From sequence record OR352939.1: a DNA stretch of 64,000 nucleotides, one strand, 5' to 3'. A program made the position numbers and the translations under genes. Shown piece by piece: positions 1 through 64,000 of the stretch. Numbering within the stretch: position 1 is the first letter of the stretch; every line of letters starts with the position of its first letter. Below the pieces are notes generated by a model. That model was not told the DNA's origin and searched no databases. It saw only the letters and a program-made list of their open reading frames with translations. This DNA is from Escherichia phage AV109.

Positions 1-73
1 GTTTTGTAATATAGACTATATGATGGGAACCGTCTTCAAGTGTAATCAGAATCTCTTGAATGACATTTTCCAT
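1..73 (-). CDS. 5' end of a minus-strand ORF running off the window start (MENVIQEILITLEDGSHHIVYITK...); position corresponds to T4 gene 40 region
   Basis: ATG at 73..71, open frame to position 1; no clear SD; position downstream of uvsX. Confidence 0.3.
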   Translation of the reverse strand, partial: MENVIQEILITLEDGSHHIVYITK

Positions 74-128
74 TGCTGAACGGATAATTTTAAGAGATTC
101 ATTAAACACTCGTTCTTTGCGAATGTCC

Positions 129-148
129 TCCCCTTCCGAAGAAGGGGA
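129..148 (-). other. RNA stem-loop, 8-bp stem with UUCG tetraloop on the minus-strand transcript, 35 nt downstream of uvsX stop
   Basis: tccccttc-cgaa-gaagggga perfect inverted repeat; no U-tract so not a classic terminator. Confidence 0.4.
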
Positions 149-182
149 TTCATCAACGATTTCTAGATTTAAATCATCGAGA

Positions 183-1355
183 TTATTCATCGAAATCTTC
201 CATTTCGTCAAGGTCGTTTTCTATATCTGCTGCAGACGGAGCATCAGAAGTTTTAACCGGAACTTTAGTTGTTGCTTTGCAATTAATAAGGTCGTTAACA
301 GCGTCATCAACTTCTTTAATAGAAGAGATAGCACCTAGTTTATATTTAGTTTCAATTGCATCTCGGAAAGGTTTGTGTTTAAACAAAGGTCCCCAGAATT
401 CTACACAATCAGTAGCTTTAGCACGCCATGATTTTTCTTCACGAATCATTTCACCTGTTTCTTCGTCAAGGAATTCGCGAGCATACCAACCGGCTTTAGG
501 CTTAACTACAAAACCAATTTCAGTTGCCATTTCTAACAAGCCACTGAATGGGTCAATACCGCCATCAAAATTAACCGTGATTGGGAAAGTAGATTTTTCT
601 TTAACGGTGCGAGATTTTTCTGCTTTCAACGTGAAGTCATAACCGGTCAATTCTGTACCTTCTTTAACCTGACGTTTAGAGATAAAGAATACAGTGTTAG
701 CAGAATAAAGAATACCTGTACCACCACCCATAATCTCTTTAGGATACAATCCGCCGATTTCCATTGCTGTATGGTTGATTGCAACACACGGAATATCTTT
801 AATAGTCAGATAAGGAGTCACAATACGGAAAAGAGATTTAAGTGCCTTAGCACGAGACATATCACCTACAACTTTCTCGTTCAATGCATCTTCAGTTTCT
901 TTCTTAGATGCAGTATTACCGATTGAATCGATAAAGATAATAACTTTATCACCCCGTTCAATCGCGTCAAGCTGATTAGTCATATCAACTTTAAGTTGTT
1001 CGACGGATTGAATCGGAGTATGAACTACACGGTCTAAATCAACACCCATTGAACGAAAATAAGATTCTGAAGCACCAAATTCTGAATCATAGAACAAACA
1101 AATTGCATCTTTATATTTCTTCATATATGCTGCAACCATGGTCAGTCCAAACAACGTTTTAAAGTGTTTAGAAGGAGCAGCAAAAATAGTCAAGCCTGAT
1201 TGCAATCCTGCATTCAGAGCACCACCTAGTGCAATATTCAACATTGGAATACGAGTAGGGACTTCATCACGATTATTAAACAGCTTAGACTTAGTCAAGT
1301 CTGCAGTCATTTTAGAAGTAGAAGCTTTAATCAGACGAGATTTTAAATCAGACAT
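183..1355 (-). CDS. uvsX: UvsX RecA-like recombinase
   Basis: 390 aa; N-terminus MSDLKSRLIKASTSK and overall sequence match T4 UvsX as I recall it; T4 gene order. Confidence 0.97.
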   Translation of the reverse strand: MSDLKSRLIKASTSKMTADLTKSKLFNNRDEVPTRIPMLNIALGGALNAGLQSGLTIFAAPSKHFKTLFGLTMVAAYMKKYKDAICLFYDSEFGASESYFRSMGVDLDRVVHTPIQSVEQLKVDMTNQLDAIERGDKVIIFIDSIGNTASKKETEDALNEKVVGDMSRAKALKSLFRIVTPYLTIKDIPCVAINHTAMEIGGLYPKEIMGGGTGILYSANTVFFISKRQVKEGTELTGYDFTLKAEKSRTVKEKSTFPITVNFDGGIDPFSGLLEMATEIGFVVKPKAGWYAREFLDEETGEMIREEKSWRAKATDCVEFWGPLFKHKPFRDAIETKYKLGAISSIKEVDDAVNDLINCKATTKVPVKTSDAPSAADIENDLDEMEDFDE

Positions 1356-1453
1356 TGTATTTTTCCATAGGCATCATTATATTTTACTCATGTTTAAAAG
1401 ATAAGATGATTATATACTAAGGGTTATACAGCATTTAAAACTTTAAATGGCTC

Positions 1454-2002
1454 TTAACGAGCCCATTTGATAATTTCTGTAATCAAATAATTACGTTCGC
1501 TTGCATTAAATCCTATAACTTTGTTAGCACCATCATGATTAAGTAATTGATACGTTTGGATTTTGTTATGAATTGCAAACTCTTCAAAATGTGAAATGAC
1601 TGTATTAAAACCGAATGAAGACAAAGTAATAAGGTCGTCTTCAAAACTTTCAGTCATTTCGTTACGTGTTAAAATAATTGTGAACACATCATGGTTTTGG
1701 CAAAGACGAACATAATCCTGTTCATAAACGTCAAGAACCGAGTCCGCATCTTGTCGAATACGTCCATAAACCCAGTTACTAATATATCCACGGTCTAACA
1801 GATAAATCTTAGTAGGGTCTAAATAATTCAACATCGTTTCGAAACAGCCAACTTCATTTCGAGACTTAACATCGAAACGTCCATCAACTGTTCGTTTAGG
1901 GAAATCAATTTTTACATATCTTTCACTAATTTCCATTATGTCATTAATGAAAGTTGTTTTACCAGCATTATCCGGTCCATCTACTAAAATAATTTTAGCC
2001 AT
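1454..2002 (-). CDS. P-loop kinase, thymidylate-kinase-like fold (nucleotide/nucleoside kinase candidate)
   Basis: 182 aa; Walker A GPDNAGKTT near N-terminus, DRGYISNWVYG resembles TMPK DRY..S motif; start abuts stop of upstream ORF. Confidence 0.55.
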   Translation of the reverse strand: MAKIILVDGPDNAGKTTFINDIMEISERYVKIDFPKRTVDGRFDVKSRNEVGCFETMLNYLDPTKIYLLDRGYISNWVYGRIRQDADSVLDVYEQDYVRLCQNHDVFTIILTRNEMTESFEDDLITLSSFGFNTVISHFEEFAIHNKIQTYQLLNHDGANKVIGFNASERNYLITEIIKWAR

Positions 2003-2003
2003 T

Positions 2004-2903
2004 TTATTCCTCGATTACGACATCTTCATATTTAGGTATATTATATGGTGAAGAAATTAAAGCATTAAAGTAGATGAACTCACCAAGACCTGGATGAAAT
2101 ACTTCTTCAGGATTTTCGAAATATTGAATCTTCGGACGTCCTTTAAGAATTTGATAGTACTCAGTTTTAGTTGGTTTAAAAATTCGAATCAACGCTTCTT
2201 CAGGATACTTATTTCTGTCAAAGCTATTATTTGGATCGGTTATATAAAGCGGTTGACCTAATTGAATTGCGCATTCAACAACTTGTTCAAAACGATAGCA
2301 TGGGTCACTAATTCGAAATGGATGAAAAATACCATCTAGATGAATAGGAGCCAAATCACCTACAAGACGCTGCATGATGGAAGGACGTATAACTTTCTGC
2401 GTTACGATAATCTTATTACCATCTGCACCTGCGTTAACCAGCACTTCTTTTTGACGTTCATTCAACACAGTTGTTTGGATTGAACGATTAACCGACAATA
2501 TGTCGGTTTTTAAGAATTCGTCAATATAAAAACGTGGTTTATTAGGGTCTGCGGTGATATTGAAATTGAATTCTACATCAAAAGCGCCGTCATATCCAGT
2601 GATATCTGTGATTAGAAAATCACAATCATAATAAGCAATTAATGAATCAACCACAAATTCATTTTCAGACCAGAAATATTTACGAGTGTTATACGCGTTA
2701 TCTTTATACCATAATGGAACAAACTTAAATTCTGGAAAAAGACGTTCGCATTCTTTAATATCAGATGCATTACGTGGATATGTAATCACATCACCCGGAT
2801 TAGCACGGTGCAAATGAAGTTGGAAGTTGCCATCCTTAAGGATAGCATACTGTCCAGTTTCATAAGACCGCATACTCAAGATAGGTACGCGGAAAATAGC
2901 CAT
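2004..2903 (-). CDS. hypothetical protein occupying the position of T4 beta-glucosyltransferase
   Basis: 299 aa ORF; start overlaps gene 42 stop by 1 nt (TAATG); no motif I can assign. Confidence 0.55.
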   Translation of the reverse strand: MAIFRVPILSMRSYETGQYAILKDGNFQLHLHRANPGDVITYPRNASDIKECERLFPEFKFVPLWYKDNAYNTRKYFWSENEFVVDSLIAYYDCDFLITDITGYDGAFDVEFNFNITADPNKPRFYIDEFLKTDILSVNRSIQTTVLNERQKEVLVNAGADGNKIIVTQKVIRPSIMQRLVGDLAPIHLDGIFHPFRISDPCYRFEQVVECAIQLGQPLYITDPNNSFDRNKYPEEALIRIFKPTKTEYYQILKGRPKIQYFENPEEVFHPGLGEFIYFNALISSPYNIPKYEDVVIEE

Positions 2904-3619
2904 TAGTCAAGGAATCCTTTAACATAATCAAAATCACGTTCAAACACATGGGCACTTACCATGGTATGAGTATAATCACCAACTTCTACACCACATTCGT
3001 TAGCGATATAATGAAGTAATTTTCCTTGGAGATAAAAATCCAACTGCATAACAACAGCACAGTTCTGGGAACGCATATGACAGTGGGTATAAAGCTTACC
3101 GTCACGAATATAATAGGTCACTGAGTCAGTACATGGATATTCAAGCGTTTCGTCTGAATCAAGCAAAGCCTGATCAGAACTTTCTAGAATTTGGAACACA
3201 ACTCTTCGGGAGTTAGGCTTCTCTTTAAGTTCTTTTAGAAGAGCTGGTAATTGAGCCGCAATGCGAGGACCATAGAAAGTGTTGAAGTTCGCCGGCAAAA
3301 CATCTGATTTTGGTTTAGAAATAAATTTAGCGACATTAGGATATGCCTTAAACGCTTCTTCTGCGTTGGTACCACCAGAAATCATAAACTTCCAGAAGTC
3401 TTCGGCATATTCATAAGAGATGCGGTTAATACGTGGGTCGGTCATTTTGAATGATGATGGAGTGTCAACAACTACTGTCATAGACCCAATTTCATTACAA
3501 CGTCCAATACGAGAATCAGTTACGAATTCCGGGTTTTCTAAAATTTCACGATTGACTGCTTTAAATGCGGCTTGAAAATCTGCGGCTTTGATATATTTCA
3601 TTGTGTTATGTTTTCCCAT
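2903..3619 (-). CDS. 42: dCMP hydroxymethylase (thymidylate-synthase fold)
   Basis: 238 aa; CTDSVTYYIRDGKLY...HMRSQNCAVV region resembles T4 gp42 catalytic core; position between uvsX and 43. Confidence 0.85.
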   Translation of the reverse strand: MGKHNTMKYIKAADFQAAFKAVNREILENPEFVTDSRIGRCNEIGSMTVVVDTPSSFKMTDPRINRISYEYAEDFWKFMISGGTNAEEAFKAYPNVAKFISKPKSDVLPANFNTFYGPRIAAQLPALLKELKEKPNSRRVVFQILESSDQALLDSDETLEYPCTDSVTYYIRDGKLYTHCHMRSQNCAVVMQLDFYLQGKLLHYIANECGVEVGDYTHTMVSAHVFERDFDYVKGFLD

Positions 3620-3661
3620 GTTTACCTCAATACAATTTATTATATACTCAATTTGTAAAGC

Positions 3662-3901
3662 TTATTTGAATTTCTTGGCAATGTTGATATAACGTAAAGC
3701 TTCAGTATCAATACTTCCAAGAACACTATGAAGAAATGCATCAGCGTAGTATTCCAATTGAACAGGTTCTTTAATCACTTTAGCCGCTTTGGTTTCAAAC
3801 AGGCCCATCAGGGCCTTTTTAAGAATTTGTTCGTTAGTGTTCAGTTTAATAGTCAAAATCTCTTCGTTAAGTTTATAATTAAAAGTTTTTCTAGAAATCA
3901 T
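3662..3901 (-). CDS. hypothetical protein (79 aa)
   Basis: ORF; start overlaps stop of upstream 389-aa ORF (ATGA). Confidence 0.5.
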   Translation of the reverse strand: MISRKTFNYKLNEEILTIKLNTNEQILKKALMGLFETKAAKVIKEPVQLEYYADAFLHSVLGSIDTEALRYINIAKKFK

Positions 3902-5067
3902 TCCGGGTACCTCAAAGCGTCATCAGAGTTAGTTATATCAATAATAGATATAGAGTTTTCTGCTAACCCGTTTTTAGATAATTGACGTTTATAATATCTT
4001 TCACAATATGTACACGTCGTCCCGCAGATTTCATTAGCACAATCGAAATCTGGATGTCTGAACCACCTTTTTTCTAAAAAGCCATCTAACAAAGAGGTTT
4101 CAATATTTACTGTATGTGAAAACTCAGTTTCGTTTTCAAGAGTGAAAATGGTCTCTAAAGGCTTCCACAGTTCTAACAAATTACCTTCAAACTTTTCAGA
4201 AGCGTATGCTTCAAGAACTTTCAAAATGTAGTCTGTGCTACCTGTACGTCCTGAAACTTTGAATTGAGTGATACCAATATCATTATAAAGTTTCAAATCT
4301 TGAGGACGAACAAAACGAGTTCTCAACCAGTTAAATGGGTCTGTATCACGAGCTTTAATACAGTGCTGCATAGGATATCCGTTTAAGGATTTAGCATCAT
4401 CAGCTGTAACATCAGTACTATGGAAAATATAGCAAGAGTCACGATAGCTACAATGTGTTGTATACCCTTTACCAGCATTAGAACAGAACTCATTTACAAG
4501 AACTTCAAATATTATATTGTTCTTATTGCAAAACTCTGCTGCACGCTTCAGGAAAGAAACTGAACGGTTCTTATGAATTCCGCAGCAGACCTTTTTGATA
4601 TTATACTGGTCATGCAAGTATTTGATTTGAGTTACAGCATCGACATGTAGAATTGTTGAAACTTCAATCTCAATGTCTTTATTGACTTCACGAACAATTT
4701 CCATAACAACAGGGTTAGCGATAGTAATACGCCATACGCCTATTGACCAAAGATACTGAACATAATCCTGAATAGCTTTCTTCTTCCACTCAACTAGTTC
4801 TCTTTTTGAACCAGGATTTATCGTGTTGAGTGTATAGTTAAAGCAAATACCTAATTCGTTACAACGTTTAACGTAGTCTTCTAACATCTTTTTGTCAACG
4901 TCAGGAAGCCTAAAATCAGGTCTGGCTGCTACAAAAGCCATTTCTCTTGTAGAGCCATATACTTCGTTTATCAAGCTATTAGGATAGGTTTTATTGAGCT
5001 CTACGATTTTATCAAGAAGAGCTAAATCAAAATTCGTTCCGATTTTAAAAGTATTCATTTTTTGCAT
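3898..5067 (-). CDS. hypothetical Cys-rich protein; candidate transferase or Fe-S enzyme of the sugar-modification module
   Basis: 389 aa; EVLVNEFCSNAGKGYTTHCSYRDSC and C-terminal CANEICGTTCTYC cysteine clusters; loosely reminiscent of U32-family signature but not a strict match. Confidence 0.55.
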   Translation of the reverse strand: MQKMNTFKIGTNFDLALLDKIVELNKTYPNSLINEVYGSTREMAFVAARPDFRLPDVDKKMLEDYVKRCNELGICFNYTLNTINPGSKRELVEWKKKAIQDYVQYLWSIGVWRITIANPVVMEIVREVNKDIEIEVSTILHVDAVTQIKYLHDQYNIKKVCCGIHKNRSVSFLKRAAEFCNKNNIIFEVLVNEFCSNAGKGYTTHCSYRDSCYIFHSTDVTADDAKSLNGYPMQHCIKARDTDPFNWLRTRFVRPQDLKLYNDIGITQFKVSGRTGSTDYILKVLEAYASEKFEGNLLELWKPLETIFTLENETEFSHTVNIETSLLDGFLEKRWFRHPDFDCANEICGTTCTYCERYYKRQLSKNGLAENSISIIDITNSDDALRYPE

Positions 5068-5113
5068 CTCGCGTTAATTGATGCGATGGTTTTTGCAGGT
5101 CTTACTTAAATTA

Positions 5114-5500
5114 TTATAGATTCGGTTTATACGATTTAAATGTTTCGAATTCGCCTTTATTCATAAGAGCTTTGAATTCGTCAGGACGCATAGCTTTGTC
5201 GTCGATAATCCAATCATATACTGGTTTATGTGTTAGCAAATTATGGTACTTCAAGCCAATGTTTGCCAAGTTCTGAATCAGACTTGGGAGAATGTCAATT
5301 GCTATACGACCAGGACCTACTGACTTCATACCGCGAGCAGTGTAAAGCGTTATGGTATGCCCTGCATCATACAGGGCATTAATGGCAGACACCATTTCGA
5401 CGTCTGGTTTGAAGTTCACGTAATCACGATTGTTATTCCACTCTGTTATACAATCATCGACATCAAAACAAAGATTAAGCATGTTTTCTACACGGTGCAT
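5114..5500 (-). CDS. HAD-like phosphatase (putative sugar-phosphate phosphatase)
   Basis: Motifs FDVDDCIT, TLYTARG, conserved K, WIIDDKA consistent with HAD motifs I-IV; probable start at the ATG overlapping upstream stop (TAATG); track ORF extends to 5515. Confidence 0.5.
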   Translation of the reverse strand: MHRVENMLNLCFDVDDCITEWNNNRDYVNFKPDVEMVSAINALYDAGHTITLYTARGMKSVGPGRIAIDILPSLIQNLANIGLKYHNLLTHKPVYDWIIDDKAMRPDEFKALMNKGEFETFKSYKPNL

Positions 5501-7185
5501 TAGATTCGTTCCCATTGATGAGTGATATCGCCACCGATTGGACGATAGGAAACACCAGTTTCTTTATCAGTTAGTACCCATTTACCAGGATTTTTTGTAA
5601 TCAGAGTAGCCGTTACAGGTTCTGCTACGTCATAACTAATAGAGCCGTCCTGAAGTACACGGCCCATGTTACGTAATTGCTTAGTCAGAAGTTCCATACC
5701 TTTATAATATGCGGCTACCGCTTTAAGTGGATTATTCTTGAAATAACCACCTAATGCAATCCAGATAATTGCCACAGCCAAATGATGATATTCATTAAAC
5801 GAACTCAGCTTTCCATATTTGTAAACTAATGGATTGATGTTAATAGTCACATTACAAGTTGTTTCATCAATAGTAAACTGTCCCCAGGTCGGATTAGCAT
5901 TGAATTCATCATAACCTGAAACAGCATAAAGCACTTTAGCTTCATCATACAATTTTGGCCCGTAAATCTTGGTTTCACCAAAATATCCACGAGGGTCGAT
6001 AAATTTGACTTCGCCGTTATCAGTAATCATAGTATTACTGAAGTTCGGGTCACCATGAATAACAGAGTACTGTCCCTGAGAACGGTTATGATAACGAATA
6101 AGGTGTTCTAAAGCTTGTTTCAGCATTGGCTTCAGACGTCCAATCTTAGTGTAGTTCACATGTGTGATTTTACCAAATGAATCAATCAACGGTTGAATGC
6201 TTTCACAACGATCAATAACTTTCGTATAGAATTCTTTAGTGAAATCACGACGAACAGTTTCAGGACTTACAAAATAAGTGTCTGTGCTGAATTTCAGTGC
6301 ATCTAAAATTGCATCAACAATTTGTGGACGAGCAAGACTTGATTTGGATTTAATATATTCAAATGCCGGCTTACCTTTAATGCGTTCCATTTCAAAGTTA
6401 TTTTCATTAACAGAAACTAACTGAGGAACTGAATCTGATTTCACTTTAAGATACCATGAAATCTCATCTTTCTGAAGAGCTCGACCTTGTTCAGTTAATG
6501 CGAATTTAGTTACAGTTTCTTCACCAATTTCAACTGCATTAAAACTACGATTAAGTTCACGAACTTCATGAGCCTTTTCAAGTTTAGGCATATCACCAAG
6601 GTCGATGATATTCATAAGCTCTGATTTATTGAATGCGCCGCTGTAAAGGAATTCTACGAAATCACGTCCTTTGCAGTATTCATGAATTTCCTCATCGGTA
6701 GAACCCATGTAGAATTCCCAGTCTTTGAACTGGTAAATTCCCACAACATTACCACCTGTTGAACCTACGTTAGTGATATTTTCACCATCGAAATTATATC
6801 GACATTCGTCACCCTTAACATAGATTGCGTTAACATTCCAAGACCATGAACCAAAATCAGGAATAATATCACACCAGTTAACAATTACGTTATGGCCGTC
6901 TAAATCTTTGTGTAATTTAGCAAGAGCATAAGCAGAACCATACGCTTCATCGACTGTACGAATAGTCACATTGAACCCTTCTTGCTCACAATAAGCTCGA
7001 ACAGTTTCAGCAAATTTTGAATGAACTACTACAATAATTTCATCTGCGCCAAGGTCAGAATAAATTGTATACAAATTGCTCAGAATAGTGTCTTGTTTAT
7101 AGTTAACAAGCACCTTAGGAATATGGTGAGTAATTGGATATAAACGAGTTGCCAATCCAGCACCAAGAATAACAGCTTTTTTCAT
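5500..7185 (-). CDS. bifunctional sugar-1-phosphate nucleotidyltransferase (N-terminal) / sugar kinase (C-terminal, APH/choline-kinase fold)
   Basis: 561 aa; N-terminal ILGAGLATRL nucleotidyltransferase glycine loop; C-terminal HGDPNFSNTMI...FIDPRGYFG kinase catalytic loop; SD GAGGA upstream. Confidence 0.8.
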   Translation of the reverse strand: MKKAVILGAGLATRLYPITHHIPKVLVNYKQDTILSNLYTIYSDLGADEIIVVVHSKFAETVRAYCEQEGFNVTIRTVDEAYGSAYALAKLHKDLDGHNVIVNWCDIIPDFGSWSWNVNAIYVKGDECRYNFDGENITNVGSTGGNVVGIYQFKDWEFYMGSTDEEIHEYCKGRDFVEFLYSGAFNKSELMNIIDLGDMPKLEKAHEVRELNRSFNAVEIGEETVTKFALTEQGRALQKDEISWYLKVKSDSVPQLVSVNENNFEMERIKGKPAFEYIKSKSSLARPQIVDAILDALKFSTDTYFVSPETVRRDFTKEFYTKVIDRCESIQPLIDSFGKITHVNYTKIGRLKPMLKQALEHLIRYHNRSQGQYSVIHGDPNFSNTMITDNGEVKFIDPRGYFGETKIYGPKLYDEAKVLYAVSGYDEFNANPTWGQFTIDETTCNVTININPLVYKYGKLSSFNEYHHLAVAIIWIALGGYFKNNPLKAVAAYYKGMELLTKQLRNMGRVLQDGSISYDVAEPVTATLITKNPGKWVLTDKETGVSYRPIGGDITHQWERI

Positions 7186-7226
7186 GTTGTGGTCCTCATT
7201 GGTAAGTAGGAGTATTGTACACTATT

Positions 7227-7370
7227 CTAGTTAAAGCATTCATACTTTGCTTGTAGTCCAATCATAATCCATCCAATTACAAGTGTTGGAATCATTACCG
7301 GAGCCGTTAAGCTCCAGTAGATAGTCATGACAAGCATCAATAGTAAAAGTCCTATTGTTATTGCTTTCAT
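7227..7370 (-). CDS. small hydrophobic membrane protein (47 aa), not in ORF track
   Basis: MKAITIGLLLLMLVMTIYWSLTAPVMIPTLVIGWIMIGLQAKYECFN; ATGA overlap with SIS gene stop; SD GAGG 8 nt upstream. Confidence 0.45.
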   Translation of the reverse strand: MKAITIGLLLLMLVMTIYWSLTAPVMIPTLVIGWIMIGLQAKYECFN

Positions 7371-8002
7371 TGTTCGCCTCGTAACATGGCACCTAGTGCA
7401 CCGCCTGGATGGAACTTAAGGAAATCATTAGAGGTAAATCCACGTTCAGACGAAAGGTTGATAGCAAACGTATCGATAAGCGCTAACAACAATGTAGTGG
7501 ACATTGTCGGAGCTAAAGAGTTCTCGTCAACTTCTACCGCGATACCAGTACAGAACGTATAATCAAAAAGAGCTTCGTATTCTTGTGGAATGTCAGGGTT
7601 ACAATGTAACAGAATCTGTTTAACCTGAGGACGAATCATACGAAGATGTTTAGCAACACCTATCATTTCTTCAGTCTTACCAGAACGACTAATATGAATC
7701 AACACGTCATTAGGTGCAATAAATCCTGCGTCACCATGAGAATAATGCCCAGTGTTCAAATACATGCTAGGAATACCTAGTGAAGCAAATGTCTCGGAAG
7801 CTTTAGTTGCGATATTAGCATTCTTACCAACACCTGTAATAATTACCCGGCTTTCATAATTACTAAGTCCAGGGCGTCGAAGAGTTTCTAGAATAGCATT
7901 ATAACGAGCAGGGTTTTGACTAATTACTTTGGCCATAGCGGCCAAAGAAGAAGCTTGTTTTATGATTGCGTCAATAGCGATAGTAATAGGAGTAGTTTTC
8001 AT
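7367..8002 (-). CDS. SIS-domain sugar-phosphate isomerase, arabinose-5-phosphate isomerase (KdsD/KpsF) type without CBS domains
   Basis: 211 aa; GVGKNANIATK, SRSGKTEE, LAPTMSTT and HPGGALG motifs characteristic of API SIS domains. Confidence 0.8.
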   Translation of the reverse strand: MKTTPITIAIDAIIKQASSLAAMAKVISQNPARYNAILETLRRPGLSNYESRVIITGVGKNANIATKASETFASLGIPSMYLNTGHYSHGDAGFIAPNDVLIHISRSGKTEEMIGVAKHLRMIRPQVKQILLHCNPDIPQEYEALFDYTFCTGIAVEVDENSLAPTMSTTLLLALIDTFAINLSSERGFTSNDFLKFHPGGALGAMLRGEQ

Positions 8003-8042
8003 ATTTCTCTCATTTAATTAGTTTACCGTCCATGGCATTATA

Positions 8043-10754
8043 TCAAAAATCGAACATATCGAACAGAGATGCTTTCTTCTCGTAATCGAGTTTCGCTGCT
8101 GATGTGAATCCTTCAAGTGGTTTAATAAATGTCTTCTCAAGGAGAACAGTGTAGTCCATCCAATGAAGTACGTCGTCTTTAATTAAATCTGTGATTTCAG
8201 TACCAGAAGGCCATGCGATACATTTATCACCGAATGGGTTTCCTTCACGTAAAGGCAGAACATATACTTTTTCACCTTCTACAACTTGTGGTGCATCAAT
8301 ATTACCTTTGATAGCTCGGTTATATGTCAGAATTCCACGAATATGAAACGGGCATTTAGGACCAGGGAATCCACCGACATCATATTTAGCAATGTTATTC
8401 GCAGAAGATACCGACGCGATGCTAATATAATTCAATTGACGGAATTCTTTTTCAAACTCTTTAAAATATTCTTGTAATGATTCTTCACCTTCTTGAAGCA
8501 TACGACGAATACATTCTTTAAGAGCTTTCTGTACTGCTTTAGGAGTCGAAGATTTCTGAGTCTCTAGACCCATGATTTTGAGTTTAGGCTCAGCATAACG
8601 AGTGCCTTCCATATCCCACACGTTTAATGCATAACGTTTCTTACCAGTCCAGAATCCACCAATACCTTTAGAACCGAGCGGAGGGCCAGCAATAGCTTCT
8701 CGGTCCATGAACATTAAGTGTTGTTTATTGTTCATGTATTCACACATTTCACGGAAACCTCTATCAATAGCTGGTTCCATACGTTCACGTGCAAACTTAT
8801 CTAAGAAGTCTACCCAATGGTTTGTATCACGGAATTTAGATTCACCAACCTTATCGATAATTTTATCAGCAGATACGTAAATAGAGTCTGTATCACCATA
8901 AAGAACGAAAGCTTCACCTTCTGTACCACAAACTTCATTCAGATATTCATTAACTTTACGTTCAATCCACTGTAAAGCCATTTGACCAAATGTTGTGATT
9001 GCAGTTGCATTACGCAAATCATAATAACGGAACCAAACGTTTCCAAGTGCACCATAAAGTGAGTTGATAAGCAATTTACGGTTAATTTGGGCAGTCATAC
9101 CCGCAACTTCAGTACGTTGAGCTCTAAACAACATTTCATTAAGAGATTTAGCAGACAACTTTTTAATCTTTTCTTTAATCTCATCGCTGAAGTCGAAACG
9201 ATAATCAACATCTAATGGTTCGTCAACAGAAAGATTAGGATTATGCAATGCCTCTTTAATTATTTCACCATTACGTTGAGCTGCAAGCATGTAACCTTTA
9301 TGTTCTTTACGTTGATTAAAGACCTTAGTGATTTCAGTTGGAACTACACCATCACGGTCTTTATAATACATCATGCCGTTAGGAGAACAACTGTACACAT
9401 CTGAAGGACGTTCAGCGATTGCGTTAATATAATCATGTAATGGAGCTACTTTAAACGTTCCTGCTATTGTTTCTGGGCTAATATTCACTTGGCGAATGAT
9501 GCTTGGATACAGAGATGTAAGGTCGAAACTCATTACATATTTGTATCGATTTGGAATAGGTTCCTTAACAAAAGCGCCAGGATAAGGTTGAACCGGGTGA
9601 GAACGACCTTGTGGAATCACCTTGTTCTGCTCTTTAAGGCTATTAAAAATAATAGCATCCCAAGTTTTAATTGGACTGAACACAGATTGAATCTGAATTT
9701 TAGCATAATAACCCATGTCCAAGCTCAAGTTGATGAACTGACGCTTAGAATCAATTTGCAATACACGATACACGTCGATAATGTTATAAGAAATATATCG
9801 TTGGTGATTGCTTTCACGAAGCTTAGAAATAGGGCCGTCATATTTCAGTTTACCAACGTTCAATTCAAATTCTGAAATGTAATCCAGAGAATACGACGGT
9901 TGATTGGTAAAAGAGAATTTTTTGTAAAGGTCAATGTAATCAAGAACAGAGATACCGAACAATGTAATGATTTCACGAGAACCATACATGTTTTCGATAA
10001 CTTTAACACGAGTTTTACGATGTGGCGATAAACGTTTCGCAGTAGATTCGCCAAAAATATTCTTGATTCGGTTATACACATATGGAATATCAAATGACTC
10101 AACGTTCCATCCAGTCAAAATGACAGGAGTTTTCTGTTGCCAGAAGTTGAGATATTCCATCAACAATTCTTTTTCGTTATCGAACGGCATATAAATGATT
10201 TTATCGATAATTTCAGATGGAACTTCATCACCGCCTTGTTCTTGAAGCTTAGCAGCGATTTCAATAGACCATTCTTCTACATTACCATACGGAGAATTCA
10301 ATAGATCAAATACGTAGAACCTGTCGTCAATTGAGTCATAATGGGTGATAGCATCAATAGGATGCTTTGCTTGTGCCGGCTCAGGGAACCCGTCCGGAGA
10401 TGTTACTTCGATGTCGAAGTTAGCCACACGAATTTTTGTATGGTCGTATTTGATTTCATAGTTATAAGTGTCAGACAAATACGCCAATTTGAAATCGTCC
10501 ATGCCAAGTGCTTCAAGTCCGATATCTTCCATGCGTTTAATCCATTGGGAGGCATCACGCATATTAGCGAACAACTTACGAGTACACGGCTTACCGTAGA
10601 TATCGAAATATTTCGTAGCCTGACTTTCCGGACAATGAGCAAACAGTGATGGTTTATATTCTACTTCACGAGTACGTTCACGGCCATTAGAATCGATGTA
10701 ACGTTCAAAAATTGAATCACCAATCTGTTCAACCGTTAAGTAAAATTCTTTCAT
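8043..10754 (-). CDS. 43: DNA polymerase (family B), RB69-type gp43
   Basis: 903 aa; sequence from MKEFYLTVEQIGDSIFERYIDSNGRERTREVEYKPSLFAHCPESQATKYFDIYGKPCTRKLF onward matches the RB69 polymerase as I recall it. Confidence 0.98.
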   Translation of the reverse strand: MKEFYLTVEQIGDSIFERYIDSNGRERTREVEYKPSLFAHCPESQATKYFDIYGKPCTRKLFANMRDASQWIKRMEDIGLEALGMDDFKLAYLSDTYNYEIKYDHTKIRVANFDIEVTSPDGFPEPAQAKHPIDAITHYDSIDDRFYVFDLLNSPYGNVEEWSIEIAAKLQEQGGDEVPSEIIDKIIYMPFDNEKELLMEYLNFWQQKTPVILTGWNVESFDIPYVYNRIKNIFGESTAKRLSPHRKTRVKVIENMYGSREIITLFGISVLDYIDLYKKFSFTNQPSYSLDYISEFELNVGKLKYDGPISKLRESNHQRYISYNIIDVYRVLQIDSKRQFINLSLDMGYYAKIQIQSVFSPIKTWDAIIFNSLKEQNKVIPQGRSHPVQPYPGAFVKEPIPNRYKYVMSFDLTSLYPSIIRQVNISPETIAGTFKVAPLHDYINAIAERPSDVYSCSPNGMMYYKDRDGVVPTEITKVFNQRKEHKGYMLAAQRNGEIIKEALHNPNLSVDEPLDVDYRFDFSDEIKEKIKKLSAKSLNEMLFRAQRTEVAGMTAQINRKLLINSLYGALGNVWFRYYDLRNATAITTFGQMALQWIERKVNEYLNEVCGTEGEAFVLYGDTDSIYVSADKIIDKVGESKFRDTNHWVDFLDKFARERMEPAIDRGFREMCEYMNNKQHLMFMDREAIAGPPLGSKGIGGFWTGKKRYALNVWDMEGTRYAEPKLKIMGLETQKSSTPKAVQKALKECIRRMLQEGEESLQEYFKEFEKEFRQLNYISIASVSSANNIAKYDVGGFPGPKCPFHIRGILTYNRAIKGNIDAPQVVEGEKVYVLPLREGNPFGDKCIAWPSGTEITDLIKDDVLHWMDYTVLLEKTFIKPLEGFTSAAKLDYEKKASLFDMFDF

Positions 10755-10812
10755 TTAATTTCCTTTAGACGAGTTATTGTCTTTTGTTTGTTGATGAACT
10801 TATTATACTCCA

Positions 10813-10832
10813 AATGGGACCGAAGTCCCATT
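10813..10832 (-). promoter_or_regulatory. UUCG-tetraloop hairpin in regA-43 intercistronic region (candidate translational operator or RNA stability element)
   Basis: aatgggac-cgaa-gtcccatt perfect 8-bp inverted repeat, 3 nt after regA stop and about 58 nt upstream of gene 43 ATG. Confidence 0.4.
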
Positions 10833-10835
10833 GCT

Positions 10836-11213
10836 TTAATTACCAATTGTATATTTTGCTTTCAAAGTCCAGTCATCTTTCTGTTTAAAAGAGATAACAC
10901 GGAAGTTATTAGTAAGGCCAAATAGATCTTCACGAGCAGAGTCTTCAATAACAATCAAGCCCCAGTCTTCAAGCAACTGAGCAATCGAATCACGTCGTTG
11001 GTAGTCTTCACCATCAATATCAACCTGACGTCCGTCCATACGCAGCATTTCTTTAAAGTGGACGATGTAGTATTTACCTTGCTTTTGGAGGATATGACAA
11101 GACTGATAAAGAACTTTATCCTTGTTATTAGCGATGCCCATACGGGTCAGAGTCTCTTTGACTTTCAGAAAATCTTCAGGGTTCTTCAATTTAATTTCAA
11201 TCATTTTTACCAT
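10836..11213 (-). CDS. regA: RegA translational repressor
   Basis: 125 aa; [41 protein letters not shown] resembles T4 RegA; overlaps gene 62 end. Confidence 0.9.
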
Positions 11214-11770
11214 TCCAATGCTAATTTTTTAAATTGTTTTTGTTCTTTCACATTTTTTGTAACTTCTTTGAGAAACTCATCAGTGACCATGGCCTTCAGT
11301 TCTTTAAGGACTATTGGCAACTTGTTATTTTTTTCAAGGAGCCGCTTATACTCGGTAGCATCATTCATGTTGATTGTGTAATGTTTCATCAACAGTTTGA
11401 TAACTAGTAACTCTGAAGTGTCTTCAACTAGTTTAGCCCATTTAGAGAATCGACGACCACGCGGAATTGCAGCCATCATATAGTTGAAGTGCGCTTCATC
11501 ACTTAATTCAGAACCGACTAAGTTCATCATGTAAACAGCTGGCATACATTCCGGGAACTGGGATAATGAGTTCTCAACCATAAATTTTGAGTAGTCGACC
11601 TGAGCAATTGACGTAGATTTCTTTTCATTAATAGCATTAATGATTTTAAAGAATTCATTCTCAGGTTTTTCTTTAAACATGTCAGCACATTTTTGAATCG
11701 CATCAGCGTCGTTAGACTTCCATGCAATTTGGTGCTCGTTAAGTTGGACGTCATCATCAAATAAGTTCAT
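11207..11770 (-). CDS. 62: clamp loader subunit gp62
   Basis: 187 aa, same length as T4 gp62; position between 44 and regA. Confidence 0.85.
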
Positions 11771-11771
11771 A

Positions 11772-12734
11772 TTATTTCCAAGTCAGTTCGCAGGTCAGTT
11801 GAAGAAGCATATACATAACATGTAATTCAATATTACTTGCTAATCCATGAAACTTATTGTTTTCGCCTGCAATTTCATAAAGCGAAATAATACTTTTACC
11901 AGGTGCAACTTGGTCATAACATTCTGAAACTAATTTATCGATGAACCATGAATAATCTGCGGCATATTTTGGAGCTAATGCACGAAGTTGTTTGATATCT
12001 TTATTTTTCATTGCTTCTATGACATCATCTACCGTGCCACGGTCATTAGTTACGATAGACAAAATACCCGCATCAAGAACACCTTTAGACGAGTACTGGT
12101 CTAATTGACCAATTGTACGACGAAAGTCCGGGAAGTTCTTTTTAACCAGAGCTGCAACAACTTTCATATCAGCGATTTCGATATTTTCGTTCTTACAGAT
12201 TTCAACCATACGATGAATCATTTTCTTCATCATCGAGATTTTATCTTCTTCGGTTGGACGTCCGAATTCGATAACTCGACAACGACTACGTAACGGTTCG
12301 ATAATTCCATCGATGTTGTTAGCAGTAATAATAATAGAACAGTTACTAGAGAATTCTTCCATAAACGTACGAAGGTGACGTTGTGATTCGGCGAGGCCAC
12401 TACGGTCAAATTCATCGATAACGATAACTTTCGGCTTGCCTTCCATTGAGACTGAACGAGCGAATGCAGTTAATGGACCACGCACAAAATCAATCTTACA
12501 ATCAGAACCGTTGACGAACATCATTTCGGCATTAATATCATTACATAATGCTTTTGCTACGGTTGTTTTACCTGTACCAGGAGAAGGAGAGTGTAAAATA
12601 ATATGAGGAAGTTTTCCTTTAGATACTAAAGACTTGAATGTTTCATGGTCATACGCAGGCAGAATACATTCGTCAATGGAAGAAGGACGATATTTCTGTT
12701 CTAGAATGTGTTCTTTGGAATTGATAGTAATCAT
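11772..12734 (-). CDS. 44: clamp loader ATPase gp44
   Basis: 320 aa; Walker [20 protein letters not shown] motifs; matches T4 gp44. Confidence 0.95.
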
Positions 12735-12809
12735 GTAATTTTCCTCATTATCATTAAACTGGAGGATTTCTCCTCCATAATCGTATCACAATAAACGTAA
12801 AGCTTTGAC

Positions 12810-13496
12810 TTAGAAGTCGTGAGTAGAATCGGCTTCCATCGCAATAACATAACTTACTTGAGAGCTTTCAAACTTGGCTGCAACTTTATCACCAGCTCCC
12901 CACAACATTACTTTATAGTTACCTGGCTGGATTTTCATATTAGCCATATTGATTACGAAGTTAAAGTTGTTAGAACCATCATAATCGGTAAGAGTCAAAG
13001 AATACTTAGGACGAGTTAGTCCTGAATCTTCAACTTTATTATAGCCATTGATAACAATTTTACCATCTTTATTTGTAATAGCAATTGTATCAATCTGAAG
13101 ACCACGTGAAACTCGAAGCAATTGTTGAAGGTCTTCAGCTTTAATTTCAGTAATCACAGAAGCTACTGGGAATTGAATTGGCTTATTAGGAAAAACAATT
13201 GTGCTCTTGTCAGCGGCAGGCCAATAAACTGTGGAACGTGTATCTGCAATTTTAATATTGCCATCAGTGTGCATTGAAATTTCAGCATCATCAGACACTA
13301 GACTCAAAATGCTTAAGAAGCTATTCAAATCATAAAGTGCTACGTCAAAATCAATTTCATCAGAGATATTTGCTTCCGCATAAGTGGTGCCATTAACTGC
13401 ACGAGTCATAATAAATTTACCTTGACTCAGCAGAATGCCAGAGTTAATAGAAGCGAAGTTTTTCAGAATATTTACGGTTTCACGGCTAAGTTTCAT
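12810..13496 (-). CDS. 45: sliding clamp gp45
   Basis: 228 aa; MKLSRETVNILKNFASINSGILL... matches T4 gp45. Confidence 0.95.
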   Translation of the reverse strand: MKLSRETVNILKNFASINSGILLSQGKFIMTRAVNGTTYAEANISDEIDFDVALYDLNSFLSILSLVSDDAEISMHTDGNIKIADTRSTVYWPAADKSTIVFPNKPIQFPVASVITEIKAEDLQQLLRVSRGLQIDTIAITNKDGKIVINGYNKVEDSGLTRPKYSLTLTDYDGSNNFNFVINMANMKIQPGNYKVMLWGAGDKVAAKFESSQVSYVIAMEADSTHDF

Positions 13497-14392
13497 TTAG
13501 GTTTCCTATTAGCATAATAATTTGTCCAAGACCGGATAGCACCTTGGTATGATTCATCATTAAAACCATGCTGAATTGCATGTTTTCTAAATGTAATATA
13601 ACTTGGTTTTCCTAAAGCAATCCACAATTCCTTTAATTTTTGTTCATGAAATATCCATGTACCTCTAGCTTTAGATTTTCTGAATTTATCCTTAAATTCT
13701 TTGGTTGCATTTCTTTTCGAAGCTGCGATAGAGGCCTTTGCTCTATTTTCAGGTTTAGACCAATACAATGTTTTAGATATTTTTATTTTATCTTTAACAT
13801 TAGGAGAATTCATTATATCTTTAAATTTTAAAGCAAAATCTCTATCGCTAAACATTTTTTTAGAAAGAATAGAAACTTTCTCTCTTCGTTCTTTGGTCCA
13901 ATATGTTTTTTGAAATTCTCTAATTGCGTTTAAATGATTCTCCGACAATTTGCAATTTTTTCTAACACCGACGTAATCTTCGTTTATTTCGTTTTTAGAA
14001 AGTTTTACTATTTTGCCTGTTTTTAAATTTTTATACGGTGCATATCCTTTAGCTGATATTCTAGACTTCTCGTTAGCATAAGCCTTATTAAAATATTTTT
14101 CATTTGAAACGGCTTTAACATTGAGTTGGAATAGTCTTTCTATTCTTCTAGGGTCTAATGTGGTTTCGCCTAAAATTTTTACAGAATATTCGCCTTGGTC
14201 TATTAATCTGGTATATAAAGGAGAATACGAGGAATTAACACTACCGGTATATATTTTACCGGTAGAATCTTCAATAATATCCTTTCCATTAAAATGACAC
14301 GAAACTTTAGAACCTATATAATAACACGGGTATTCATTTTTAATCTCACGATTATAAAAGGTTATAAGATATATTAAATTCATAATTATCAA
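13493..14392 (-). CDS. GIY-YIG-like seg-type homing endonuclease inserted between rpbA and 45
   Basis: 299 aa; N-terminal LIYLITFY...CYYIGSK GIY-YIG-like motif; basic C-terminal region; paralogous to ORFs at 18245 and 25374. Confidence 0.55.
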   Translation of the reverse strand: MIIMNLIYLITFYNREIKNEYPCYYIGSKVSCHFNGKDIIEDSTGKIYTGSVNSSYSPLYTRLIDQGEYSVKILGETTLDPRRIERLFQLNVKAVSNEKYFNKAYANEKSRISAKGYAPYKNLKTGKIVKLSKNEINEDYVGVRKNCKLSENHLNAIREFQKTYWTKERREKVSILSKKMFSDRDFALKFKDIMNSPNVKDKIKISKTLYWSKPENRAKASIAASKRNATKEFKDKFRKSKARGTWIFHEQKLKELWIALGKPSYITFRKHAIQHGFNDESYQGAIRSWTNYYANRKPK

Positions 14393-14805
14393 GCAGCAAC
14401 CATCTGCTTTTTAATAGTTTCAGGCAGTGATTCAATATATTCTGGAATTTTAGAAGCAACAATTTCGCCAGCTGCAATTAGTTGTTCGTCGGCATCAACA
14501 CAGTAGGAATCTTCCAGACGCTCAGAACCGTCTTTATCAAGAACGATTTTTGCGCCAGCTTCAATAGAATCGTTATAGTGCTTACGCATCAGATGAATCC
14601 ACATATCAGATACATCGTTATCAATAAAACCATAAATCATAAAACGAGTTTCTTGTGGCAAAGATTGGAGTTTTTTAGCACTTGCGTCATCACAATGCAG
14701 GACCCATGCTTTACGAACACGATTATGGTTATGTGGGTTAGCGTCAGTACGGATAGAAGTAACTTTCAGATCAGCAGCAGTGAAACCTTTAGCAGTAGTA
14801 AACAT
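14389..14805 (-). CDS. rpbA: RNA polymerase-binding protein RpbA-like
   Basis: 138 aa; location between 46 and 45 as in T4; assignment mainly positional. Confidence 0.5.
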   Translation of the reverse strand: MFTTAKGFTAADLKVTSIRTDANPHNHNRVRKAWVLHCDDASAKKLQSLPQETRFMIYGFIDNDVSDMWIHLMRKHYNDSIEAGAKIVLDKDGSERLEDSYCVDADEQLIAAGEIVASKIPEYIESLPETIKKQMVAA

Positions 14806-14817
14806 ATTATTTCTCTC

Positions 14818-15018
14818 TTATTCGTAGAAGTCGGTAACTGTCCATGCAGAATTGCGATTAGACATTATTTTATTATACTCGTCTTTAAAAGCAGATTTGA
14901 GCATTTGTTCAGTAACAATATGTTCTTCACCTGAAAACGTATTGGTCAGAACATATTTTTTAATTTCAGGGACAACAAGAAGATGTTGTCCGGTTGAATA
15001 CTCCATGTTGTTCTCCAT
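14818..15018 (-). CDS. hypothetical protein (66 aa)
   Basis: ORF between gene 46 and rpbA. Confidence 0.4.
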   Translation of the reverse strand: MENNMEYSTGQHLLVVPEIKKYVLTNTFSGEEHIVTEQMLKSAFKDEYNKIMSNRNSAWTVTDFYE

Positions 15019-15060
15019 TTAATTTGATGTGGTCATTATAACCACATCGTGTTAAAGCGT

Positions 15061-16749
15061 TTATGAAACAGTCATTACCGTAAATCGTCCAACTTTGCTC
15101 ATTTGAAGATGTTGTCCATAAGCTTGTGGGTCATGGTCTCTGTGACTAATTATAAACACGTTTGCATCGGTTAGAGAGTTAAGAATTGTTGAAATAGCTT
15201 TAATACCTTCAGAATCAGTCGCGGAATCCATGACTTCGTCCATAATTAATGTATTGATTCTAACACCAGAGACCTTTTCAGCAATATCTCGCCATGTAAA
15301 CAACAACGCGATATCGATACGTGCTTTTTCACCTTGACTAAATGAAGCATAACTGAACTCTTCACGACCACGTGATTTTATAGATTCATTGAATTCTTCG
15401 TCAATAGAAAACACGTAATCAGCTTCCATGATTTTAAGATAATGGTTAATCTGCTTGTTGAACAGAGGCACATATTTTTTAATGATAGCACCTTTAATAC
15501 CAGAATCTTTTAACATATCTGTGATAATACCACGATGGTATTTTTCAAGAACGATATCCGATTTTGTTTTAATGATTTTATCAAGTTCTTTTTGAAGCAA
15601 AGCTATCTCATCGGCATGGTCGATAAATTCCGCTGAGGCTTGTTCTATTGCAGCTTTAACTTTCTTAGCTTTATCAATAGTGGCAATCATTGCTTGTTTC
15701 TTGGTACGAATATCAGATGCAAGGTCCTGTTTAGTCTTAACATTAGCTCTATATTCGTCCACTAGGACACTCAGATTATCTCTGTGGCAGGTAAGTTGCT
15801 CGAATGAGTGATTACATTCATGAAGCTTATCGGTAATCTTAGAGACAATAGGATCACCCTGGTGCAACTGTGATGCGCAAGTAGGACATGTACCGCCATC
15901 ATGATACATCTTAATAACTTTGTTGTATGAGTCAATTTTAGATTTAATCAAGAATGCTTCTTGTCCTATCTTGTTGAATGCCTCAGTAGGGTCTTCATCA
16001 AGAACGATATTAAGTAGTCGCTCATTAGCTTCTTCGATTTCTGCTTTTAATGAACGAGCTTCTTTAGCTAGGTCGTCATACATATTCTGTAGACGCGCTA
16101 CATTATCACCAGATAATTTCTTTTGACGTTCGATATTCTCGTTATAAATCTTAATTTGTTGGATAACACCATCTTTCTTGGCATCGAGAACTTGTCCCTG
16201 GGAATTAAGTTCTCGAACTTGAGACTTATTGATTTTATCCATTTCAGCGAGTGTGCCGACTTCTAAAAGGTCTTCGACAAGTTTTCTACGAGCAGGGGTG
16301 CTAAGAGCCATGAAAGGGGTATACCCTGCCGTCCCAAGCACAACGATCTGTTTAAAAGACGCGTATGACATTCCGATGCTACGTTCAAATTCTTCTTGGA
16401 AGTCACGACTGCTGGCAGATTCATCAAGACGAACACCGTCAACGGAGATTTCGAAAATATTGGGCTTTTGGCCACGTTTAATGAAGTATTTTTTATCATC
16501 GAATTCCATCCAAAGCTCAACTAAGAGCTCTTTCTTGTTCGTGCTATTAATGATTTGTCCTTTCTTAACATCACGAAATGGTTTACCGAAAAGTCCGAAA
16601 GTAATGGCTTCTAACATCGTAGATTTACCACCGCCATTTTTACCAGTGATTAATGTCTTTTGAACTTTATCTAATTGGATATCAATAGGATTCCCACCTA
16701 CCGACATGATGTTTTGATAACGAACACGATTTAATTTAAATGATTTCAT
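15061..16749 (-). CDS. 46: recombination nuclease subunit gp46 (Rad50/SbcC-like ATPase)
   Basis: 562 aa; Walker A GKNGGGKST, coiled-coil middle, CPTC zinc hook, Walker B LIMDEV; matches T4 gp46. Confidence 0.95.
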   Translation of the reverse strand: MKSFKLNRVRYQNIMSVGGNPIDIQLDKVQKTLITGKNGGGKSTMLEAITFGLFGKPFRDVKKGQIINSTNKKELLVELWMEFDDKKYFIKRGQKPNIFEISVDGVRLDESASSRDFQEEFERSIGMSYASFKQIVVLGTAGYTPFMALSTPARRKLVEDLLEVGTLAEMDKINKSQVRELNSQGQVLDAKKDGVIQQIKIYNENIERQKKLSGDNVARLQNMYDDLAKEARSLKAEIEEANERLLNIVLDEDPTEAFNKIGQEAFLIKSKIDSYNKVIKMYHDGGTCPTCASQLHQGDPIVSKITDKLHECNHSFEQLTCHRDNLSVLVDEYRANVKTKQDLASDIRTKKQAMIATIDKAKKVKAAIEQASAEFIDHADEIALLQKELDKIIKTKSDIVLEKYHRGIITDMLKDSGIKGAIIKKYVPLFNKQINHYLKIMEADYVFSIDEEFNESIKSRGREEFSYASFSQGEKARIDIALLFTWRDIAEKVSGVRINTLIMDEVMDSATDSEGIKAISTILNSLTDANVFIISHRDHDPQAYGQHLQMSKVGRFTVMTVS

Positions 16750-17000
16750 ATGTATTCTCTTCGAATGAAGTCCTCTACATATTTTAACATGTCATCCCTA
16801 TCAGCAAAATATTCATCTAGTTCTGCATACATAACAACACCTGGTGCATACTCACAGGTAACATACATTGTTCCAAAGAAACGAGGAGTTGATTCCTCGT
16901 AATTCTCAGTCCATTCAACGATACCAATATAACCGTCACCAATACTAAATTCATGACGATGGATTTCATAATCAGTCTTCGTCATTATACGCATCCTCAA
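16746..17000 (-). CDS. hypothetical protein (84 aa)
   Basis: ORF, 4-nt overlap with gene 46 start. Confidence 0.5.
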   Translation of the reverse strand: MRMRIMTKTDYEIHRHEFSIGDGYIGIVEWTENYEESTPRFFGTMYVTCEYAPGVVMYAELDEYFADRDDMLKYVEDFIRREYI

Positions 17001-17229
17001 TACACGCTTCAGCCATTTTAAGAATAGAGCCAGGAGTATCGTTGTCCATTATATTAAAGCTAAATTCAATAGCCCAGTCGGTGCAGACATGAACTGCTTT
17101 AACTTCATTGCCTTCAACGCGTAATGGCTCAATCCAATACTTGATAGTGTTCTCGAATCCATCGTCATCTTTAACGTCCATTTCAACTTCAAGCCTGAGT
17201 CCAGCATTGTTAAATTCATCTAAAGTCAT
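16972..17229 (-). CDS. hypothetical acidic protein (85 aa)
   Basis: ORF between 47 and 46. Confidence 0.45.
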   Translation of the reverse strand: MTLDEFNNAGLRLEVEMDVKDDDGFENTIKYWIEPLRVEGNEVKAVHVCTDWAIEFSFNIMDNDTPGSILKMAEACIEDAYNDED

Positions 17230-18248
17230 TGTGTTGCCTCAATATAAAGTTCGTTGGAATATTTGACCAGCGCTTCTCTGTCTTCATCTGAGATATCTGG
17301 AATCGCGTCAATATATTCTTTAATGATATCTTGAAGTGATTTAATCTCGATTTCCTGGTCGTCATCAGATTCAACACTGTTATCAACTTTAGAAACCATA
17401 CGAAGAGAGTGAACTACTTTTTCAAGTTCAGATTCAAACTTAGTCAACTCTGAATCAATTTCTGATACTATAACACGTACGGCTAGATTAGTATAATCAG
17501 AATAATTGATTTTGCCTTTAAATGGATAAGTGATTCGTCGATGCCATGTTGTTTCATTAGGAATAAATTCCATACGTTCAACATCAGTGTCAAATACCCA
17601 GAATCCGCGAGGGTCGTTCTCATCACCTGCAGTAAGGGTCCATGGTGTCCCAATATATTTGACGTTAGCAGCTTCAGAGATTGTGTGGAAGTGGCCAGAC
17701 CAGACTTGTTTATAGGTCTTTAAGAAATCAGGTTCAAGCCCATGAGACTTCATTCCTTTATAGAAATAGAAGCCATTTAATTCCCAGTGCCCAACACAAT
17801 ACGCTGCAGAAGAAGTCTTGATGTGCTCTAAGATTTCACCTGTATTTTCTTCACACATCCATGGAATCAAATCAATCAAGCACCCATCAAAATCTACTGT
17901 AGTTGGCTTATCATAAATTATTACGTTTTTACGATGGCTCAATAATTCTTGAACAGTGTTAGGATATAAGGTTGTTTTATAAAAGAGATCATGATTCCCA
18001 AGTATTGTATGGACTGTTATACCAGCGGCTTCCACCAAATCAAACATTTCACGCGTGAATTCCATACAACGTTGTGTGGTGTGGGCTCTGACATCAAATG
18101 TATCACCATATTGAATCCATGTTGTTATTCCATTTGCGACGGAATAGTCGATCATTTGTCTGAAACCGTCACGTTGTATAGCTTGAATCCAATCGTCGTC
18201 TTTTTTGACGCCTAGATGCAAATCGCCTATATTAAGTATTTTCATCAC
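17226..18248 (-). CDS. 47: recombination nuclease subunit gp47 (Mre11/SbcD-like phosphoesterase)
   Basis: 340 aa; GDLHLG, GNHD, GHFH metallophosphatase motifs; T4 gene order. Confidence 0.92.
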   Translation of the reverse strand: MMKILNIGDLHLGVKKDDDWIQAIQRDGFRQMIDYSVANGITTWIQYGDTFDVRAHTTQRCMEFTREMFDLVEAAGITVHTILGNHDLFYKTTLYPNTVQELLSHRKNVIIYDKPTTVDFDGCLIDLIPWMCEENTGEILEHIKTSSAAYCVGHWELNGFYFYKGMKSHGLEPDFLKTYKQVWSGHFHTISEAANVKYIGTPWTLTAGDENDPRGFWVFDTDVERMEFIPNETTWHRRITYPFKGKINYSDYTNLAVRVIVSEIDSELTKFESELEKVVHSLRMVSKVDNSVESDDDQEIEIKSLQDIIKEYIDAIPDISDEDREALVKYSNELYIEATQ

Positions 18249-19048
18249 ATACCTTTAAATTTGGAGTAAATTATATTGTGGTACGATATATCAGGAAACC
18301 CTTTATCGACCGCAATTTTTCTAAACTTATTAGGACTTATTTTACCACACTCCATCCATAATGCAAACAACTCGTCAAAATGCTCATATGCTGGACCTCG
18401 ACGAGCTTTTGACACAGCAGCACTTATGCGAGCCTTTTTCTCAGAATCAAGGTTTTTAAGAGAATTACTTATTTTATTTTTTTGCTCTTCTGAATTGAAG
18501 GTGCCTTTTTCCCAGCCTAAAGGTTGGCTTCCTTCATGGAACATTTTTCTTGAAGTTCCATTGGTATACCATATTTTACCTTTATTGTGCCCTGATGCTT
18601 TATATTTTGGTGAGCGTCCTTTTATAAATCCTTCAGGTATAGTAGGAGCAAATGTTTGTTCAAGGGTTTCTGGGTTATACGAATGTATGTTATTTTTGGC
18701 GTTATGAGACCCATATAATGGGTGATTTTTACCAGAAACATCACGCCCAAAGAAACCAGTTGGTGATGCCAAAGACATATTCATATACAAAGGATTTTTA
18801 TGAGCTTGAACTCTAATTTGATAGTCCTTTTCCACCTTTAAAGCTTCTTCTCGTGTTGGATGTTCGCTCAAAATACAAGAATCAAACAACGTAGGATTTT
18901 CTAAAAGTTCTTTGTTATAAATTTTACGATAGGCTTTAGATAGAATAGTACCATGATACCCGTTTAAATGTTTTTCTAAGCTAGTCGAACCTATGTAAAA
19001 AGGTGGTAGCTTATCTCCAGAATAAATTGTCAAATAGACTATAAACAT
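18245..19048 (-). CDS. GIY-YIG-like seg-type homing endonuclease at the position where T4 carries alpha-glucosyltransferase
   Basis: Probable start MFIVYLTIYSGDKLPPFYIGSTS at 19048 with AAGGAG SD 7 nt upstream; track ORF extends to 19117. Confidence 0.55.
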   Translation of the reverse strand: MFIVYLTIYSGDKLPPFYIGSTSLEKHLNGYHGTILSKAYRKIYNKELLENPTLFDSCILSEHPTREEALKVEKDYQIRVQAHKNPLYMNMSLASPTGFFGRDVSGKNHPLYGSHNAKNNIHSYNPETLEQTFAPTIPEGFIKGRSPKYKASGHNKGKIWYTNGTSRKMFHEGSQPLGWEKGTFNSEEQKNKISNSLKNLDSEKKARISAAVSKARRGPAYEHFDELFALWMECGKISPNKFRKIAVDKGFPDISYHNIIYSKFKGM

Positions 19049-19072
19049 ATATTTCTCCTTTGATTTAAGGAG

Positions 19073-19102
19073 ATTATAACACGCCTTTAATGAAGCGTAA
19101 AC
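19073..19102 (-). promoter_or_regulatory. T4-type early promoter (GTTTAC -35, TATAAT -10) driving the seg-like gene
   Basis: Minus strand GTTTAC, about 17-18 nt spacer, TTATAAT, then SD AAGGAG. Confidence 0.45.
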
Positions 19103-19127
19103 AAAAAAAGGAAGCACTAGGCTTCCT
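19103..19127 (-). terminator. rho-independent terminator (minus strand)
   Basis: aggaagc-actag-gcttcct hairpin followed on the minus strand by a run of seven T. Confidence 0.5.
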
Positions 19128-19193
19128 TTTGATATCGCCTAAGGCTTATAGGTCCTTAGAAATCTGGATGTTCATCTTCAACAAAGCTAGTAT

Positions 19194-19409
19194 TCATCGC
19201 TGCCACCATTTTTTAAGTTGATGTGAATCTACCCATACCTTCGCTACAGGCTCAATATTAAAAATACCATCGGACGTACGTCCAATCATTTTGTATTCGG
19301 TTTCAGATTGCTTGATACAAATATCACCATAAGAGCGAAGTCTAAAAGCGGCTCCTACTAGAAGCCGTTTAAACTTTGTTTGAACTAGCGCCATTAATGA
19401 TGTCCTCAA
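19194..19409 (-). CDS. hypothetical protein (71 aa)
   Basis: ORF; overlaps next ORF, start uncertain. Confidence 0.35.
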   Translation of the reverse strand: MRTSLMALVQTKFKRLLVGAAFRLRSYGDICIKQSETEYKMIGRTSDGIFNIEPVAKVWVDSHQLKKWWQR

Positions 19410-19692
19410 TAGCCTGACGAGTAGTAACCCACTGGATTTTAATTAACTTGTCATTATATGGTTGTCTTAGAATATCCCGAGATTTCTTAATAGCATATTC
19501 GTAAGCTTCGAAGTTGTTTTGAATTGCTGCTTCTTGAGCATGAGCATAAAGACGGTTTAGTTCAAAACGATTCTTTTTAAGAATCTTTTCGGATTTTTTA
19601 CGTGCTTCAGCTTCATTTTTCTTTTGGATTTCTTGTAGCATTTTAGCTACTGCATCTTCTGCTTCTTTATTTTCAATAATCTCGGTAGTCAT
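19369..19692 (-). CDS. hypothetical protein (107 aa), Lys/Glu-rich helical
   Basis: ORF. Confidence 0.45.
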   Translation of the reverse strand: MTTEIIENKEAEDAVAKMLQEIQKKNEAEARKKSEKILKKNRFELNRLYAHAQEAAIQNNFEAYEYAIKKSRDILRQPYNDKLIKIQWVTTRQAIEDIINGASSNKV

Positions 19693-19693
19693 A

Positions 19694-19909
19694 TTATCTC
19701 ATTAAATTAAAATAAAAACGTCCGTCCTCTTCAATACAGAACTCATACTCAACCGGAGTCCCATTTATCGAAAATAACACGTCATGTGGGTTCAAAGGGT
19801 CGATGTCAAAATTAATTTTAAATTCACGACCCAACAGTTTTACCAAATAAGGGATTGCTTCGTCAAAAGGTTCTTCTAAGTAGTTAGAGATGTCAATTGT
19901 CATCCTCAT
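19694..19909 (-). CDS. hypothetical protein (about 71 aa)
   Basis: Track ORF 19694..19987 overlaps gene 55; internal Met [14 protein letters not shown] is the likely start. Confidence 0.4.
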
Positions 19910-20468
19910 ATAAAAAATCCAAACTAGGCGAATCGCTAACAACTTCCTTCTTTTCAGCCCCAGGAGCTTTATAAGCGGATTCTTCATAATGCGTCATTTT
20001 ATCGTAGATGTCTTGAATAAACGTTTCATCTACCAACGCTACCATATCATCGTCATGACTGTCGTAGACATTATGAACGAAGTAACTATATTTCTTTGCA
20101 ACTTCCTTACGTTCTTTTTTGATACGTTGGACAAAAGCATTAAAACAAGCTCGAGTTATGTATGCATGTGGGTTATTGTACTTAGTTTCGTCGAAATTAT
20201 GAAGTCCCTTAATAGAGGCTTCAATCCCATCTGCAATCATCTCCTGCTTCCAAGACTGGGTATATCCTGAAAAGTTGAAACGTTTGGACAGGCCTTCGGC
20301 GATAAGCATAATTGCTAAACCGATGGTATCATTCTGACGAATAATTTTGTTTGGGTCTTTATTATTTAAGAGCTCCTTTTTCCACTCGATTATAGCGGCG
20401 AGAAGCTCTTTATTATTCACATAGTTATTTTTAGGTTTTTGTTCAGTCATAAGTACCTCTTGGCTCAA
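19893..20468 (-). CDS. 55: late sigma factor gp55
   Basis: 191 aa; [70 protein letters not shown] matches T4 gp55. Confidence 0.96.
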
Positions 20469-20605
20469 TTCATAGGTCTATTATATCATAATATTTAGAG
20501 ACCTATCTTAAAGCACGAGATACTATCAAAGATACGTAACTTTCATAAAGTTGTCGACTTAAAATTCACCAAACTTTTCTTCGGTTATAGCGATTCAAGA
20601 TAGTT

Positions 20606-20833
20606 TCATTCTATTTCCTTTGCTGCAAATAAGGCAGCATCCAACGAATCAAATTGGTCAACAAAATCAATATTTAACGCATCGTCAACCGTAGCATATA
20701 ACCACCATTGTTTGAATTCATATTCAAGAATAAATCCAGGCCCTTCAATCTGAGGAAGACCTAGGCTATTTGTACCAACTTCGTAACCAGCTAGACGGAG
20801 GTCATTAATCAAAGTTTCTGTTAATACGCTCAT
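20606..20833 (-). CDS. hypothetical protein (75 aa)
   Basis: ORF. Confidence 0.45.
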   Translation of the reverse strand: MSVLTETLINDLRLAGYEVGTNSLGLPQIEGPGFILEYEFKQWWLYATVDDALNIDFVDQFDSLDAALFAAKEIE

Positions 20834-21162
20834 TTTACCGCCTTAACAATTTTCAAGTCAACGAATTTTTTCTTACGTTGATTTTTCATACGACGGATAG
20901 TCTTTTCAGAGATTTCATGTTTCTGATAAGCTTTAGATTCAACACCAAATGCAGCAACGTCAAATTCAGAAAGAATATATTGTACTAGAATTTCACGAAT
21001 AGAATTACGTCCAATTTTCTGGTCGTGTTTTTGCATGATTTCATAAAGACGGAATTCCCACGCGTCAAGAACTTGAGGAGTAACAATATTGCCGGATTCC
21101 AGAAGAGCAACAACTTTATCGAAAGCGAAAGAATTAACTACGTTTTTGATTTTAGTAGACAT
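20830..21162 (-). CDS. hypothetical protein (about 110 aa)
   Basis: Internal Met MSTKIKNVV at 21162 has strong SD GAGGAAAA; track ORF extends to 21201. Confidence 0.5.
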   Translation of the reverse strand: MSTKIKNVVNSFAFDKVVALLESGNIVTPQVLDAWEFRLYEIMQKHDQKIGRNSIREILVQYILSEFDVAAFGVESKAYQKHEISEKTIRRMKNQRKKKFVDLKIVKAVK

Positions 21163-21199
21163 ATTATTTTCCTCGGTTATTTTATTATCCAATGAGAGC

Positions 21200-21229
21200 A
21201 TTATACTCTGCTCTCAAGAGTTTGTAAAT
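21200..21229 (-). promoter_or_regulatory. early-promoter-like element (ATTTAC -35, TATAAT -10) overlapping a 7-bp inverted repeat
   Basis: Minus strand GATTTACA, 18 nt, TATAAT; gagagca...tgctctc inverted repeat spans the -10. Confidence 0.35.
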
Positions 21230-21231
21230 CG

Positions 21232-21432
21232 TTATCCGAACTTTTTAGCGCCTTTCCAGCCTTCGTACATAACTGCACAAGTCAGTAGTACAGCGTGCTG
21301 GCATTCTTTGTATTTGTAAATCCAGAACCAGCGTAAGAAGTCTTCATCCTCAACGCCGTTGAGTTTCATATTGGCAAAGAATTCGGCACGTTCTTCACGA
21401 AGCTTTTGCGATAACATAGATTCAGGATTCAT
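21232..21432 (-). CDS. hypothetical protein (66 aa)
   Basis: ORF. Confidence 0.4.
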   Translation of the reverse strand: MNPESMLSQKLREERAEFFANMKLNGVEDEDFLRWFWIYKYKECQHAVLLTCAVMYEGWKGAKKFG

Positions 21433-21656
21433 TTTGCGTTCCAGGCCCCATTTTCATCGATGAACTTAATCCAGTCATTTACAGACCATTTAGTTGTATC
21501 ACCCTTTGGATTAACATTTAAAGTATATAATCCCTGCTTAAAAAGCATTCGTTTGATATTCATAATTTCCTCAACTATAACGATAACATTCGTTAGCTTT
21601 ACGTTTGGCTTCAGTATGAGAAGTATTATAATCATACTCTTCTTTACTGTAAACAT
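21429..21656 (-). CDS. hypothetical protein; start uncertain
   Basis: Track ORF overlaps the next ORF by 86 nt; internal Met at about 21563 would remove the overlap. Confidence 0.35.
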   Translation of the reverse strand: MFTVKKSMIIILLILKPNVKLTNVIVIVEEIMNIKRMLFKQGLYTLNVNPKGDTTKWSVNDWIKFIDENGAWNAK

Positions 21657-21891
21657 CTTTTTTCAACTTACGAACTTCTTTGCGGAGTTGTCGATTCATT
21701 TCGTTCTTGACTTCAGAATCAACGCCTTTCATACGTTTCCATTTATCTGAGCGGAAGATGTTTTCAACCATGTCTTTGTGGCTAACACCGTCAGGAGCTT
21801 TACGCTTACCAAAATAGTCGTAATCGCGAACTTTCAAATCTTTACGACGATATGTTTTACCCATAAGTACCTCAGAGGTTGATTGATACAA
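21571..21891 (-). CDS. hypothetical basic protein (106 aa)
   Basis: ORF, Lys/Arg-rich. Confidence 0.45.
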   Translation of the reverse strand: MYQSTSEVLMGKTYRRKDLKVRDYDYFGKRKAPDGVSHKDMVENIFRSDKWKRMKGVDSEVKNEMNRQLRKEVRKLKKDVYSKEEYDYNTSHTEAKRKANECYRYS

Positions 21892-22120
21892 TGCGTTTGA
21901 TAAAATTCACTTCACTTACTGAAAGGTCTTTAAGACCGATTGATTCTAAACGCTGAATAAAAGTCAACATTGGGATATAGTCCCAATGTGTTTTAGACGT
22001 TTGATAAGTACGGACGCCATTAGCAATTTCAACGTTCAAATCGGAAATGGTAATGAATATCAGACGTTCGTTATTTACATTAAGAGATAGAACAACTTTC
22101 TTTGAATCTAAACTAATCAC
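21872..22120 (-). CDS. hypothetical protein (82 aa)
   Basis: ORF. Confidence 0.4.
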   Translation of the reverse strand: MISLDSKKVVLSLNVNNERLIFITISDLNVEIANGVRTYQTSKTHWDYIPMLTFIQRLESIGLKDLSVSEVNFIKRIVSINL

Positions 22121-22419
22121 GGCTTAATTTCCTTCGCAATTGAACAGAAGATACCACGGTCACAAAGCATTTCACCAATTTCTGGATATTTGATTGAACG
22201 GTACCAAACATCCAGGCTTGAAACTCTGGTTATCTGTACTGCATTACCGTTGACAGAATAGTACTGGTCAACCTTAATTTCTTTATCTTCAATTGTCATT
22301 TTATTTTCCTCTATAGTAGATGGTTTAATCTTAACACATCTATCGAGGATGTAAACTGTTTTATGAAAATATTTTTGATTTGAGAGGGGCACAAGGAGAT
22401 AGTGAAGTGAAGATTCCAA
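22117..22419 (-). CDS. hypothetical protein (100 aa)
   Basis: ORF, 4-nt overlap with downstream ORF. Confidence 0.45.
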   Translation of the reverse strand: MESSLHYLLVPLSNQKYFHKTVYILDRCVKIKPSTIEENKMTIEDKEIKVDQYYSVNGNAVQITRVSSLDVWYRSIKYPEIGEMLCDRGIFCSIAKEIKP

Positions 22420-22464
22420 TGGATTATATTAGAAATGAGATAAAGAAGACCAGGCGGCACCTGG

Positions 22465-22773
22465 TCAATCTTCTATGATATCAGAGTCGTATCCTAATGA
22501 AATCAAGGACTTTTTAAACTCTGCAATATTCTTTTGTTTCTTATCATTTAAAAATATGACAGGATAACGAATATTAAGTGAAGTGAATCCTGCACGTTTA
22601 GCAAGAGATACGATTAAAGGACGGTCATATTCAATCTTACCATTATTAGTGAGGACTTTATAAAATGTATAAGGAGCATTGAGCTCCTTTAAAAGTTTTG
22701 TAACAGTATAACATCCTGGACAACGTCCAACTTCTTCAGGGATGCCATAAATTTCAATCTTGTTGTGTTCCAC
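22465..22773 (-). CDS. nrdH: glutaredoxin-like protein NrdH
   Basis: 102 aa; CPGC redox motif near N-terminus; adjacent to nrdG/nrdD. Confidence 0.8.
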   Translation of the reverse strand: MEHNKIEIYGIPEEVGRCPGCYTVTKLLKELNAPYTFYKVLTNNGKIEYDRPLIVSLAKRAGFTSLNIRYPVIFLNDKKQKNIAEFKKSLISLGYDSDIIED

Positions 22774-22775
22774 AA

Positions 22776-22988
22776 TTATTCCTTGCCAAGAACAGAATTC
22801 AGTTTATTAGTAATTTTGTCCAAACGTTCATTGAATTCGCTGGAGGATAAACCCTTTTCCGGAGAAATTAAACTAATCACGAAAAATACACCAGTAAAAG
22901 GAATAAGAAAAATAGCTCCAACTGCCATAAACAAAAAGAACGTTACAGTTGTAAGAAAATCAGCTAAACCTTTACGAAATTTGTACAT
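22776..22988 (-). CDS. small membrane protein (70 aa)
   Basis: Hydrophobic segments FFLFMAVGAIFLIPFTGVFFVISLI. Confidence 0.45.
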   Translation of the reverse strand: MYKFRKGLADFLTTVTFFLFMAVGAIFLIPFTGVFFVISLISPEKGLSSSEFNERLDKITNKLNSVLGKE

Positions 22989-23098
22989 ATTTACCCTTAA
23001 TTAACTAAGAATTGATAATCATTAAACTATATTGCGAATAAAATTCTGGACCAAAACGAAAAATCATATCATTTATAGTATCCATAATGTAATTCAAT

Positions 23099-23569
23099 TT
23101 AATCATGTTTCCACACCCCATCGGTATTTGACCAAAGTCGCTGATTATCTGATCCTCGCCACAGTTTTTTGGTCGGAAGATTTTTCTCATACTTCCCATC
23201 AATAATAACATCAACATATTTAAGCATTTCTAGTTGTTTAATATCTTCAAACTTATATCCTGTCCACAACCAAATGCTTTTATTGGGATAAAGATTTTTT
23301 ACTGTTTGAACAATGCAATGAATAACATCTCGGTTATCAGGATAGAGAGGGTCACCTCCGGTTATAGTTAATCCTTCTATATAATCATTATTCAAACATT
23401 CAATTAATTGTTCTAGTGTTTCACCAGTGAATGGAATACCATTTCTAGCATTCCATGTTGATTTATTATAACACCCTTCGCATTTATGCAAACAACCTGT
23501 AACGAAAAGAACGACCCTGCATCCAGGGCCATTCACAAAATCGCAAGGATAAAATCTATCATAATTCAT
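23099..23569 (-). CDS. nrdG: anaerobic ribonucleotide reductase activating protein NrdG (radical SAM)
   Basis: 156 aa; CLHKCEGC cysteine motif; 4-nt overlap with nrdD. Confidence 0.9.
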   Translation of the reverse strand: MNYDRFYPCDFVNGPGCRVVLFVTGCLHKCEGCYNKSTWNARNGIPFTGETLEQLIECLNNDYIEGLTITGGDPLYPDNRDVIHCIVQTVKNLYPNKSIWLWTGYKFEDIKQLEMLKYVDVIIDGKYEKNLPTKKLWRGSDNQRLWSNTDGVWKHD

Positions 23570-25383
23570 TGGTGTTTAACCCTATGCATTATTTCTTTAT
23601 TTTTACCGAGATTAAATCCGCGTTCGTTCGGATTTCCCAAATAACCGCATGTTCTTCTTATGGTGTTCATCTTTTTAGGATCAGTTTCTCCACAGATAGA
23701 ACAAACAAATCCGTTTTCAGTAGGAGTCATTTCATGGGTACTTCCACATGTAAAACATTTATCTACTGGCATATTAACACCAAAATAATCTAAATGCTGT
23801 GCAGCATAATCCCACACGGCCTCAAGACCTTTTAAGTTATTTTTCATATCAGGAAGTTCAACATAAGAAATGTGACCACCTGTCGCAATGAAATGATACG
23901 GCGCTTCACGAGAAATCTTTTCAAACGGAGTAATATTTTCTTCTACTGAAACGTGGAAACTGTTAGTGTACCAGCCTTTATCGGTAACATCTTTTACACT
24001 TCCATATTTTTCTGTATCAAGTTTACAGAAGCGATAACAAAGGTTTTCAGCAGGAGTAGAATACAAACTAAAAGCAAAACCAGTTCTTTCAGTCCACTGT
24101 TTAAGATGAGCATTCATTTTAGTTAAAATTTCTTGTCCAATATCACGACCGACAAGAATATTCAATTCATGAATACCGATGTATCCTAAAGACACTGAAC
24201 TTCTACCGTTTTTAAATAGCTCAATTATATCGTCATCAGGTTTAAGACGAACCCCGAATGCACCTTCTTGGTAAAGAATAGGAGCAACAGTCGCTTTAAC
24301 TCCTTTTAAGGAACTAATTCTACACATCAAAGCTTCAAAACACAGGTCCATTCGTTCATTGAATAATTCAACAAATTTCTGTTCATTGAACTGTGTTCCA
24401 ATATAAGAATCTAATGCGATACGAGGAAGATTCAGTGTTACAACGCCGAGATTATTACGACCGTCAAGAATTTCATTTCCAGTTGAATCTTTCCATACGC
24501 TCAAGAAACTACGGCAACCCATCGGAGAAACTGGAACTGAAGAACCGGTAATAGCTTTATTATTCTTAACTGAAATAATGTCAGGATACATTCTTTTGCT
24601 TGCACATTCTAACGCAAGTTGTTTAATATCATAGTTTGGATCATCTTTATAAAGATTAACACCTTCTTCAAAAAACATAACAAGCTTAGGGAAAATAGGA
24701 GTTATTCCATCACGTCCAAGGCCTTTAATGCGGTTTTTAAGAATTGCCTTCTGAATCATTCGTTCAGTCCAGTCAGTTCCCGTACCAAATGTAATTGTCA
24801 CAAAAGGCGTTTGTCCGTTTGAACTAAAGAGAGTGTTTACTTCATATTCATAAGCTTGGAATGCATCGTATACGTCTTTTTCTGTTTTAGATTGAGCATA
24901 ATTCAGAATGTCTGGTATTTGCCATTTTTCTGCATCTTCAACATGTTTAGCGTATGTGCGTTTAACATAAGGAGAAAGAACTTTATCGACATTCGCAAAT
25001 GTAGTTCCGCCATACTGGTGTGAAGCAACTTGTGCAGTAATTTGTGCCATAATTGCAGTAGCAACGCCAATAGATTTAGGCGTTTCAATTTGAGCATTGC
25101 CTAATTTAAATCCATTCTCAAGCATTCCTTTTAAATCTACTAAACAGCAATTAGTAAAAGGCAATGATATACTATAATCTAAATCGTGAAAATGAATTAA
25201 TCCGACATTATGAGCATTTACAATATGGCTCGGAAGAATACTACAAGCGATATGTTTAGAAACAATACCGGCCATTAAATCTCTTTTTGTTGGAAAGACA
25301 CGAGAATCTTTGTTGGCATTTTCGGTATTTAATTCTTTATCTTTATTTGAAATAAAATTTAAAACATCTTTCTCTAAAGACAT
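23566..25383 (-). CDS. nrdD: anaerobic ribonucleoside-triphosphate reductase NrdD
   Basis: 605 aa; C-terminal glycyl-radical motif RTCGYLG and zinc-ribbon CxxC pairs. Confidence 0.97.
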   Translation of the reverse strand: MSLEKDVLNFISNKDKELNTENANKDSRVFPTKRDLMAGIVSKHIACSILPSHIVNAHNVGLIHFHDLDYSISLPFTNCCLVDLKGMLENGFKLGNAQIETPKSIGVATAIMAQITAQVASHQYGGTTFANVDKVLSPYVKRTYAKHVEDAEKWQIPDILNYAQSKTEKDVYDAFQAYEYEVNTLFSSNGQTPFVTITFGTGTDWTERMIQKAILKNRIKGLGRDGITPIFPKLVMFFEEGVNLYKDDPNYDIKQLALECASKRMYPDIISVKNNKAITGSSVPVSPMGCRSFLSVWKDSTGNEILDGRNNLGVVTLNLPRIALDSYIGTQFNEQKFVELFNERMDLCFEALMCRISSLKGVKATVAPILYQEGAFGVRLKPDDDIIELFKNGRSSVSLGYIGIHELNILVGRDIGQEILTKMNAHLKQWTERTGFAFSLYSTPAENLCYRFCKLDTEKYGSVKDVTDKGWYTNSFHVSVEENITPFEKISREAPYHFIATGGHISYVELPDMKNNLKGLEAVWDYAAQHLDYFGVNMPVDKCFTCGSTHEMTPTENGFVCSICGETDPKKMNTIRRTCGYLGNPNERGFNLGKNKEIMHRVKHQ

Positions 25384-26195
25384 AATTCTAATTTATCCTT
25401 TTGAAATTCTTCGTCTAAATATGGGTTCCAACCCATTTTAAACCTTTTGATGAAATTATCAATTCTAAATTTCGGTAAATTTAACTCCGCAAAAATAGAT
25501 GATTTACTTTTAAAATCTGGACCTAAATAATCATATAAAATTTCTGCGTATTTTAACCATAATATATAAGTACCAGATTTAATTGCGTTCGGAGTTTTCC
25601 AAGGTTTTACACCATACATCGGATTTCCACTTCCTTTATGCCTGATAGAAGATGAAATTCCAATTTTAATTTTAGCTTCCTTTGTATGCGAAAATCCACG
25701 ATGCGGATTTTCTTTCCAGTATTTTTTAGCAGCTTCTGATATTTTCTTTCTGGCTAAATTAGTATGATGCTTTCCATAAAATCCATGATTTTTGCCTTTA
25801 TTACGATTTCTTTTAATCATGGTTATTGATTGCTTTTCTCTAGTTTCTTTAGAAGGAGAAATACCATATGTCGTAAATTTGCCATCAGCATATGCTAAAT
25901 TAAAATACTCTTTATTCCATACATCTTTTTCTATATTCTTTTGAAATTCAGCTTCAATGCTAGTTATTTGTTCATCTCCGACTAATTGAAAATATAATAT
26001 TTCAACTTTCGGCGTTTCTTTCAATAAGGCTTTTTGAAATTCGGAAGATGACGAAGACGAATAATAAAATTTACCATTTTTATCAATAATATTCGTTCCA
26101 TCAAAAGTGCAATTGGTTTTACTTCCAATGTAATAATATGGTGGGGTTTTAGCATTAATTCTATTAATAAATGATAGTTTATATACTACATTCAT
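25374..26195 (-). CDS. GIY-YIG-like seg-type homing endonuclease inserted between gene 49 and nrdD
   Basis: 273 aa; N-terminal VVYKLSF...YYYIGSK; ATGA overlap with gene 49 stop and 10-nt overlap with nrdD start. Confidence 0.55.
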   Translation of the reverse strand: MNVVYKLSFINRINAKTPPYYYIGSKTNCTFDGTNIIDKNGKFYYSSSSSSEFQKALLKETPKVEILYFQLVGDEQITSIEAEFQKNIEKDVWNKEYFNLAYADGKFTTYGISPSKETREKQSITMIKRNRNKGKNHGFYGKHHTNLARKKISEAAKKYWKENPHRGFSHTKEAKIKIGISSSIRHKGSGNPMYGVKPWKTPNAIKSGTYILWLKYAEILYDYLGPDFKSKSSIFAELNLPKFRIDNFIKRFKMGWNPYLDEEFQKDKLELCL

Positions 26196-26665
26196 TTTAA
26201 ACTCTTTCTAAGCTGCTTTTTGAATGAAGCTATTAATTGTGTTTTAGTATCAGATTCAGTATATTCAAATCCTCTTTGAAGCATCTCAGCCATCATTTCC
26301 TCTTTACCTAGTCTTGAGAACTCTTTAGTTTTGTCTGGAACAAAATTAGGATGGATATTATTATCAGAATAATCTTGTTTCAAATAAGCAAGAAGAGCTT
26401 CAAGCCATTCTAAGTAGTCAACGTTTTGACCTTTCAAACCGGAACGGTTGAACTTATGCTTCATTTGACCTTCTGCTGCGTTGCACAGATTACAGAGTAA
26501 TCCACGAACTCTACCGGCTTTTGGCCCGTTTAATTCATGGTCGTGGTCAAGATGGTTACCTTGAACATCAGGGTCTAATTCACGGTGGCAAATAGGACAC
26601 TTACCATTCTGTGCATCATAAAATTTTTGTTTTTCTTCTTTATATTTTGCGCCTGATAATAACAT
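26192..26665 (-). CDS. 49: endonuclease VII (Holliday junction resolvase)
   Basis: 157 aa; KFYDAQNGKCPICHRELDPDVQGNHLDHDHELNGPKAGRVRGLLCNLCNAAEGQMKHKFNRSGLKG matches T4 gp49. Confidence 0.96.
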   Translation of the reverse strand: MLLSGAKYKEEKQKFYDAQNGKCPICHRELDPDVQGNHLDHDHELNGPKAGRVRGLLCNLCNAAEGQMKHKFNRSGLKGQNVDYLEWLEALLAYLKQDYSDNNIHPNFVPDKTKEFSRLGKEEMMAEMLQRGFEYTESDTKTQLIASFKKQLRKSLK

Positions 26666-26706
26666 GATAAACCCTTACCTTTTAAATAGATAAGGGTATT
26701 TATAAT

Positions 26707-26904
26707 TTAGTAAACGTTATAAAAGTTACGATGAGAACGTTTAGCTTTGCGAAGCTGACGTTTAGTAGGACGAACTGTAAATGGTTGTCCAGAGAAAAAA
26801 TTCGGATCGGTTTTAATAAGCAAATACCAATCATGCTTGCCATTTTTTAATAAACGGTACAATAATTTAACTTGCATAATAATCTCTTCCCATTTCCATA
26901 TCAA
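26707..26904 (-). CDS. hypothetical protein (65 aa)
   Basis: ORF. Confidence 0.4.
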   Translation of the reverse strand: MIWKWEEIIMQVKLLYRLLKNGKHDWYLLIKTDPNFFSGQPFTVRPTKRQLRKAKRSHRNFYNVY

Positions 26905-27005
26905 TTAATTCATTTATTGAAGGTTCATCATAACATGTTTCTTCGTCGTTGTAAACTGTTTCGACGTCTGGCTCGACCGTCTCCCATCGAGCCGAATACC
27001 ACGGT

Positions 27006-27341
27006 TTAACCGCGGAGTTTATTGAGCTCTTCATAATCAACCCAGGATTCTAGCCCAGATGGCAAATCAGATTCAATTTCCCAAAGAAGCTCTTCAATGG
27101 CTTGCAGGCGATTATATTCTTCAACGGTAATGGTAACCATTGTTTCAGGCTTTTTAACCATCATGTCATTCATCAGAATATACAGGTCTTCACAAACAGC
27201 CGGGTCATCCCATGTCCATATTTCAGCATCTCGAACCAATGAAGTCGGAATCGAATTTAAAACTTCAAGCTTAGTAGGAGCGTCAGGGCCGAGAAGAGTT
27301 GCTACAAATTTATATGCTTTGGCGAAATCAATATCGTTCAT
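27006..27341 (-). CDS. hypothetical acidic protein (111 aa)
   Basis: ORF; 4-nt overlap with nrdC. Confidence 0.45.
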   Translation of the reverse strand: MNDIDFAKAYKFVATLLGPDAPTKLEVLNSIPTSLVRDAEIWTWDDPAVCEDLYILMNDMMVKKPETMVTITVEEYNRLQAIEELLWEIESDLPSGLESWVDYEELNKLRG

Positions 27342-27601
27342 TTAAAATATTCTCGCAGTTGGTCAAATCCACCAATGTGACTTCCATCAGGAGCAAACAC
27401 TTGAGGCATAGTCAATCCGACTTGTGATTCACGTCCAAGCTTAACCAGAAGCTCAGCAATTTTCTCATCATCGAACACACCTTTTTCTGGCATAACATTA
27501 ATGAATTCGAACGGCTGTTTCTTAACAGTCAGCAATCGTTTCGCATTATCACAATAAATGCATTTATGAATAGTAGAGTCATACCCGTACACTTTAAACA
27601 T
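27338..27601 (-). CDS. nrdC: thioredoxin/glutaredoxin NrdC
   Basis: MFKVYGYDSTIHKCIYCDNAKRLLTVKKQPFEFINVMPEKGVFDDEKIAELL matches T4 NrdC; track ORF has a 5-codon N-terminal extension. Confidence 0.9.
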   Translation of the reverse strand: MFKVYGYDSTIHKCIYCDNAKRLLTVKKQPFEFINVMPEKGVFDDEKIAELLVKLGRESQVGLTMPQVFAPDGSHIGGFDQLREYFK

Positions 27602-27737
27602 TATTTTTCCTTTCATCGATTAAATATGCAACGCCAAATACAATACATGTAATAAAACCTGTGATACAGATAGAAACCAACAACACCGTACCAAAGAACC
27701 AAATCAAGTTATCTTTAGTAGTTTGTTTGATATCCAT
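27594..27737 (-). CDS. possible small membrane protein (47 aa), not in ORF track
   Basis: MDIKQTTKDNLIWFFGTVLLVSICITGFITCIVFGVAYLIDERKNNV; stop overlaps nrdC start; weak SD. Confidence 0.3.
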   Translation of the reverse strand: MDIKQTTKDNLIWFFGTVLLVSICITGFITCIVFGVAYLIDERKNNV

Positions 27738-27788
27738 CTCACGAATTTCTATAGCTATCGTATCACCTTTATTCAGAAGCGTATAAAA

Positions 27789-28007
27789 CTAAGGTGATAC
27801 ATGCCTGTCAAAAACTCGTCCTTGCTCATCTTTATAGACTGCAATAAATTCTAATTTAGAATATTTTCCTGTAGATTGACCTGAAATTAATTCCACTACC
27901 TCCACAGGAATTACTTTAGTTTCCATGTAAGTATTCTGGCTGTTCCAAATGAATGGAATGATGGCAAAAACTAAAGCTGCGATAAAACAACGAAGGCTAT
28001 ATCTCAT
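27789..28007 (-). CDS. small membrane/secreted protein (72 aa)
   Basis: N-terminal hydrophobic segment CFIAALVFAIIPFIW. Confidence 0.45.
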   Translation of the reverse strand: MRYSLRCFIAALVFAIIPFIWNSQNTYMETKVIPVEVVELISGQSTGKYSKLEFIAVYKDEQGRVFDRHVSP

Positions 28008-28312
28008 TATAATGTTCTCTCAAATTTGTGGAAGCATTTACGGCATTTCAATTTCAAGTTATCGGTGGTCCAGTTAACCAGTTGGACTTGGATAGTTCCA
28101 CATTCCGGGCATGGATGTTTTGCTGCCGATTTGGCAGCATTTTCACGTCGTTCAACCATTTTCATTATTTCGTTCCATGCCGGAGGAACGAACTCTTCTT
28201 CACCGTGGATTTTATTTCTCTGAACAAATTCAATCTTTGAACTATCGTCAATAAACTTAACCAAGCGGTGATTAGTGTTCATATCAATATCCTCTAAAAG
28301 ACGTAGTTTCAT
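28007..28312 (-). CDS. zinc-ribbon protein (101 aa)
   Basis: CPECG...CRKC paired cysteines near C-terminus; TAATG overlap with upstream ORF. Confidence 0.5.
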   Translation of the reverse strand: MKLRLLEDIDMNTNHRLVKFIDDSSKIEFVQRNKIHGEEEFVPPAWNEIMKMVERRENAAKSAAKHPCPECGTIQVQLVNWTTDNLKLKCRKCFHKFERTL

Positions 28313-29262
28313 TATAAAACCTCAATGGCATTTCGTAAACCATCCGCTTTCGCATTCAGAGCTTTTAACGATTTAGTTTGTTCTGCAATCTGGGCTTCGA
28401 CTTCTTTAAGACGAGATTTGAGATATTCGCGTTCTTCTCTTAAGTTATCAACTTTTTCTGCTTTAGGTTCTTTAATAGTCTTAAGTTTATACCCGTTAGG
28501 GGACTTCAGCTTAATTCGGGTACGAGAACTGTATAACATTGAACCGTTATCTTCGGATTCGTCGAACGTTTCAACAACATCCATAGTCTCTAACAATGTA
28601 ATAAGTTTATAAGACAACGAACGAACGGTTTTGTTATGCTTATTAATTTCTTCGGCTTTCATGGTACCGAGATTACGTGAGTAGTAATAAGGAACCTGGA
28701 TATCAATTGACAATGATGCGTTACCATTACCAGTTGGTTTGAATACTGCAGTAACCCAATCTTTAACATGAACTTTATTTGTACGACCATCACCGCCTGT
28801 GAATAATTTACGAGAATGTTTAAAAAGCATATTCACTTGGTTATTGAATTCACAAGCAAATTTATCAACAAATTTAGTTTCAGGAATGGTAGATAACCAA
28901 TCAGCTAAATGAGTCTTTTTAACATCGTTAATAATAGTAAATTCAACCAAATCGGTTTTAGATGTCACAGATTTAATAAAGCTCGGCTTCATAAAGTTTT
29001 TAATGTTATCGCGAGCTACAGTAGAAGATAATAAACGAGAACGTTTGAACCATTGAAGCAGTGTCCCTAATGAATGAGAATACGCATTCTGAGTATCTTT
29101 ACAGATATGATTTTCTTGGCCTGTATATGTACCAAAATCTCGAAGAATACCACTTACTACATCTCGGTGTGGAACATCAAATCCTAGTGCACCAGAAGCG
29201 CGCTGAGCATGAACGTTAGCGATAAGACCGGCAAAGTATTCAATGTAATGTGAACGTGTCAT
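28312..29262 (-). CDS. hypothetical protein with C-terminal coiled coil (316 aa)
   Basis: ORF with SD GAGAGGAAAA; C-terminal heptad-like REEREYLKSRLKEVEAQIAEQTKSLKALNAKADGLRNAIEVL. Confidence 0.55.
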   Translation of the reverse strand: MTRSHYIEYFAGLIANVHAQRASGALGFDVPHRDVVSGILRDFGTYTGQENHICKDTQNAYSHSLGTLLQWFKRSRLLSSTVARDNIKNFMKPSFIKSVTSKTDLVEFTIINDVKKTHLADWLSTIPETKFVDKFACEFNNQVNMLFKHSRKLFTGGDGRTNKVHVKDWVTAVFKPTGNGNASLSIDIQVPYYYSRNLGTMKAEEINKHNKTVRSLSYKLITLLETMDVVETFDESEDNGSMLYSSRTRIKLKSPNGYKLKTIKEPKAEKVDNLREEREYLKSRLKEVEAQIAEQTKSLKALNAKADGLRNAIEVL

Positions 29263-29319
29263 AATATTTTCCTCTCGTTAAGATAGAAAGATTATACTCC
29301 AACCATCCTTGGTTGTACA

Positions 29320-30315
29320 TCATTCCTTAAGAAGTTTTACTACCTGAATAAGATTAGCTCGTTCTGTTTTATTTTTACCGTTTAAGCCTGCTAATCGTGA
29401 GATTTCATCGTCGGTCTGTTGAATAGTTACATTAAGTTCGTTAATCAAAGCTTCAAAGTATTTGATTTGCTCAGCATGTTTTGATTCAAATTTCTGAACC
29501 GGAATAACGTCTTGGTTTAGTTCATCAATAAGGTCTTTAAGAGCATCTTCTTGGTTGATATCATATTCAACTTCTTTTATTTCTTCAACAAGCTCGTCTT
29601 TATATCTAACGTCTTTTAGTCCTGGGATCGGGCCTAAAATCTCTTCTTTAAGAGTACAAACATATCCAATACGGTATCCAATGCCGTCTCGCTTGATATC
29701 AACTTCGTCGATAAATCCACAATGTTTAAAACCAGAGCCGATTAGGTCAAAATATCCTTGACGTCGTCCTTCAAACGTTACACGAACTACTAAGATGGTT
29801 TTGCCACCAACCTTTTGAAGCTCACATTTATAAAAGTCTGTTGAACCTGAATAACGTGGATGAGTTTTAAAGTTCATCTGACGATCTAGGCCCATTTGTA
29901 AACGTGCTGTTACGGCCAGAAAACGTGTTTGGTTCTCGTTAAGATGAGCAACAATCCATTTCAAAGGCATTTTACCATGTTCACGACCGAACAAATCAGT
30001 ACGTCCTAAATTACGCAGGATATTGTTAGAGTTAATCATCGACAGAACGTTAAGTTTATTCAGCGCGCTGAAGATTCCATCGGCCATTGATTTTCCGTAA
30101 CCTTTACATGCTTTAATAAGCGCTCGCGGTAGATTAGTATAGATTTCAGACGGCATATGAAAATCAAATTTACTAGTCAGTAATTGATGAACTTGGATAG
30201 CAATTTGTTCATAATTAAGTGCTCTGCGATCGTTATGGTCTTTAAACCACACTTTAATCTGTGAAGCACATAAACCGTTAATTTCATGTTTTACCGCATC
30301 AGATGTAATGCTCAT
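29320..30315 (-). CDS. hypothetical protein with C-terminal coiled coil (331 aa)
   Basis: ORF with SD GAGGAAA; same architecture as the preceding ORF. Confidence 0.55.
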   Translation of the reverse strand: MSITSDAVKHEINGLCASQIKVWFKDHNDRRALNYEQIAIQVHQLLTSKFDFHMPSEIYTNLPRALIKACKGYGKSMADGIFSALNKLNVLSMINSNNILRNLGRTDLFGREHGKMPLKWIVAHLNENQTRFLAVTARLQMGLDRQMNFKTHPRYSGSTDFYKCELQKVGGKTILVVRVTFEGRRQGYFDLIGSGFKHCGFIDEVDIKRDGIGYRIGYVCTLKEEILGPIPGLKDVRYKDELVEEIKEVEYDINQEDALKDLIDELNQDVIPVQKFESKHAEQIKYFEALINELNVTIQQTDDEISRLAGLNGKNKTERANLIQVVKLLKE

Positions 30316-30377
30316 AACTATTTCCTCAGATTGAATTGGAATTCAAAACCATTATAACCCGTCCTTGGGTAAAGCGT

Positions 30378-30905
30378 TTATGCGTGAACCGTCTTTAAAC
30401 GTTCTTCAAATTTCCGAAGAGTACTAATACGTTCTGCTTTCTGTTTTGTATAGTTTGCAATACGTTCTGAAGTGAGAGCGTATCGTTCGTTTACTGATTC
30501 TTTCATGAAGTCAGGGATTTCACGAGAAGCTTTAATTTCATCAAACTTATCGAGTACTGCCTGGTCTTCAGCGATTAAATTTTCGTACATCTCGATATCT
30601 TTCTTGATAAACTCGATATCTTCCTGGGTTACTTTGGATAAACGAGATGCTTTATCCTTTTTGTACTGCTCGTTAGTTTCACGAGACCAGAATAATGTAC
30701 GTTTTTTGTTAGTGTTTTTGTAGACTTCCACAATTCCAACTGAATCGATGATAACAATCCAATTCCAGCGAGATTTGAAAATCTGACCTCCGTCCACGGT
30801 AATCTCGTTACCATAAGCAATGTCATTAAAGAACTTACTTTGTGCTTCAGATTTAAATTTACCGTCGTTATAATTTACCAGGTTGAAAATATCTTTAGCG
30901 TTCAT
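30378..30905 (-). CDS. hypothetical protein (175 aa)
   Basis: ORF with SD GGAGGT. Confidence 0.55.
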   Translation of the reverse strand: MNAKDIFNLVNYNDGKFKSEAQSKFFNDIAYGNEITVDGGQIFKSRWNWIVIIDSVGIVEVYKNTNKKRTLFWSRETNEQYKKDKASRLSKVTQEDIEFIKKDIEMYENLIAEDQAVLDKFDEIKASREIPDFMKESVNERYALTSERIANYTKQKAERISTLRKFEERLKTVHA

Positions 30906-30932
30906 GTTTTACCTCCAGTAGTTGATAGGTCT

Positions 30933-30961
30933 ATAATAACATAACCATAGACCTTGTAAAC
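30933..30961 (-). promoter_or_regulatory. T4-type early promoter
   Basis: Minus strand GTTTAC, 17 nt, TATTAT, then SD GGAGGT and ATG at 30905. Confidence 0.5.
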
Positions 30962-30963
30962 AA

Positions 30964-31251
30964 CTAAAAGAAACTTTTTTCGGTATTTTTTCCACTGAAC
31001 CAAACAGACTTCGGGATTTTTTGTAATTTTTCAGATTTAAGTTTCTCTTCCTGTTCTTTCTTATATACACCCTTGTCGTACTGGAGCATCTCTATGGCAT
31101 TCTTTTGCAAACGATCTAAGGTAATTAAGGCTTTAGTTTTTCCTTTCAAGGAAGAGTCTTGGCGAACCTCCTCGCTATATTGCATCGTAGAACTAACCAT
31201 ACGATGAGCATACAGTTCTACTGCGGCTTTAATTTTTTGCATAAAATCCAT
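30964..31251 (-). CDS. hypothetical protein (95 aa)
   Basis: ORF. Confidence 0.4.
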   Translation of the reverse strand: MDFMQKIKAAVELYAHRMVSSTMQYSEEVRQDSSLKGKTKALITLDRLQKNAIEMLQYDKGVYKKEQEEKLKSEKLQKIPKSVWFSGKNTEKSFF

Positions 31252-31427
31252 AACATATCCTCTTTGATTTGTACATCATTATTTTTAAATATTTCTATGC
31301 CCTCAGTAGGTTCCTGGTGTCCTTCTTTGAGGTAAGCCATATGATTATTCATCTTTATGGCTTTTGTTACCTCAGAACTTCCTATAAAGCTTATTTCAGT
31401 AAAGTAACTTCCGAGATTTCTTCCCAA
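31218..31427 (-). CDS. possible small ORF overlapping both neighbours
   Basis: Overlaps flanking ORFs; weak. Confidence 0.25.
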   Translation of the reverse strand: MGRNLGSYFTEISFIGSSEVTKAIKMNNHMAYLKEGHQEPTEGIEIFKNNDVQIKEDMLWILCKKLKPQ

Positions 31428-32371
31428 CCATCTTTATCAGTTGAAATAAAATCTGCTACATAAAGAGCCGTACGTAATGATACATTGCGAAGACGAGATA
31501 CGTTAGCCTTCATCCAGGACAATGCTTTGTACGTTTCTGCATCCGTCAGGCCACGTTTCTGCATCATGTCAGTAGATAATATTACATCTTCAACTCGAAC
31601 CATAATCTCTTCATTAGAGTGTACTCCAAGGTCGAGATACACTGAACGAGATACTAAAGCTTGAAGGTGTGGAGCAAGTTTCGAACCCCGTTCTAACTCT
31701 TTATCGATATCAACGTTTGTAATGAAAACGATAGTACCTTCAAACTCAAATTCTTTATCAATACCCTTATCCTCGAGATAAGATGACGCAGTGCTCCAAC
31801 AAACTTTGCGTTTATCTCCGGTATCTAATGCTGCTTTAAGAAGATTCAAGATGTCCATATCTGAGAATACGTCAACGTCGTCGATTAAGAGAACGCTGTC
31901 TGCATCACGGTTGAGCCAAAGTTGTTCGTAAAGGCCAATACCAGAGATTTTACCATTAATACTTTTGTATTTGATGAAACCATTATCATTAGCATTATTA
32001 AGTGCTTTATCCAGAGAATACGTCTTACCAATACCTGCTGCACCTGAAATAATGAGTGAACGAATTTTGCCATCAATAATGCCATTCGTCATCATGTTCA
32101 TTACTTTAAAGCGTTTGTTGATACGAGTTTTCATATCTTCAGTGCTTTCAGCAACTGCAACTGGTGATGTCTCAACTCCTTCCATTACGATGTCTGATTT
32201 GAAGACCCATACTCCACGTTCAGAACCATCAATCATAACGAAAATTTTACCATCACCTAAGTGGGAACATTCAGGATTAAGCTTTGCCGGGAACCAGGTC
32301 TTTGTGGCAACATAAGAACCAGAGATTTCGTTATTACGATAGATACCTTTTTTGATTTGAACGTTGAACAT
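31391..32371 (-). CDS. P-loop NTPase with an N-terminal extra domain
   Basis: Walker A ISGAAGIGKT, Walker B VLLIDDVD; ATG at 32371 with SD GGAG (track start 32383 is TTG). Confidence 0.65.
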   Translation of the reverse strand: MFNVQIKKGIYRNNEISGSYVATKTWFPAKLNPECSHLGDGKIFVMIDGSERGVWVFKSDIVMEGVETSPVAVAESTEDMKTRINKRFKVMNMMTNGIIDGKIRSLIISGAAGIGKTYSLDKALNNANDNGFIKYKSINGKISGIGLYEQLWLNRDADSVLLIDDVDVFSDMDILNLLKAALDTGDKRKVCWSTASSYLEDKGIDKEFEFEGTIVFITNVDIDKELERGSKLAPHLQALVSRSVYLDLGVHSNEEIMVRVEDVILSTDMMQKRGLTDAETYKALSWMKANVSRLRNVSLRTALYVADFISTDKDGWEEISEVTLLK

Positions 32372-32410
32372 TTTATTCTCCAAATTTACTCATTTCGTTT
32401 CGATAGGTCT

Positions 32411-32439
32411 ATAATAACATGTTTAAAGCAAAAGTAAAC
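32411..32439 (-). promoter_or_regulatory. T4-type early promoter
   Basis: Minus strand GTTTAC, 17 nt, TATTAT, SD GGAG. Confidence 0.5.
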
Positions 32440-32441
32440 AA

Positions 32442-32660
32442 TTATTTGCGACGAGATTTTTTGGTAAGAGGTTGAAAGAACACTGCTTTACCAGCAGGAG
32501 TCAAAGTGACTCGTAATGCATTACCGATTCCCAAGGATGCTTTAACCAGACCTTTAGATTTCAGTTCACCGAATGCTTGACGTTGGTCTGCATCACGAGT
32601 GTTAACCATAAGACCTTTATCACCAGCTTCACGAATCATTTCTAACATTTTGGTTTTCAT
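32442..32660 (-). CDS. hypothetical basic protein (about 72 aa)
   Basis: Start MKTKMLEMI with SD GGAGAA; track ORF extends upstream into the promoter. Confidence 0.45.
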   Translation of the reverse strand: MKTKMLEMIREAGDKGLMVNTRDADQRQAFGELKSKGLVKASLGIGNALRVTLTPAGKAVFFQPLTKKSRRK

Positions 32661-32688
32661 TTTGTTCTCCTCTTGTTTTGATAGGTCT

Positions 32689-32717
32689 ATAATAACATAT
32701 CCTAAAAGCATGTACAC
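32689..32717 (-). promoter_or_regulatory. early promoter variant (GTGTAC -35, TATTAT -10)
   Basis: Same gataggtctataataacat core as the promoters at 30933 and 32411. Confidence 0.4.
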
Positions 32718-32763
32718 TACTTTTTAAAAATATTTGACCCCCTAAAGGGCCCGAAGGCCCTTA

Positions 32764-33753
32764 TCATTTATAGTATGAATTGTGGTTTTCTAAGTAGACT
32801 TGCTCAAGAAAGTCATCCCAGAAACTCATATCTACTTTTTGCTGCATACCATTCTTTGCGGCTTGTTCTGCCGCATGTTCAACTTGGTCAACGATATCTT
32901 CTAGGAATTCCTGTACGGTTTTAAACGTATGTTTACCAAGCTTAACATCGAGAATAAATGGAGCATCCTGAAGCGGGTAAACCAGGTCGCCAGTTTTGTA
33001 AATTTCTAAGAGCTGAAGTCCACCACGGCATGCATGACTCAATGCTTTCCAATCAATACCTTCATTGGCTTCTGCCTTACGAGCACGTTCACCATAGTTC
33101 TCTTCAAGTTTAACCAGGATGGCATTGAACTCTTTGTTAGTTAACGTATCTTGGAATTTACGGTCCAACAGACTATAAAATGTTTGCTTACCTGTTTTCT
33201 CGTTTTCGGTTTCAACCCATGAAGCAAATTCACCTATAGGCAGAACATTCTTCATATGGGATAAACGAATTACTGCACCATTATCAAAGTATTGTCCCCA
33301 TTCATTAGAACGTTTAAGGGCTTGACGAAGAACAGCCAGTCGAGAACCCTTGACACCGTATTTAGAAGCTTGCTTACGGACATACCCTAAATAAGATTTC
33401 ATGTTAGTAGTATAGAAACGAGACCTGTTATCTTGAATATACTTCCATACATCAGGCAAATCAGATTTAACTACTAGACTTTGTGGAGTGTGAAGCATAT
33501 CTAATGCGACGGTTTCACCATCCGCAGCTAGTTTAAAGAAATATTTGAGACTGTACAACTCATGGTCCACGTCGTCTTTTGTGTTCTTAGAAGATGTGTT
33601 ATTCGTGTTCTTGCTCATGTGTTCTTTAACGTTACCGGTCAAAATATCACGAGCATGAGGGACATAAATTTCTTTAAAATCGATGTCAGATTCAGGAGTA
33701 GACGTTCCATAAAGGTGGCTACCAAAGTAAGCCTTAACAATCGTTTTCATCAT
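32764..33753 (-). CDS. nucleotidyltransferase-fold protein (pol-beta superfamily signature)
   Basis: 329 aa; N-terminal YFGSHLYGTSTPESDIDF fits the G[SG]x9-13Dh[DE]h motif; ATGA coupling with upstream gene. Confidence 0.5.
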   Translation of the reverse strand: MMKTIVKAYFGSHLYGTSTPESDIDFKEIYVPHARDILTGNVKEHMSKNTNNTSSKNTKDDVDHELYSLKYFFKLAADGETVALDMLHTPQSLVVKSDLPDVWKYIQDNRSRFYTTNMKSYLGYVRKQASKYGVKGSRLAVLRQALKRSNEWGQYFDNGAVIRLSHMKNVLPIGEFASWVETENEKTGKQTFYSLLDRKFQDTLTNKEFNAILVKLEENYGERARKAEANEGIDWKALSHACRGGLQLLEIYKTGDLVYPLQDAPFILDVKLGKHTFKTVQEFLEDIVDQVEHAAEQAAKNGMQQKVDMSFWDDFLEQVYLENHNSYYK

Positions 33754-34145
33754 TTAGCCTTATATTCAAGAGTAGGACAGACTTTTTCTTTACGAACTTT
33801 AAGGTATTCGCCTATTAATGATTTCTTACGTTCAATAGGCTCCAGTCCATTTTTAATTCGTTCTTGGTTTTGTGCAATGAGCTCAATTTCTTTATAATAT
33901 TTTCTGTCGTTATATTTGTCTAACAACCAAGACGGACCAATTACTAACCCGGTAGCAATAAAAGCCATGACTGCTACACTTAAAATGCCTACACCAATTG
34001 AGGCTGGAACTAATGTCCATAGACTGCTAAAAACAAAGAATTTAGTTAAAATTTCATGGCCAATGATTGTGACTGCTGCTAAAATCGCAAATCCAATAAT
34101 TGAAGCAGCCAATACCGGGATTAACGTTTTCCAAAATAAGCACAC
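33750..34145 (-). CDS. membrane protein (131 aa)
   Basis: Hydrophobic segments IPVLAASIIGFAILAAVTIIG and VPASIGVGILSVAVMAFIATGLVIG. Confidence 0.5.
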   Translation of the reverse strand: MCLFWKTLIPVLAASIIGFAILAAVTIIGHEILTKFFVFSSLWTLVPASIGVGILSVAVMAFIATGLVIGPSWLLDKYNDRKYYKEIELIAQNQERIKNGLEPIERKKSLIGEYLKVRKEKVCPTLEYKAK

Positions 34146-34231
34146 AACGTTTTCGGACGATTCCGTGTACTATTGAACGCGGCATAAATTTTAAAATGCC
34201 AAGAGTTTTCATTGATAATCATAATAATTCC

Positions 34232-34774
34232 TTATTTCAAAGTTGGGATAATAGAATCGAGATAAGCTTTAAGAGCAACTGCTTCATCTTTGTCTAATGT
34301 AATGATATGTTGACGAAGGTCATCAATTTGGCGAATAACTACGACATCACCGTCTTCATAAGAAGGATTAACTCCCAGGACTGTTGTATAGTCAGGGCGG
34401 TCCTGATTTGTAATAAAAGCATTACGGCATTTAGCCCATTGAAGTTTGGCCTTTTTGGCTGTTTCAGATTCAATGAATTCTTTCACCTTAGCGACAAATG
34501 TTTTCCAATTATTAATAGAAAAACATTCATCTTCGGTTTCGATATTAACCCCACTATAAAGTCCGTGATAAAAACGAACTTGAAGGTCTTCATCAATGTT
34601 AATTACAGATGCATGACCGGGTGGATTGAGTTTCAAAATCTTGTCTAGTTCCATAGGAAGAATAGTAACAACATCATCTTCTTGCGTCAGAACGTACGCA
34701 TAACCACGTTTTTCGATACATAAATCACCAAACAACTCAGTCGTTTCAATTACAGTTTTCATATTATTCACCAA
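34232..34774 (-). CDS. hypothetical protein (180 aa)
   Basis: ORF. Confidence 0.5.
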   Translation of the reverse strand: MVNNMKTVIETTELFGDLCIEKRGYAYVLTQEDDVVTILPMELDKILKLNPPGHASVINIDEDLQVRFYHGLYSGVNIETEDECFSINNWKTFVAKVKEFIESETAKKAKLQWAKCRNAFITNQDRPDYTTVLGVNPSYEDGDVVVIRQIDDLRQHIITLDKDEAVALKAYLDSIIPTLK

Positions 34775-34874
34775 TTAAAGTTTCAACAAAATTCACCAAA
34801 TCATTCTGACGAGCATCAACCTGATTTCTATAAAAACTAAATAAGATCCATCAATTTATTAGCTTGTTCACGGG

Positions 34875-34985
34875 TCATTTTACCATACTCGCTTCAATAA
34901 GATTCATTACACCATTTACCATGTTATACGTAAACATCGGATAATTGTATTGTACTACAACATAAGCGATAAGCAAAAGTTTCAT
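34875..34985 (-). CDS. possible small ORF (36 aa), not in ORF track
   Basis: ATG at 34985 preceded by SD GGAGAA and an early promoter; MKLLLIAYVVVQYNYPMFTYNMVNGVMNLIEASMVK. Confidence 0.35.
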   Translation of the reverse strand: MKLLLIAYVVVQYNYPMFTYNMVNGVMNLIEASMVK

Positions 34986-35013
34986 TTTGTTCTCCATTTG
35001 TTTTTGTAGGACT

Positions 35014-35043
35014 ACTATAACATAGTCCTACCAAGTTGTAAAC
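35014..35043 (-). promoter_or_regulatory. T4-type early promoter with 9-bp inverted repeat flanking the -10
   Basis: Minus strand GTTTAC, 18 nt, TATAGT; gtaggacta...tagtcctac palindrome. Confidence 0.5.
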
Positions 35044-35252
35044 TACCGATTGTGTTTTAAATGTTGATAAAGTTCTTCAACTTGTTTAGGATCCAAAACA
35101 ATTAAGTCATTTTCTTGACGAAGATAAATCCATCCCTTATCCCCAGGGCCATTTTTACAAAACATCACCGTCGCCATATCGTCATCTTCAACGCTTTCAG
35201 GTAAAAGTTCAAGTACACCATCTTCGGATTTTCCAGTATAATCGTAAAGCAT
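35043..35252 (-). CDS. hypothetical acidic protein (about 69 aa)
   Basis: Internal Met with SD GAGGA is the likelier start; track ORF extends to 35279. Confidence 0.4.
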   Translation of the reverse strand: MLYDYTGKSEDGVLELLPESVEDDDMATVMFCKNGPGDKGWIYLRQENDLIVLDPKQVEELYQHLKHNR

Positions 35253-35326
35253 AATATCCTCACATAATCTCGTTAACATACATTTGTAATTCGGTGTGCG
35301 TATCAGCCATCTTTTTCATAGCTCTG

Positions 35327-35440
35327 TTAATGTCGATGTCTCCATCTTCGCAACCATGAGCATTTTCCCCAATCGGATACAGCGTTAGCGTACTCTTCAA
35401 TCAAAAACATTAACTTAGAAATTTTTTCTTTACGTGACAT
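35327..35440 (-). CDS. possible small ORF (37 aa), not in ORF track
   Basis: ATG at 35440 with strong SD GAGGAGAA downstream of an early promoter. Confidence 0.35.
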   Translation of the reverse strand: MSRKEKISKLMFLIEEYANAVSDWGKCSWLRRWRHRH

Positions 35441-35467
35441 AACGTTCTCCTCTAGTAAGTAAGGTCT

Positions 35468-35496
35468 ACTATAACACAACCTGAGGAGAAGTAAAC
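35468..35496 (-). promoter_or_regulatory. T4-type early promoter whose spacer carries the complement of the downstream SD
   Basis: Minus strand GTTTAC, TTCTCCTC in spacer, TATAGT, then GAGGAGAA SD. Confidence 0.5.
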
Positions 35497-35505
35497 TGCT
35501 AAATG

Positions 35506-35534
35506 CAAAAAAGCCCCAACCTTTCGGAAGGGGC
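35506..35534 (-). terminator. rho-independent terminator, copy 1 of a repeated GC-hairpin family
   Basis: Minus strand GCCCCTTCC-GAAA-GGTTGGGGC followed by TTTTTTG; immediately after the stop of the 35540 gene. Confidence 0.55.
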
Positions 35535-35539
35535 TTTGA

Positions 35540-36097
35540 TTAGTTTTTGTAATATCGTAAAGGGTTGATATGGAATGAAAGCATTGCGCGTGGAATAGGA
35601 CGACTCAAAAGACTCTTAAGTTTCCAACCACAGTAAACACGCAGATAAAATGTAATACCACCGACCTTAAGATAAGGTATAGCAGCGAATAATCCCCATG
35701 CAGACTCGTTCCAAACTAAAAGATATCCATGATGTGCCGGATCAGGAGATCCAGATTTAGTTTCGGCGTTGCCTTTATAGTGCCATTCTGATGAAGCTTC
35801 GCGACCTAAAACATGATACGAAAAATTATATGCTTTGTTGCGCCATAGCCAAGCTACGCGTTGAGCATATTTACCTATAACAGGAATTTTACGTATTTTA
35901 GACCAACGTTCAACATGGCCGCGGTCACCATCGATAGGATTATCGTAAGTCATCATCCAGTCAAAGCCATAAGGTAGTTTACCGGTTTTTTCACTATGGA
36001 ATGGAACTACAAATGGTGCTAGAATAATTGCTAAAATCGCTGCGATCCAATCTATAGGAACAAGAACAACCCAACTTACATATTTTAAAAATTTCAT
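35540..36097 (-). CDS. membrane-anchored protein (185 aa)
   Basis: N-terminal hydrophobic WVVLVPIDWIAAILAIILAPFVVPF. Confidence 0.5.
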   Translation of the reverse strand: MKFLKYVSWVVLVPIDWIAAILAIILAPFVVPFHSEKTGKLPYGFDWMMTYDNPIDGDRGHVERWSKIRKIPVIGKYAQRVAWLWRNKAYNFSYHVLGREASSEWHYKGNAETKSGSPDPAHHGYLLVWNESAWGLFAAIPYLKVGGITFYLRVYCGWKLKSLLSRPIPRAMLSFHINPLRYYKN

Positions 36098-36129
36098 ATA
36101 TCCTCTCTTAGTTTACAAGGATATTTATA

Positions 36130-36157
36130 CAAAAAGCCCCAACCTTTAGGAAGGGGC
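36130..36157 (-). terminator. rho-independent terminator, copy 2
   Basis: Same gccccaacc...ggaaggggc hairpin plus U-tract, downstream of rI. Confidence 0.55.
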
Positions 36158-36164
36158 TAGTAAA

Positions 36165-36467
36165 TTAGATAGATGTAGGCTCTAATTTTATTTTCATGAA
36201 CTCGGCAAATTGTCTGGCAGTTTTTATGCCTTGTTCATGACATTCAAATGCATCATCACAGGGGCTATTTTTGTAATGCTTTGCCATATACTTATAGAAT
36301 TTTTCAGAATTCTCGACATTTTGAATTTCAAACAAAGTATATACGTTTTTAATCCCTGATTCCATAAAGTTATCAAAATATGGGTCGATATATGCAGTAC
36401 CAACGATAGGAGTTGTTGCTGCAAAAAACCCCAGCATCGCCACAATGGCTATCGCTCTTAAGGCCAT
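36165..36467 (-). CDS. rI: lysis-inhibition regulator RI (antiholin)
   Basis: 100 aa; N-terminal signal-anchor MALRAIAIVAMLGFFA; DPYFDNFMESGIKNVYTLFE resembles T4 RI; SD AGGAGG. Confidence 0.85.
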   Translation of the reverse strand: MALRAIAIVAMLGFFAATTPIVGTAYIDPYFDNFMESGIKNVYTLFEIQNVENSEKFYKYMAKHYKNSPCDDAFECHEQGIKTARQFAEFMKIKLEPTSI

Positions 36468-36479
36468 ATAGGCCTCCTG

Positions 36480-36692
36480 TTAATTTTGGCCAGTATTTAT
36501 TTTTCGCCTTTGGACGGCCTTAACATCTGCGAGGTATTTTTCCAGCTTACGCTTACGAGTATAATCTGCTTTAGAACCAGTTTGACGGATATCCTCATTT
36601 AAATGAGAAATAGAATGTCCTAATTCTCTTCGGATTTCATCCAATTGGGTTACAGTAAGATTACGAAGTTGTCTTTCGTTTAATTGCTGCAT
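36480..36692 (-). CDS. hypothetical basic protein (70 aa)
   Basis: ORF with SD GAGGT between tk and rI. Confidence 0.45.
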
Positions 36693-36719
36693 ATATACCT
36701 CTTGGTTAGATATTAGTAT

Positions 36720-37301
36720 TTATAACAACCCTGTCAAATCGTTCCAATGCTTCCGGCATAATGACACGTATCTATCGGTATCACCAATTTCAATTTGACT
36801 GCCATCTGTAATTGGAAGTCCGTCTTCCGTGACTCTAGCTACCATTGTGGCTTTTTTACCGCAATGACAGACACCTTTAAGTTCAACAAGCTTATCGGCA
36901 ATAGCCATTAATGCTTGAGAACCTTCAAATAGATTACCTTTAAAATCCGTTCGTAGTCCATACGCCATTACCGGCACATTGTATACGTCAACAATACGAC
37001 TAAGTTGATACACCTTTTCAGTAGTTAAGAACTGAGCTTCGTCAACAAATACACAATGAATATCCTTTTGTGCTGCAGCCCATTTATAAAATTCAAAGAT
37101 ATCCATGTCTTTTGTAATTATATTGGCGTCCTGACGAATACCAATACGAGAGACTATTTCACCTTTTGAATCGCGAGTATCAATAGCCGGTTTAAGAACT
37201 AATACACCCATGCCACGTTCTTTATAGTTGTGTGCGGCAGTAAGTAATGAAGCAGACTTACCAGCGTTCATAGCGGCATATGTAAAAATTAAACTAGCCA
37301 T
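36720..37301 (-). CDS. tk: thymidine kinase
   Basis: 193 aa; Walker A AAMNAGKS, zinc-binding CHCGKKA...LCRKHW; matches T4 tk. Confidence 0.95.
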   Translation of the reverse strand: MASLIFTYAAMNAGKSASLLTAAHNYKERGMGVLVLKPAIDTRDSKGEIVSRIGIRQDANIITKDMDIFEFYKWAAAQKDIHCVFVDEAQFLTTEKVYQLSRIVDVYNVPVMAYGLRTDFKGNLFEGSQALMAIADKLVELKGVCHCGKKATMVARVTEDGLPITDGSQIEIGDTDRYVSLCRKHWNDLTGLL

Positions 37302-37310
37302 AAGAGTCCC

Positions 37311-37493
37311 TTATAGTGAATTCACGTAGTCAATGAGTTCTTGTTCTTTCCTGTCAAATGATTCCATCAATGCGTGATATTCTTCGTCCGTCAAAGGAGC
37401 ATATTCATCATACGCATTGGTGGCTGCTTGTTCATCCAATAGGTCATGGATAAGTTCGAACAGTTTAGCTTTCTCTTCTTTAGTTAATTTCAT
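37311..37493 (-). CDS. hypothetical acidic protein (60 aa)
   Basis: ORF. Confidence 0.4.
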   Translation of the reverse strand: MKLTKEEKAKLFELIHDLLDEQAATNAYDEYAPLTDEEYHALMESFDRKEQELIDYVNSL

Positions 37494-37984
37494 TTAGGTT
37501 CCCAATCAACAATCACAATTTCTAGTTTAGTGGAATACGTATCTAAAATCTCTTCGATGACATCCCAGTTTCCACCACCAATACCTGCACCAATTCTTGG
37601 CATATAAATTACAGGCTTTGTTATCTTATTCTTTCCGAATTCATTTAATTCTATTATACAATTCATTAAAGCAGAGTACTCAAAATTAGGTCCCGGCTCA
37701 AACTGTGTATAAAGATTAAAGCAATAAGCTTTATGGGTCTTAAAATATTTTTCATAAACCGAATAAGTCCCGAGTTTAGACTTGTCTCCGAATTCGGTTT
37801 GAAGTTTATCGGCTTCCAGAATTTTTGGATAAGCCTTTGCTAATTGTCCTGCCACACCAGCGCCCATTGTATGAAAACAATTACACCCGTGAGCAATATT
37901 ATTACCTTTAGAAAACAGGGCGACAATATCGCCCTTGATATAGTTTTTAATCACTTGCTGCAAGTCCTCTAGTATAAGAGTCAA
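37490..37984 (-). CDS. macro-domain protein (ADP-ribose binding/processing)
   Basis: 164 aa; GNNIAHGCNCFHTMGAGVAGQLAKAYP and GAGIGGGNW motifs typical of macro domains. Confidence 0.7.
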   Translation of the reverse strand: MTLILEDLQQVIKNYIKGDIVALFSKGNNIAHGCNCFHTMGAGVAGQLAKAYPKILEADKLQTEFGDKSKLGTYSVYEKYFKTHKAYCFNLYTQFEPGPNFEYSALMNCIIELNEFGKNKITKPVIYMPRIGAGIGGGNWDVIEEILDTYSTKLEIVIVDWEPK

Positions 37985-38294
37985 CTAGACGGTCCACCAT
38001 AGAATTGCATGCTGCCTTATCTTTAGGTTCCGCCACCGAGCATTCTAATATTTGCCATTTTTTATAGTATCTTTTAATTAAGGTAGATGCCTTGAACCTA
38101 CTAGACACCCCATCTTTTTCTCCGTCTTTATACGCATATAACAATTTTTGTGAAAAATCTACTTTACACTCTCGACTTTTACCACAATAATCAGACGCCG
38201 TTCTGTTTGTATACTCCGTTACATCAGTATATGTAGTATTAGCAAGAGCGTTAAATGAAACCAAGCCAACTATTAAAGCCAACATTTTGGTCAT
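37947..38294 (-). CDS. secreted/periplasmic protein with signal peptide (115 aa)
   Basis: N-terminal MTKMLALIVGLVSFNALA; four Cys. Confidence 0.45.
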   Translation of the reverse strand: MTKMLALIVGLVSFNALANTTYTDVTEYTNRTASDYCGKSRECKVDFSQKLLYAYKDGEKDGVSSRFKASTLIKRYYKKWQILECSVAEPKDKAACNSMVDRLVDSYTRGLAASD

Positions 38295-38833
38295 TCTTTT
38301 ATTTCCAGTAGTTTATTTGATTTAAGGTAATTAGCCTTTTCTAGGACTTCAGAAGCATATTTACTTCCAGCACTTGTCTTCCATCCTGCATTATATGAGG
38401 ATATAGCTTTTCTTATATCCCCATTATGTATATTTAACCAATAAGAAAATTCGATATAAGCCCATCTGGCTGAATTAGACCGCTTAGATAGCATTTTCTT
38501 AATTTGGGCATCAGACATATTATAACCAAGCTGGTTAATTCTTGCCCTCATTGTTGGTAGATAATTTTGGAACATTCCATACGCATGGTGACCTTTCTTA
38601 TCTTTAAGATTAATACCGGCAGATGATTCCTGCCATAGTATTGCGGCCATTATGTATCCAAGTCCTTTCTTATGCATATTTTCATGCGTTTTAAATTTTC
38701 CGTCCTTAGAAAACTGTTCCCCAAACTGATAAGCATAATTCAAGTTATCGAGTTGGACATTACTAAAAGTATGCTCGGAGCTATGTGCTGATAACGAAAG
38801 AGCAAATAGACCAGCGAGTAGTGCTTTTCTCAT
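38291..38833 (-). CDS. secreted lytic-transglycosylase-like protein (SLT-type motifs)
   Basis: Signal peptide MRKALLAGLFALSLSAHS; WQESSAG, GMFQ and SYNAGW resemble SLT catalytic motifs. Confidence 0.5.
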   Translation of the reverse strand: MRKALLAGLFALSLSAHSSEHTFSNVQLDNLNYAYQFGEQFSKDGKFKTHENMHKKGLGYIMAAILWQESSAGINLKDKKGHHAYGMFQNYLPTMRARINQLGYNMSDAQIKKMLSKRSNSARWAYIEFSYWLNIHNGDIRKAISSYNAGWKTSAGSKYASEVLEKANYLKSNKLLEIKE

Positions 38834-38841
38834 GTTTACCT

Positions 38842-39300
38842 CTAGATTTTAATCACTGCTTTAGAAGCTTTTCCTGGTAGTCGTTTACTGTTAATAATAG
38901 CCATTCTACATTGAAGAGTCTTCATTTTGAATGCCGGATTTTCGCGACAAACTGTAAGTCCTAACCAAAGATTTCCGTCAGTTATTTCTAAACGGCCTGG
39001 GCGATATTCGACACCTTCGACAAAATCTTCATCAACATCCGGACGTGCCGGCATTGATAAAAATTCTGCAACTTCTTTAACGTGATTTTTTACTTTATGA
39101 AATAATTCAAAAACGTAATTCTCATCTATTTCTCTCTGGATGGCACGATCTAAGAGATGTTGAGAATACTTGATATGAAAGCCTGGTAGTCCAAGAGACT
39201 TTGCAGCATCTTTTATACCGGCATTTATTTTGCGGAACTCCGTTTCAAAGATTCGACGGAGTTTATTACGGCGGATAAAAACATCCGAATTGATAGTCAT
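38842..39300 (-). CDS. regB: RegB sequence-specific endoribonuclease
   Basis: 152 aa; MTINSDVFIRRNKLRRIFETEFRKINAGIKDAAKSLGLPGFHIKYSQHLLDRAIQREIDENYVFELFHK matches T4 RegB. Confidence 0.92.
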   Translation of the reverse strand: MTINSDVFIRRNKLRRIFETEFRKINAGIKDAAKSLGLPGFHIKYSQHLLDRAIQREIDENYVFELFHKVKNHVKEVAEFLSMPARPDVDEDFVEGVEYRPGRLEITDGNLWLGLTVCRENPAFKMKTLQCRMAIINSKRLPGKASKAVIKI

Positions 39301-39328
39301 TTTGATTTCTCCTCTAGTTGACAGGTCT

Positions 39329-39357
39329 ATAGTAACACAACTAGAGGAGAAGTAAAC
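39329..39357 (-). promoter_or_regulatory. T4-type early promoter for regB with 12-bp inverted repeat spanning spacer and SD
   Basis: Minus strand GTTTAC, TTCTCCTCTAGTTG in spacer, TACTAT, then CAACTAGAGGAGAA. Confidence 0.5.
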
Positions 39358-39361
39358 TACT

Positions 39362-39577
39362 TTATTGATAAAATGGAGTTAAAGCCCAGGATTCTTTAGA
39401 TACTATATTGGCGAAATGCCTCATCTCTTCGATTTGGCGACGACGCTGGTCAGCATAGTCTTCTTCGCCTTCTTCCTTACAGTCTTCAAGGTCTTCTTCA
39501 AGATACTTTAAGTATTCACTACAAATTTTGTTGACCTTTTCTTGGAAGTCCAATAACCCAGTAATAGTAGAAGCCAT
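39362..39577 (-). CDS. hypothetical acidic protein (71 aa)
   Basis: ORF. Confidence 0.4.
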   Translation of the reverse strand: MASTITGLLDFQEKVNKICSEYLKYLEEDLEDCKEEGEEDYADQRRRQIEEMRHFANIVSKESWALTPFYQ

Positions 39578-39843
39578 TAGTATTTTTCCTCAGGTCGAAA
39601 TACCGCACGACATGCCCACATGCTGGCTTCTTTTAGATGTTGCTTAGCATACTTAAGAGCCTGCACTGCATCCATATCTTCTTTGGTTTGTTGCTCTGTT
39701 TCATTTTCTTTCAAGATATATGCTTCTTCAATCAGAGCATCAAACATCAATCCAAGACGGACTTCGGCATCTTTAATAGCGTTCACTTTACTGATTTTAT
39801 CATCGGTATGCGGCTTGTAGCCTTTGATGTCTTCAATCGACAT
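39577..39843 (-). CDS. hypothetical protein; start uncertain
   Basis: Track ORF 39577..40011 overlaps the next ORF; internal Met MSIEDIKGYK is the likely start. Confidence 0.35.
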   Translation of the reverse strand: MSIEDIKGYKPHTDDKISKVNAIKDAEVRLGLMFDALIEEAYILKENETEQQTKEDMDAVQALKYAKQHLKEASMWACRAVFRPEEKY

Positions 39844-40057
39844 AAGGAATTTCCTCATCAGTGGCAAGGTCATATTCGACCAATTGGATAGGCTCATTAA
39901 TACCATATCCACGTACAGTGATATCGGTTGACGGATAGTTTCCAGTAATATCACCCATTCTAAATGCTTCAATGAATGATTGCTCGCCTGAGCAACTAAA
40001 CCAGGCGGCAAAACATTTTAAAACATCTTCAGACCCTTCTATAATCAATTTAGCCAT
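39833..40057 (-). CDS. hypothetical acidic protein (74 aa)
   Basis: ORF; start abuts stop of GrcA-like gene. Confidence 0.4.
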   Translation of the reverse strand: MAKLIIEGSEDVLKCFAAWFSCSGEQSFIEAFRMGDITGNYPSTDITVRGYGINEPIQLVEYDLATDEEIPYVD

Positions 40058-40419
40058 TATAGACTCTCAGTAAAGGTACGAGCGATAACGTCGCGCTGCT
40101 GTTCCGGAGTCAGAGAGTTAAAGCGAACTGCATAACCGGATACACGGATGGTCAGCTGCGGATATTTTTCTGGATGCTTAACTGCATCTTCTAGAGTTTC
40201 ACGACGCAGAACGTTAACGTTCAGATGTTGACCACCTTCAATTTTAACTTTAGGTTGATGTTCAATTTCAATTTCACGGGCATTCAAACCGTAGAAAATT
40301 TCCGGGTCTACAATAGCGTCTTCTTTAAAAGTCTTAGAGACAATAATCCGGGCTTGAGTACCGTCTTCAAAATAAATAGTGCCTTTATGTGCACCTTCAA
40401 GAATTTGATATGCTTTCAT
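40057..40419 (-). CDS. autonomous glycyl-radical cofactor GrcA/YfiD-like protein
   Basis: 120 aa; C-terminal [63 protein letters not shown] carries the glycyl-radical RVSGYAV motif and closely matches E. coli GrcA as I recall it. Confidence 0.85.
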
Positions 40420-40425
40420 ATAACC

Positions 40426-40734
40426 TCAGTTAGAAAATAAATTTATCCAAGTTTTTTCTTTAATCAAAAATGGGTCGGAATTAAACGCCATTAAACTTTG
40501 AGTGATTAATCCCTTAAATGGCCCATCAATAAATTCCATTTTGAAATGCGGAATACTAGTCATCAACCGTGCATTAGGAGCAGTACAAAGAACCTGCTGC
40601 CCTGCGAACGGTCCTTTAGTCAAACGGTATCGTTTAGGTTTAAAATGGTAAATCTCGTAATTTTCTACAAGAGCCATTTTATTGCATACTTGGCTGTTAT
40701 AACAATATTCAAAAACTTCAATAGTGGTCATCAT
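40426..40734 (-). CDS. hypothetical protein (102 aa)
   Basis: ORF. Confidence 0.45.
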   Translation of the reverse strand: MMTTIEVFEYCYNSQVCNKMALVENYEIYHFKPKRYRLTKGPFAGQQVLCTAPNARLMTSIPHFKMEFIDGPFKGLITQSLMAFNSDPFLIKEKTWINLFSN

Positions 40735-41270
40735 TGCATTCCAATCACAAAAAATTGAGGACGAGCATTACCGCCGATGCAATATTTGCTTTTGCAACAG
40801 TGTTGGACTGTTTTAATATGTACATTGTAAATCTTATCCATATCAGGAGCTTTAATAGGCTCGTCAATTATGTACAGAATACGAGAAAGCGTTAATCCAC
40901 GGAATTTAGAACCTTCATTGCCAATAAAACTACGAACAGAATCAGTAAATAAACGGAATCGAATATCGTCGCTAGAATAACGAGAAAATTCTTTTTTAAT
41001 GTTGCCGGCAGAAATTTTAGCATAAGCTGAAGTATTAGAAAGAACAATAACTGTTCCACCATCATACAGCCAATTAACAGCAAAATTAGTTACTGCGGTC
41101 GATTTACCTGATTGTCTGCCGCCGTCTAAACGAAGTGTACAGTACTGCTTGAGTACGTCTTCAAATGGTGGGACATAACCGTTCTTACAAATTTCTTCTA
41201 CTCTAGCATCAGAATGGTGTGTAAAAGCATTCATCAGGGATAGATAAGGACCAGTTAAAAATGTTCTCAT
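40731..41270 (-). CDS. P-loop protein (179 aa), function unknown
   Basis: Walker A-like GGRQSGKST; 4-nt overlap with downstream ORF. Confidence 0.5.
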   Translation of the reverse strand: MRTFLTGPYLSLMNAFTHHSDARVEEICKNGYVPPFEDVLKQYCTLRLDGGRQSGKSTAVTNFAVNWLYDGGTVIVLSNTSAYAKISAGNIKKEFSRYSSDDIRFRLFTDSVRSFIGNEGSKFRGLTLSRILYIIDEPIKAPDMDKIYNVHIKTVQHCCKSKYCIGGNARPQFFVIGMQ

Positions 41271-41351
41271 TTAGTTTCTCTTTTAGGTTGGGCCATTCCG
41301 TGGCGCATGAATTGTCCATTTCTGTATTTACCCCTCCAAGTAATTATGAAT

Positions 41352-41381
41352 ATACTATCACAATTCTAGGAGAAAGTAAAC
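41352..41381 (-). promoter_or_regulatory. early-promoter-like element
   Basis: Minus strand GTTTAC, about 18 nt, TAGTAT. Confidence 0.35.
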
Positions 41382-41383
41382 TG

Positions 41384-41686
41384 TTATTTACCTTTAATTA
41401 CTTTAGCTGCTTCGATAGCCGCTTGCTGAAGGTCATCCATAGACATACCGAATTTAGAAGCAAAGTTATCAATTTTCTTTTCGACAGCATTCAAAGGCTT
41501 GGCCTGTTTACCTTCATTAGCGCCAGGAAGAGCGAGAATACGCTCTTTGTCAATATAAAGGCTTACAAGTTTCTTACGGTCTTTATCGGACAAATCATGA
41601 AATGAATGGGCCTTTTTATTTATAGCGGCTTCTAATTTACCTGCACTCACTCGCGCTTCAGTAATAAATTCTTGATATGTTTTCAT
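41384..41686 (-). CDS. internal-protein-like, N-terminal capsid-targeting leader MKTYQEFITEA
   Basis: 100 aa; leader matches the T4 IP capsid-targeting sequence. Confidence 0.6.
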   Translation of the reverse strand: MKTYQEFITEARVSAGKLEAAINKKAHSFHDLSDKDRKKLVSLYIDKERILALPGANEGKQAKPLNAVEKKIDNFASKFGMSMDDLQQAAIEAAKVIKGK

Positions 41687-41727
41687 ATGTTTCCTTTAAA
41701 TGTAAATAGGCCTAAGTATTGGCCTTA

Positions 41728-42306
41728 TTAATTACCACGGGCTGCATTAGCAACGGCATAAGCATACTGAACATTAGCGTCCTTAAACGTACCTTTAGAG
41801 GTATCTATTTCTGCCTTAAAGCCGCCTTTAGTCATAACATCGGCAAATTCTTTACGGAAAGCCATTGCATCAAGACCTTTCCATGACGATTTATGCTTGG
41901 CAAATTCAAGACCGGCGTAGTTGACAGCCTTAGCTAATTTATTATCAATAACCCATTTACCTGCTTTAGGCACAAACTTCGGGCCTTTTTGTTTAGAGAA
42001 CAGTTTTAAATTCCAGCGACGAAGATCACTGTCGGCTTTAACAAAAGCTGCGTCTAAGTTACTAGCAACAACATCTTCAATATGAGCAAATTTAAGACCG
42101 TCAACTTCAATATTTAGATCGTTACGCCAACGAAGTCCTTCCCAAGCGAAGGCTTTAAAATCAGAAGCTTTTGTGGCTAGATATCGTTCAAGTGGAGCAG
42201 TTTTAGGGTCAAAGCCGTTTCCGCCACGATAAGTCCACTCGTCCTTATTAATGCCTTGAGCTTTTCCTGCAAAGGCCTCGGCGATAAATTCTTTATATGT
42301 TTTCAT
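41728..42306 (-). CDS. internal protein, IPIII-like size, leader MKTYKEFIAEA
   Basis: 192 aa; SD AGGAAAC; basic protein. Confidence 0.65.
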   Translation of the reverse strand: MKTYKEFIAEAFAGKAQGINKDEWTYRGGNGFDPKTAPLERYLATKASDFKAFAWEGLRWRNDLNIEVDGLKFAHIEDVVASNLDAAFVKADSDLRRWNLKLFSKQKGPKFVPKAGKWVIDNKLAKAVNYAGLEFAKHKSSWKGLDAMAFRKEFADVMTKGGFKAEIDTSKGTFKDANVQYAYAVANAARGN

Positions 42307-42327
42307 TTTTGTTTCCTTGTTTGTTTT

Positions 42328-42366
42328 GATAGAGTAATTATACCATATTAATACTTAAGCGTAAAC
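42328..42366 (-). promoter_or_regulatory. T4-type early promoter (GTTTAC / TATAAT)
   Basis: Minus strand GTTTAC, 18 nt, TATAAT, SD AGGAAAC. Confidence 0.5.
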
Positions 42367-42369
42367 AAT

Positions 42370-42630
42370 TTAAGCTTTACCGCCAGAAATAATTCCGAAG
42401 TTGTTAAAATCGTACCCAATATCGTCAACATCTACTTTAGGACTTACTACAACATAAGCAATTTCACTACGTTTTGCATAGGTGTTGATTTCTTTACCAT
42501 CGCCACCTAAGAAAGAATACCCATTACGTTTTAATGAGCCAAAGTCTTCGGCATCACCAATGAAAGCTTTAACTTTAAATTTAGGACCTTTGGCATCTGC
42601 TTCAGCGATAAATTCTTGATACATTTTCAT
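42370..42630 (-). CDS. internal-protein-like, leader MKMYQEFIAEA
   Basis: 86 aa. Confidence 0.6.
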   Translation of the reverse strand: MKMYQEFIAEADAKGPKFKVKAFIGDAEDFGSLKRNGYSFLGGDGKEINTYAKRSEIAYVVVSPKVDVDDIGYDFNNFGIISGGKA

Positions 42631-42636
42631 TTTTCC

Positions 42637-43050
42637 TTAGTAAATTGATTTACCATAGTATTTGTACCAAGTCGGACGTTGAGCAATTTTTTCATCTAAG
42701 CGTGCTTGACTTATCGCAATGGACGCTTCAGACGGGACGTAATTATTACGAAATTCTATAGGAATGTCGGAAATATCCTGGACAGTCGTGTCCTTGATTT
42801 TGAAACCACGTTTCAAGCATTCAGCGATTAGTTCGATTTGACGTAAACGTAAAAATTCGAGTTTGTCGTAAAAGAATGTTACGTGACCTGTGCCTAAGAT
42901 AAATGTTGGAGAGATTTTAAAATCCTTTACACGTTTACCGTTTTGAACATGTTTACGGACTGCACCAAATACGCGTGGTAATTCACGATACTCAGCCATA
43001 AGATGTTGGTCGGTCAGTTCAGAAACAAGTGTTAAATTGATACGGGTCAT
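42637..43050 (-). CDS. denV: endonuclease V (pyrimidine-dimer DNA glycosylase/AP lyase)
   Basis: [41 protein letters not shown] matches T4 DenV; ATG at 43050 with SD GGAGGAA (track start 43062 is TTG). Confidence 0.96.
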
Positions 43051-43077
43051 AATTTCCTCCAAGTAGTTGATGAATGT

Positions 43078-43107
43078 ATAGTATCAAAGTCCTTGGAGGA
43101 AGTAAAC
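43078..43107 (-). promoter_or_regulatory. T4-type early promoter with 10-bp SD/anti-SD inverted repeat
   Basis: Minus strand GTTTAC, TTCCTCCAAG in spacer, TACTAT, then CTTGGAGGAA SD for denV. Confidence 0.5.
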
Positions 43108-43108
43108 A

Positions 43109-43390
43109 CTATTTTTCTGAAGCGCCTGAAATATATTTTTCAAGACGTTGTTTCATTAGCGAGCCGTTCTTAGCGATTTCTTCCGGTTTATCGCACATAC
43201 GTAACAAGGCTTCAAGCTTAGCGATATCGCTGGTACGTTCAAATTTGCGAGTATCTATCTTACTAGCAAGTTCAGAAATACGTGCTAATAGACTTTCAGC
43301 TTCAACCAAAGCTGCACCTAGCTTAGTTGCAAATGTGTCAGTAGCTTCATTAAGAATAGATTCTGATAAAAATTCATTGTATGTTTTCAT
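43109..43390 (-). CDS. internal-protein-like (IPII-like position), leader [11 protein letters not shown]
   Basis: Start at internal Met of track ORF 43109..43405. Confidence 0.6.
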
Positions 43391-43875
43391 ATATACGCTT
43401 TCCAAGTTCCTGTTTTAAATGTTGAGATTACGCGTTTCGCGCGATTAGGTGTCTGACGATACCATTTAGATTGGGCTAGATTTACTGCCGCTTCGTCCCA
43501 ACGTTTCTGTTGAAGCATACGAAGAGAATTAGTAAAACCGGCGACGCCTGCTACACCCATTTGGAAGACCATATTGACCAATGCACATCGACGAACCGCA
43601 TCTAAAGAATCATATACCGGTTTAAGTTTAGCATTACCCAAGATTCCGCGAACGGCTTTATCAACGTCTTCATTAAATAGCTTTTCAGCCTCATCGAGGG
43701 TAATTGTACCGTTGCATTTACGTCCGATCATTCTGTCAAGTTCAGCTTTAGCTACGGCTAAAGACGGGTTCTTTGTTACTAAATGGCCTATGCCAATCGT
43801 CCAAAAGCCTTCAGTGTCTTTGTATAAAGTTAGTCTAAGACCTTCGTCATTACGAAGCATTTCAAATATATTCAT
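43387..43875 (-). CDS. e: lysozyme (endolysin)
   Basis: [59 protein letters not shown] matches T4 lysozyme; track ORF has 4 extra N-terminal codons. Confidence 0.97.
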
Positions 43876-43903
43876 AATACCTCCCACATTTATAGGAGGT
43901 ATT
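43876..43903 (-). promoter_or_regulatory. SD-sequestering hairpin with embedded late-promoter-like box upstream of gene e
   Basis: Minus strand AATACCTCC-TATAAATGTG-GGAGGTATT then ATG; 9-bp stem pairs the SD, loop carries TATAAATG. Confidence 0.5.
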
Positions 43904-43909
43904 TATTAC

Positions 43910-44368
43910 TTATAGGAGGGTAGTGAGCACCTTATATAATGATTTGCCCATTACATATTCCCATTGAGAAGGTTTAATTAAAGCGAATGCATCAAATTCA
44001 GGAATCTGACGTCCGTCTGGGAATGTATGATAGGAATTACAAACACTGTTTCTGAATTGCTCGTGCTCTACAGGGATGGTATATAGGAACAGATGAATAT
44101 TCTTATTATCTGAGTAATGATGTTCACCTAGGTCTTTCAGGAAGGCAGGGTCATATTGTGTAAACCCAGTTTCTTCTTCGCATTCACGAATAGCGGCTTC
44201 AATAGGAGATTCGCCAGGTTCGACATGGCCTTTAGGAATATCCCACCGATGAGCTAAAGAACCTTTAGGACGAGAACCAGTTACACGCCCCATGAATAAT
44301 TCTTTATCTTCGGTAAGGAAAATAATACCGGCTGATAGTTCTTTCACTTTATTTTTCTTACTCATCAT
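43910..44368 (-). CDS. nudE: Nudix hydrolase NudE
   Basis: 152 aa; Nudix box GHVEPGESPIEAAIRECEEETG. Confidence 0.88.
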   Translation of the reverse strand: MMSKKNKVKELSAGIIFLTEDKELFMGRVTGSRPKGSLAHRWDIPKGHVEPGESPIEAAIRECEEETGFTQYDPAFLKDLGEHHYSDNKNIHLFLYTIPVEHEQFRNSVCNSYHTFPDGRQIPEFDAFALIKPSQWEYVMGKSLYKVLTTLL

Positions 44369-44609
44369 CTCGGTCCCATGATTTGGCCATTAATTCGGAC
44401 ATAAATTCTTCAATGCGCGTTTCTTTAGATGGACTTTCACTATTAGAGACCGCAAGTTTGTAATCTGCAATAGGACAGAACATATCAAGGTCCATATTAA
44501 GGTCGTCTTTGATTTTTTCTTCTGACACATCTTTATCGTATGTGTACAGATAACTATCACATGATTCTGATTTAATGTAAATTGCTATACTCATCTCAAA
44601 TTCCTGCAT
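44358..44609 (-). CDS. hypothetical acidic protein (83 aa)
   Basis: ORF. Confidence 0.4.
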   Translation of the reverse strand: MQEFEMSIAIYIKSESCDSYLYTYDKDVSEEKIKDDLNMDLDMFCPIADYKLAVSNSESPSKETRIEEFMSELMAKSWDRDDE

Positions 44610-44827
44610 TCGGTAATAAAACGTTCAACTTCATTATTCTTGGCTTTTATCTTGTCTTTATGTTCTTGTAAACTACTTTTAATAAGATTAATAATGATAG
44701 CGACAGTGCCGCCGCCAATGATGCCACCAATAATACTTACGATAGTAGATGCTAATAAGATAGCAATAATATCAACAAAACCGAAAGAACTCACCTTAGT
44801 ACTAAAAAAACCATATAGACGGTACAA
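44591..44827 (-). CDS. small membrane protein (78 aa), non-ATG start likely
   Basis: Hydrophobic FGFVDIIAILLASTIVSIIGGIIGGGTVAIIINLI. Confidence 0.4.
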   Translation of the reverse strand: MYRLYGFFSTKVSSFGFVDIIAILLASTIVSIIGGIIGGGTVAIIINLIKSSLQEHKDKIKAKNNEVERFITECRNLR

Positions 44828-44922
44828 ATATAATCCATCCTGTTATCCATTGGCACTTATTGAAAAACTTTTCAAGCTCAGCTTGAGTTGTTCGTATTAC
44901 TTCATCGATAGGTTGATATCCG

Positions 44923-45072
44923 TTAATGTATCTGTTCACGATAATACCTGCTGACTGGTCCGATTTTAAATTCTTGGCAAATATGTTTCACTAAGTATGA
45001 TGGACATCCTGTCCAATCTACTGAATAGTATGAAATACCTTCATTGCCGTCGTCTATATTATTGTTAATCAT
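44923..45072 (-). CDS. possible small ORF (49 aa), not in ORF track
   Basis: ATG overlaps stop of upstream gene (TAATG); MINNNIDDGNEGISYYSVDWTGCPSYLVKHICQEFKIGPVSRYYREQIH. Confidence 0.35.
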   Translation of the reverse strand: MINNNIDDGNEGISYYSVDWTGCPSYLVKHICQEFKIGPVSRYYREQIH

Positions 45073-45758
45073 TACCAGCCTTCCATAGGGAATTCCAGAT
45101 AAACTTGAGCATTGACACGAATTTCATTGGTAATCTTTTTAACTCGGTCTGTATTACGAGATACACGTCCGAACCAACGCCATCCGTTACTAATTGCACG
45201 AGAACCAGTGTGCCATGTTTGCCAATCAAATTGAAGAAGAGTACGGTCTGGAGCTTCCCATTTCTCTAGTTCGCCTTTTTCGATTTTTTCGAGGACTTCT
45301 TTGTGCCACTGGCGATAGATAAGTTCGCCATCAGGAATCTGACTGAACTCTGCAGTTCCTGTTGCAAAATGAGTAGGACACACATCAGCGTTAACAAGAC
45401 CAAGAATATGTTCAGACAAATAGCGAGGATTGTCATAGTCAGGTTGTCCTGCAGTAATAAAGTGTTGACCAACTGGAATATCAGGGCGTGGAACATCGTC
45501 ATGGTGATATCCAGGAATAGCAGGGTACCAGCCAGGCATCAGCATGTGGACTCGTGAATCAAATACAACATCCGAGTCTTTCCAATCGTCAGGGAGATTT
45601 TGGATAAAGCTACGAGTAATTGGACCGCCATTATCAAAAGCAAAATTCAAATCGCAATTAAAGAACATAGGCTCGTTTTTAATCTGGCCATTTTTAATCG
45701 CATGAGCAAAACCACCTACTGCACGAGCTTGACTATTAAACACTTTAGAACTATTCAT
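45072..45758 (-). CDS. hypothetical protein (228 aa)
   Basis: ORF; 3-nt gap to upstream ORF. Confidence 0.5.
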   Translation of the reverse strand: MNSSKVFNSQARAVGGFAHAIKNGQIKNEPMFFNCDLNFAFDNGGPITRSFIQNLPDDWKDSDVVFDSRVHMLMPGWYPAIPGYHHDDVPRPDIPVGQHFITAGQPDYDNPRYLSEHILGLVNADVCPTHFATGTAEFSQIPDGELIYRQWHKEVLEKIEKGELEKWEAPDRTLLQFDWQTWHTGSRAISNGWRWFGRVSRNTDRVKKITNEIRVNAQVYLEFPMEGW

Positions 45759-45759
45759 A

Positions 45760-46065
45760 TTATTTTCCTCGGCATTCTTTAATGAAATTTTCTAGATTGG
45801 TAGATTCAATAGCTTTTTTACGAGCTTCTGCATGTTCTTCTTCGGACAATTTACATTTATAATTGACCCAGACATTATGGTCGAAACTAGTCGTGGCATA
45901 TAATAACAATGCTCCAACGAATAGCAAAAACGGTGATAAGAATACAAAACCAGGAACACCATCCATACTGTAAGCCTTTTGTAATACTGCAACAGAAAGA
46001 GCTGCGTAAAAAGGTGATGCAAATATTGTTAAAAGACCAATTCGGTTGGTTTCGCCTAATTTCAT
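45760..46065 (-). CDS. membrane protein (101 aa)
   Basis: Hydrophobic segments; SD GAGGAG. Confidence 0.5.
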   Translation of the reverse strand: MKLGETNRIGLLTIFASPFYAALSVAVLQKAYSMDGVPGFVFLSPFLLFVGALLLYATTSFDHNVWVNYKCKLSEEEHAEARKKAIESTNLENFIKECRGK

Positions 46066-46093
46066 AATATTCTCCTCATGTTTTAATAGGACT

Positions 46094-46123
46094 ACTATAA
46101 CATAATCCTATAATTATGTAAAC
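46094..46123 (-). promoter_or_regulatory. T4-type early promoter with ataggacta palindrome
   Basis: Minus strand GTTTAC, 18 nt, TATAGT. Confidence 0.5.
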
Positions 46124-46135
46124 AGTTTTGCGAAA

Positions 46136-47092
46136 TTATTTGAAAGGTTTTACCATATGAAAATTTTCTTTAAACCGTTTGATGTAATCATTTTTGCCGA
46201 GCTTATGATACATAGCCACTACTTCATAATAGTTCTCGTATGCGTACTCACGGAACCAACCGGAGGTGATGCTTGTGCAGACTTTTTCTAATGCCATCAT
46301 GAAACTGGCTTCAGGGTTAATTTTAAAGTCATTAGGAATTTGAGAACGTTCTAATGCTAGTACACATGATTCTTCATATACACCAGCCAGTTTAATCATT
46401 TCGGGTAACGATTCGAACTTCTCGCGTGAGGTCATGACTTCAGAACCGTCTTTCATATAAAATGTATACGCTGGACGGTCTGTTAGTGCAATGGCTTCAT
46501 GAATAGTATCATGGTCATATGTATAGATGTCATCTTTAAAGAACGCACTTTTAGAAGTGTCAAGAACTGGGTGAGCATAGTTCAAGGTTTCTTTCTGGCG
46601 TTTCAGCATAATTTCAGTAAGTTCATCGTTCAGTGTAACACCTTTACCACGAAGATACTGAATATGGTTCATAGTCTTTAAAAAGAATGGATTATTTTTC
46701 TTGAAACGATGAGACATCTTAATTGCAAGACCTATCTCAGGAGTTGCCCAGTAAAACCCGTTCAAACGGTCTTTAGACAAATTTTTCTTGGCGTATTTTA
46801 AAAGGTCATAAGAAGACGTGAAATCTTCAGGAGTGAGTTCACCGACTAATTCACGGACATTAGTGATTGCCGGAACAATATATGCTTCAAAATGAGTTTC
46901 GCGTCCATTATGGAAGCATTTGAAAACTTGGACATCAGGGTTATCTTGGTGAACATATACACCCATCATTTGATTTTTGAATGCATTCCAAGAACCTTGG
47001 TCCGCAATAAAGTCCCAATCGCTATTTTTGATAGCGCTAGAATCAATAAGACCATGATAGTGAAGTGCACGAGAACCAATAACTAACATCAT
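46136..47092 (-). CDS. hypothetical protein with N-terminal nucleotidyltransferase-like signature (318 aa)
   Basis: VIGSRALHYHGLIDSSAIKNSDWDFI fits the GS...DxD pattern; weak. Confidence 0.4.
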   Translation of the reverse strand: MMLVIGSRALHYHGLIDSSAIKNSDWDFIADQGSWNAFKNQMMGVYVHQDNPDVQVFKCFHNGRETHFEAYIVPAITNVRELVGELTPEDFTSSYDLLKYAKKNLSKDRLNGFYWATPEIGLAIKMSHRFKKNNPFFLKTMNHIQYLRGKGVTLNDELTEIMLKRQKETLNYAHPVLDTSKSAFFKDDIYTYDHDTIHEAIALTDRPAYTFYMKDGSEVMTSREKFESLPEMIKLAGVYEESCVLALERSQIPNDFKINPEASFMMALEKVCTSITSGWFREYAYENYYEVVAMYHKLGKNDYIKRFKENFHMVKPFK

Positions 47093-47120
47093 AATATTTT
47101 CCTCGGATTAATTCATTAAC

Positions 47121-47360
47121 TTAAATTTCACGACATGCGATATTATATTCGTCCCAGAGGTCATCGTGTGAAGCCTCTACCAATGGAACGATTGTACCGT
47201 TTATGTCTTCATTATAAGGGCAAATTGTACAGTGCGCATCTTCGAATCGGATGCCTTTGTGTTCAGATTTTTTATAACGCATATCGAATATCTTTGCAAA
47301 CTTTTCACGAGTAATGGTTTTAGCAACCACTTTGGTTCCGATACTTTCGTAATAAATCAT
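47121..47360 (-). CDS. hypothetical protein (about 79 aa)
   Basis: Second ATG with SD GGAG is the likely start; track ORF starts at 47372. Confidence 0.4.
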   Translation of the reverse strand: MIYYESIGTKVVAKTITREKFAKIFDMRYKKSEHKGIRFEDAHCTICPYNEDINGTIVPLVEASHDDLWDEYNIACREI

Positions 47361-47388
47361 TGTGGACTCCATTTGTTTTGATAGGACT

Positions 47389-47418
47389 ACTGTAACATAG
47401 CCCTATCTTGTTGTAAAC
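47389..47418 (-). promoter_or_regulatory. T4-type early promoter
   Basis: Minus strand GTTTAC, 18 nt, TACAGT; ataggactactgtaacatagccctat core. Confidence 0.45.
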
Positions 47419-47422
47419 TGTT

Positions 47423-47620
47423 TTAGCAAGAATAACTAGATGATACCCAGCCTTGAACAGTGATACTATTGTGGGATAATGAGATCGCGTCCTGGAGATT
47501 CAGACCTGCGTTATCTTCAATCCATAATGTAACTTCTTCGCGTTCTTCTGTTGCAATTTGGAACAGGTTTTCCAGAGCAGCTACTGCCGTACGTACAGCA
47601 CAATCTAATTCACGAGACAT
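47423..47620 (-). CDS. small protein, member 1 of a tandem paralog trio with C-terminal GxWVxSSxxC tail
   Basis: 65 aa ending VQGWVSSSYSC. Confidence 0.5.
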   Translation of the reverse strand: MSRELDCAVRTAVAALENLFQIATEEREEVTLWIEDNAGLNLQDAISLSHNSITVQGWVSSSYSC

Positions 47621-47629
47621 ATGGTTTCC

Positions 47630-47902
47630 TTAGCAAGTGTGAGAAGATGCGACCCAACCGCCATCTTCAAGGCTCAGGTTGTAGTCGTATTGGTAAACGT
47701 CAGCCCATTCAGCCTGGCCGTTTTTTGTACAACGTTCAAGATCGGCTTTAAGATGTCCGGGTGAATGATAGGTTCCACCCATACCATAAGCTGGATACAA
47801 GTCAAATGTTGTGTTTTGTTTATCAGCAATTTCTTTGGCAGCCTCAATAGCTGCATAGATTTTTGCTACAGCTTCAGCCAGTTCGGTTTGTTCTTTAGAC
47901 AT
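47630..47902 (-). CDS. small protein, member 2 of the tandem trio
   Basis: 90 aa ending DGGWVASSHTC; stop followed by AAGGAAACC SD of next gene. Confidence 0.5.
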   Translation of the reverse strand: MSKEQTELAEAVAKIYAAIEAAKEIADKQNTTFDLYPAYGMGGTYHSPGHLKADLERCTKNGQAEWADVYQYDYNLSLEDGGWVASSHTC

Positions 47903-47911
47903 AACTATTCC

Positions 47912-48223
47912 TTAGCACAACGCAGAAGACGAAACCCAAGCACCATCTTTCTCTTCTACCCTTGATTTATCCCAAGAAATACTAATATATGATTCGCCAT
48001 CAATAGAAGTCGCCGGGTTTTTCTCTACTGTAAGACCTTCACTTTCCAGCCATTCAATAGTATTTGCGCATAAATCTGAAGAACACCTCATCGGAAACCG
48101 GCAAGATTTTTCACCTTTAGATGCTGCATCGTACATCTTTTCCAAAATACGCTTTTGCACGTTTTTAAAAATAGTTTCAGCAGATTCTTCAGATTTTTTA
48201 TTCAGTTCAGTGTAAAGACTCAT
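47912..48223 (-). CDS. small protein, member 3 of the tandem trio
   Basis: 103 aa ending DGAWVSSSALC; SD AGAGGAAAA. Confidence 0.5.
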   Translation of the reverse strand: MSLYTELNKKSEESAETIFKNVQKRILEKMYDAASKGEKSCRFPMRCSSDLCANTIEWLESEGLTVEKNPATSIDGESYISISWDKSRVEEKDGAWVSSSALC

Positions 48224-48251
48224 AACATTTTCCTCTATGGTTGATAAGTCT

Positions 48252-48280
48252 ATAGTATCATGTCCTTAGAAGAAGTAAAC
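48252..48280 (-). promoter_or_regulatory. T4-type early promoter
   Basis: Minus strand GTTTAC, 17 nt, TACTAT, SD AGAGGAAAA, ATG 48223. Confidence 0.5.
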
Positions 48281-48312
48281 ATCTTTATGAAATATTTTTA
48301 TGCCCTAGATAC

Positions 48313-48340
48313 CAAAAGGCCCCAACCATAAGGAAGGGGC
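48313..48340 (-). terminator. rho-independent terminator, copy 3
   Basis: ggccccaacc-ataa-ggaaggggc hairpin with minus-strand U-run, downstream of the 48347 gene. Confidence 0.5.
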
Positions 48341-48346
48341 ATTCTA

Positions 48347-48811
48347 TTATTTAATTTGTTTAGCAGACCAGATACGGTCTTTAATAAGTTTTTGGATATC
48401 TTCAACATACTCAAGGCTATGAGCGTGAGGATTATCTTTGAAGCTATGTGCTCGTGCCAGTTTCTGTCCTTCTGTTTTGATTACTAAAAGCTCTTTAAGA
48501 ATTGCTTCATACTTAGAAATAATTCCTTTGGCGATATTTTTTTCTTGAGCTGCTTTAGGGTCCACTTTTGGCGCAGGTGCTTTACCTGTAGCTTTCTGGA
48601 ACAATTCACCTGATGCAGCTAGGCTTTTAAAAACTCGGCTAACAGTATTAGCATTAGTAAAACCTTCGGCTTTAAAATCTCTAATAAAACGGAAACGTTC
48701 TTCATCAGAGGCGTCTTTGTAAGAATATTTACCTGCTTGAATTGCTGCAATCGCAGCGGCTTTTACATCTGAACTAGATTGTTCAGTCAAAAATTCAGCG
48801 TATGATTTCAT
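48347..48811 (-). CDS. internal-protein-like, leader MKSYAEFLTEQ
   Basis: 154 aa; Ala/Lys-rich. Confidence 0.55.
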   Translation of the reverse strand: MKSYAEFLTEQSSSDVKAAAIAAIQAGKYSYKDASDEERFRFIRDFKAEGFTNANTVSRVFKSLAASGELFQKATGKAPAPKVDPKAAQEKNIAKGIISKYEAILKELLVIKTEGQKLARAHSFKDNPHAHSLEYVEDIQKLIKDRIWSAKQIK

Positions 48812-48854
48812 GTTGCTTTTCCTAAGTTAATTAACTTATCTATTTATTATTATG

Positions 48855-48883
48855 CCAAAAAGCCCCGACCTTTCGGAAGGGGC
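48855..48883 (-). terminator. rho-independent terminator, copy 4, downstream of the tRNA region
   Basis: gccccgacc-tttc-ggaaggggc hairpin with minus-strand U-run. Confidence 0.55.
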
Positions 48884-48894
48884 TAAGCCTTGCG

Positions 48895-49010
48895 GCAACC
48901 TTGTCGGGGTTCCACCTGCTAAGGCAAGTGTTTGTACGAAACGCCGGGATTCGAACCAAGATAAAGGAGTTAACAGCTCCCAGTAATAACCTTTATACGA
49001 TGCACCATTT
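48895..49010 (-). other. tRNA-like remnant or small stable RNA candidate adjacent to the tRNA
   Basis: Minus strand has canonical T-loop GGTTCGAATCC and an anticodon-like stem-loop GGGAG-CTGTTAA-CTCCT, but I could not fold a clean acceptor/D/T cloverleaf. Confidence 0.25.
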
Positions 49011-49013
49011 GTT

Positions 49014-49088
49014 TGGTGGCCCTGGCTGGTTTCGATCCAGCTACCTATCAGTTATGAGCTGACAGCTCTCCCATTGAGCTACAGGGCC
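49014..49088 (-). tRNA. tRNA with CAT anticodon (Met or lysidine-type Ile)
   Basis: Hand-folded cloverleaf: 7-bp acceptor GGCCCTG/CAGGGCC, D-stem GCTC/GAGC, anticodon stem GTCAG/CTGAT with loop CTCATAA, T-stem GCTGG/CCAGC, encoded CCA. Confidence 0.85.
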
Positions 49089-49184
49089 TAAATAACTTTC
49101 TATTATGAAAGGCACTTGAGGGAGCACCTTTGGTAATAGAGGGTAGATTAATAATAACACATAATTCTTAAAGCAAATTACGTT

Positions 49185-49475
49185 TTACCGTACCATATTA
49201 ATGTAGTTATATTCAATGCAACGTAATTTCAAAGGGTTCTTGAAAATATCATATTCAAGAGGGCCTTTTTCTGTTTCAATAAAGAAATCAAAGTTAACTG
49301 TGTTAAATTTAACGTCTTCACAGAGTAATTTAACTTGTGAAGATGAACGGTCGATATAAACCTTTTCAACCTCAAAGATAGTCAGAATACCGTAGTCATT
49401 AACCAGTGCTTTAGCTGCACGTTGGTCGCTTTCATATCCGTTCTCAATGGACGATACTTTAGCATAAAGAATCAT
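49185..49475 (-). CDS. hypothetical protein (96 aa)
   Basis: ORF. Confidence 0.45.
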   Translation of the reverse strand: MILYAKVSSIENGYESDQRAAKALVNDYGILTIFEVEKVYIDRSSSQVKLLCEDVKFNTVNFDFFIETEKGPLEYDIFKNPLKLRCIEYNYINMVR

Positions 49476-49834
49476 GAATGTTCCACCATTTCAAAGGTAT
49501 GAGCATCAACAATATGATACCAGTCAAAATTTTCTTCCGCGTTTTTATAAATTTCGCGAAGAGCTTCAACAGTTTTTCCTGTAGCAACAAGATCGTCAAT
49601 ACCACCAAGAGGATAACAGTAATAACCAGCAAACAGAAGGAAATTAATAGTTTCTGTAGGTTCTGGATGCAGAACACCGTTATCATCTACCACTTCAAAG
49701 AAAGTGTAAGAAGGAGTACAAGTTTTAATCCAAGCCCATGCTTGGGCTGCTGAATCAAATGGTCTGCGTATCAAACGACAATCAGGGTCTTTAGAAGGAT
49801 TTGCGTCAAAATCTGCATATACATGATATTTCAT
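49472..49834 (-). CDS. hypothetical protein (120 aa)
   Basis: ORF; 4-nt overlap downstream. Confidence 0.5.
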   Translation of the reverse strand: MKYHVYADFDANPSKDPDCRLIRRPFDSAAQAWAWIKTCTPSYTFFEVVDDNGVLHPEPTETINFLLFAGYYCYPLGGIDDLVATGKTVEALREIYKNAEENFDWYHIVDAHTFEMVEHS

Positions 49835-50020
49835 TTACTCACCTTTTGCAATTTTATCCATAACGATAGCGATTAAGCCGATTAGAAATGCTACTACCAA
49901 TGAGATAGAATTTTCTGTTGTTGTCAGTAGTCCACAAATGAATCCTACAAACATCGAAAAACTAAAAGCCATTGAAGCAATTACTACAGCAACATTACGA
50001 ATCAGTTCAGCGCGTTTCAT
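49835..50020 (-). CDS. small membrane protein (about 61 aa)
   Basis: Internal Met with SD GGAG; hydrophobic VAVVIASMAFSFSMFVGFICGLL. Confidence 0.45.
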   Translation of the reverse strand: MKRAELIRNVAVVIASMAFSFSMFVGFICGLLTTTENSISLVVAFLIGLIAIVMDKIAKGE

Positions 50021-50057
50021 TTTATTTCTCCATTTACTCATTTGTTTTGATAGGACT

Positions 50058-50087
50058 ACTATAACATATCCCTATAGGCTTGTATAC
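50058..50087 (-). promoter_or_regulatory. early promoter variant (GTATAC -35, TATAGT -10)
   Basis: ataggactactataacatatccctat core. Confidence 0.45.
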
Positions 50088-50089
50088 CT

Positions 50090-50353
50090 TTATTTCAAAT
50101 ATATTGCGTATTTTTTATAGCCACCAGGCTCGTGTCGAAGACCTTTATCATTCGCAAAACGTTGAATGTTATTGAACTGATTTTCATCAAGTTCGGATGT
50201 GTCAAATACGAAAAAGTTTCGTTTGTTACCAAGCGTGATATGCGGAGTTAAGTCAATATTATACAAATTAAGAATATCAGCAATAACCTGATTGACCGCT
50301 TTGTTAATTTTCACACCAGATGATTCTGAGATGAATTCGTTGAAAGTTTTCAT
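50090..50353 (-). CDS. internal-protein-like, leader MKTFNEFISES
   Basis: Start at internal Met of track ORF 50090..50365. Confidence 0.55.
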   Translation of the reverse strand: MKTFNEFISESSGVKINKAVNQVIADILNLYNIDLTPHITLGNKRNFFVFDTSELDENQFNNIQRFANDKGLRHEPGGYKKYAIYLK

Positions 50354-50385
50354 TTTAGGTTCCATTTGGTTGTTTTGATAGGACT

Positions 50386-50415
50386 ACTATAACATAGTCC
50401 TATCGTGTTGTAAAT
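50386..50415 (-). promoter_or_regulatory. early promoter (ATTTAC -35, TATAGT -10) with ataggacta palindrome
   Basis: ataggactactataacatagtcctat core. Confidence 0.45.
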
Positions 50416-50726
50416 TATTTTATGCCTTTAGAAGAAATGGTATTTTGGCGTTTAACCCCTGTTTGTGAAAAATCGTGGTTATCGATTTGGTCGACTCGCA
50501 TAACACCAAATGCAGATTTAATTTTAGCCTTTGAACCTTTTTTGATACTAATTATCATATAAGTATCATTTTTCTTATATTCGAAATTTGTTACTTCAAC
50601 GCCTTGATTAGAAATTGACTTAATAATAGCATTAGCGTATTCATCATCTAACGGACCGGTGGTGTTAATAATAAAATTTTTATCGGCTTTAGTAGCTTCA
50701 GCGATAAACTCTTGATAAGTTTTCAT
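50415..50726 (-). CDS. internal protein (IPI-like position), leader MKTYQEFIAEA
   Basis: 103 aa; located just before 57B as ipI is in T4. Confidence 0.6.
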   Translation of the reverse strand: MKTYQEFIAEATKADKNFIINTTGPLDDEYANAIIKSISNQGVEVTNFEYKKNDTYMIISIKKGSKAKIKSAFGVMRVDQIDNHDFSQTGVKRQNTISSKGIK

Positions 50727-50763
50727 TTGTTTTTTCCGTTTGGTTTGTGATTTGATATGATGA

Positions 50764-50792
50764 TAGTATCACACCATCATCCTTATGTAAAC
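50764..50792 (-). promoter_or_regulatory. T4-type early promoter
   Basis: Minus strand GTTTAC, about 18 nt, TACTAT. Confidence 0.45.
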
Positions 50793-50805
50793 TGTTTTGT
50801 GAAAA

Positions 50806-51491
<686 letters not shown>

Positions 51492-51495
51492 TTTA

Positions 51496-52230
51496 TTACC
51501 TTAAGATTGTTTCAATTTTAGAATAAAGCTCTTCTAAAGAGCCGTCGTTTGTAATAACTAAATCGCCTTCTTCAATAGGCAACCCAGCTTCTGTAATATG
51601 TTTATCAGTGGATTCCGTACCAGAGCGAACCACATGAATAACTGTAGCACCCATCGCTCTAGCGGTTTCCATTTCATGGACTTGACGTGTATCGGTTACA
51701 ACATAGTAATCGAAATCACTTCCAATATAATCCATATAGTTTAATGCAAAAAGCTTAACCCAATACATACGGTCAAATAAATTAACGACAACATCCGTAC
51801 CGAGGGCTTGCATAAGACGGCGGATTGACCATGTGTCGTTGATATTATTTATAGCTTCACGCAGGGCTTCATATGGTTTAATATCTAGATACGAATATCC
51901 ACCTTCTAACGATGATAATACTTTAACATTATTAATTGGTAAATATTGACTTTGCAAATAAATTAGCGCTTCTTCCAATAATTCAATAACATCCAACTTA
52001 TTGATATTTAATGGCGTTTCACGGTCATATCCGATACCTTCAAAGTATTCGTATTTCAACTCTGTGAATACATCAGGATTTTCAGCATGCCTACGTCCCC
52101 AGGCTATTGCTAGAGAGTCTTTAATTGGATATGCTAATTGGTATTTTACGGATTTAAAGTTTGAATTGATGTAATCAGCAGTAGTGTCTTTACCACTACG
52201 TTTGATGCCACTTAAAAAGATTAGCTCCAT
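51496..52230 (-). CDS. 1: deoxynucleoside monophosphate kinase gp1
   Basis: 244 aa; MELIFLSGIKRSGKDTTADYI... WSIRRLMQALGTDVVVNLFDRMYWVKLFAL matches T4 gp1. Confidence 0.95.
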   Translation of the reverse strand: MELIFLSGIKRSGKDTTADYINSNFKSVKYQLAYPIKDSLAIAWGRRHAENPDVFTELKYEYFEGIGYDRETPLNINKLDVIELLEEALIYLQSQYLPINNVKVLSSLEGGYSYLDIKPYEALREAINNINDTWSIRRLMQALGTDVVVNLFDRMYWVKLFALNYMDYIGSDFDYYVVTDTRQVHEMETARAMGATVIHVVRSGTESTDKHITEAGLPIEEGDLVITNDGSLEELYSKIETILR

Positions 52231-52283
52231 AGGTTTTCCTCATATAATTTATGAGTGATTATAACATACGGAGCTAGAAGCGA

Positions 52284-52868
52284 TTAACGCAAGGAAGGGT
52301 GTCTAGAAATGGATTTAGATTCGACCGCTTGACGTGGTTGTTGAGATACAATGACTTCACCATCCTTTTCTATCGTCATATACGCATAGTGAATAGTTGC
52401 TACGCACGTAACGGCAGGGTCAGAATCTTCAGTGTAACTAAATTCAATTTCACTCAAATCAGAAATCCATGGTTTATAGAAATTTGCCGTCAAAACTACT
52501 TCTGTCTTATTGTTATTTAAAATGTGCAAAGTAACAAACTCAGGACCATCGGAGTGGGCCGTATTATGTCCGGTTATATAGTTATTAGTGCTGAGCATCC
52601 ATTTATACATGTTCATCCAGGACGTCATGTCTTCATCAACTATAAATCGTACAACAAAAGGGTCATATTCAAATGTGGTGCCTGCACGCATTGCACGTCC
52701 TAACCCCATCGTGCCTGTCACAGTTTCAACAACAGGAATTCTCACACCTGGCAACGGTGCCGTTTGGGCATTGAGCACAAAACCTGAAGTTCGTGTACTA
52801 TCTGGGATATCCACAACAAAGTTTGTTATATTTGTTTGGTTAAAAATCTGTCTCGTTGGACGAGTCAT
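52284..52868 (-). CDS. 3: tail completion/sheath stabilizer gp3
   Basis: MTRPTRQIFNQ start with SD GAGGTG; T4 gene order 1-3-2-4. Confidence 0.8.
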   Translation of the reverse strand: MTRPTRQIFNQTNITNFVVDIPDSTRTSGFVLNAQTAPLPGVRIPVVETVTGTMGLGRAMRAGTTFEYDPFVVRFIVDEDMTSWMNMYKWMLSTNNYITGHNTAHSDGPEFVTLHILNNNKTEVVLTANFYKPWISDLSEIEFSYTEDSDPAVTCVATIHYAYMTIEKDGEVIVSQQPRQAVESKSISRHPSLR

Positions 52869-52970
52869 AAGCACCTCAAAAACGCTTTAATAAAAATGCA
52901 GTATAATGGTTTTAGGTCTCTTCCATTAATCTGGTTCAACAGAATATCAGAAGAACGGAAGAGAATAGAA

Positions 52971-53792
52971 TTAAGATTTCCAAACAGTATTCGCAGAGAA
53001 ACGTTTTCCTTTTGACATAAACTGCTGAGTAGGTAACATGATTATGTTAGCCCAGTCTTTAGGAGCTATTTCTGTTATTGTTCCTCTAATGTGGCCTGGC
53101 AGGTATGCTTTAATCATTTTGTCAGCACCTTGAAATCCTTTCACCTTGCTCCAGTCTATCTTCAACTTTGTGTTATTAGTAATAGTAGTTGTGCTAGCAT
53201 ATTGCTTCAGCAATTCTTCAAGAAACTGTTGTCGTGCTTTAGGTGGGATATAGTGCAAGTTTAACCCATACATCAAATTATGTTTACCTAATCCTAAATA
53301 AATAATCAAAGGATAACGGTCCCAGTATGGCAGAGTATCTTTATGTTTAGCATCATACACGTAAGTATAAATTTTGCCTGGCGTAGGCTTGACTACTTTA
53401 TGACCTTTTACACTTTTCTTAATTGTTTCAACAAACCACTTAGATGATTTGTTGTTTACTGCTGCGCCTTCATTTCTAATCTTTTCTCGTATTGAACTGC
53501 GAAACGAGTTTATCATCAGAAGTTGACGTTCTTGCTTATTGAGTTTATTTTTAGGTTTAGATTCAAGCGTTTCAATTTTCTGTGCAGTCTTAATAGATGA
53601 TGCATATCTAGACATTGCAGATGTAAACGACGAGTATTTTATTCCTTTTGATTCTGCAAATGCTTTTGCAGTGATTCCTTTCTCTTTAGCTTTCTTGTAT
53701 TCTAATCCTATCTCAATCCATTTTCTTTCATTCATAGACTGAGCAATCTTAGGGGCTTGTGCGCCTTCAGATATAATTTGGAATATGCTCAT
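52971..53792 (-). CDS. 2: DNA end-protector protein gp2
   Basis: 273 aa; size and position match T4 gp2. Confidence 0.85.
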
Positions 53793-53794
53793 AA

Positions 53795-54244
53795 TTACCC
53801 CTTGTATCCGAGTTTTCTAAGTCCGTCTTCGGTTAGAACTCGAAATTTTATATTTCTCTTTTCAGCAACAGCTGAGGCAGCTTTCCATTTGTCACAGTTC
53901 ACAGACCAGGTATATATTTCATTCATATAACGTTTCTTTGCTGCGGTCGTAAGATTTGCGGGCTTAATAGGTGGCTGAGTTTCTTTCTTTGGTTTTATTT
54001 CTACAAAAAACTCTTGACCTGATGCATCTTTCATCCATATGTCCATATAGTATCGACGTTTCTTACCTTCAGCATTACAAAAATATGGAATTACTGCTGT
54101 TTCACTACCCCATGCAATAATTTCTGGATTTTTATCCAACCATTCGAAAAAGAATTTTTCCCAGTTTGAACGATACGTTATTTTGGTATGGTCTCCACGG
54201 TATTTTTTTAAATTTTTTGGGACCCATTTACCAGAGTAGGCCAT
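53795..54244 (-). CDS. 4: head completion protein gp4
   Basis: [48 protein letters not shown] matches T4 gp4; SD AAGGAGG; track ORF extends upstream. Confidence 0.88.
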
Positions 54245-54255
54245 GTTGTCCTCCT

Positions 54256-54263
54256 TATAAATA
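54256..54263 (+). promoter_or_regulatory. late promoter TATAAATA for gene 53
   Basis: Exact TATAAATA about 43 nt upstream of gene 53 start. Confidence 0.5.
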
Positions 54264-54270
54264 GTATTAT

Positions 54271-54278
54271 TATTTATA
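54271..54278 (-). promoter_or_regulatory. late promoter TATAAATA for gene 4 (divergent from the gene 53 promoter)
   Basis: Exact TATAAATA on minus strand about 27 nt upstream of gp4 ATG. Confidence 0.5.
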
Positions 54279-54305
54279 CCAATTTCATATTGGAAGGAGA
54301 CTATC

Positions 54306-54881
54306 TTGTTATTTACATTCTTCGACCCAATAGGATATAGTGCTAAAACAGTTAATAAGAATGCACCTACTATTCCTATGACAGACATATTTCGTAACTA
54401 TAAAGAGTACTTTAAGCGTGTGGCTGCCAATTATAGATTACGTTCTTATTACATTAAAGGCTCTCCACGTCCTGAAGAACTAGCGAATATCATTTATGGC
54501 AACCCGCAATTATACTGGGTTCTTTTGATGTGCAACGATAACTACGACCCGTATTATGGTTGGATTACATCTCAGGAAGCAGCGTATCAAGCTTCTATTC
54601 AGAAATATGCTAATGCAGGCGGCAACCAAATTCTTTACCATATTAATGAGAACCGTGAGAAATTTTACAATTTAGTTTCATATCCAGACGAGCCTTTAGT
54701 GTGGTACGATAAAGGTGATGAAGCTCGTAAGTATCCGCAATATAAAGGACCTTTAGCTGCAGTAGATACTTATGAAGCGGCAGTATTAGATAATGAAAAA
54801 CTTCGTAAAATAAAAATTGTTGCAAAAGAAGATATAAACTCGTTTATCACAGATTTGATTCGTGAGATGGAGATTGCATAA
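54306..54881 (+). CDS. 53: baseplate wedge protein gp53
   Basis: 191 aa; MLFTFFDPIGYSAKTVNKNAPTIPMTDIFRNYKEYFKR matches T4 gp53; start codon appears to be TTG with SD GGAGA. Confidence 0.9.
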   Translation: MLFTFFDPIGYSAKTVNKNAPTIPMTDIFRNYKEYFKRVAANYRLRSYYIKGSPRPEELANIIYGNPQLYWVLLMCNDNYDPYYGWITSQEAAYQASIQKYANAGGNQILYHINENREKFYNLVSYPDEPLVWYDKGDEARKYPQYKGPLAAVDTYEAAVLDNEKLRKIKIVAKEDINSFITDLIREMEIA

Positions 54882-56614
54882 TGGAAATGATTAGCAGTAG
54901 CCTTAATTGGTTCGTGGGTGTTGTCGAGGACAGAATGGACCCATTAAAACAAGGGCGAGTTCGAGTTCGAGTCGTTGGTCTTCATCCGGCACAGAGAGCA
55001 CAAGGTGATGTACAAGGTATTCCTACAGAAAAACTTCCATGGATGACTGTTATTCAACCTATTACGTCTGCATCAATGTCAGGTATTGGTGGTTCTGTTA
55101 CAGGTCCTGTTGAAGGAACTCGAGTATATGGTCATTTCTTAGACAAATGGAAAACAAACGGGATTGTACTTGGTACGTATGGCGGAATTGTACGTGAAAA
55201 GCCTAATAAACTTGAAGGTTTTTCAGACCCGACAGGCCAGTATCCGCGACGTTTAGGTAATGATACGAACGTATTAAACCAAGGTGGTGAAGCTGGTTAT
55301 TATTCGAACTCTAACGTAATTCAAGATAACAACTTGGATTATGGTATAAACCCAGACGATACAGATTTAGCAAATATTCCAGAAGATGATGACCCTAATT
55401 TTACAATAACAGAAATGTTACGTCGTGACGAAGGTCTTCGTGATAAAGTGTATTGGGACCATCTCGGATATCCTACCGTAGGTATTGGTCACCTTATCGT
55501 AATGGAAAAGACCCGAGATATGTCTCGAATTAATAAATTGTTATCTGATCAAGTAGGGCGTGAAGTAACAGGAAATCCCGGAACTATTACATTAGAAGAA
55601 GCAACAGCGTTATTTGAGAAAGACCTTGCTAAGATGCAGAAAGACATTCGTTCTAATTCTAAAGTAGGTCCTGTTTATGCTAAAATGAACAGGTCTCGTC
55701 AAATGGCATTAGAAAACATGTGCTTCCAAATGGGTGTTGGTGGTGTAGCAAAATTCAATACTATGCTTAAAGCAATGGCCACAGGCGATTGGAAAACTGC
55801 ATACAAATCTGGACGCGATTCATTATGGTTCCAACAGACTAAAGGACGCGCTTCACGTGTAACAACAATTATTTTAACCGGTAATATGGAATCATACGGT
55901 GTTCCTGTTAAAACACCGCCTTCACCAGGAGTTGGTGCCGATTTAGTTACTAGAAATACCTATCCAGAAGACCCGGCCGGTCCTCCTGTTCCATTAGATT
56001 CACGTATCCTTTTTAAAGAACCAGAATCAAGTTATCGTGGTGAGTATCCATACGTTCATGCTATGGAAACAGAAAGTGGTCATATCCAAGAATTTGACGA
56101 TACTCCAGGTAATGAACGTTATCGCTTAGTTCATCCAACAGGGTCATATGAGGAAGTTTCTCCGTCTGGGCGTCGTACTCGTAAAACTGTAGAAGACCTT
56201 TTTGACATCACTAATGGTGATGGGAACTTCTTGATTTCTGGCGATAAGCTTGTTAACGTTGGTGCTAATGAAATATATTATAACATGGCAGACCGCCTCC
56301 ATCAAATAGACGGCAATGACACAATCTTTATTCGTGGTAACCAATCTAAAACTGTTGAAGGCGATGGAACTCTTTACGTTAAGGGTAATATCAAAATAGT
56401 TGTTGACGGAAATGCAGATATTCTTGTTAAAGGTGATGCTAAAACTCAGGTCGAAGGGAATCATGATTACACCGTCAACGGAAACGTTAAATGGACTGTT
56501 AATGGTAATGTTGATATGACTGTTGCCGGGGATTGGGCAGAAACAATGTCTACAATGAGCTCAGTAGCTTCAGGACAATACACTGTTGACGGATCTCGTA
56601 TTGATATTGGGTAA
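54881..56614 (+). CDS. 5: baseplate hub/tail-associated lysozyme gp5
   Basis: 577 aa; central lysozyme domain and C-terminal VxGxxxxx beta-helix repeats. Confidence 0.97.
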   Translation: MEMISSSLNWFVGVVEDRMDPLKQGRVRVRVVGLHPAQRAQGDVQGIPTEKLPWMTVIQPITSASMSGIGGSVTGPVEGTRVYGHFLDKWKTNGIVLGTYGGIVREKPNKLEGFSDPTGQYPRRLGNDTNVLNQGGEAGYYSNSNVIQDNNLDYGINPDDTDLANIPEDDDPNFTITEMLRRDEGLRDKVYWDHLGYPTVGIGHLIVMEKTRDMSRINKLLSDQVGREVTGNPGTITLEEATALFEKDLAKMQKDIRSNSKVGPVYAKMNRSRQMALENMCFQMGVGGVAKFNTMLKAMATGDWKTAYKSGRDSLWFQQTKGRASRVTTIILTGNMESYGVPVKTPPSPGVGADLVTRNTYPEDPAGPPVPLDSRILFKEPESSYRGEYPYVHAMETESGHIQEFDDTPGNERYRLVHPTGSYEEVSPSGRRTRKTVEDLFDITNGDGNFLISGDKLVNVGANEIYYNMADRLHQIDGNDTIFIRGNQSKTVEGDGTLYVKGNIKIVVDGNADILVKGDAKTQVEGNHDYTVNGNVKWTVNGNVDMTVAGDWAETMSTMSSVASGQYTVDGSRIDIG

Positions 56615-56617
56615 TAT

Positions 56618-57133
56618 ATGGCACAAATACTTCCTTTAAATACCGACTTAGGAGAAGACATGGAAGGGGCGTCTATTGACGTCCTTTTTACTCCGCAGTT
56701 AGAAACAACCGAAACTTTAGTGTCAATAAATATAACAGATTATGAACCGACACAAGGCATTACGGTAGATGGTAATCGTTTATATGGAACATATGAAAGT
56801 GTGTTTAGCTTTTCTTCGGACGCATTGAAATACCGATTAAATGATGATTTTGAAACCGCATCTTCATGGGATGATTTACCAAAAGATGAGTCCACGCAGT
56901 TATATTTGTGGAGAGCTCCTCAGAATCTTCGTAAAGTGTTTAGTTATACGGTTGAAATGATTTATAACTACCAAGAAGAAAGTTCATCAGGCGGTTCTAG
57001 AAGTGACTCTGGTACAGAACCTCCACCGGCTCCAGTACAAAAAACTCTTACTAAGGTTTATACAAAAACTATAGTAGGAAATTGGAGCAAATGGGCTCAT
57101 CAATTACGAAACTATGTTTATGAGAGGCCGTGA
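56618..57133 (+). CDS. gp5.1-like protein
   Basis: 171 aa ORF between 5 and 5.4. Confidence 0.6.
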
Positions 57134-57429
57134 AAATGTCTGGCTTAAGTTACGACAAGTGCGTTACAACAGGTCATGAAGCATGGCCTCCTACTGTAAT
57201 AAATGCTTCCCAATCTAAAGTGTTCACCGGCGGTATTCCTGTTCTTGTGGCAGGAGACCAAATAACACCTCATACAGAAATTAAAAAACCATACGAGACT
57301 CATGGAGGTGTTACTGAACCTCGTACATCTAAAGTATACGTCACCGGTAAAAAGGCCGTTCAAATGGCTGACCCAATTTCATGCGGGGATACTGTTTCTC
57401 AGGCCTCGTCAAAAGTCTTTATAAAATAG
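57130..57429 (+). CDS. 5.4: PAAR-repeat spike-tip protein gp5.4
   Basis: [58 protein letters not shown] matches T4 gp5.4. Confidence 0.85.
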
Positions 57430-57437
57430 GAATTAAA

Positions 57438-59411
57438 ATGGCAAACACTCCTGTAAATTATCAATTAACCCGAACAGCGAATGCTATTCCCGAGATTTTT
57501 ATCGGGGGCACATTTGCCGAAATCAAACAGAACATTATCGAATGGCTTAATGGGCAGAATGAATTTCTTGATTATGATTTTGAAGGTTCACGCTTAAACG
57601 TATTGTGCGACCTTTTAGCATATAACACTCTTTACATCCAACAGTTCAGTAATAGTGCAGTGTATGAAAGTTTTATGCGTACTGCAAACTTGCGTAGTTC
57701 TGTTGTACAAGCGGCTCAAGATAACGGATATCTGCCTTCATCTAAATCAGCAGCACAAACAGAAATTATGCTAACATGTACAGATGCATTAAATAGAAAC
57801 TATATCACCATTCCACGTGGCACTCGTTTCTTAGCATACGCTAAAGATACTTCTGTTAACCCGTATAACTTTGTTTCTACTGAAGATGTCATTGTAGTTA
57901 AAGACAAAAATAACCAATATTTTCCACGTCTTCGATTAGCTCAAGGACGTATTGTTCGCACTGAATTAACATTTGATAGATTAAAACCTATCATTATTCG
58001 TGATAAGAATATTGACCGTAATTTGGTTAAGTTGTATGTTGACGGAGCAGAATGGATTAACTGGACTCGTAAGTCGATGGTTCACGCTGGTTCTACGTCA
58101 ACAATCTATTATATGCGTGAAACAGTTGATGGGAACACCGAATTTTATTTTGGTGAAGGCGAAATCTCTATTAACACGTCAGAAGGTGCGTTAACATCTA
58201 ACTATATTGGTGGCCTTAAACCTGTTCAGGGTTCTAAAATCGTAATTGAGTATATTTCTACTAATGGCGCAGATGCTAACGGTGCTGTAGGATTTTCTTA
58301 TGCTGATACATTAGCTAATATCACGGTAATCGATATTAATGAGAACCCTAGCAATAACCCAGACTTTGTTGGGGCCGACGGCGGTGGTGACCCTGAAGAT
58401 ATTGAACGTATCCGCGAATTAGGCACAATTAAACGCGAAACTCAACAACGTTGTGTAACCGCTTCCGACTATGACACATTCGTTTCTGAGCGGTTTGGTT
58501 CTATTATTCAAGCGGTTCAAACATTCACAGATTCATCTAAACCAGGGTACGCCTATATTGCTGCTAAGCCTAAATCTGGATTGTATTTGACTTCTGTCCA
58601 ACGTGATGATATCAAAAACTATTTGAATGATTATAACTTAGGGACTATTACACCTGTTGTTATTTCGCCTGATTATTTGTTTATCAAAATGAATATCAAA
58701 GTTACATATGCGTTGAATAAACTCCAAGAATCAGAACAATATCTTGAAGGGCAAATTATTAATAAAATTGACCGATATTATATTGAAGATGTAGAAATTT
58801 TTAACTCATCGTTTGCAAAATCTAAAATGCTAACTTATGTCGATGATGCAGATATTTCTATTATTGGTTCTTCAGCTACTATTCAAATGGTTCGCGAAGT
58901 ACAAAACTTCTATAAAACGCCTGAGGCCGGTATTAAATACAATAATCAGATTAAAGATAGATCGATGGAATCTAATATATTCTCGTTTGATTCGCACAGA
59001 CCTAATCCGGAAAATGCAAACGAAACTATTAAATACGGTGTTCGCATAGTATCTTCTGACCGTAATGACCGTGGCATAGGTCAAGTTATTATTGGTCCAT
59101 TTGCAGATGGTGATGTTGTTGAAAACGAAAATATACAACCTTATACGGGTAATGATTTTAATAAACTTACTGTTACTGACGGACGAAACAAATACTATTC
59201 AATTGGTGAAGTGAATTATCCTGCCGATTCGATTTATTGGAACATTGCTAAAATTGACCTCACTTCAGACCGTTTTGAAGTTCAAACAATTGAACTTTAT
59301 TCCGACCCTGCAGATGATATTATTTTTACAAAGGATGGTTCTTTAATCGTATTCGAAAATGACTTACGTCCTCAGTACTTAACTATAGATTTGGAGCCTA
59401 TTTCACAATGA
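57438..59411 (+). CDS. 6: baseplate wedge protein gp6
   Basis: Start MANTPVNYQLTRTANAIPEIF at 57438 with SD AGGAA; track ORF begins upstream at 57381. Confidence 0.9.
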   Translation: MANTPVNYQLTRTANAIPEIFIGGTFAEIKQNIIEWLNGQNEFLDYDFEGSRLNVLCDLLAYNTLYIQQFSNSAVYESFMRTANLRSSVVQAAQDNGYLPSSKSAAQTEIMLTCTDALNRNYITIPRGTRFLAYAKDTSVNPYNFVSTEDVIVVKDKNNQYFPRLRLAQGRIVRTELTFDRLKPIIIRDKNIDRNLVKLYVDGAEWINWTRKSMVHAGSTSTIYYMRETVDGNTEFYFGEGEISINTSEGALTSNYIGGLKPVQGSKIVIEYISTNGADANGAVGFSYADTLANITVIDINENPSNNPDFVGADGGGDPEDIERIRELGTIKRETQQRCVTASDYDTFVSERFGSIIQAVQTFTDSSKPGYAYIAAKPKSGLYLTSVQRDDIKNYLNDYNLGTITPVVISPDYLFIKMNIKVTYALNKLQESEQYLEGQIINKIDRYYIEDVEIFNSSFAKSKMLTYVDDADISIIGSSATIQMVREVQNFYKTPEAGIKYNNQIKDRSMESNIFSFDSHRPNPENANETIKYGVRIVSSDRNDRGIGQVIIGPFADGDVVENENIQPYTGNDFNKLTVTDGRNKYYSIGEVNYPADSIYWNIAKIDLTSDRFEVQTIELYSDPADDIIFTKDGSLIVFENDLRPQYLTIDLEPISQ

Positions 59412-62400
59412 CAGTAAAAGCGCCAGCAGTCACAAGTCTCAGAATATCCAAGTTGTCCGCTAACCAAGTTCAAATACGCTGGGATGACGTTGGTGCTAAT
59501 TTCTACTATTTCGTAGAAATCGCTGAGACTAAAACGGCAGACGGGGGAATAATTCCCACTGCCAGCTACAGATGGATAAATTTAGGATATACTCCTAATA
59601 GCAACTGGTTCGAAAGTAGCTTAGACCCATTAACTTCTTATATTATTCGTGTATCAACTGCCGCCGAAGGCTTCGAGAGATCTGATTGGGTATATACCGA
59701 AATATTTGAATCATTTCAGACTAACGCGTATACATTTCAACATATGATTGAAATGCAATTGGCTAACACTTTTATTAGAGAAAAATTTACAAATAACAAC
59801 ATGTCTTATGTCGATTTTAATAACGACACTATAATGGCAGCTCTAATGAATGAATCGTTCCAATTTAGCCCTGCTTATGCGGATATTTCATCTATTAAAA
59901 ATTTCATTATTGGCGAAAATGAGTATCATGAAATTCAAGGTTCGATTCAACAGGTGTGTCATGATATAAACCGTGTTTATTTGATGGAATCCGAAGGAAT
60001 TCTTTATTTGTTTGAACGGTATCAGCCTGTGGTTAAAGTCTCTAATGATAAGGGACAAACCTGGAAATCGGTTAAATTGTTTAATGACCGTGTAGGGTAC
60101 CCTGTATCAAGAACAGTGTATTACCAGACAGGTTATACCACGTATGTTCTTGGGTATGATAAATTATTTTACGGCCGTAAATCAACTGACGTTCGTTGGT
60201 CTGCTGATGATGTGAGATTTAGTTCTCAAGATATAACATTTGCTAAAATTGGTGACCAGTTAAATTTAGGATTTGATGTAGAAATATTTGGTAACTACGC
60301 ATCATTACCTGCTAACGTATCACGTATTGCAGAAGCTATCGTTTGCAATGACGATTATGTATACGTTGCTGCTCGAGATAAAGTTCGTTTTATTAAAACT
60401 AGTAATGCCCCTATTGATTCAGACCCGTTATCTCCGACATATTCCGAACGTTTGTTTGAACAAGAAACATTTAACATCACAGGTAACCCTAAGGCCGTTT
60501 GCTATAAAATGGATTCTGTCGGTGGTAAAATATTTGCACTGATTATCGGTGAAGTTGTTAATCTTAACGATGACCCGAGGACTACTCCTATTGTTGATTC
60601 TGCTGATAAGGGTATTTACGTTCTAGACCATGATGCTGGCACATTTAAACGTGTGTTTGGTAATACTGAAGAAGAACGCCGTCGTATTGAACCTGGGTAC
60701 ACCAGTATGTCTACTGATGGTGTTGAGTTATCTATTTCATCTAGTAATTTTAAATTTCTAGAATCGGATATTGTTGACGACCCAAAAACACAAGTCAAGT
60801 ACGGTTTAATCGGTGCTGTTAAATATGAGTATCCTCGTGAATGGCTGGCTGATAAACATTACCATATGATGGCATTTATTTCAACTGAAGACTCTCAATG
60901 GGAATCGTTCACTCCCCAACCAATGGAATACTATGCTGAGCCATTCTTTAGTTATTCTAGAAAGTCTGGTACTCGTTGTTGGATTAATAACTCAGACAAG
61001 GCTGTTGTAATTTATTCTGATTTACTTTACACTAAGGTTATTGAGAATCATCCACTTAGTTCTTCAGACCGTGAAGTTCATGAATACTGGAAAGACGGTG
61101 ACTGTACAATAGTGATGCCTAACGTAGATTTCACCGGATTTAAAAAATATGCATCCGGCATGATTTTCTATAAATCATCAGGTGAGATTATTTCTTATTA
61201 TGATTTTAGTTATCGTGTTAGAGATAATGTTTCTATAATTTGGAAGCCTACTAATATATTCTTAACAGCATCGTTACAAAACCAAGAAAAAGATACCACA
61301 TGGACTCCTGTAGAAGAGAACGGCATTGCAGACCCAGATTTACGACCATTGCTCACTACAATGATGCCGGAGTCTTATCTTTTAGATAATACAAACTTCG
61401 AAGCATTCTGCGAGGCTTATATTCAGTATCTTTCTGACGGTTATGGGACCCATTATAACAACCTTTTGAATCTTATTAAAAATCAATATCCGCGCGAAGA
61501 ACATGCGTGGGAATACTTATGGTCTGAGATTTATAAACGAAACATTTACTTAAACGCCGAAAAACGCGATTTAGTGTCTCGTTTCTTTGAATCAAGAAGT
61601 TATGACTTCTATTCAACTAAAGGAACTGAAGCATCATATAAATTCTTGTTTAAAGTGCTTTATAACGAAGATGTTGAAATTGAAATTGAATCTAGTTCCG
61701 GGACTGAATATGATATCATCATTGAATCTGATTCGTTGACAGAAGATTTGGTCGGACAAACCATATACACCGCGACAGGGCGTTGTAATGTGACGTATAT
61801 CGAGAGAAGTTACTCTAAAGGTAAATTACAATGGACAGTAACAATTCACAACCTCTTAGGTCGTTTAATCCAAGGACAGGAAGTTAAAGCTGAAAGACTC
61901 CCTGGTTTTGAAGGTGAAATTGTTCGTGGTATTAAAGGTAAAGAGCTTTCTCAGAACAACATCGATTACATAAATCGTGGTAGAGCATACTACGTAATGA
62001 AGATTAAATCTAAACTTCCATCATCTCGTTGGAAATCAGACGTATTACGTTTTGTTCATCCGGTTGGATTTGGATTTATCGCAATTACACTTCTCACAAT
62101 GTTTATTAACACCGGATTAACACTTAAACATGTTGAAACCATTATTAATAAATACAAAAACTATAAGTGGGATTCTGGATTACCGACTAAATATGCAGAC
62201 CGAGTGGCTAAATTAGACCCACAAGGAAATGTTGAGTTTGACCCTATTACAGGTAAAGCGATATATGAAATAGGCCCTATGGCTGGTCAAGATTATCCAT
62301 TACCTGAAGATTATAACGCTGAAAACAATAACTCCATATTTCAAGGTCAACTTCCATCGGAACGACGTAAACTGATGAGCCCATTATTTGATGCGTCCGG

Positions 62401-62506
62401 AACAACATTCTCTAGATTTAGAGATTTGGTTGAACAACGGTTAATCGATAATGTAGGAAATCCAAGAGACCCCGTGAATCCACCACAGGTTAAATTAGAT
62501 GAATGA
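59408..62506 (+). CDS. 7: baseplate wedge protein gp7
   Basis: 1032 aa, same length as T4 gp7; 4-nt overlap with gene 6. Confidence 0.9.
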   Translation: MTVKAPAVTSLRISKLSANQVQIRWDDVGANFYYFVEIAETKTADGGIIPTASYRWINLGYTPNSNWFESSLDPLTSYIIRVSTAAEGFERSDWVYTEIFESFQTNAYTFQHMIEMQLANTFIREKFTNNNMSYVDFNNDTIMAALMNESFQFSPAYADISSIKNFIIGENEYHEIQGSIQQVCHDINRVYLMESEGILYLFERYQPVVKVSNDKGQTWKSVKLFNDRVGYPVSRTVYYQTGYTTYVLGYDKLFYGRKSTDVRWSADDVRFSSQDITFAKIGDQLNLGFDVEIFGNYASLPANVSRIAEAIVCNDDYVYVAARDKVRFIKTSNAPIDSDPLSPTYSERLFEQETFNITGNPKAVCYKMDSVGGKIFALIIGEVVNLNDDPRTTPIVDSADKGIYVLDHDAGTFKRVFGNTEEERRRIEPGYTSMSTDGVELSISSSNFKFLESDIVDDPKTQVKYGLIGAVKYEYPREWLADKHYHMMAFISTEDSQWESFTPQPMEYYAEPFFSYSRKSGTRCWINNSDKAVVIYSDLLYTKVIENHPLSSSDREVHEYWKDGDCTIVMPNVDFTGFKKYASGMIFYKSSGEIISYYDFSYRVRDNVSIIWKPTNIFLTASLQNQEKDTTWTPVEENGIADPDLRPLLTTMMPESYLLDNTNFEAFCEAYIQYLSDGYGTHYNNLLNLIKNQYPREEHAWEYLWSEIYKRNIYLNAEKRDLVSRFFESRSYDFYSTKGTEASYKFLFKVLYNEDVEIEIESSSGTEYDIIIESDSLTEDLVGQTIYTATGRCNVTYIERSYSKGKLQWTVTIHNLLGRLIQGQEVKAERLPGFEGEIVRGIKGKELSQNNIDYINRGRAYYVMKIKSKLPSSRWKSDVLRFVHPVGFGFIAITLLTMFINTGLTLKHVETIINKYKNYKWDSGLPTKYADRVAKLDPQGNVEFDPITGKAIYEIGPMAGQDYPLPEDYNAENNNSIFQGQLPSERRKLMSPLFDASGTTFSRFRDLVEQRLIDNVGNPRDPVNPPQVKLDE

Positions 62507-63503
62507 TTCAAGTGTTATCTATCGTGCAATAGTTACATCAAAATTTAGAACAGAGAAAATGCTGAATTTTTATAATTCAGTTGGGGATGGAGATGATAAG
62601 AACTCCATTTATATTACGTTTGGACGTTCAGAGCCTTGGGCGTCAAATGAAAATGAGGTGGGCTTCGCCCCACCTTATCCTACAGATTCTGTTCTTGGTG
62701 TTACTGATATGTGGACCCATATGATGGGTACCGTTAAAGTTTTACCTTCAATGTTAGATTCTGTTATTCCTAGACGTGATTGGGGAGATGTGCGATATCC
62801 AGACCCTTACACGTTTAGAATTAACGATATAGTCGCATGTAATACTGCTCCGTACAACGCGACAGAAGTTGGAGCTGGTTGGTTAATTTACCGTTGTTTA
62901 GATGTCCCTGACGTAGGGCTCTGTTCAATAGAATCTTTAGATAATAAAGATGAATGTCTTAAATTGGGTGGTAAATGGACTCCGTCTGTTCGTTCTATGT
63001 CTCCTCCTGAAGGCAGAGGCGATGCTAATGGGGTTATCGAAACCGGTGATGGATATATTTGGGAATATCTTTATGAGATTCCTGCCGATGTGTCAATTAA
63101 CCGTTGCACTAATGAATATCTTGTAGTTCCATGGCCGGAAGAAATTAAAGAAGACCCCACCCGTTGGGGATATGAAAATAACTTAACTTGGCAACAAGAT
63201 GACTACGGCTTGATTTACCGTGTTAAAGCCAATACGATGCGGTTTAAAGCATATTTTGATTCTGTTTATTTCCCTGAGGCAGCTTTGCCTGGTAACAAGG
63301 GTTTTAGACAGATATCAATTATCGCAAACCCGTTAGAAGCTAAGAAAAATCCAAATGACCCTAATGTTAAAGCAGAAAAGGATTATTACGACCCTAGAGA
63401 CCTGCAACGTCATTCTGGTGAAATGATTTATATGGAAAACCGACCACCTGTTATTATGGCAATGGACCAAACAGAGGAAATTAACATTTTGTTTATGTTT
63501 TAA
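62499..63503 (+). CDS. 8: baseplate wedge protein gp8
   Basis: 334 aa; MNDSSVIYRAIVTSKFRTEKMLNFYNS matches T4 gp8. Confidence 0.95.
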   Translation: MNDSSVIYRAIVTSKFRTEKMLNFYNSVGDGDDKNSIYITFGRSEPWASNENEVGFAPPYPTDSVLGVTDMWTHMMGTVKVLPSMLDSVIPRRDWGDVRYPDPYTFRINDIVACNTAPYNATEVGAGWLIYRCLDVPDVGLCSIESLDNKDECLKLGGKWTPSVRSMSPPEGRGDANGVIETGDGYIWEYLYEIPADVSINRCTNEYLVVPWPEEIKEDPTRWGYENNLTWQQDDYGLIYRVKANTMRFKAYFDSVYFPEAALPGNKGFRQISIIANPLEAKKNPNDPNVKAEKDYYDPRDLQRHSGEMIYMENRPPVIMAMDQTEEINILFMF

Positions 63504-63506
63504 TTA

Positions 63507-63531
63507 GGGAGCCTTCGGGCTCCCATTTTTG
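63507..63531 (+). terminator. rho-independent terminator after gene 8
   Basis: gggagcc-ttcg-ggctccc perfect hairpin followed by ATTTTTG. Confidence 0.6.
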
Positions 63532-63535
63532 TATC

Positions 63536-63543
63536 TATAAATA
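63536..63543 (+). promoter_or_regulatory. late promoter TATAAATA for gene 9
   Basis: Exact TATAAATA 33 nt upstream of gene 9 ATG. Confidence 0.5.
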
Positions 63544-63575
63544 GAATATAATATCGGACAACAAAAGGCAGAATT

Positions 63576-64000
63576 ATGGCATTTTTTAAGCAAACTCCTA
63601 AACAATTAATCGATACCGGCGAAATTGGTAATGCCTCAACAGGTGATATCTTATTCGACGGTGGTAATAAAATAAATGACGATATCAACGCTATTTACAA
63701 TGCATTTGGCGATCAACGTAAAATGGCCGTAGCAGATGGAACCGGACCTACAGGTCAAACTATTCATGCCACAGGCTATTATCAAAAAGGAAAGGCGGTC
63801 GATTATCAAACTCCTATTAAACCAGGCACTATGCATGATATTGATGCTTCTGATGGTGGTGTGATTGTTATTATTGACCATCCTGAATTAGGTGACTCGG
63901 TAGAATTCATAAACTCTAATGGGTCTATTTCTGTTAACAATCCTTTAAGTATCCAAGTAACTGATGGTTCAATTAAAGGTGTTCTTAATAATCTTGTTAT
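63576..64000 (+). CDS. 9: baseplate wedge/long-tail-fibre connector gp9 (partial, continues past window end)
   Basis: ATG at 63576; MAFFKQTPKQLIDTGEIGNASTGDILFDGGNKINDDINAIYNAFGDQRKMAV resembles T4 gp9; no stop before window end. Confidence 0.85.
   Translation, partial: MAFFKQTPKQLIDTGEIGNASTGDILFDGGNKINDDINAIYNAFGDQRKMAVADGTGPTGQTIHATGYYQKGKAVDYQTPIKPGTMHDIDASDGGVIVIIDHPELGDSVEFINSNGSISVNNPLSIQVTDGSIKGVLNNLV

Follow-up and report, generated by a model that had tools for sequence, protein, structure and literature searches.

A 64,000-nucleotide stretch of Escherichia phage AV109 DNA (OR352939.1), referred to here as the window, carries a nine-gene block that is very probably a Mosigvirus (RB69-type) module for arabinosylated 5-hydroxycytosine DNA. 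The cluster is already known (Thomas 2018; Mahler 2025; He 2026; Lee 2026), and most of its members have published roles; its U32-family enzyme is a candidate oxygen-independent hydroxylase. For RB69, HY126, and relatives, the literature demonstrates the base chemistry and the hydroxylase, dNMP kinase, and AfhE/AfhF activities. Our analysis establishes the near-identity of the window to RB69/HY126-type phages, a D169N signature in its thymidylate synthase (ThyA) homolog, and the GT-B fold of its transferase.

Organization of the cluster

Nine minus-strand ORFs were located by an ORF check of the window at 1454–8002, flanked by uvsX (183–1355) and the DNA polymerase gene (8043–10754). ATGA overlaps occur at two junctions (SIS isomerase/47-aa peptide and U32/79-aa protein), a TAATG overlap joins the ThyA-homolog and 299-aa genes, a 1-nt gap separates the 299-aa and kinase genes, the 561-aa and 133-aa genes overlap by 16 nt, and the remaining junctions are gaps of 40–46 nt. 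ORFs and junctions agree with the initial annotation, which had described nine co-oriented, tightly packed genes with ATGA/TAATG overlaps.

Gene set and order are identical to those of RB69 gp45–gp55 and the Afh cluster of phage HY126, nucleotide identity to RB69 is 97.6% over the first 11 kb of the window, and the ORFs map one-to-one onto RB69p045–p055; the source of the window is a Mosigvirus of the RB69 type. The transferase and kinase/nucleotidyltransferase genes are each intact here, whereas sequencing errors split both in the RB69 reference. Genes for the dCTPase and for a second, gp3-type transferase are located beyond the window. The whole block is present in ~150 phage (Mosigvirus) genomes at 95–99% identity and at least 80% coverage and is thus not a chance arrangement. 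Arabinosyl-5-hydroxycytosine biosynthesis by the RB69 and HY126 clusters was described by Lee et al. (NAR 2026) and reportedly also by He et al. (Nat Chem Biol, 2026) and Mahler et al. (Cell Host Microbe, 2025).

Formation of 5-hydroxycytosine

In RB69 DNA, NMR and MS showed arabinose to be ether-linked straight to C5 of 5-hydroxycytosine (PMC13326640), and arabinosyl-5-hydroxycytosine was confirmed in another Mosigvirus, NicPhage (PMC13390438). The acceptor in the present phage is therefore very probably not the hmC that the initial annotation had assumed. The embedded gene 42 does not encode a dCMP hydroxymethylase. Its 238-aa product (2903–3619, minus strand; RB69p048 equivalent) is a member of the thymidylate synthase family encoded at the gene 42 position, with Asn in place of gp42 Asp169. 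At E. coli ThyA positions it carries L143E, C146, D169N, and N177D. Identity to T4 gp42 is only 25%, and the protein matches PDB entries 9IQC, 9IR2, and 9IQU at E values of ~1e-160, with five substitutions in 238 residues (~98% identity). On these grounds the hydroxymethylase assignment was rejected. Since it combines the D169N signature with ~98% identity to 9IQC, the protein is, by sequence, a flavin/O2-dependent 5-hydroxy-dCMP synthase. Hydroxylase activity has been demonstrated for RB69 gp48; it depends on flavin and O2 and requires reduced flavin (PMC13326640).

The ThyA-fold enzyme would hydroxylate dCMP at C5 with flavin and O2. A dNMP kinase gene that lies outside the cluster and belongs to the pathway (51496–52230, minus strand; Pfam DNMK PF21448, E = 2e-96) encodes a homolog of T4 gp1 and RB69 gp159, the latter of which phosphorylates 5hodCMP (PMC13326640). 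This kinase would convert 5-hydroxy-dCMP to the diphosphate, host enzymes would produce the triphosphate, and the phage polymerase would build it into DNA.

Synthesis of the activated arabinose

RB69-type DNA bears arabinose (PMC6024577, PMC13326640), as the initial annotation had noted for RB69, and NMR and GC-MS identified the RB69 sugar as D-arabinofuranose (PMC13326640). The 211-aa arabinose-5-phosphate isomerase (7367–8002, minus strand; RB69p055 equivalent) consists of a SIS domain alone (Pfam SIS, E = 4.8e-10), without a CBS pair, and matches the NCBIfam models KpsF/GutQ (TIGR00393, E = 5e-32) and KdsD (E = 2e-30). Both motifs previously noted for the SIS protein, HPGGALG and LAPTMSTT, were located in it. 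The RB69p055-type protein was assigned as the isomerase converting Ru5P to Araf5P (PMC13326640). The 561-aa bifunctional sugar kinase/NDP-sugar pyrophosphorylase (5500–7185, minus strand; AfhE type, RB69p052 and p053 as one ORF) has an N-terminal NTP_transferase domain (E = 8e-10), weak Pfam kinase-family matches at residues 344–409, the motifs GAGLATRL and HGDPNFSN, and matches to NCBIfam sugar-1-P nucleotidylyltransferases; resequencing of RB69 likewise gave a single 561-aa ORF (PMC6024577). The 133-aa small HAD-type phosphatase (5114–5515, minus strand; AfhF type, RB69p051 equivalent) is near-identical to PDB 9IQW (E = 7.8e-88) and also matches 1XPJ (E = 5e-10) and the NCBIfam capsule biosynthesis phosphatase TIGR01689 (E = 4e-13).

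The isomerase would produce arabinose-5-P from ribulose-5-P, the 561-aa protein would add a phosphate at C1 through its kinase domain, the HAD phosphatase would remove the 5-phosphate from Araf-1,5-bisphosphate, and the nucleotidyltransferase domain would turn Araf-1-P into UDP-arabinofuranose; UDP as the carrier in the present phage is taken by analogy from close relatives. This order of steps is that of He et al. 2026, as relayed by PMC13326640. The isomerase acting on ribulose-5-P, the fused nucleotidyltransferase/kinase, the HAD phosphatase, and an NDP-arabinose product had all been anticipated and stand; free arabinose, also part of that proposal, gives way to arabinose-1,5-bisphosphate.

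It is highly improbable that a T4-like gp42 makes hydroxymethyl-dCMP here and that arabinose-5-P passes through free arabinose, C1 phosphorylation, and activation before transfer to hmC. The gene 42 position of the ThyA homolog, a 2018 report of ara-hmC in RB69-type DNA (PMC6024577), and the computational label "dephosphorylates Araf5p to Ara" kept for gp51 in Table 1 of PMC13326640 would fit such a scheme, but the 2018 assignment was later called erroneous, the sugar sits directly on the C5 oxygen in RB69 and NicPhage DNA (PMC13326640, PMC13390438), and published NMR, MS, and 18O2 labeling contradict it. The divergence of the window enzyme from gp42 and its D169N signature also argue against this scheme, and the 1,5-bisphosphate route is the biochemically supported one, for HY126 AfhE and AfhF (He et al. 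2026, via PMC13326640). Least probable of all is that the sugar is another pentose (e.g., xylose) or a heptose/KDO precursor: UDP-xylose was discussed for a related cluster in the Thanatos study, RefSeq annotators named the HAD protein "phosphoheptose isomerase," and the pathway logic mirrors the ADP-heptose route, but the isomerase belongs with the arabinose-5-P enzymes KpsF/GutQ/KdsD and RB69, with its 97.6% identity, carries D-arabinofuranose.

Glycosyltransferase, kinase, and hydrophobic peptide

A tblastn search of the whole 64 kb with the T4 proteins gave no alpha-gt or beta-gt homolog (best E = 0.48), in line with the initial annotation, and a weak GIY-YIG-like ORF occupies the site between genes 47 and 55 where T4 has alpha-gt. 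The gene at the beta-gt position (2004–2903, minus strand; RB69p046 and p047 as one ORF) encodes the 299-aa protein, earlier listed as unknown, which proved to be a compact GT-B-fold glycosyltransferase. These results support the view that a DNA-glycosylation module stands in place of the T4 glucosyltransferase system. The 299-aa protein is the predicted first DNA arabinosyltransferase and would attach the first arabinose to the cytosine 5-OH in DNA, presumably with the anomeric specificity of its close relatives; the second transferase, of the RB69 gp3 type, would add the next arabinose. Table 1 of PMC13326640 lists the arabinosyltransferase activity of RB69 gp46:47 without an experimental-confirmation mark.

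The neighboring 182-aa thymidylate kinase-like protein (1454–2002, minus strand; RB69p045 equivalent) has the P-loop GPDNAGKT, and all its matches to dTMP-kinase profiles in Pfam and NCBIfam were sub-threshold; structural TMPK similarity was reported for the RB69p045-type kinase (PMC13326640). Its homologs accompany the transferase in Acinetobacter, Shewanella, and Dhakavirus clusters (37–46% identity) and also occur in metagenomic U32 loci (E ~1e-6). The 47-aa hydrophobic peptide (7227–7370, minus strand; RB69p054 equivalent) has two hydrophobic stretches, with Kyte-Doolittle 19-residue means of up to 2.17, and its gene is translationally coupled to the isomerase gene through their ATGA overlap. 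In Erwinia phage Virsaitis27, and likewise in Yersinia phage fHe-Yen9-01, the isomerase gene is followed by a same-sized ORF.

A divergent U32-family Fe-S protein

The 389-aa protein (3898–5067, minus strand; RB69p050 equivalent), previously described merely as Cys-rich, is on profile evidence a divergent U32-family Fe-S protein. It matches Pfam Peptidase_U32 (42.2 bits; cutoff, 22.4) and, by hhalign, E. coli TrhP/RlhA/UbiU/UbiV (96% probability, E = 4e-9), with only 18–23% identity to these characterized members. Ten Cys residues are invariant. A CX5C aligns on the canonical CX6C, a CX4CX3CX2C lies at the C terminus, and only part of the canonical four-Cys motif is kept; the protein probably holds two Fe-S clusters. 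The AF2 model (pLDDT, 85.8) has the U32 TIM-barrel 5D88 as its best PDB fold match. The phage proteins form a separate family of ~440 clusters at E ≤ 1e-30, and all nine inspected contigs bearing homologs had phage-like gene content. U32 is the most conserved protein of the cluster (82–89% identity, compared with 42–73% for AfhE in the same phages).

The 79-aa gene (3662–3901, minus strand; RB69p049 equivalent) is translationally coupled to the U32 gene by an ATGA overlap. Its product had no match in Pfam or NCBIfam. In Serratia phage 92A1 and Yersinia phage fHe-Yen9-01, the small ORFs that separate chorismate mutase from U32 resemble it (phmmer E ~1e-11) and share its EYYxDAFxHS motif. The 79-aa protein is itself no chorismate mutase and is possibly a U32 accessory.

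Genomic neighborhoods and proposed role of the U32 protein

We lean toward reading the U32 protein as a second C5 hydroxylase, prephenate dependent and O2 independent, that would supply 5-hydroxycytosine under anaerobiosis, possibly with the 79-aa protein as its accessory. Hydroxylation by the U32 family is O2 independent and prephenate dependent and includes formation of 5-hydroxycytidine in rRNA and 5-hydroxyuridine in tRNA; in vitro hydroxylation by U32 proteins is yet to be demonstrated (PMC10990095).

A chorismate mutase of the CM_2 type (Pfam E = 1.7e-11) lies in the same cluster in 54 related phage records, with its catalytic residues conserved (R11/R28/K39/E52/S84/Q88). It follows U32 directly or one to two ORFs later at six of six loci inspected, and in a rearranged Shewanella phage cluster it still adjoins and overlaps U32. 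On one unrelated large-phage contig (PolIII type), a DAHP synthase gene comes immediately after a 54%-identical U32 homolog. The present 64-kb window has no chorismate mutase, so its U32-prephenate link is drawn by homology to relatives; it retains the anaerobic ribonucleotide reductase NrdD/NrdG. In metagenomic loci, U32 occurs together with the kinase and a transferase of the 299-aa type, and the 13–21 kb covered contain no D169N ThyA homolog. U32 is missing among the Acinetobacter matches listed, where 57 records carry AfhE; Acinetobacter is a strict aerobe. U32 is absent from E. coli Dhakavirus WG01, which carries both the arabinose genes and a D169N hydroxylase, and is thus dispensable for some enterobacterial phages.

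A role as electron-transfer or reductase partner, for example in re-reducing flavin for the 5-hydroxy-dCMP synthase or in sugar or heterocycle reduction, appears unlikely. It would suit the ten invariant Cys and the probable two Fe-S clusters, the reduced flavin needed by the ThyA-type hydroxylase, and the label "sugar or heterocycle reductase" given to gp50 (PMC13326640). Such a role leaves unexplained the recurrent chorismate mutase and DAHP synthase neighbors and the loci with U32, transferase, and kinase but no flavin hydroxylase within 13–21 kb, and Acinetobacter and Dhakavirus phages use the flavin enzyme without U32. Action away from DNA precursors, as a collagenase-like protease or as a host rRNA or tRNA modifier resembling RlhA/TrhP, is very unlikely: databases use the names "peptidase" and "collagenase-like protease," and RNA is the substrate of RlhA and TrhP, but the protease assignment has been superseded for studied members (PMC10990095), and across distant phages U32 always lies within nucleotide-metabolism, glycosyltransferase, or replication modules. 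For the favored hydroxylase role, we found no prior statement in the cluster literature covered; He et al. 2026 and Mahler et al. 2025 fall outside that coverage and possibly assign or exclude a role.

Comparison with known systems

Compared with T4 gp42/alpha-gt/beta-gt, the module attaches sugar to a hydroxyl rather than a hydroxymethyl group, uses flavin and O2 rather than folate, draws on phage-made UDP-arabinofuranose rather than host UDP-glucose, and has no sequence homolog of either glucosyltransferase. The ADP-heptose pathway (GmhA/HldE/GmhB) serves LPS synthesis in Gram-negative bacteria. Its four-step logic and folds are alike: a SIS isomerase, a bifunctional kinase/nucleotidyltransferase, and a sugar-bisphosphate HAD phosphatase, for which a GmhB-like fold match was reported (PMC13326640). 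The sugar here is a pentose (arabinofuranose) instead of a heptose, the product is attached to DNA, and the kinase domain belongs to the APH/choline-kinase type, whereas that of HldE is ribokinase-like.

The phage U32 protein resembles RlhA (ho5C2501, 23S rRNA), TrhP (ho5U34, tRNA), and UbiU/UbiV (ubiquinone) in its TIM barrel, part of the Fe-S Cys motif, and the genomic tie to prephenate supply, and its proposed chemistry, pyrimidine C5 hydroxylation, is that of RlhA and TrhP. It differs in an altered CX6C...CX3C, an extra C-terminal four-Cys motif, and a proposed substrate that would be a deoxynucleotide or DNA. Flavin/O2-dependent gp48 and U32 gp50, if redundant as we infer, would repeat the aerobic/anaerobic pattern of the pairs TrhO/TrhP, UbiI-H-F/UbiU-V, and NrdAB/NrdDG.

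Organization of the gene cluster

All nine minus-strand ORFs that the initial annotation placed between uvsX (183-1355) and the DNA polymerase gene gp43 (8043-10754) were recovered at 1454-8002, together with the overlaps it described: ATGA at the junctions of the isomerase with the 47-aa membrane peptide and of U32 with the 79-aa ORF, and TAATG between the ThyA homolog and the 299-aa ORF. At the other junctions, 1 nt precedes the TMPK-like kinase gene, the 561-aa and 133-aa ORFs share 16 nt, and the gaps otherwise measure 40-46 nt. Approximately 150 phage genomes carry the block at full length with 95-99% identity, and it is therefore not a chance ORF pattern. RB69 is 97.6% identical to the first 11 kb of the window, and the cluster ORFs correspond one-to-one with RB69p045 to RB69p055. 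In the RB69 reference sequence (NC_004928), p046/p047 (2598-3498) and p052/p053 (6095-7781) are split; their counterparts at 2004-2903 and 5500-7185 of the window are intact single ORFs. The intact ORFs fit the published attribution of the RB69 splits to sequencing errors, and resequencing of RB69 identified a single 561-aa ORF (PMC6024577).

A TATAAT-like hexamer is found in each of the gaps at 8003-8042, 3620-3661, 5068-5113, and 1356-1453 (40-98 nt), within or flanking the cluster; minus-strand examples are GATATAATG, GTATATAATAA, CTATAATAA, and GTATATAATCA. This pattern suggests several putative internal early or middle promoters and not one operon transcript.

T4 alpha-gt and beta-gt have no sequence homolog anywhere in the window by tblastn, and the same search of the window found no T4 imm homolog. 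The T4 alpha-gt/mobB position is occupied in the window by a 290-aa GTG-start ORF (18245-19117, minus strand) that overlaps the beginning of gene 47. It was considered as a glycosyltransferase and rejected: it gave only a weak GIY-YIG match (E 0.005) and is thus probably a homing-endonuclease-like insert. A 329-aa minus-strand ORF at 32764-33753 matches Pfam RlaP, an RNA-repair-pathway nucleotidyltransferase (E 7e-13), and is unrelated to the cluster.

Sugar activation and transfer

Both the sugar-nucleotide logic first proposed and the replacement of the T4 glucosyltransferases stand. The 211-aa protein matched Pfam SIS, TIGR00393 (E 5e-32), and KdsD (E 2e-30), over model positions 2-153 of 268 only. 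The C-terminal tandem CBS domains were not found in it by family-model matching, and because this pair is missing the protein falls below the full-length TIGR00393 and KdsD cutoffs. By its sequence it is an SIS-only variant in the KpsF/GutQ/KdsD family, predicted to work like an arabinose-5-phosphate isomerase. The 561-aa protein (5500-7185) has an NTP_transferase (sugar-1-phosphate nucleotidyltransferase) domain at residues 3-99 and weak C-terminal kinase-family matches at residues 344-409, with an HGDPNFSN catalytic-loop motif. It thus has the AfhE-type architecture, an N-terminal nucleotidyltransferase followed by an APH/choline-kinase-like domain. The 133-aa HAD protein (5114-5515), of the AfhF and EcbF-BcbF type, matched PDB 9IQW (E 7.8e-88), 1XPJ (E 5e-10), and the capsule-phosphatase subfamily TIGR01689 (E 4e-13).

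For HY126, AfhE is described as a kinase and pyrophosphorylase and AfhF as a Mg-dependent phosphatase (He et al. 2026, as far as summarized in PMC13326640). In that summary, arabinose-5-phosphate is converted to arabinofuranose-1,5-bisphosphate, then to arabinofuranose-1-phosphate, and finally to UDP-arabinofuranose. The order of steps through free arabinose that had been proposed for the cluster does not match this route, which passes through the 1,5-bisphosphate in the part of the work summarized there.

In its folds and its logic the pathway is akin to the ADP-heptose route, which also uses an SIS isomerase, a bifunctional kinase/nucleotidyltransferase, and a HAD bisphosphate phosphatase. 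Despite this likeness, the isomerase family and the RB69 NMR data argue for arabinose as the sugar.

The 299-aa protein (2004-2903) has the two Rossmann domains of a GT-B fold, and a PDB sequence search with it gave no match. Its RB69 equivalent, gp46:47, is predicted to transfer arabinofuranose to 5-hydroxycytosine in DNA (PMC13326640). A second arabinosyltransferase, of the RB69 gp3 type, is expected on the rIIA side of uvsX, beyond the window; the dCTPase also lies on that side, outside the window. The 182-aa ORF has a P-loop, and the dTMP-kinase model covers only its residues 3-28 (E 0.007); fold similarity to TMPK has been reported for its homolog (PMC13326640).

The modified base and its synthase

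The presence of arabinose in RB69 DNA was reported by Thomas et al. (2018; PMC6024577). Mass spectrometry and NMR subsequently demonstrated a direct ether bond between the sugar and C5 (Lee et al. NAR 2026; PMC13326640), which makes the base 5-hydroxycytosine and not hydroxymethylcytosine. The 2018 hydroxymethylcytosine assignment has been called erroneous, and mono- and di-arabinosyl-dC have been found in another Mosigvirus (PMC13390438). These data displace the hydroxymethylcytosine acceptor assumed in the initial annotation (PMC13326640 and PMC13390438).

The 238-aa protein (2903-3619), first read as a T4-like gene 42 dCMP hydroxymethylase, must likewise be reassigned. It is a thymidylate synthase homolog (Pfam Thymidylat_synt, E 2e-15) with only 25% identity to T4 gp42. 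At E. coli ThyA positions it has L143E, Cys146, D169N, and N177D, with the motifs MRSQN...QLD and EYPC. The catalytic Cys146 and N177D, the latter associated with dCMP specificity, are shared with T4 gp42, whereas T4 gp42 keeps Asp169, which is Asn in the 238-aa protein. D169N is diagnostic of 5-hydroxy-dCMP synthases such as RB69 gp48, DLP3 gp80, and the HY126 enzyme, whose signature also includes N177D and L143E (PMC13326640). PDB entries 9IQC and 9IR2 differ from the 238-aa protein at 5 of 238 residues, and T4 dCMP hydroxymethylase structures are not in its best 60 PDB matches. Its RB69 equivalent, gp48, takes oxygen from O2 to form 5-hydroxy-dCMP and uses a flavin that is loosely bound, and the RB69 dNMP kinase gp159 phosphorylates the product (PMC13326640). 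The dNMP kinase serving the pathway lies elsewhere in the window, at 51496-52230.

Overall, the initial interpretation is partly supported: the base, the gp42 identity, and the free-arabinose order fall. The pathway itself, including the correction to 5-hydroxycytosine, is already known, so that the original finding is a re-derivation with an outdated chemical reading.

A conserved U32 protein in the cluster

The 389-aa protein (3898-5067) is the equivalent of RB69 gp50, which is listed only as a "sugar or heterocycle reductase" in a text that does not refer to U32, iron-sulfur, or chorismate (PMC13326640). It matched Pfam Peptidase_U32 with 42.2 bits (gathering score 22.4), and hhalign of the phage-family profile against E. 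coli TrhP, RlhA, UbiU, and UbiV gave 96% probability (E 4e-9). A PDB sequence search gave no match; the AF2 model (pLDDT 85.8) is a TIM barrel with the U32 protein 5D88 as best PDB match. Ten cysteines are invariant in 22 sequences with identity down to 46%. In the alignment to the four-cysteine motif that binds a 4Fe-4S cluster, C206 and C212 (CX5C) fall on the canonical CX6C ligands, and C236 is close to the CX3C. The motif is only partly canonical; an additional C-terminal CX4CX3CX2C is also among the invariant cysteines.

The family represented by the 389-aa protein comprises approximately 440 clusters or representatives at E<=1e-30. Across Klebsiella, Proteus, Yersinia, Serratia, and Shewanella phages, U32 is 82-89% identical, compared with 42-73% for the kinase/nucleotidyltransferase of the same phages. 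No other cluster protein is nearly as conserved, which points to unusually strong purifying selection on U32.

Members of the U32 family are now regarded as O2-independent, prephenate-dependent hydroxylases: 5-hydroxycytidine in 23S rRNA requires RlhA, 5-hydroxyuridine in tRNA requires TrhP, and ubiquinone requires UbiU/UbiV (PMC10990095). They have been proposed as a new class of hydroxylases taking oxygen from prephenate, with direct in vitro activity shown for none (PMC10990095). Pyrimidine C5 hydroxylation, the chemistry of RlhA and TrhP, is also the chemistry that the phage cluster requires.

Chorismate mutase genes beside U32

In Erwinia phage Virsaitis27, a CM_2 chorismate mutase gene (Pfam E 1.7e-11) overlaps the U32 stop codon. 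By tblastn, this chorismate mutase was found in the cluster of 54 phage records, with Serratia, Klebsiella, Yersinia, Enterobacter, Proteus, Edwardsiella, Pectobacterium, Providencia, Morganella, Shewanella, and E. coli as hosts. The gene follows U32 directly or past one or two ORFs in the six loci inspected, and in a Shewanella phage with a rearranged cluster the two remain adjacent and overlapping. The AroQ catalytic residues R11, R28, K39, E52, S84, and Q88 are conserved in the phage enzymes.

The window contained no match to an HMM of the phage chorismate mutases. The 79-aa ORF, the gp49 equivalent, was considered because relatives have chorismate mutase at its position, and was rejected: it had no Pfam match at E<=10, its BLASTP match to the Virsaitis27 enzyme had an E value of 16, and the HMM returned nothing. 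In Serratia phage 92A1 and Yersinia phage fHe-Yen9-01, its family occurs as separate small ORFs between U32 and chorismate mutase. The Virsaitis27 chorismate mutase (114 aa; 7158-7502 of its locus) starts with MRRINHTMNELVIKS, which is like the start of a separate 74-aa ORF of 92A1, MNRINHNLNERLVKC (region compared, 6771-7249 of the 92A1 locus). Given this resemblance, the Virsaitis27 gene looks like a deletion fusion of a small-ORF N-terminus to chorismate mutase. Retention of the small genes varies: Mosigvirus has the small ORF only, Kpn BM7 the chorismate mutase only, and Marfa neither.

U32 in metagenomic phage loci

A more distant locus was found on an 80-kb metagenomic contig of an unrelated PolIII-type phage (SRR13394437_29825; 3289-10804). 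Its U32, 54% identical, is followed directly by a DAHP synthase (NCBIfam E 2.6e-70, vs 3e-17 for KDO8P synthase), the enzyme that opens the shikimate pathway. The gene order is His_Phos_1, a homolog of the 299-aa transferase, SIS, an AfhE homolog, U32, DAHP synthase, and an NDP-sugar epimerase/reductase-like gene. Judged by this gene content, the locus is a putative second, distant pentosyl-hydroxypyrimidine module with a shikimate-pathway gene attached.

Metagenomic phage loci carry a TMPK-like kinase, a 299-aa-type transferase, and U32 in a row, and some also encode AfhE, SIS, TAGT-type glycosyltransferases, or UDP-galactopyranose mutase. Within the 13-21 kb read of the metagenomic U32 loci there was no D169N ThyA homolog, and HMM searches of these loci found no chorismate mutase, 79-aa family member, or ThyA-type hydroxylase, save one canonical ThyA. 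On two contigs (L026, 7777-16179; L025, 8405-21095), the TMPK-like kinase and the 299-aa-type transferase flank U32, accompanied by a TAGT-family glycosyltransferase (overlapping the U32 stop codon in L026), dUTPase/DCD, and UDP-galactopyranose mutase; no ThyA-like gene occurs within the 21 kb read. This gene content suggests galactofuranosyl-type DNA modifications, possibly relying on U32 alone.

Clusters without U32

Kinase/nucleotidyltransferase genes were found in 57 Acinetobacter phage records, and no Acinetobacter phage is among the U32 matches listed; Acinetobacter phage Kimel has the cluster and lacks U32. Acinetobacter is a strict aerobe. The E. coli Dhakavirus WG01 has the D169N hydroxylase and arabinose genes without U32. 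Its shorter cluster (6440-11151 of its locus) encodes a 166-aa ORF, AfhE, HAD, the kinase, the D169N hydroxylase, and the transferase, and contains no U32, no chorismate mutase, and no recognizable SIS isomerase. The rule that U32 is absent only from phages of strictly aerobic hosts is therefore partly upheld: Acinetobacter fits, but WG01 does not.

The anaerobic ribonucleotide reductase NrdD/NrdG is retained in the window (NrdD, 605 aa, and the activase NrdG; entries at 23099-25383 and 25374-26195, both on the minus strand). A homing-endonuclease-like ORF with a NUMOD3 motif lies directly upstream of nrdD and overlaps it.

A candidate O2-independent hydroxylase

We propose gp50 as a prephenate-dependent, O2-independent pyrimidine C5 hydroxylase, with confidence at or slightly above even. 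In favor of the proposal are the chorismate mutase and DAHP synthase neighbors, the strong conservation of U32, its absence among the listed Acinetobacter phage matches, the metagenomic loci that carry U32 with no D169N ThyA homolog in the portions read, the retained NrdD/NrdG, and the size of the family. Against it count the lack of a chorismate mutase in the window, the separate family of the 79-aa ORF, the partly canonical cysteine motif, the WG01 cluster, the partial coverage of the metagenomic contigs, and the lack of demonstrated in vitro hydroxylation for any U32 protein (PMC10990095). U32 would provide gut phages with a route to 5-hydroxycytosine without O2, beside the flavin/O2 enzyme. 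The chorismate mutase or DAHP synthase genes with which its family travels in other phages would be auxiliary genes for prephenate supply, and in some phages U32 may be the sole hydroxylase that supplies a DNA glycosyltransferase. Neither U32 nor prephenate nor chorismate was linked to phage DNA modification in the literature searched, which did not include He et al. 2026 or Mahler et al. 2025.

If true, the proposal would account for the replication in the anoxic gut of a phage with obligate cytosine replacement whose known hydroxylase needs O2, and for the presence of chorismate mutase or DAHP synthase genes in phages. The gp50 product could be read by LC-MS of plasmid DNA, the assay used for gp48, providing a simple in vivo test of U32, and WG01 is a natural comparison phage for what U32 adds. 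Together, gp48 and gp50 would parallel the known aerobic/anaerobic pairs TrhO/TrhP and UbiIHF/UbiUV.

Follow-up and report, generated by a model that had tools for sequence, protein, structure and literature searches.

A U32-family protein of the arabinosyl-5-hydroxycytosine module of Escherichia phage AV109 as a candidate oxygen-independent pyrimidine hydroxylase

The modification module and the gene of gp50

The window considered here is the whole stretch of DNA that was analysed, 64,000 nucleotides of Escherichia phage AV109 (OR352939.1). It contains, on the minus strand, a module whose product is arabinosyl-5-hydroxycytosine (PMC13326640). This module comprises homologs of gp45, a thymidylate-kinase-like nucleotide kinase (1454..2002; phrog_761; PMC13326640 Table 1), of gp46:47, the 5hoC-DNA arabinosyltransferase 1 (2004..2903; phrog_3891; PMC13326640), and of gp48, a thymidylate-synthase (TS)-type flavin/O2-dependent 5-hydroxy-dCMP synthase (2903..3619; Pfam Thymidylat_synt; PMC13326640). 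They are followed by gp49, a 79-aa helical protein (3662..3901), and by the homolog of gp50 (3898..5067), a U32-family protein proposed below to be an O2-independent, prephenate-dependent pyrimidine C5-hydroxylase. Further on lie homologs of gp51, a HAD phosphatase converting Araf-1,5-P2 to Araf-1-P (5114..5515; phrog_1238; PMC13326640), of gp52:53, a bifunctional arabinose-5-P kinase and UDP-arabinose pyrophosphorylase (5500..7185; Pfam NTP_transferase and kinase-like matches; PMC13326640), and of gp55, the arabinose-5-phosphate isomerase (7367..8002; Pfam SIS and phrog_5670). The anaerobic ribonucleotide reductase NrdD/NrdG is also encoded in the window.

The base of this module is 5-hydroxycytosine (PMC13326640) and not hmC, as the first-pass annotation of the sequence had supposed. 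The gp48 homolog of the window carries the corresponding L143E, D169N and N177D signature (partly read by eye) and shares 98-100% identity with the enzymes of HY126 and the RB69 group. By itself gp48 yields 5hodC in E. coli; its need for O2 was demonstrated by 18O2 labelling, and it holds its flavin loosely and requires reducing equivalents (PMC13326640). The proposal that gp50 might be a missing hmC-sugar transferase falls away as well, the transferases being already known as gp46:47 and gp3 and their acceptor being 5hoC (PMC13326640).

The open reading frame at exactly 3898..5067 of the minus strand is a real gene, the homolog of RB69 gp50. Counted from its first ATG it encodes 389 aa, but translation probably starts at M4 (position 5058), where its orthologs and the protein annotated in HY126 begin, which gives 386 aa. 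An ortholog with 80-100% identity is present in each of 221 phage records, and matches at E<=1e-3 extend to 1185 cluster representatives. No protein of the module is better conserved than gp50, whose median identity is 84%; judged by this rank, it is under strong constraint. Translational coupling, which had been suggested on both sides, is found on the gp49 side, where the stop of gp50 overlaps the start of gp49 in an ATGA at 3898-3901, with a GAGG 9 nt upstream; it does not extend to the gp51 side, where gp50 begins 46 nt after the gp51 stop. A scan for promoters and terminators did not rise above the shuffled background, giving 23 promoter-like sites where 27.8 would be expected, so no promoter is claimed upstream of gp50. 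The gp49 protein is confined to Mosigvirus-like phages, where it is often truncated, and its structural model is poor (pLDDT 65). Its reading as a diverged chorismate mutase was rejected, given no BLASTP similarity, an hhalign probability of 0.2% and the presence of both genes in Yersinia phages.

In the literature gp50 appears as a table entry, ‘sugar or heterocycle reductase’ (Lee et al. Table 1, PMC13326640), and the BASEL phage records (H167, H171) describe it as a ‘putative enzyme involved in UDP-arabinose biosynthesis’. A search combining U32, phage and hydroxycytosine or arabinose retrieved no relevant paper among those searched; gp50 may be covered by Mahler et al. 2025 (Cell Host Microbe) or by He et al. 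2026 (Nat Chem Biol), outside that set.

Fold, family and cysteine sites

Previously regarded as an orphan, gp50 turns out to have a family. It passes Pfam Peptidase_U32 (PF01136; 42.2 bits for a cutoff of 22.4, E=7.4e-11, residues 97-289) and matches phrog_5757, and its orthologs and 50%-identity homologs likewise exceed the PF01136 cutoff. The AF2 model (pLDDT 94.4) has as its top fold match the U32 structure 5d88, that of Mk0906, the sole U32 member with a solved structure; a phmmer comparison of gp50 with PDB sequences gave no match. The first-pass annotation had called for profile and structure searches to distinguish GT-A or GT-B folds from a U32-like TIM barrel, and it is the U32 barrel that was found, while the structure search of the model revealed neither a GT-A Rossmann-like nor a GT-B twin-Rossmann fold. 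As modelled, gp50 is a U32 TIM barrel and a glycosyltransferase fold is excluded.

Among the E. coli paralogs, profile hhalign ranks RlhA, the cytidine C5-hydroxylase, best (97.3% probability, E=1.6e-11), followed by TrhP and UbiU; these alignments were made by profile-sequence hhalign, MAFFT with the four paralogs having misaligned the cysteine region. In length gp50 falls short of both RlhA and TrhP, and it is devoid of DUF3656. It does not rise above the NCBIfam equivalog cutoffs (about 18 bits for a UbiU cutoff of 440), and a gp50 homolog scores 17.5 bits for a TrhP cutoff of 534. On these comparisons, gp50 is a separate U32 subfamily and the ortholog of no characterised U32 protein.

The two cysteine clusters noticed at first pass are both present. 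The first, EFCSNAGKGYTTHCSYRDSC, contains C195, C206 and C212, with C236 further on (codons at 4360..4485, minus strand); the alignment with UbiU and RlhA predicts it to be where the U32 core holds a [4Fe-4S] cluster. Across 243 homologs, down to about 28% identity, C195, C206 and C236 are conserved at about 100% and C212 is Cys or His. In the hhalign alignments C206, C212 and C236 correspond to C169, C176 and C193 of UbiU, which are Fe-S ligands (PMC6747719), and C206 and C212 correspond to C169 and C176 of RlhA, both essential for ho5C (PMC5727448), with C236 matching the third RlhA cysteine. The spacing in gp50 is CX10CX5CX23C, and its fourth invariant cysteine, C195, lies upstream and not downstream, whereas the UbiU ligands are spaced CX6CX16CX38C with C232 as the fourth, and related families show CX6CX15CX3/4C. 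Because C195 is off the position of UbiU C232 and of the last cysteine of the related families, we infer, rather than assert, Fe-S binding at cluster 1 and by gp50 as a whole.

The second cluster, CANEICGTTCTYC, contains C343, C348, C352 and C355 (C343-X4-C348-X3-C352-X2-C355; codons at 4003..4041, minus strand), which are 95-97% conserved in the same homologs. It is predicted from this conservation to be a second metal or Fe-S site, and it parallels the C-terminal cysteines of RlhA, which are also essential (PMC5727448). A radical SAM reading of C348-X3-C352-X2-C355 was rejected, as no Radical_SAM HMM matches and the motif lies beyond the C-terminal end of the barrel; moreover, C343 is as conserved as the other cysteines of the cluster, which suggests a fully ligated site and argues against radical SAM chemistry. 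Outside the clusters, E188 aligns with E161, a residue important in RlhA (PMC5727448), N81 lies within TLNT, and K270, G273 and R274 correspond to the KIEGR (K-x-x-G-R) motif. The LNT and K-x-x-G-R motifs are common to gp50 and the E. coli U32 paralogs, and each of these core residues (E188, N81, K270, G273, R274) shows at least 90% conservation, if not invariance, among the homologs.

The proposed function and its alternatives

The distribution of the U32 gene relates it to the TS-type hydroxylase. The two genes are neighbours in all 16 Straboviridae loci, whereas in 34 of 35 non-Straboviridae loci no TS homolog is detectable within 10 kb of the U32 gene, the distance to which absence in these metagenomic loci refers; the remaining locus has one. 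In 20 of these 35 loci a DNA glycosyltransferase of the gp46 type is encoded within 6 kb of the U32 gene, often right beside it, and arabinose-activation genes are present in 10-12 of the 35. There are also U32 loci with genes for dCMP deaminase and Pol III that lack sugar genes. This pattern points to the U32 protein taking the place of the TS-type hydroxylase outside the Straboviridae.

A second line of evidence comes from neighbours of the prephenate pathway. In Winklervirus, the U32 gene is overlapped by that of a genuine chorismate mutase of type II (Pfam CM_2, 44.6 bits, cutoff 27). Chorismate mutase occurs in 54 phage genomes, all from U32-carrying genera, and sits between the U32 and TS genes wherever its position was read; the Mosigviruses, this window included, have none of their own. 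Within 2 kb of the U32 gene, metagenomic phages encode a type I-beta DAHP synthase (L007, L026) or a DAHP synthase-chorismate mutase fusion (L037, L038, L040, L042). It is tempting to read the DAHP synthase-like neighbour as a KDO8P synthase because the module makes arabinose-5-P; this candidate was discarded on its scores (124-237 bits for DAHPS I-beta, 30-63 for KDO8PS) on the fusion of four copies to chorismate mutase, and on the nearest cellular homologs being DAHPS-CM enzymes of Bacteroidota. Since aerobic Bacteroidota are among the nearest named relatives of the phage DAHPS-CM, these homologs do not establish anaerobic hosts for the phages with U32 only.

Taken together, these data lead us to propose, with slightly better than even confidence, that gp50 is a soluble U32 Fe-S enzyme acting as an O2-independent, prephenate-dependent C5-hydroxylase on deoxycytidine in some form, with dCMP the likeliest substrate. 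The oxygen atom placed on C5 would come from prephenate, as is thought for RlhA, TrhP and UbiU/UbiV; for gp50 we infer prephenate use indirectly, from the gene neighbourhoods. The core [4Fe-4S] site (C195/C206/C212/C236) and the second site (C343/C348/C352/C355) would take two electrons from the pyrimidine ring; decarboxylation of prephenate to phenylpyruvate would then deliver hydroxide to C5. The resulting 5-hydroxy-dCMP would then join the route of the gp48 product, through phosphorylation, incorporation into DNA and arabinosylation by gp46:47 and gp3. It had been suggested earlier that gp50 is a metal or Fe-S enzyme further processing the sugar or base. The direction of this idea is retained and its second half is not, the evidence favouring a role in making the 5-hydroxyl of the base: compared with the DNA of DLP3, a phage that lacks U32, that of RB69 shows nothing in its chemistry that would call for an additional processing enzyme.

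Where RB69-like phages infect facultative anaerobes, gp50 would do under anoxia what gp48 does in air, most likely backing up this O2- and flavin-dependent enzyme during anaerobic growth. In many uncultivated phages with no TS-type enzyme detected near the U32 gene, the U32 protein would be the sole hydroxylase. The gene is missing from phages whose hosts are strict aerobes: among phage records with a TS-type enzyme, U32 is found in none of 57 from Acinetobacter, none of 22 from Rhizobium and 221 of 298 others, and it is confined to phages of facultative anaerobes; this correlation with oxygen lifestyle is phylogenetically non-independent. It is also one-sided, since U32 is missing from about 40 Escherichia and about 15 other enterobacterial phage records (the one examined is a Dhakavirus), whose hosts are facultative anaerobes. 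Acinetobacter phages and Dhakaviruses keep the module without U32, gp49 and the chorismate mutase segment.

A prephenate-dependent hydroxylase could also act elsewhere, on host rRNA or tRNA, on dUMP or on cytosine in DNA, which we regard as unlikely. RNA is brought to mind by RlhA being the closest E. coli paralog, but the extended C-terminal domains present in RlhA (653 aa) and in TrhP (453 aa) are absent from gp50. For dUMP speaks the position of the U32 gene after that of dCMP deaminase, the maker of dUMP, in some megaphage-like contigs, and for DNA itself its adjacency, in L010 and L034, to a TET-associated glycosyltransferase, whose family usually partners DNA-acting enzymes. Against these substrates, the U32 genes are embedded among nucleotide kinases, dCTP/dCMP-processing enzymes and DNA glycosyltransferases, and the 5-hydroxy modification of RB69 DNA is derived from cytosine only.

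It is less probable still, at a low level, that gp50 belongs to the sugar pathway, making or tailoring UDP-arabinose or the attached arabinose. The gene does lie between those of the HAD phosphatase and the TS homolog, the names given in Lee et al. Table 1 (PMC13326640) and in the BASEL records are of this kind, and 10-12 metagenomic loci combine U32 with arabinose activation. Yet DLP3, an Acinetobacter phage without U32, makes the same Araf-Araf-5hodC core (alpha-D-Araf, then beta-D-Araf), so gp50 is not needed for the sugar chemistry; the isomerase, AfhE and AfhF reportedly suffice for UDP-Araf (PMC13326640), and RB69 DNA has neither a reduced sugar nor a reduced base. A sugar enzyme would also leave unexplained both the adjoining chorismate mutase and DAHP synthase genes and the dCMP deaminase/Pol III loci that are free of sugar genes.

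An electron-transfer or flavin-reducing partner of gp48, itself no hydroxylase, would suit the two conserved cysteine clusters, the loose flavin and reducing requirement of gp48, and the neighbouring position of the two genes in all Straboviridae loci. Such a role is very improbable considering that gp48 gives 5hodC in E. coli by itself, that many phages have gp48 without U32 and nearly all other viral loci U32 without a nearby TS homolog, and that the linkage to chorismate mutase and DAHP synthase would go unexplained. Scarcely credible is a glycosyltransferase, for want of a GT fold and with the transferases of the module already assigned, or a true U32 peptidase or collagenase: database records mostly name gp50 peptidase, collagenase-like protease or protease, and some U32 proteins are reported as collagenases (discussed in PMC5727448), but a nucleotide and DNA-modification module offers neither substrate nor rationale for a protease, and the Fe-S-type cysteines and prephenate-pathway neighbours suit the hydroxylase branch. 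The hydroxylase role is probably the explanation for a gene long labelled peptidase.

The preferred reading, dCMP hydroxylation by gp50, can be extended, more tentatively and at a little under even chances, to a large U32 subfamily, found mainly in viruses and founded by gp50, whose members would hydroxylate deoxypyrimidines at position 5 with prephenate and independently of O2, the first of their kind in DNA modification. Some of these phages would secure the oxygen donor through a chorismate mutase or DAHP synthase-chorismate mutase fusion of their own. In many uncultivated phages, including very large ones, U32 would open the path to glycosylated 5-hydroxypyrimidine DNA in place of a TS homolog.

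Arabinosyl-5-hydroxycytosine shields many coliphages that are candidates for therapy from restriction and CRISPR. The sole known route to its 5-hydroxyl needs O2, while these coliphages inhabit a largely anoxic gut. A second, O2-free route, if true, would explain the upkeep of DNA modification in the gut and would predict that phage fitness and sensitivity to host defences vary with oxygen. Many uncultivated phages without a TS-type enzyme would also come within the range of 5-hydroxypyrimidine DNA chemistry, and it would mean that phages capture shikimate-pathway genes for an oxygen donor and not for amino acids. The U32/prephenate hydroxylases have not yet been reconstituted in vitro (PMC10990095); as the gp50 substrate would be a small soluble nucleotide, a first reconstitution could become possible, and a soluble single-subunit U32 enzyme with such a substrate would, if confirmed, be an attractive test system for enzymology.

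Relation to known hydroxylation systems

RlhA (YdcP), the E. coli synthase of 5-hydroxycytidine C2501 in 23S rRNA, which needs Fe-S biogenesis and prephenate, performs the same chemistry as that proposed for gp50, hydroxylation of cytosine at C5. Both proteins have additional C-terminal cysteines, essential in RlhA and conserved in gp50. They are non-orthologous and differ in length (653 against 389 aa), in cysteine spacing, in the DUF3656 and rRNA-binding region that gp50 lacks, and in substrate, rRNA for RlhA and presumably a deoxynucleotide destined for DNA modification for gp50.

In the UbiU-UbiV system of ubiquinone biosynthesis prephenate is the oxygen donor, and the two proteins replace the flavin monooxygenases UbiI/H/F under anoxia (PMC6747719, PMC10990095). 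As predicted for gp50, there are two clusters per functional unit. They are distributed over a heterodimer in UbiU-UbiV, whereas both cysteine sites of gp50 lie on one polypeptide; gp50 further differs by the absence of a UbiT-like lipid-binding partner, by a predicted fourth ligand located elsewhere and by a proposed substrate that is hydrophilic.

The TS-type 5hodCMP synthases (RB69 gp48, DLP3 gp80, HY126) share with gp50 the proposed product and the downstream pathway. The folds of gp48 and gp50 are unrelated, and so is their chemistry, flavin and O2 for gp48, proven by experiment, and Fe-S and prephenate for gp50, as proposed. That one phage may encode aerobic and anaerobic enzymes for the same DNA-precursor step has a precedent in NrdAB/NrdDG of T4-type phages, by analogy only, the reaction and the families being others. 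A parallel in logic is provided by TrhP and TrhO in the formation of tRNA ho5U34 (PMC6599085). The partners differ, since the O2-dependent one is a rhodanese for TrhP and a TS homolog for gp50, and the targets are tRNA in one case and DNA precursors in the predicted other. For the tRNA, a U32 prephenate route and an unrelated O2 route lead to one product, making its formation robust across O2 levels, and gp50 would pair with gp48 in the same manner.

Identity, conservation and cysteine content of gp50

The source of the window is an RB69-like Mosigvirus, in which a 6.6-kb module 99% identical to that of Escherichia phages AV114 and G2469 is flanked by uvsX (183..1355) and the gp43 DNA polymerase (8043..10754). 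Within it, gp50 (3898..5067, minus strand) has the exact position that the first-pass annotation gave it, encodes 389 aa from the first ATG, contains both cysteine strings quoted there and equates to RB69 ORF050c / gp50 (PMC13326640, Table 1). The true start is more likely to be M4 (position 5058, 386 aa), since orthologs and the HY126 annotation begin at this residue. Translational coupling had been proposed on both sides; it stands downstream, where the gp50 TGA stop overlaps the gp49 ATG (ATGA) with GAGG 9 nt upstream, and falls on the upstream side, where 46 nt separate gp50 from the stop of gp51. Nor is the protein an orphan, as it passes the Pfam threshold for Peptidase_U32 and matches phrog_5757 end to end.

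gp50 is a real, strongly conserved gene. It is found by tblastn in 221 phage records, always at ≥80% identity, in phages of Escherichia, Klebsiella, Serratia, Proteus, Yersinia, Enterobacter, Edwardsiella, Erwinia, Pectobacterium and Shewanella, and an exhaustive HMMER search matches 1185 cluster representatives to the family (E≤1e-3). Within Straboviridae its median identity (84%) is the highest of the module proteins, followed by gp48 (80%) and the remainder (59-73%). The adjacent 79-aa gp49 (3662-3901) is shortened or frameshifted in many close relatives (clusters of 47-58 aa and several two-piece tblastn matches; 40 aa in HY126, L003 6161-6283) that keep gp50 at 99% identity, and it looks dispensable or decaying. 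Each of gp46/47 and gp52/53, which the RB69 reference record shows as split genes, is one uninterrupted ORF here (2004-2903, 299 aa; 5500-7185, 561 aa), which supports the view of Lee et al. that the splits are sequencing errors (PMC13326640).

The analysis shows the family, fold and cysteine conservation of gp50 directly. The AlphaFold2 model, with 118 homologs as input, reaches pLDDT 94.4 and pTM 0.92, and in profile-sequence comparison the best-matching E. coli paralog is RlhA (97.3%, E=1.6e-11), followed by TrhP (95.5%) and UbiU (88.9%). Scores against NCBIfam equivalogs are trivial, so that gp50, judged by sequence, is placed in a separate subfamily, ortholog of no characterised U32 member. 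Among 243 full-length homologs with identities down to about 28%, C195, C206 and C236 are essentially invariant, position 212 holds Cys in 196 homologs and His in 45 more, and C343, C348, C352 and C355 are 95-97% conserved. In hhalign comparisons, C206/C212/C236 align with C169/C176/C193 of UbiU and with motif cysteines 1-3 of RlhA. C169, C176, C193 and C232 are demonstrated [4Fe-4S] ligands in UbiU (PMC6747719), while ho5C formation by RlhA requires C169, C176 and cysteines of the C-terminal region (PMC5727448). RlhA E161 has its counterpart in gp50 E188, and LNT and K-x-x-G-R motifs are common to both proteins. The fourth ligand candidate of gp50, C195, sits at a family-specific position compared with its U32 relatives, so that Fe-S binding stays a prediction, though one of high confidence. 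With the second four-Cys site, the predicted metal centres on one polypeptide would number two.

Proposed function and its genomic support

RB69 DNA bears beta-D-Araf-(1->3)-alpha-D-Araf-5-hydroxy-2'-deoxycytidine (Lee et al., NAR 2026, PMC13326640) and no derivative of hmC, the base initially assumed. The 5-hydroxyl is installed on dCMP by the thymidylate synthase (TS) homolog gp48 (2903..3619), which binds flavin and, on the evidence of 18O2 labelling, uses O2 as its oxygen source; UDP-arabinofuranose is made by the isomerase gp55, the bifunctional kinase/pyrophosphorylase gp52:53 and the HAD phosphatase gp51 (PMC13326640). In that paper gp50 is an undiscussed table entry, 'sugar or heterocycle reductase', taken from a 5d88 fold match, and in June 2026 the neighbouring genes were still termed sugar-modifying. 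Both gene and U32 label were known before. A link between U32 proteins and phage 5hoC is absent from the searchable literature, in a search that did not extend to He et al. 2026 and Mahler et al. 2025; within the literature searched, three points look new: what gp50 is proposed to do, its linkage to the shikimate pathway and how widely it is distributed among viruses.

On the reading with the best support, gp50 is a putative pyrimidine C5-hydroxylase of the Fe-S type that depends on prephenate and not on O2. Its product would be 5-hydroxy-deoxycytidine, most likely made at the dCMP level, complementing the O2-dependent gp48 in RB69-like phages and acting alone in many uncultivated phages. Cytosine C5 is the somewhat favoured target; nucleotide-metabolism neighbours and a protein devoid of nucleic-acid-binding domains point to dCMP, as yet a tentative choice of exact substrate. 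A hydroxylase with another substrate is unlikely.

Characterised U32 hydroxylases require prephenate, the product of chorismate mutase (CM), and prephenate is the demonstrated oxygen donor for UbiU/UbiV (PMC10990095). In Erwinia phage Virsaitis27, a type II CM gene overlaps the 3' end of the U32 gene (CM_2, 44.6 bits; cutoff 27). This gene occurs in 54 phage records, all in genera carrying the U32, and lies between U32 and TS wherever its position was read (annotations, among them that of the distant Shewanella phage Thanatos; 12/16 census loci). In metagenomic phages outside the T4-like group, a linkage counted as independent, a type I-beta DAHP synthase (DAHPS) directly follows the U32 (L007, L026), or a DAHPS-CM fusion with both Pfam domains over threshold lies two genes before it (L037, L038, L040, L042). 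Among named cellular proteins, the closest homologs of the fusion are DAHPS-CM enzymes of Bacteroidota; a KDO8P synthase identity for the DAHPS-like neighbours was rejected, DAHPS models scoring far better. gp50 probably uses prephenate. Mosigviruses would take it from the host, as the window's gp49, confined to Mosigvirus-like phages and often truncated, was rejected as a CM by sequence and profile comparison. In the Winklervirus Virsaitis27, a Seg-like homing endonuclease gene separates the HAD phosphatase and U32 genes (L002 5352-5990).

A census of 51 gp50-family loci, whose ORFs were probed with module proteins, compared 16 Straboviridae with 35 others. The TS-type hydroxylase is present in 16/16 and 1/35 (within 10 kb), the gp46-type glycosyltransferase (phrog_3891) in 16/16 and 20/35, the gp52:53-like kinase/nucleotidyltransferase in 16/16 and 12/35, the arabinose-5-P isomerase in 12/16 and 10/35, CM in 12/16 and 4/35, and DAHPS and/or CM in 12/16 (CM only) and 6/35. 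Outside Straboviridae, the phrog_3891 enzyme is often immediately upstream of the U32, and other neighbours are nucleotide kinases, dCMP deaminase, dCTP-deaminase/dUTPase-type enzymes, a TET-associated glycosyltransferase and UDP-galactopyranose mutase. Therefore, in these phages the U32 fills the slot of RB69's TS-type enzyme, beside a DNA O-glycosyltransferase whose acceptor must be a hydroxyl.

Individual loci vary. L010 and L034 (about 6.5-14 kb) begin with a kinase and the phrog_3891 glycosyltransferase, after which come U32, TET-associated glycosyltransferase (TAGT E=4e-8), dCTP deaminase/dUTPase, DNA polymerase and UDP-galactopyranose mutase; the U32 takes the spot expected for a TET/JBP dioxygenase, which hints at a galactofuranosyl-hydroxypyrimidine modification. 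L011 has a radical SAM gene (5980-7011) between a nucleotide kinase and the phrog_3891 gene, just upstream of the U32. In very large phage-like contigs using Pol III alpha (L006, 466 kb; L008/L009), the U32 lies in replication modules directly after dCMP deaminase; UDG-family and thymidylate-kinase genes are close by, sugar genes are not, and its substrate there might be a uracil nucleotide. In the Klebsiella Marfa-like lineage (L013, L017, L018) the module is rearranged: the U32 is present, the gp45-like kinase gene has shifted to a place just before it, and neither CM nor arabinose-5-P isomerase is matched near the module. On two contigs (L061 7001-8128; L062 1674-2801), 28%-identity relatives directly follow a GT1 (UDPGT/EryCIII-like) O-glycosyltransferase in an NRPS-like cluster with a condensation domain, PIG-L deacetylase and formyltransferase, possibly a natural-product pathway with the same hydroxylate-then-glycosylate logic.

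Phages without the U32 and other roles for gp50

Two phages, Dhakavirus CLB_P2 and KARL-1 of Acinetobacter, lack the whole U32/gp49/CM segment as one unit, so that their HAD gene directly adjoins kinase or TS genes. DLP3, an Acinetobacter phage without the U32, makes the same disaccharide core as RB69. The U32 is unnecessary for the sugar chemistry, and since such phages keep the rest of the module, a sugar-pathway or 'reductase' role for gp50 is quite improbable. That it serves as redox helper of gp48 is more doubtful still. A peptidase is scarcely credible, and equally so the missing sugar transferase of the first-pass annotation, the module glycosyltransferases being gp46:47 and gp3 (PMC13326640).

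There are 377 phage records with the TS-type enzyme and 221 with the U32; all U32 carriers infect facultative anaerobes, and none is found among the 57 Acinetobacter and 22 Rhizobium phage records with the TS-type enzyme, whose hosts are strict aerobes. The p value from a naive Fisher test, about 1e-37, overstates the evidence because the lineages are few and related. The U32 is also missing from about 40 Escherichia and roughly 15 other enterobacterial-genus phage records with the TS-type enzyme, of which one, CLB_P2, was examined. The chances that gp50 is an anaerobic back-up are judged to be even.

Comparison with known oxygen-independent systems

The window also encodes NrdD (605 aa, NRDD E=3.8e-170, glycyl-radical domain) and its radical-SAM activase NrdG (156 aa) at 23099-25383 on the minus strand; with this anaerobic ribonucleotide reductase, the phage is equipped to make DNA precursors without oxygen. 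Dispersed among the replication genes are three minus-strand ORFs of 267-296 aa (13493-14383, 18245-19048 and 25374-26195, one abutting nrdD), whose similar N-termini (…PPxYYIGSK/T…) are reminiscent of GIY-YIG Seg-type homing endonucleases. NrdD/NrdG provide, in the same phage, a precedent for duplicating steps of DNA-precursor synthesis with oxygen-independent enzymes. Among the U32 proteins, the two predicted centres that gp50 would carry on a single chain are comparable to the two clusters that UbiU-UbiV distributes across a heterodimer.

Follow-up and report, generated by a model that had tools for sequence, protein, structure and literature searches.

The stretch of DNA analysed here (the window) comprises 64,000 nucleotides of Escherichia phage AV109 (OR352939.1). 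Its positions 6800-8100 are 100% identical to the Escherichia phages AV114 and AV115 and share 95-99% identity with about 150 other Mosigvirus (RB69-like T-even) genomes; a window position w corresponds to position w + 95974 of AV114 (OR352944.1). The genes flanking the small open reading frame (ORF) described below all lie on the minus strand, and are transcribed in the order gp43, SIS isomerase, small ORF, NTP-transferase/kinase, HAD phosphatase, U32-like protein, gene 42 homolog and uvsX (Table 1). This locus is the published RB69 arabinosylated-cytosine gene cluster, which consists of gp55, gp52:53, gp51, gp50 and gp48 (PMC6024577, PMC13326640). A role in UDP-arabinose synthesis has been proposed for the SIS isomerase, and a role in the arabinose pathway has been published for the NTP-transferase/kinase, the homolog of RB69 gp52:53 (PMC6024577, PMC13326640).

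Table 1. Genes and signals around the small ORF, in window coordinates.
Feature	Position	Strand	Basis or remark
DNA polymerase gp43	10754..8043	-	First in transcription order
SIS-domain arabinose-5-phosphate isomerase, 211 aa, RB69 gp55 homolog	8002..7367	-	Pfam SIS, PHROG 5670
Shine-Dalgarno-like GAGG	7377..7380	-	6 nt before the ATG, within the 3' end of the isomerase gene
ATGA start/stop overlap, translational-coupling site	7367..7370	-	Sequence read directly; conserved in relatives
Small ORF, 47 aa, T4 42.1 / Y02C ortholog	7370..7227	-	ORF, PHROG 3610
MotA-type middle promoter candidate	7214..7238	-	Pattern match, consensus, RB69 prediction
Bifunctional NTP-transferase/kinase, 561 aa, RB69 gp52:53 homolog	7185..5500	-	Pfam NTP_transferase, PHROG 4098
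HAD-type phosphatase	5515..5114	-	
U32-like protein	5067..3898	-	
Thymidylate-synthase-like gene 42 homolog, then uvsX	Beyond the U32-like gene	-	

The original prediction had described a 47-residue ORF with an ATGA overlap, a GAGG Shine-Dalgarno (SD) sequence and a strongly hydrophobic product, and we found all of these on the minus strand. The ATG of the small ORF (7370..7368) overlaps the TGA of the isomerase gene (7369..7367) by 4 nt to give ATGA. The product, MKAITIGLLLLMLVMTIYWSLTAPVMIPTLVIGWIMIGLQAKYECFN, has a GRAVY of 1.36, and its hydrophobicity is unbroken over residues 3-39, with a dip at residues 18-28. That the ORF is unannotated, as was also claimed, holds only for the ORF track from which the claim was made, since the GenBank record of AV114 annotates the gene (WPK35054.1). 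There is a further entry for it in APCEc01 (YP_009225212.1), and the exact 47-aa sequence is present on 137 public contigs.

A catalogued gene family of T-even phages

The product matched PHROG 3610 ('unknown function') at E 6.8e-27, with residues 1-47 aligned to profile positions 1-47 of 47. When 5.8 billion proteins were searched, the homologs recovered (E 1e-16 to 1e-22) all carried the precomputed Pfam assignment PF26865 (Phage_T4_Y02C). Scans of the 47-aa protein with local copies of Pfam and NCBIfam gave no match, the local Pfam copy being one without the PF26865 model. Residues conserved in the family, Y18, P24, M26, P28, T29, W34, Q40, K42, C45 and N47, are all found in the window protein. 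The conserved positions, which also include I27, show no variation or at least 90% conservation among 24 cluster representatives; position 45 is Tyr instead of Cys in one T4-like variant.

Using tblastn, we found that an ORF of T4 matches the window at E 8e-14, with 52% identity over 46 residues. This T4 counterpart is an intact ORF of 49 codons, MKSKIIAALLLILMIIISIYYSVTVPLMIPTIILGWSLLLLQVKYECIN, on the minus strand of NC_000866 (26227..26376). It is flanked by imm and gene 42, and the stop codon of imm and the start codon of the ORF share the sequence ATGA. The T4 RefSeq record leaves it unannotated; in UniRef and Swiss-Prot the T4 sequence is entered as Y02C (Y02C_BPT4), 'Uncharacterized 5.6 kDa protein in Gp42-imm intergenic region', and the RB33 and VR7 records label the gene 42.1. 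The T4 and window genes are alike in length (49 and 47 aa), in a shared core, (I/V)Y(W/Y)...P.MIPT...(G/A)W....Q.KY.C.N, in the ATGA coupling to the preceding gene and in their place between gene 43 and the gene 42/uvsX region. They differ in the upstream gene, which is imm in T4 and the arabinose-5-phosphate isomerase gene in the window. They also differ downstream: only 7 nt, without a promoter, separate the T4 ORF from gene 42, whereas in the window the NTP-transferase/kinase gene follows after 41 nt and is preceded by a candidate MotA-type promoter. Judged by its sequence, the small ORF is the Mosigvirus ortholog of T-even gene 42.1 and is a catalogued gene, not a new one.

The RB69 counterpart is RB69ORF054c (NP_861744.1), described in its record as 'similar to T4 42-imm intercistronic region'. 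Just 36 aa are annotated there, counted from an internal ATG, but the identical 47-aa frame, with its ATGA coupling, is present in the DNA of RB69, so that gene and frame are the same as in the window and the annotation alone is shorter. Because the ATGA-coupled start is conserved across genera, the comparison supports the 47-aa form over the annotated 36 aa. With the gap in the T4 RefSeq record and the truncation in RB69, proteomic and knockout studies of T4 and RB69 that use those records may overlook the gene.

The family is narrow: all phages in which it was found are of the T-even type (Tevenvirinae), and nearly all infect enterobacteria. A tblastn search with the 47-aa protein returned 771 phage records, all T-even-type and nearly all enterobacterial, and an exhaustive HMMER profile search of 1.84 billion representative proteins, run without a word filter, returned three real clusters. 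One further hit of the profile search, a repetitive 481-aa protein (P0025), proved spurious on inspection. Literature searches on gp42.1, ORF054c, Y02C, PF26865 and phrog_3610 found no paper that mentions the gene, and a search on T4 ribosome profiling of small proteins gave nothing on it. The 42.1 family is one of the conserved T-even small membrane proteins without an assigned role.

Two genomic contexts and a candidate middle promoter

We examined the locus in 12 annotated phages (AV114, APCEc01, T4, RB33, VR7, SP18, Bp7, TG1, phiR1-RT, PEi26, MY742 and X20) from at least eight genera, and in 24 additional loci, 22 of them from IMG/VR together with PM2 and one JGI contig. An intact ORF of 45-50 codons with an ATGA start was present in 12/12 and 24/24, respectively. 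The gene was always located just downstream of gene 43 and ahead of the gene 42/uvsX region, and the same synteny, on the same strand, is seen in the window. Two kinds of upstream gene were found. In Tequatrovirus (T4, RB33), Gaprivervirus (VR7, SP18), Dhakavirus (Bp7) and 14 of the 24 additional loci it is imm. In Mosigvirus, Tegunavirus (TG1, phiR1-RT), Kanagawavirus (PEi26), Winklervirus (X20), MY742 and the other 10 additional loci it is the isomerase gene, to which the ORF of PM2 is also coupled. The ATGA overlap is kept in all 36 loci, whether imm or the isomerase gene is upstream. The SD-like motif varies among these relatives (GAAGGA in T4; GGTG in PEi26 and X20), so the overlap and not the SD sequence is the conserved signal.

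On one metagenomic contig (L017) the order is 43 - imm - Y02C - 165 aa - SIS - 86 aa - NTP-transferase, and the ORF thus adjoins imm although an isomerase gene lies 0.5 kb downstream. The gene that follows the ORF in VR7, SP18 and Bp7 codes for a product with an N-terminal lipoprotein signal sequence resembling the one of T4 imm.1. In the annotation of the AV114 region, 4-nt overlaps occur at 3 of 15 junctions between neighbours; since such overlaps are common between unrelated neighbours, coupling alone is no proof of partnership.

Scanning of positions 6900-8200 for sigma-70 promoters and terminators gave hits at chance level, with no convincing terminator or sigma-70 promoter, and the 43-imm-42 region of T4 is prereplicative. 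On these two grounds, the small ORF would be translated from prereplicative transcripts that read through from gene 43. Ribosomes terminating on the upstream gene would re-initiate at the ATGA of the small ORF.

The candidate middle promoter overlaps the end of the ORF. It consists of AATGCTTTA, a 12-nt spacer holding the TAG stop codon, and the -10 element TACAAT (7219..7214); its MotA box, TGCTTTA (7238..7232), overlaps the codons for Cys45-Phe46-Asn47 (TGC-TTT-AAC). The published middle-promoter consensus is (a/t)(a/t)(a/t)TGCTTtA, 12+/-1 bp from TAtaaT (PMC2988021). The candidate, which is predicted only, matches T4 MotA/AsiA middle promoters in box, spacing and -10 element, and differs from them in that its MotA box is inside the coding sequence of the small ORF. 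We found 11 matches to the pattern TGCTTYA-N11-13-TANNNT in the window against 1.9 expected, a number reached by none of 100 shuffles, and 10 of the 11 were on the transcribed minus strand. Furthermore, motA is annotated in AV114, and the same promoter site was predicted in RB69 in 2006 as Pm:29842.

The distribution of the motif follows the upstream gene. It was detected in 9 of the 10 isomerase-coupled additional loci and in AV114, APCEc01, TG1, PEi26 and MY742; X20 and phiR1-RT have sequences that nearly match it. In the motif-bearing isomerase-coupled phages the Cys codon is TGC and an intergenic region of 39-42 nt comes after the ORF. No imm-coupled locus has the motif; the Cys codon there is nearly always TGT, and the ORF is followed within about 10 nt by the start of the next gene. 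Since the same amino acids are kept with different codons where the promoter is absent, the C-terminus is conserved as protein sequence, and the promoter seems to have been fitted onto it. The predicted promoter would drive the downstream NTP-transferase/kinase (UDP-arabinose) genes, which would place a promoter for UDP-arabinose genes within an older backbone gene.

Coding status and alternative identities

The DNA is A+T-rich and holds 78 ORFs of at least 25 aa within 7 kb, so a 47-codon ORF by itself is not above chance. The original prediction had named absence from close relatives among the things that would speak against a gene, and every relative that we examined had the ORF intact. In a set of 12 distinct 47-codon sequences, the variable columns at codon positions 1, 2 and 3 numbered 28, 17 and 43 of 47, and in the two other frames 9% of codons were stops. 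Cross-genus dN/dS (Nei-Gojobori) was 0.06-0.24, with synonymous sites near saturation: 0.06 for VR7-SP18, 0.09 for PEi26-MY742, 0.11 for PEi26-X20 and 0.24 for VR7-PEi26. Synonymous sites were near saturation in pairs more distant than these, and the sole pair at 0.5 was T4-RB33, a very close pair with 12 differences. The open frame in 36/36 loci, the codon-position bias and the dN/dS values together indicate, on comparative grounds, that the small ORF is a real protein-coding gene under purifying selection.

An untranslated ORF, conserved by a DNA-level constraint such as the embedded middle promoter or an intercistronic spacer, is favoured by the overlap of the MotA box with the last codons in isomerase-coupled phages. 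It would also agree with the missing annotation in the T4 RefSeq record and with the frequency of small ORFs that arise by chance. This explanation is exceedingly improbable. Such a constraint does not account for a frame that stays open in every locus against 9% stop codons in the other frames, for third-position variation that far exceeds second-position variation, or for the low dN/dS. The C-terminal residues are moreover retained, with other codons, in imm-coupled phages that lack the promoter (T4: TGT ATC AAT), and the ATGA start is invariant. The reading of the ORF as an artefact was rejected on the 36/36 open frames, the codon-position bias, dN/dS and the invariant ATGA.

Its identity as a gene was a separate matter. 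The original prediction pointed out that T4 imm, the superinfection-immunity gene, lies between genes 43 and 42, which we confirmed, and suggested that the small ORF might be a diverged imm. Position favours this idea, as does the fact that both products are small and hydrophobic, but AV114 has a true imm of its own. This gene (AV114 92599..92847, 82 aa) is 63% identical to T4 Imm (E 3e-32) and has imm.1 and sp as its neighbours on either side; it lies to the left of the window, roughly 3 kb from where the window begins; no Imm homolog was found within the window. The small protein showed no significant similarity to Imm: BLASTP against AV114 Imm aligned only 17 hydrophobic residues (E 0.02 in a single comparison), and a Pfam scan gave no match to PF14373 (Imm_superinfect). 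Furthermore, imm and the ORF are adjacent yet separate in T4, RB33, VR7, SP18 and Bp7, and on the L017 contig the two carry different Pfam families. T4 Imm, a membrane protein, resembles 42.1 in being a small hydrophobic prereplicative product, and the two genes are adjacent and co-translated in Tequatro-, Gapriver- and Dhakavirus; Imm differs in its length of 82-83 aa and its charged C-terminal tail, and has no sequence relationship to 42.1. Its family is also much more widespread, with Imm in 1040 phage records, including 138 Klebsiella phages, as against 42.1 matches in at most a few Klebsiella phages. That the ORF is a highly diverged imm is hardly credible, and by homology it corresponds to the next gene after imm in T4. 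The ORF is genuine, but it is already annotated and belongs to existing Pfam and PHROG families, and its identification with imm is wrong.

The neighbouring genes invite another explanation, namely that the ORF encodes a dedicated component of UDP-arabinose synthesis or DNA arabinosylation, for instance one that anchors the isomerase and the NTP-transferase/kinase to the membrane or assists their assembly; a membrane-tethering protein had been among the possibilities first proposed. The ORF does lie between pathway genes, and is coupled to them, in Mosig-, Teguna-, Kanagawa- and Winklervirus, MY742 and PM2. However, glucosylating T4-type phages have the ortholog too, there preceded by imm and followed by gene 42, and in T4, RB33, VR7 and SP18 the locus shows no isomerase gene. 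Conversely, two arabinosylating phages of Acinetobacter, DLP3 and Acj9, lack the ORF, and we found no small ORF on that strand in their isomerase-NTP-transferase gaps (67 and 60 nt); the DNA of DLP3 has been shown experimentally to be arabinosylated (PMC13326640). Across phages, the presence of the ORF did not track that of the arabinose gene set. The published steps of the pathway are assigned to gp55, gp52:53 and gp51, and these schemes, with the HY126 AfhE and AfhF activities, explain UDP-arabinose synthesis without the ORF (PMC13326640). Neither 'gp54' nor 'RB69p054' appears anywhere in that paper, and the arabinosylation papers skip gp54 (PMC6024577, PMC13326640). The pathway enzymes are all predicted to be soluble. 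A dedicated arabinose component is therefore an unlikely identity, and the coupling to imm in T4, RB33, VR7, SP18, Bp7 and 14 additional loci, as well as the two Acinetobacter phages, leaves tethering of the isomerase unsupported. The presence of the ORF without the pathway (T4) and of the pathway without the ORF (DLP3) argues that the small ORF would belong to the backbone of the 43-42 region, with the arabinose genes placed around it, and would be neither an enzyme nor a tether of the pathway.

The explanation that we favour as a whole, with a probability of roughly 0.8, is that the small ORF is the 42.1 ortholog, a backbone gene outside the arabinose pathway that would encode a translationally coupled small membrane-hairpin protein.

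Predicted membrane topology and possible role of the 42.1 product

An AF2 model built from a 24-sequence family alignment contained helices at residues 2-22 and 24-45 (mean pLDDT 89, pTM 0.61). These helices, the hydropathy profile and two invariant prolines where the helices break (Pro24 and Pro28) suggest that the product is an inner-membrane helical hairpin with its turn at these prolines, and the 47-aa product would accordingly be expected to insert into the host inner membrane in this form. By the positive-inside rule, Lys2 and Lys42 are probably cytoplasmic. Two full membrane spans would normally call for longer hydrophobic arms than these, which have about 19 and 15 residues, and the protein may instead form a single span followed by an interfacial helix. 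A sequence profile search of the PDB gave no match. When the AF2 model was compared using Foldseek, the only PDB hit was an insignificant one to an Escherichia coli ATP synthase chain (E 8.8), and BFVD yielded only the Bp7 ortholog.

We tentatively place the hairpin protein among small membrane effectors that act in the envelope or superinfection-exclusion sphere with Imm and Imm.1. This possible role is suggested by co-translation with imm in three genera and by the position of the ORF between imm and the imm.1-like lipoprotein gene, and we also counted for it the L017 contig, where the ORF has stayed with imm despite the nearby isomerase gene. It does not look like an obligatory subunit of Imm, because Mosigviruses have imm, imm.1 and sp together at another locus without the 42.1 ORF, because Imm is widespread where the ORF is absent, and because 4-nt overlaps are common. 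The strict ATGA coupling and the imm/imm.1 neighbourhood in three genera provide a testable lead for work on superinfection exclusion.

The protein might equally be a stand-alone membrane effector with a host inner-membrane target unrelated to Imm, for example a transporter, a sensor, a protease or a membrane-bound defence system. Other small hydrophobic early proteins of T4 and the small membrane regulators of bacteria offer an analogy. The persistence of the ORF apart from imm in Mosigvirus speaks for such an effector, as do the conserved polar or special residues (Y18, P24, P28-T29, W34, Q40, K42, C45 and N47) and a distribution almost entirely among enterobacterial phages. Against it, searches of PDB, Foldseek and NCBIfam gave no structural or sequence analog, and no target can be named. 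It differs from a role beside Imm only in the process that is assumed, and the present data do not separate the two; we regard an Imm-independent host target and a role in the Imm sphere as about equally likely, each of them only a possibility.

A more specific proposal, which we consider doubtful, is that 42.1 is an unrecognised membrane component of the T-even apparatus for superinfection exclusion or control of DNA entry. T4-type phages would then produce the protein and Imm at a constant ratio, and phages whose imm has moved elsewhere would have kept it as an effector in its own right. If this were so, the classical 'imm' phenotype would rest on more than one membrane protein.

Predicted middle promoter at the 3' end of the small ORF

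The final three codons of the small ORF, together with its stop, share DNA with a predicted MotA-type middle promoter, which is directed towards the NTP-transferase/kinase gene. Its RB69 counterpart has already been predicted, as Pm:29842 (Nolan 2006 supplement). We found that lineages in which the small ORF is coupled to the isomerase gene have the promoter match and TGC as the Cys codon; imm-coupled lineages have no match to the MotA-type promoter and their Cys codon is almost always TGT. Cys45 is replaced by Tyr in one T4-like IMG/VR contig (L042 2501-2590, ...QVKYEYIN) and is otherwise invariant. Across the whole window, the MotA-box/-10 pattern gave 11 matches, including the one at the end of the small ORF, compared with 1.9 expected, and some of these matches are intragenic.

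In phages TG1, PEi26, MY742, X20 and phiR1-RT (loci L007, L008, L012, L014 and L015), the -10 element TACAAT lies within a palindrome, GGTACAATGG(A/C)(T/G)GTACC, in the 20 nt directly 3' of the stop of the small ORF, whereas AV114 and RB69 have only AGTGTACAATAC. The palindrome might serve as a binding site for a protein, or fold into an RNA hairpin in read-through transcripts.

Predicted promoter, pattern matches and the relocated imm cluster
Feature	Location	Strand	Detail
MotA-type middle promoter, predicted	window 7214-7238	-	AATGCTTTA - 12 nt - TACAAT
MotA-box/-10 match	window 2040-2064	-	
MotA-box/-10 match	window 5908-5933	-	
MotA-box/-10 match	window 7764-7787	-	
MotA-box/-10 match	window 13595-13619	-	
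MotA-box/-10 match	window 13812-13835	-	
MotA-box/-10 match	window 15575-15599	-	
MotA-box/-10 match	window 26258-26283	-	
MotA-box/-10 match	window 37648-37673	-	
MotA-box/-10 match	window 49151-49175	-	
MotA-box/-10 match	window 10832-10857	+	
imm.1/imm/sp cluster	AV114 OR352944 92242..93277 (L010 42242-43277)	-	~3 kb left of window start

The imm and arabinose neighbourhoods

In T4, imm.1 and imm lie between genes 43 and 42, whereas in the Mosigvirus AV114 they form a single cluster with spackle (sp) near genes 41 and 61. The 42.1 homolog did not relocate with these three genes. Both alternative upstream partners, imm and SIS, occur on one JGI contig (L017, 3300076574 Ga0565125_000004, region 3726-7359), in the order 43 - imm - Y02C - 165 aa - SIS - 86 aa - NTP-transferase, with the small ORF coupled to imm.

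The gap between the isomerase and NTP-transferase genes is merely 67 nt in DLP3 (L019 3588-3656) and 60 nt in Acj9 (L020 3591-3652), both Acinetobacter phages, and the arabinose module therefore occurs without a 42.1-like ORF. The modification cluster that holds the small ORF also holds a second one of 53 aa (window 3740-3901, minus strand), which shares 4 nt with the end of the U32-like gene, is annotated in AV114 (WPK35050.1) and has RB69ORF049c as its counterpart.

Annotation in other phages

The T4 ortholog is intact, encoding 49 aa in the imm/gene 42 interval (NC_000866.4 26227..26376, minus strand; L006 3728-3877). It has a UniRef/Swiss-Prot entry as a 5.6 kDa protein but is not annotated in the RefSeq record, and work based on the RefSeq gene list would miss it. 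At NC_004928 29823..29966 (minus strand; L018 5324-5467), RB69 DNA has the identical 47-aa ORF, including the ATGA-coupled start kept across all genera; the RB69ORF054c annotation starts at an internal ATG and covers 36 aa. In the Enterobacter phage MY742, an annotated 630-aa CDS (L012 2979-4871, plus strand) begins within the isomerase gene and crosses the small ORF in a different frame; most probably the NTP-transferase gene was given a wrong start in this CDS, which hides the small ORF.
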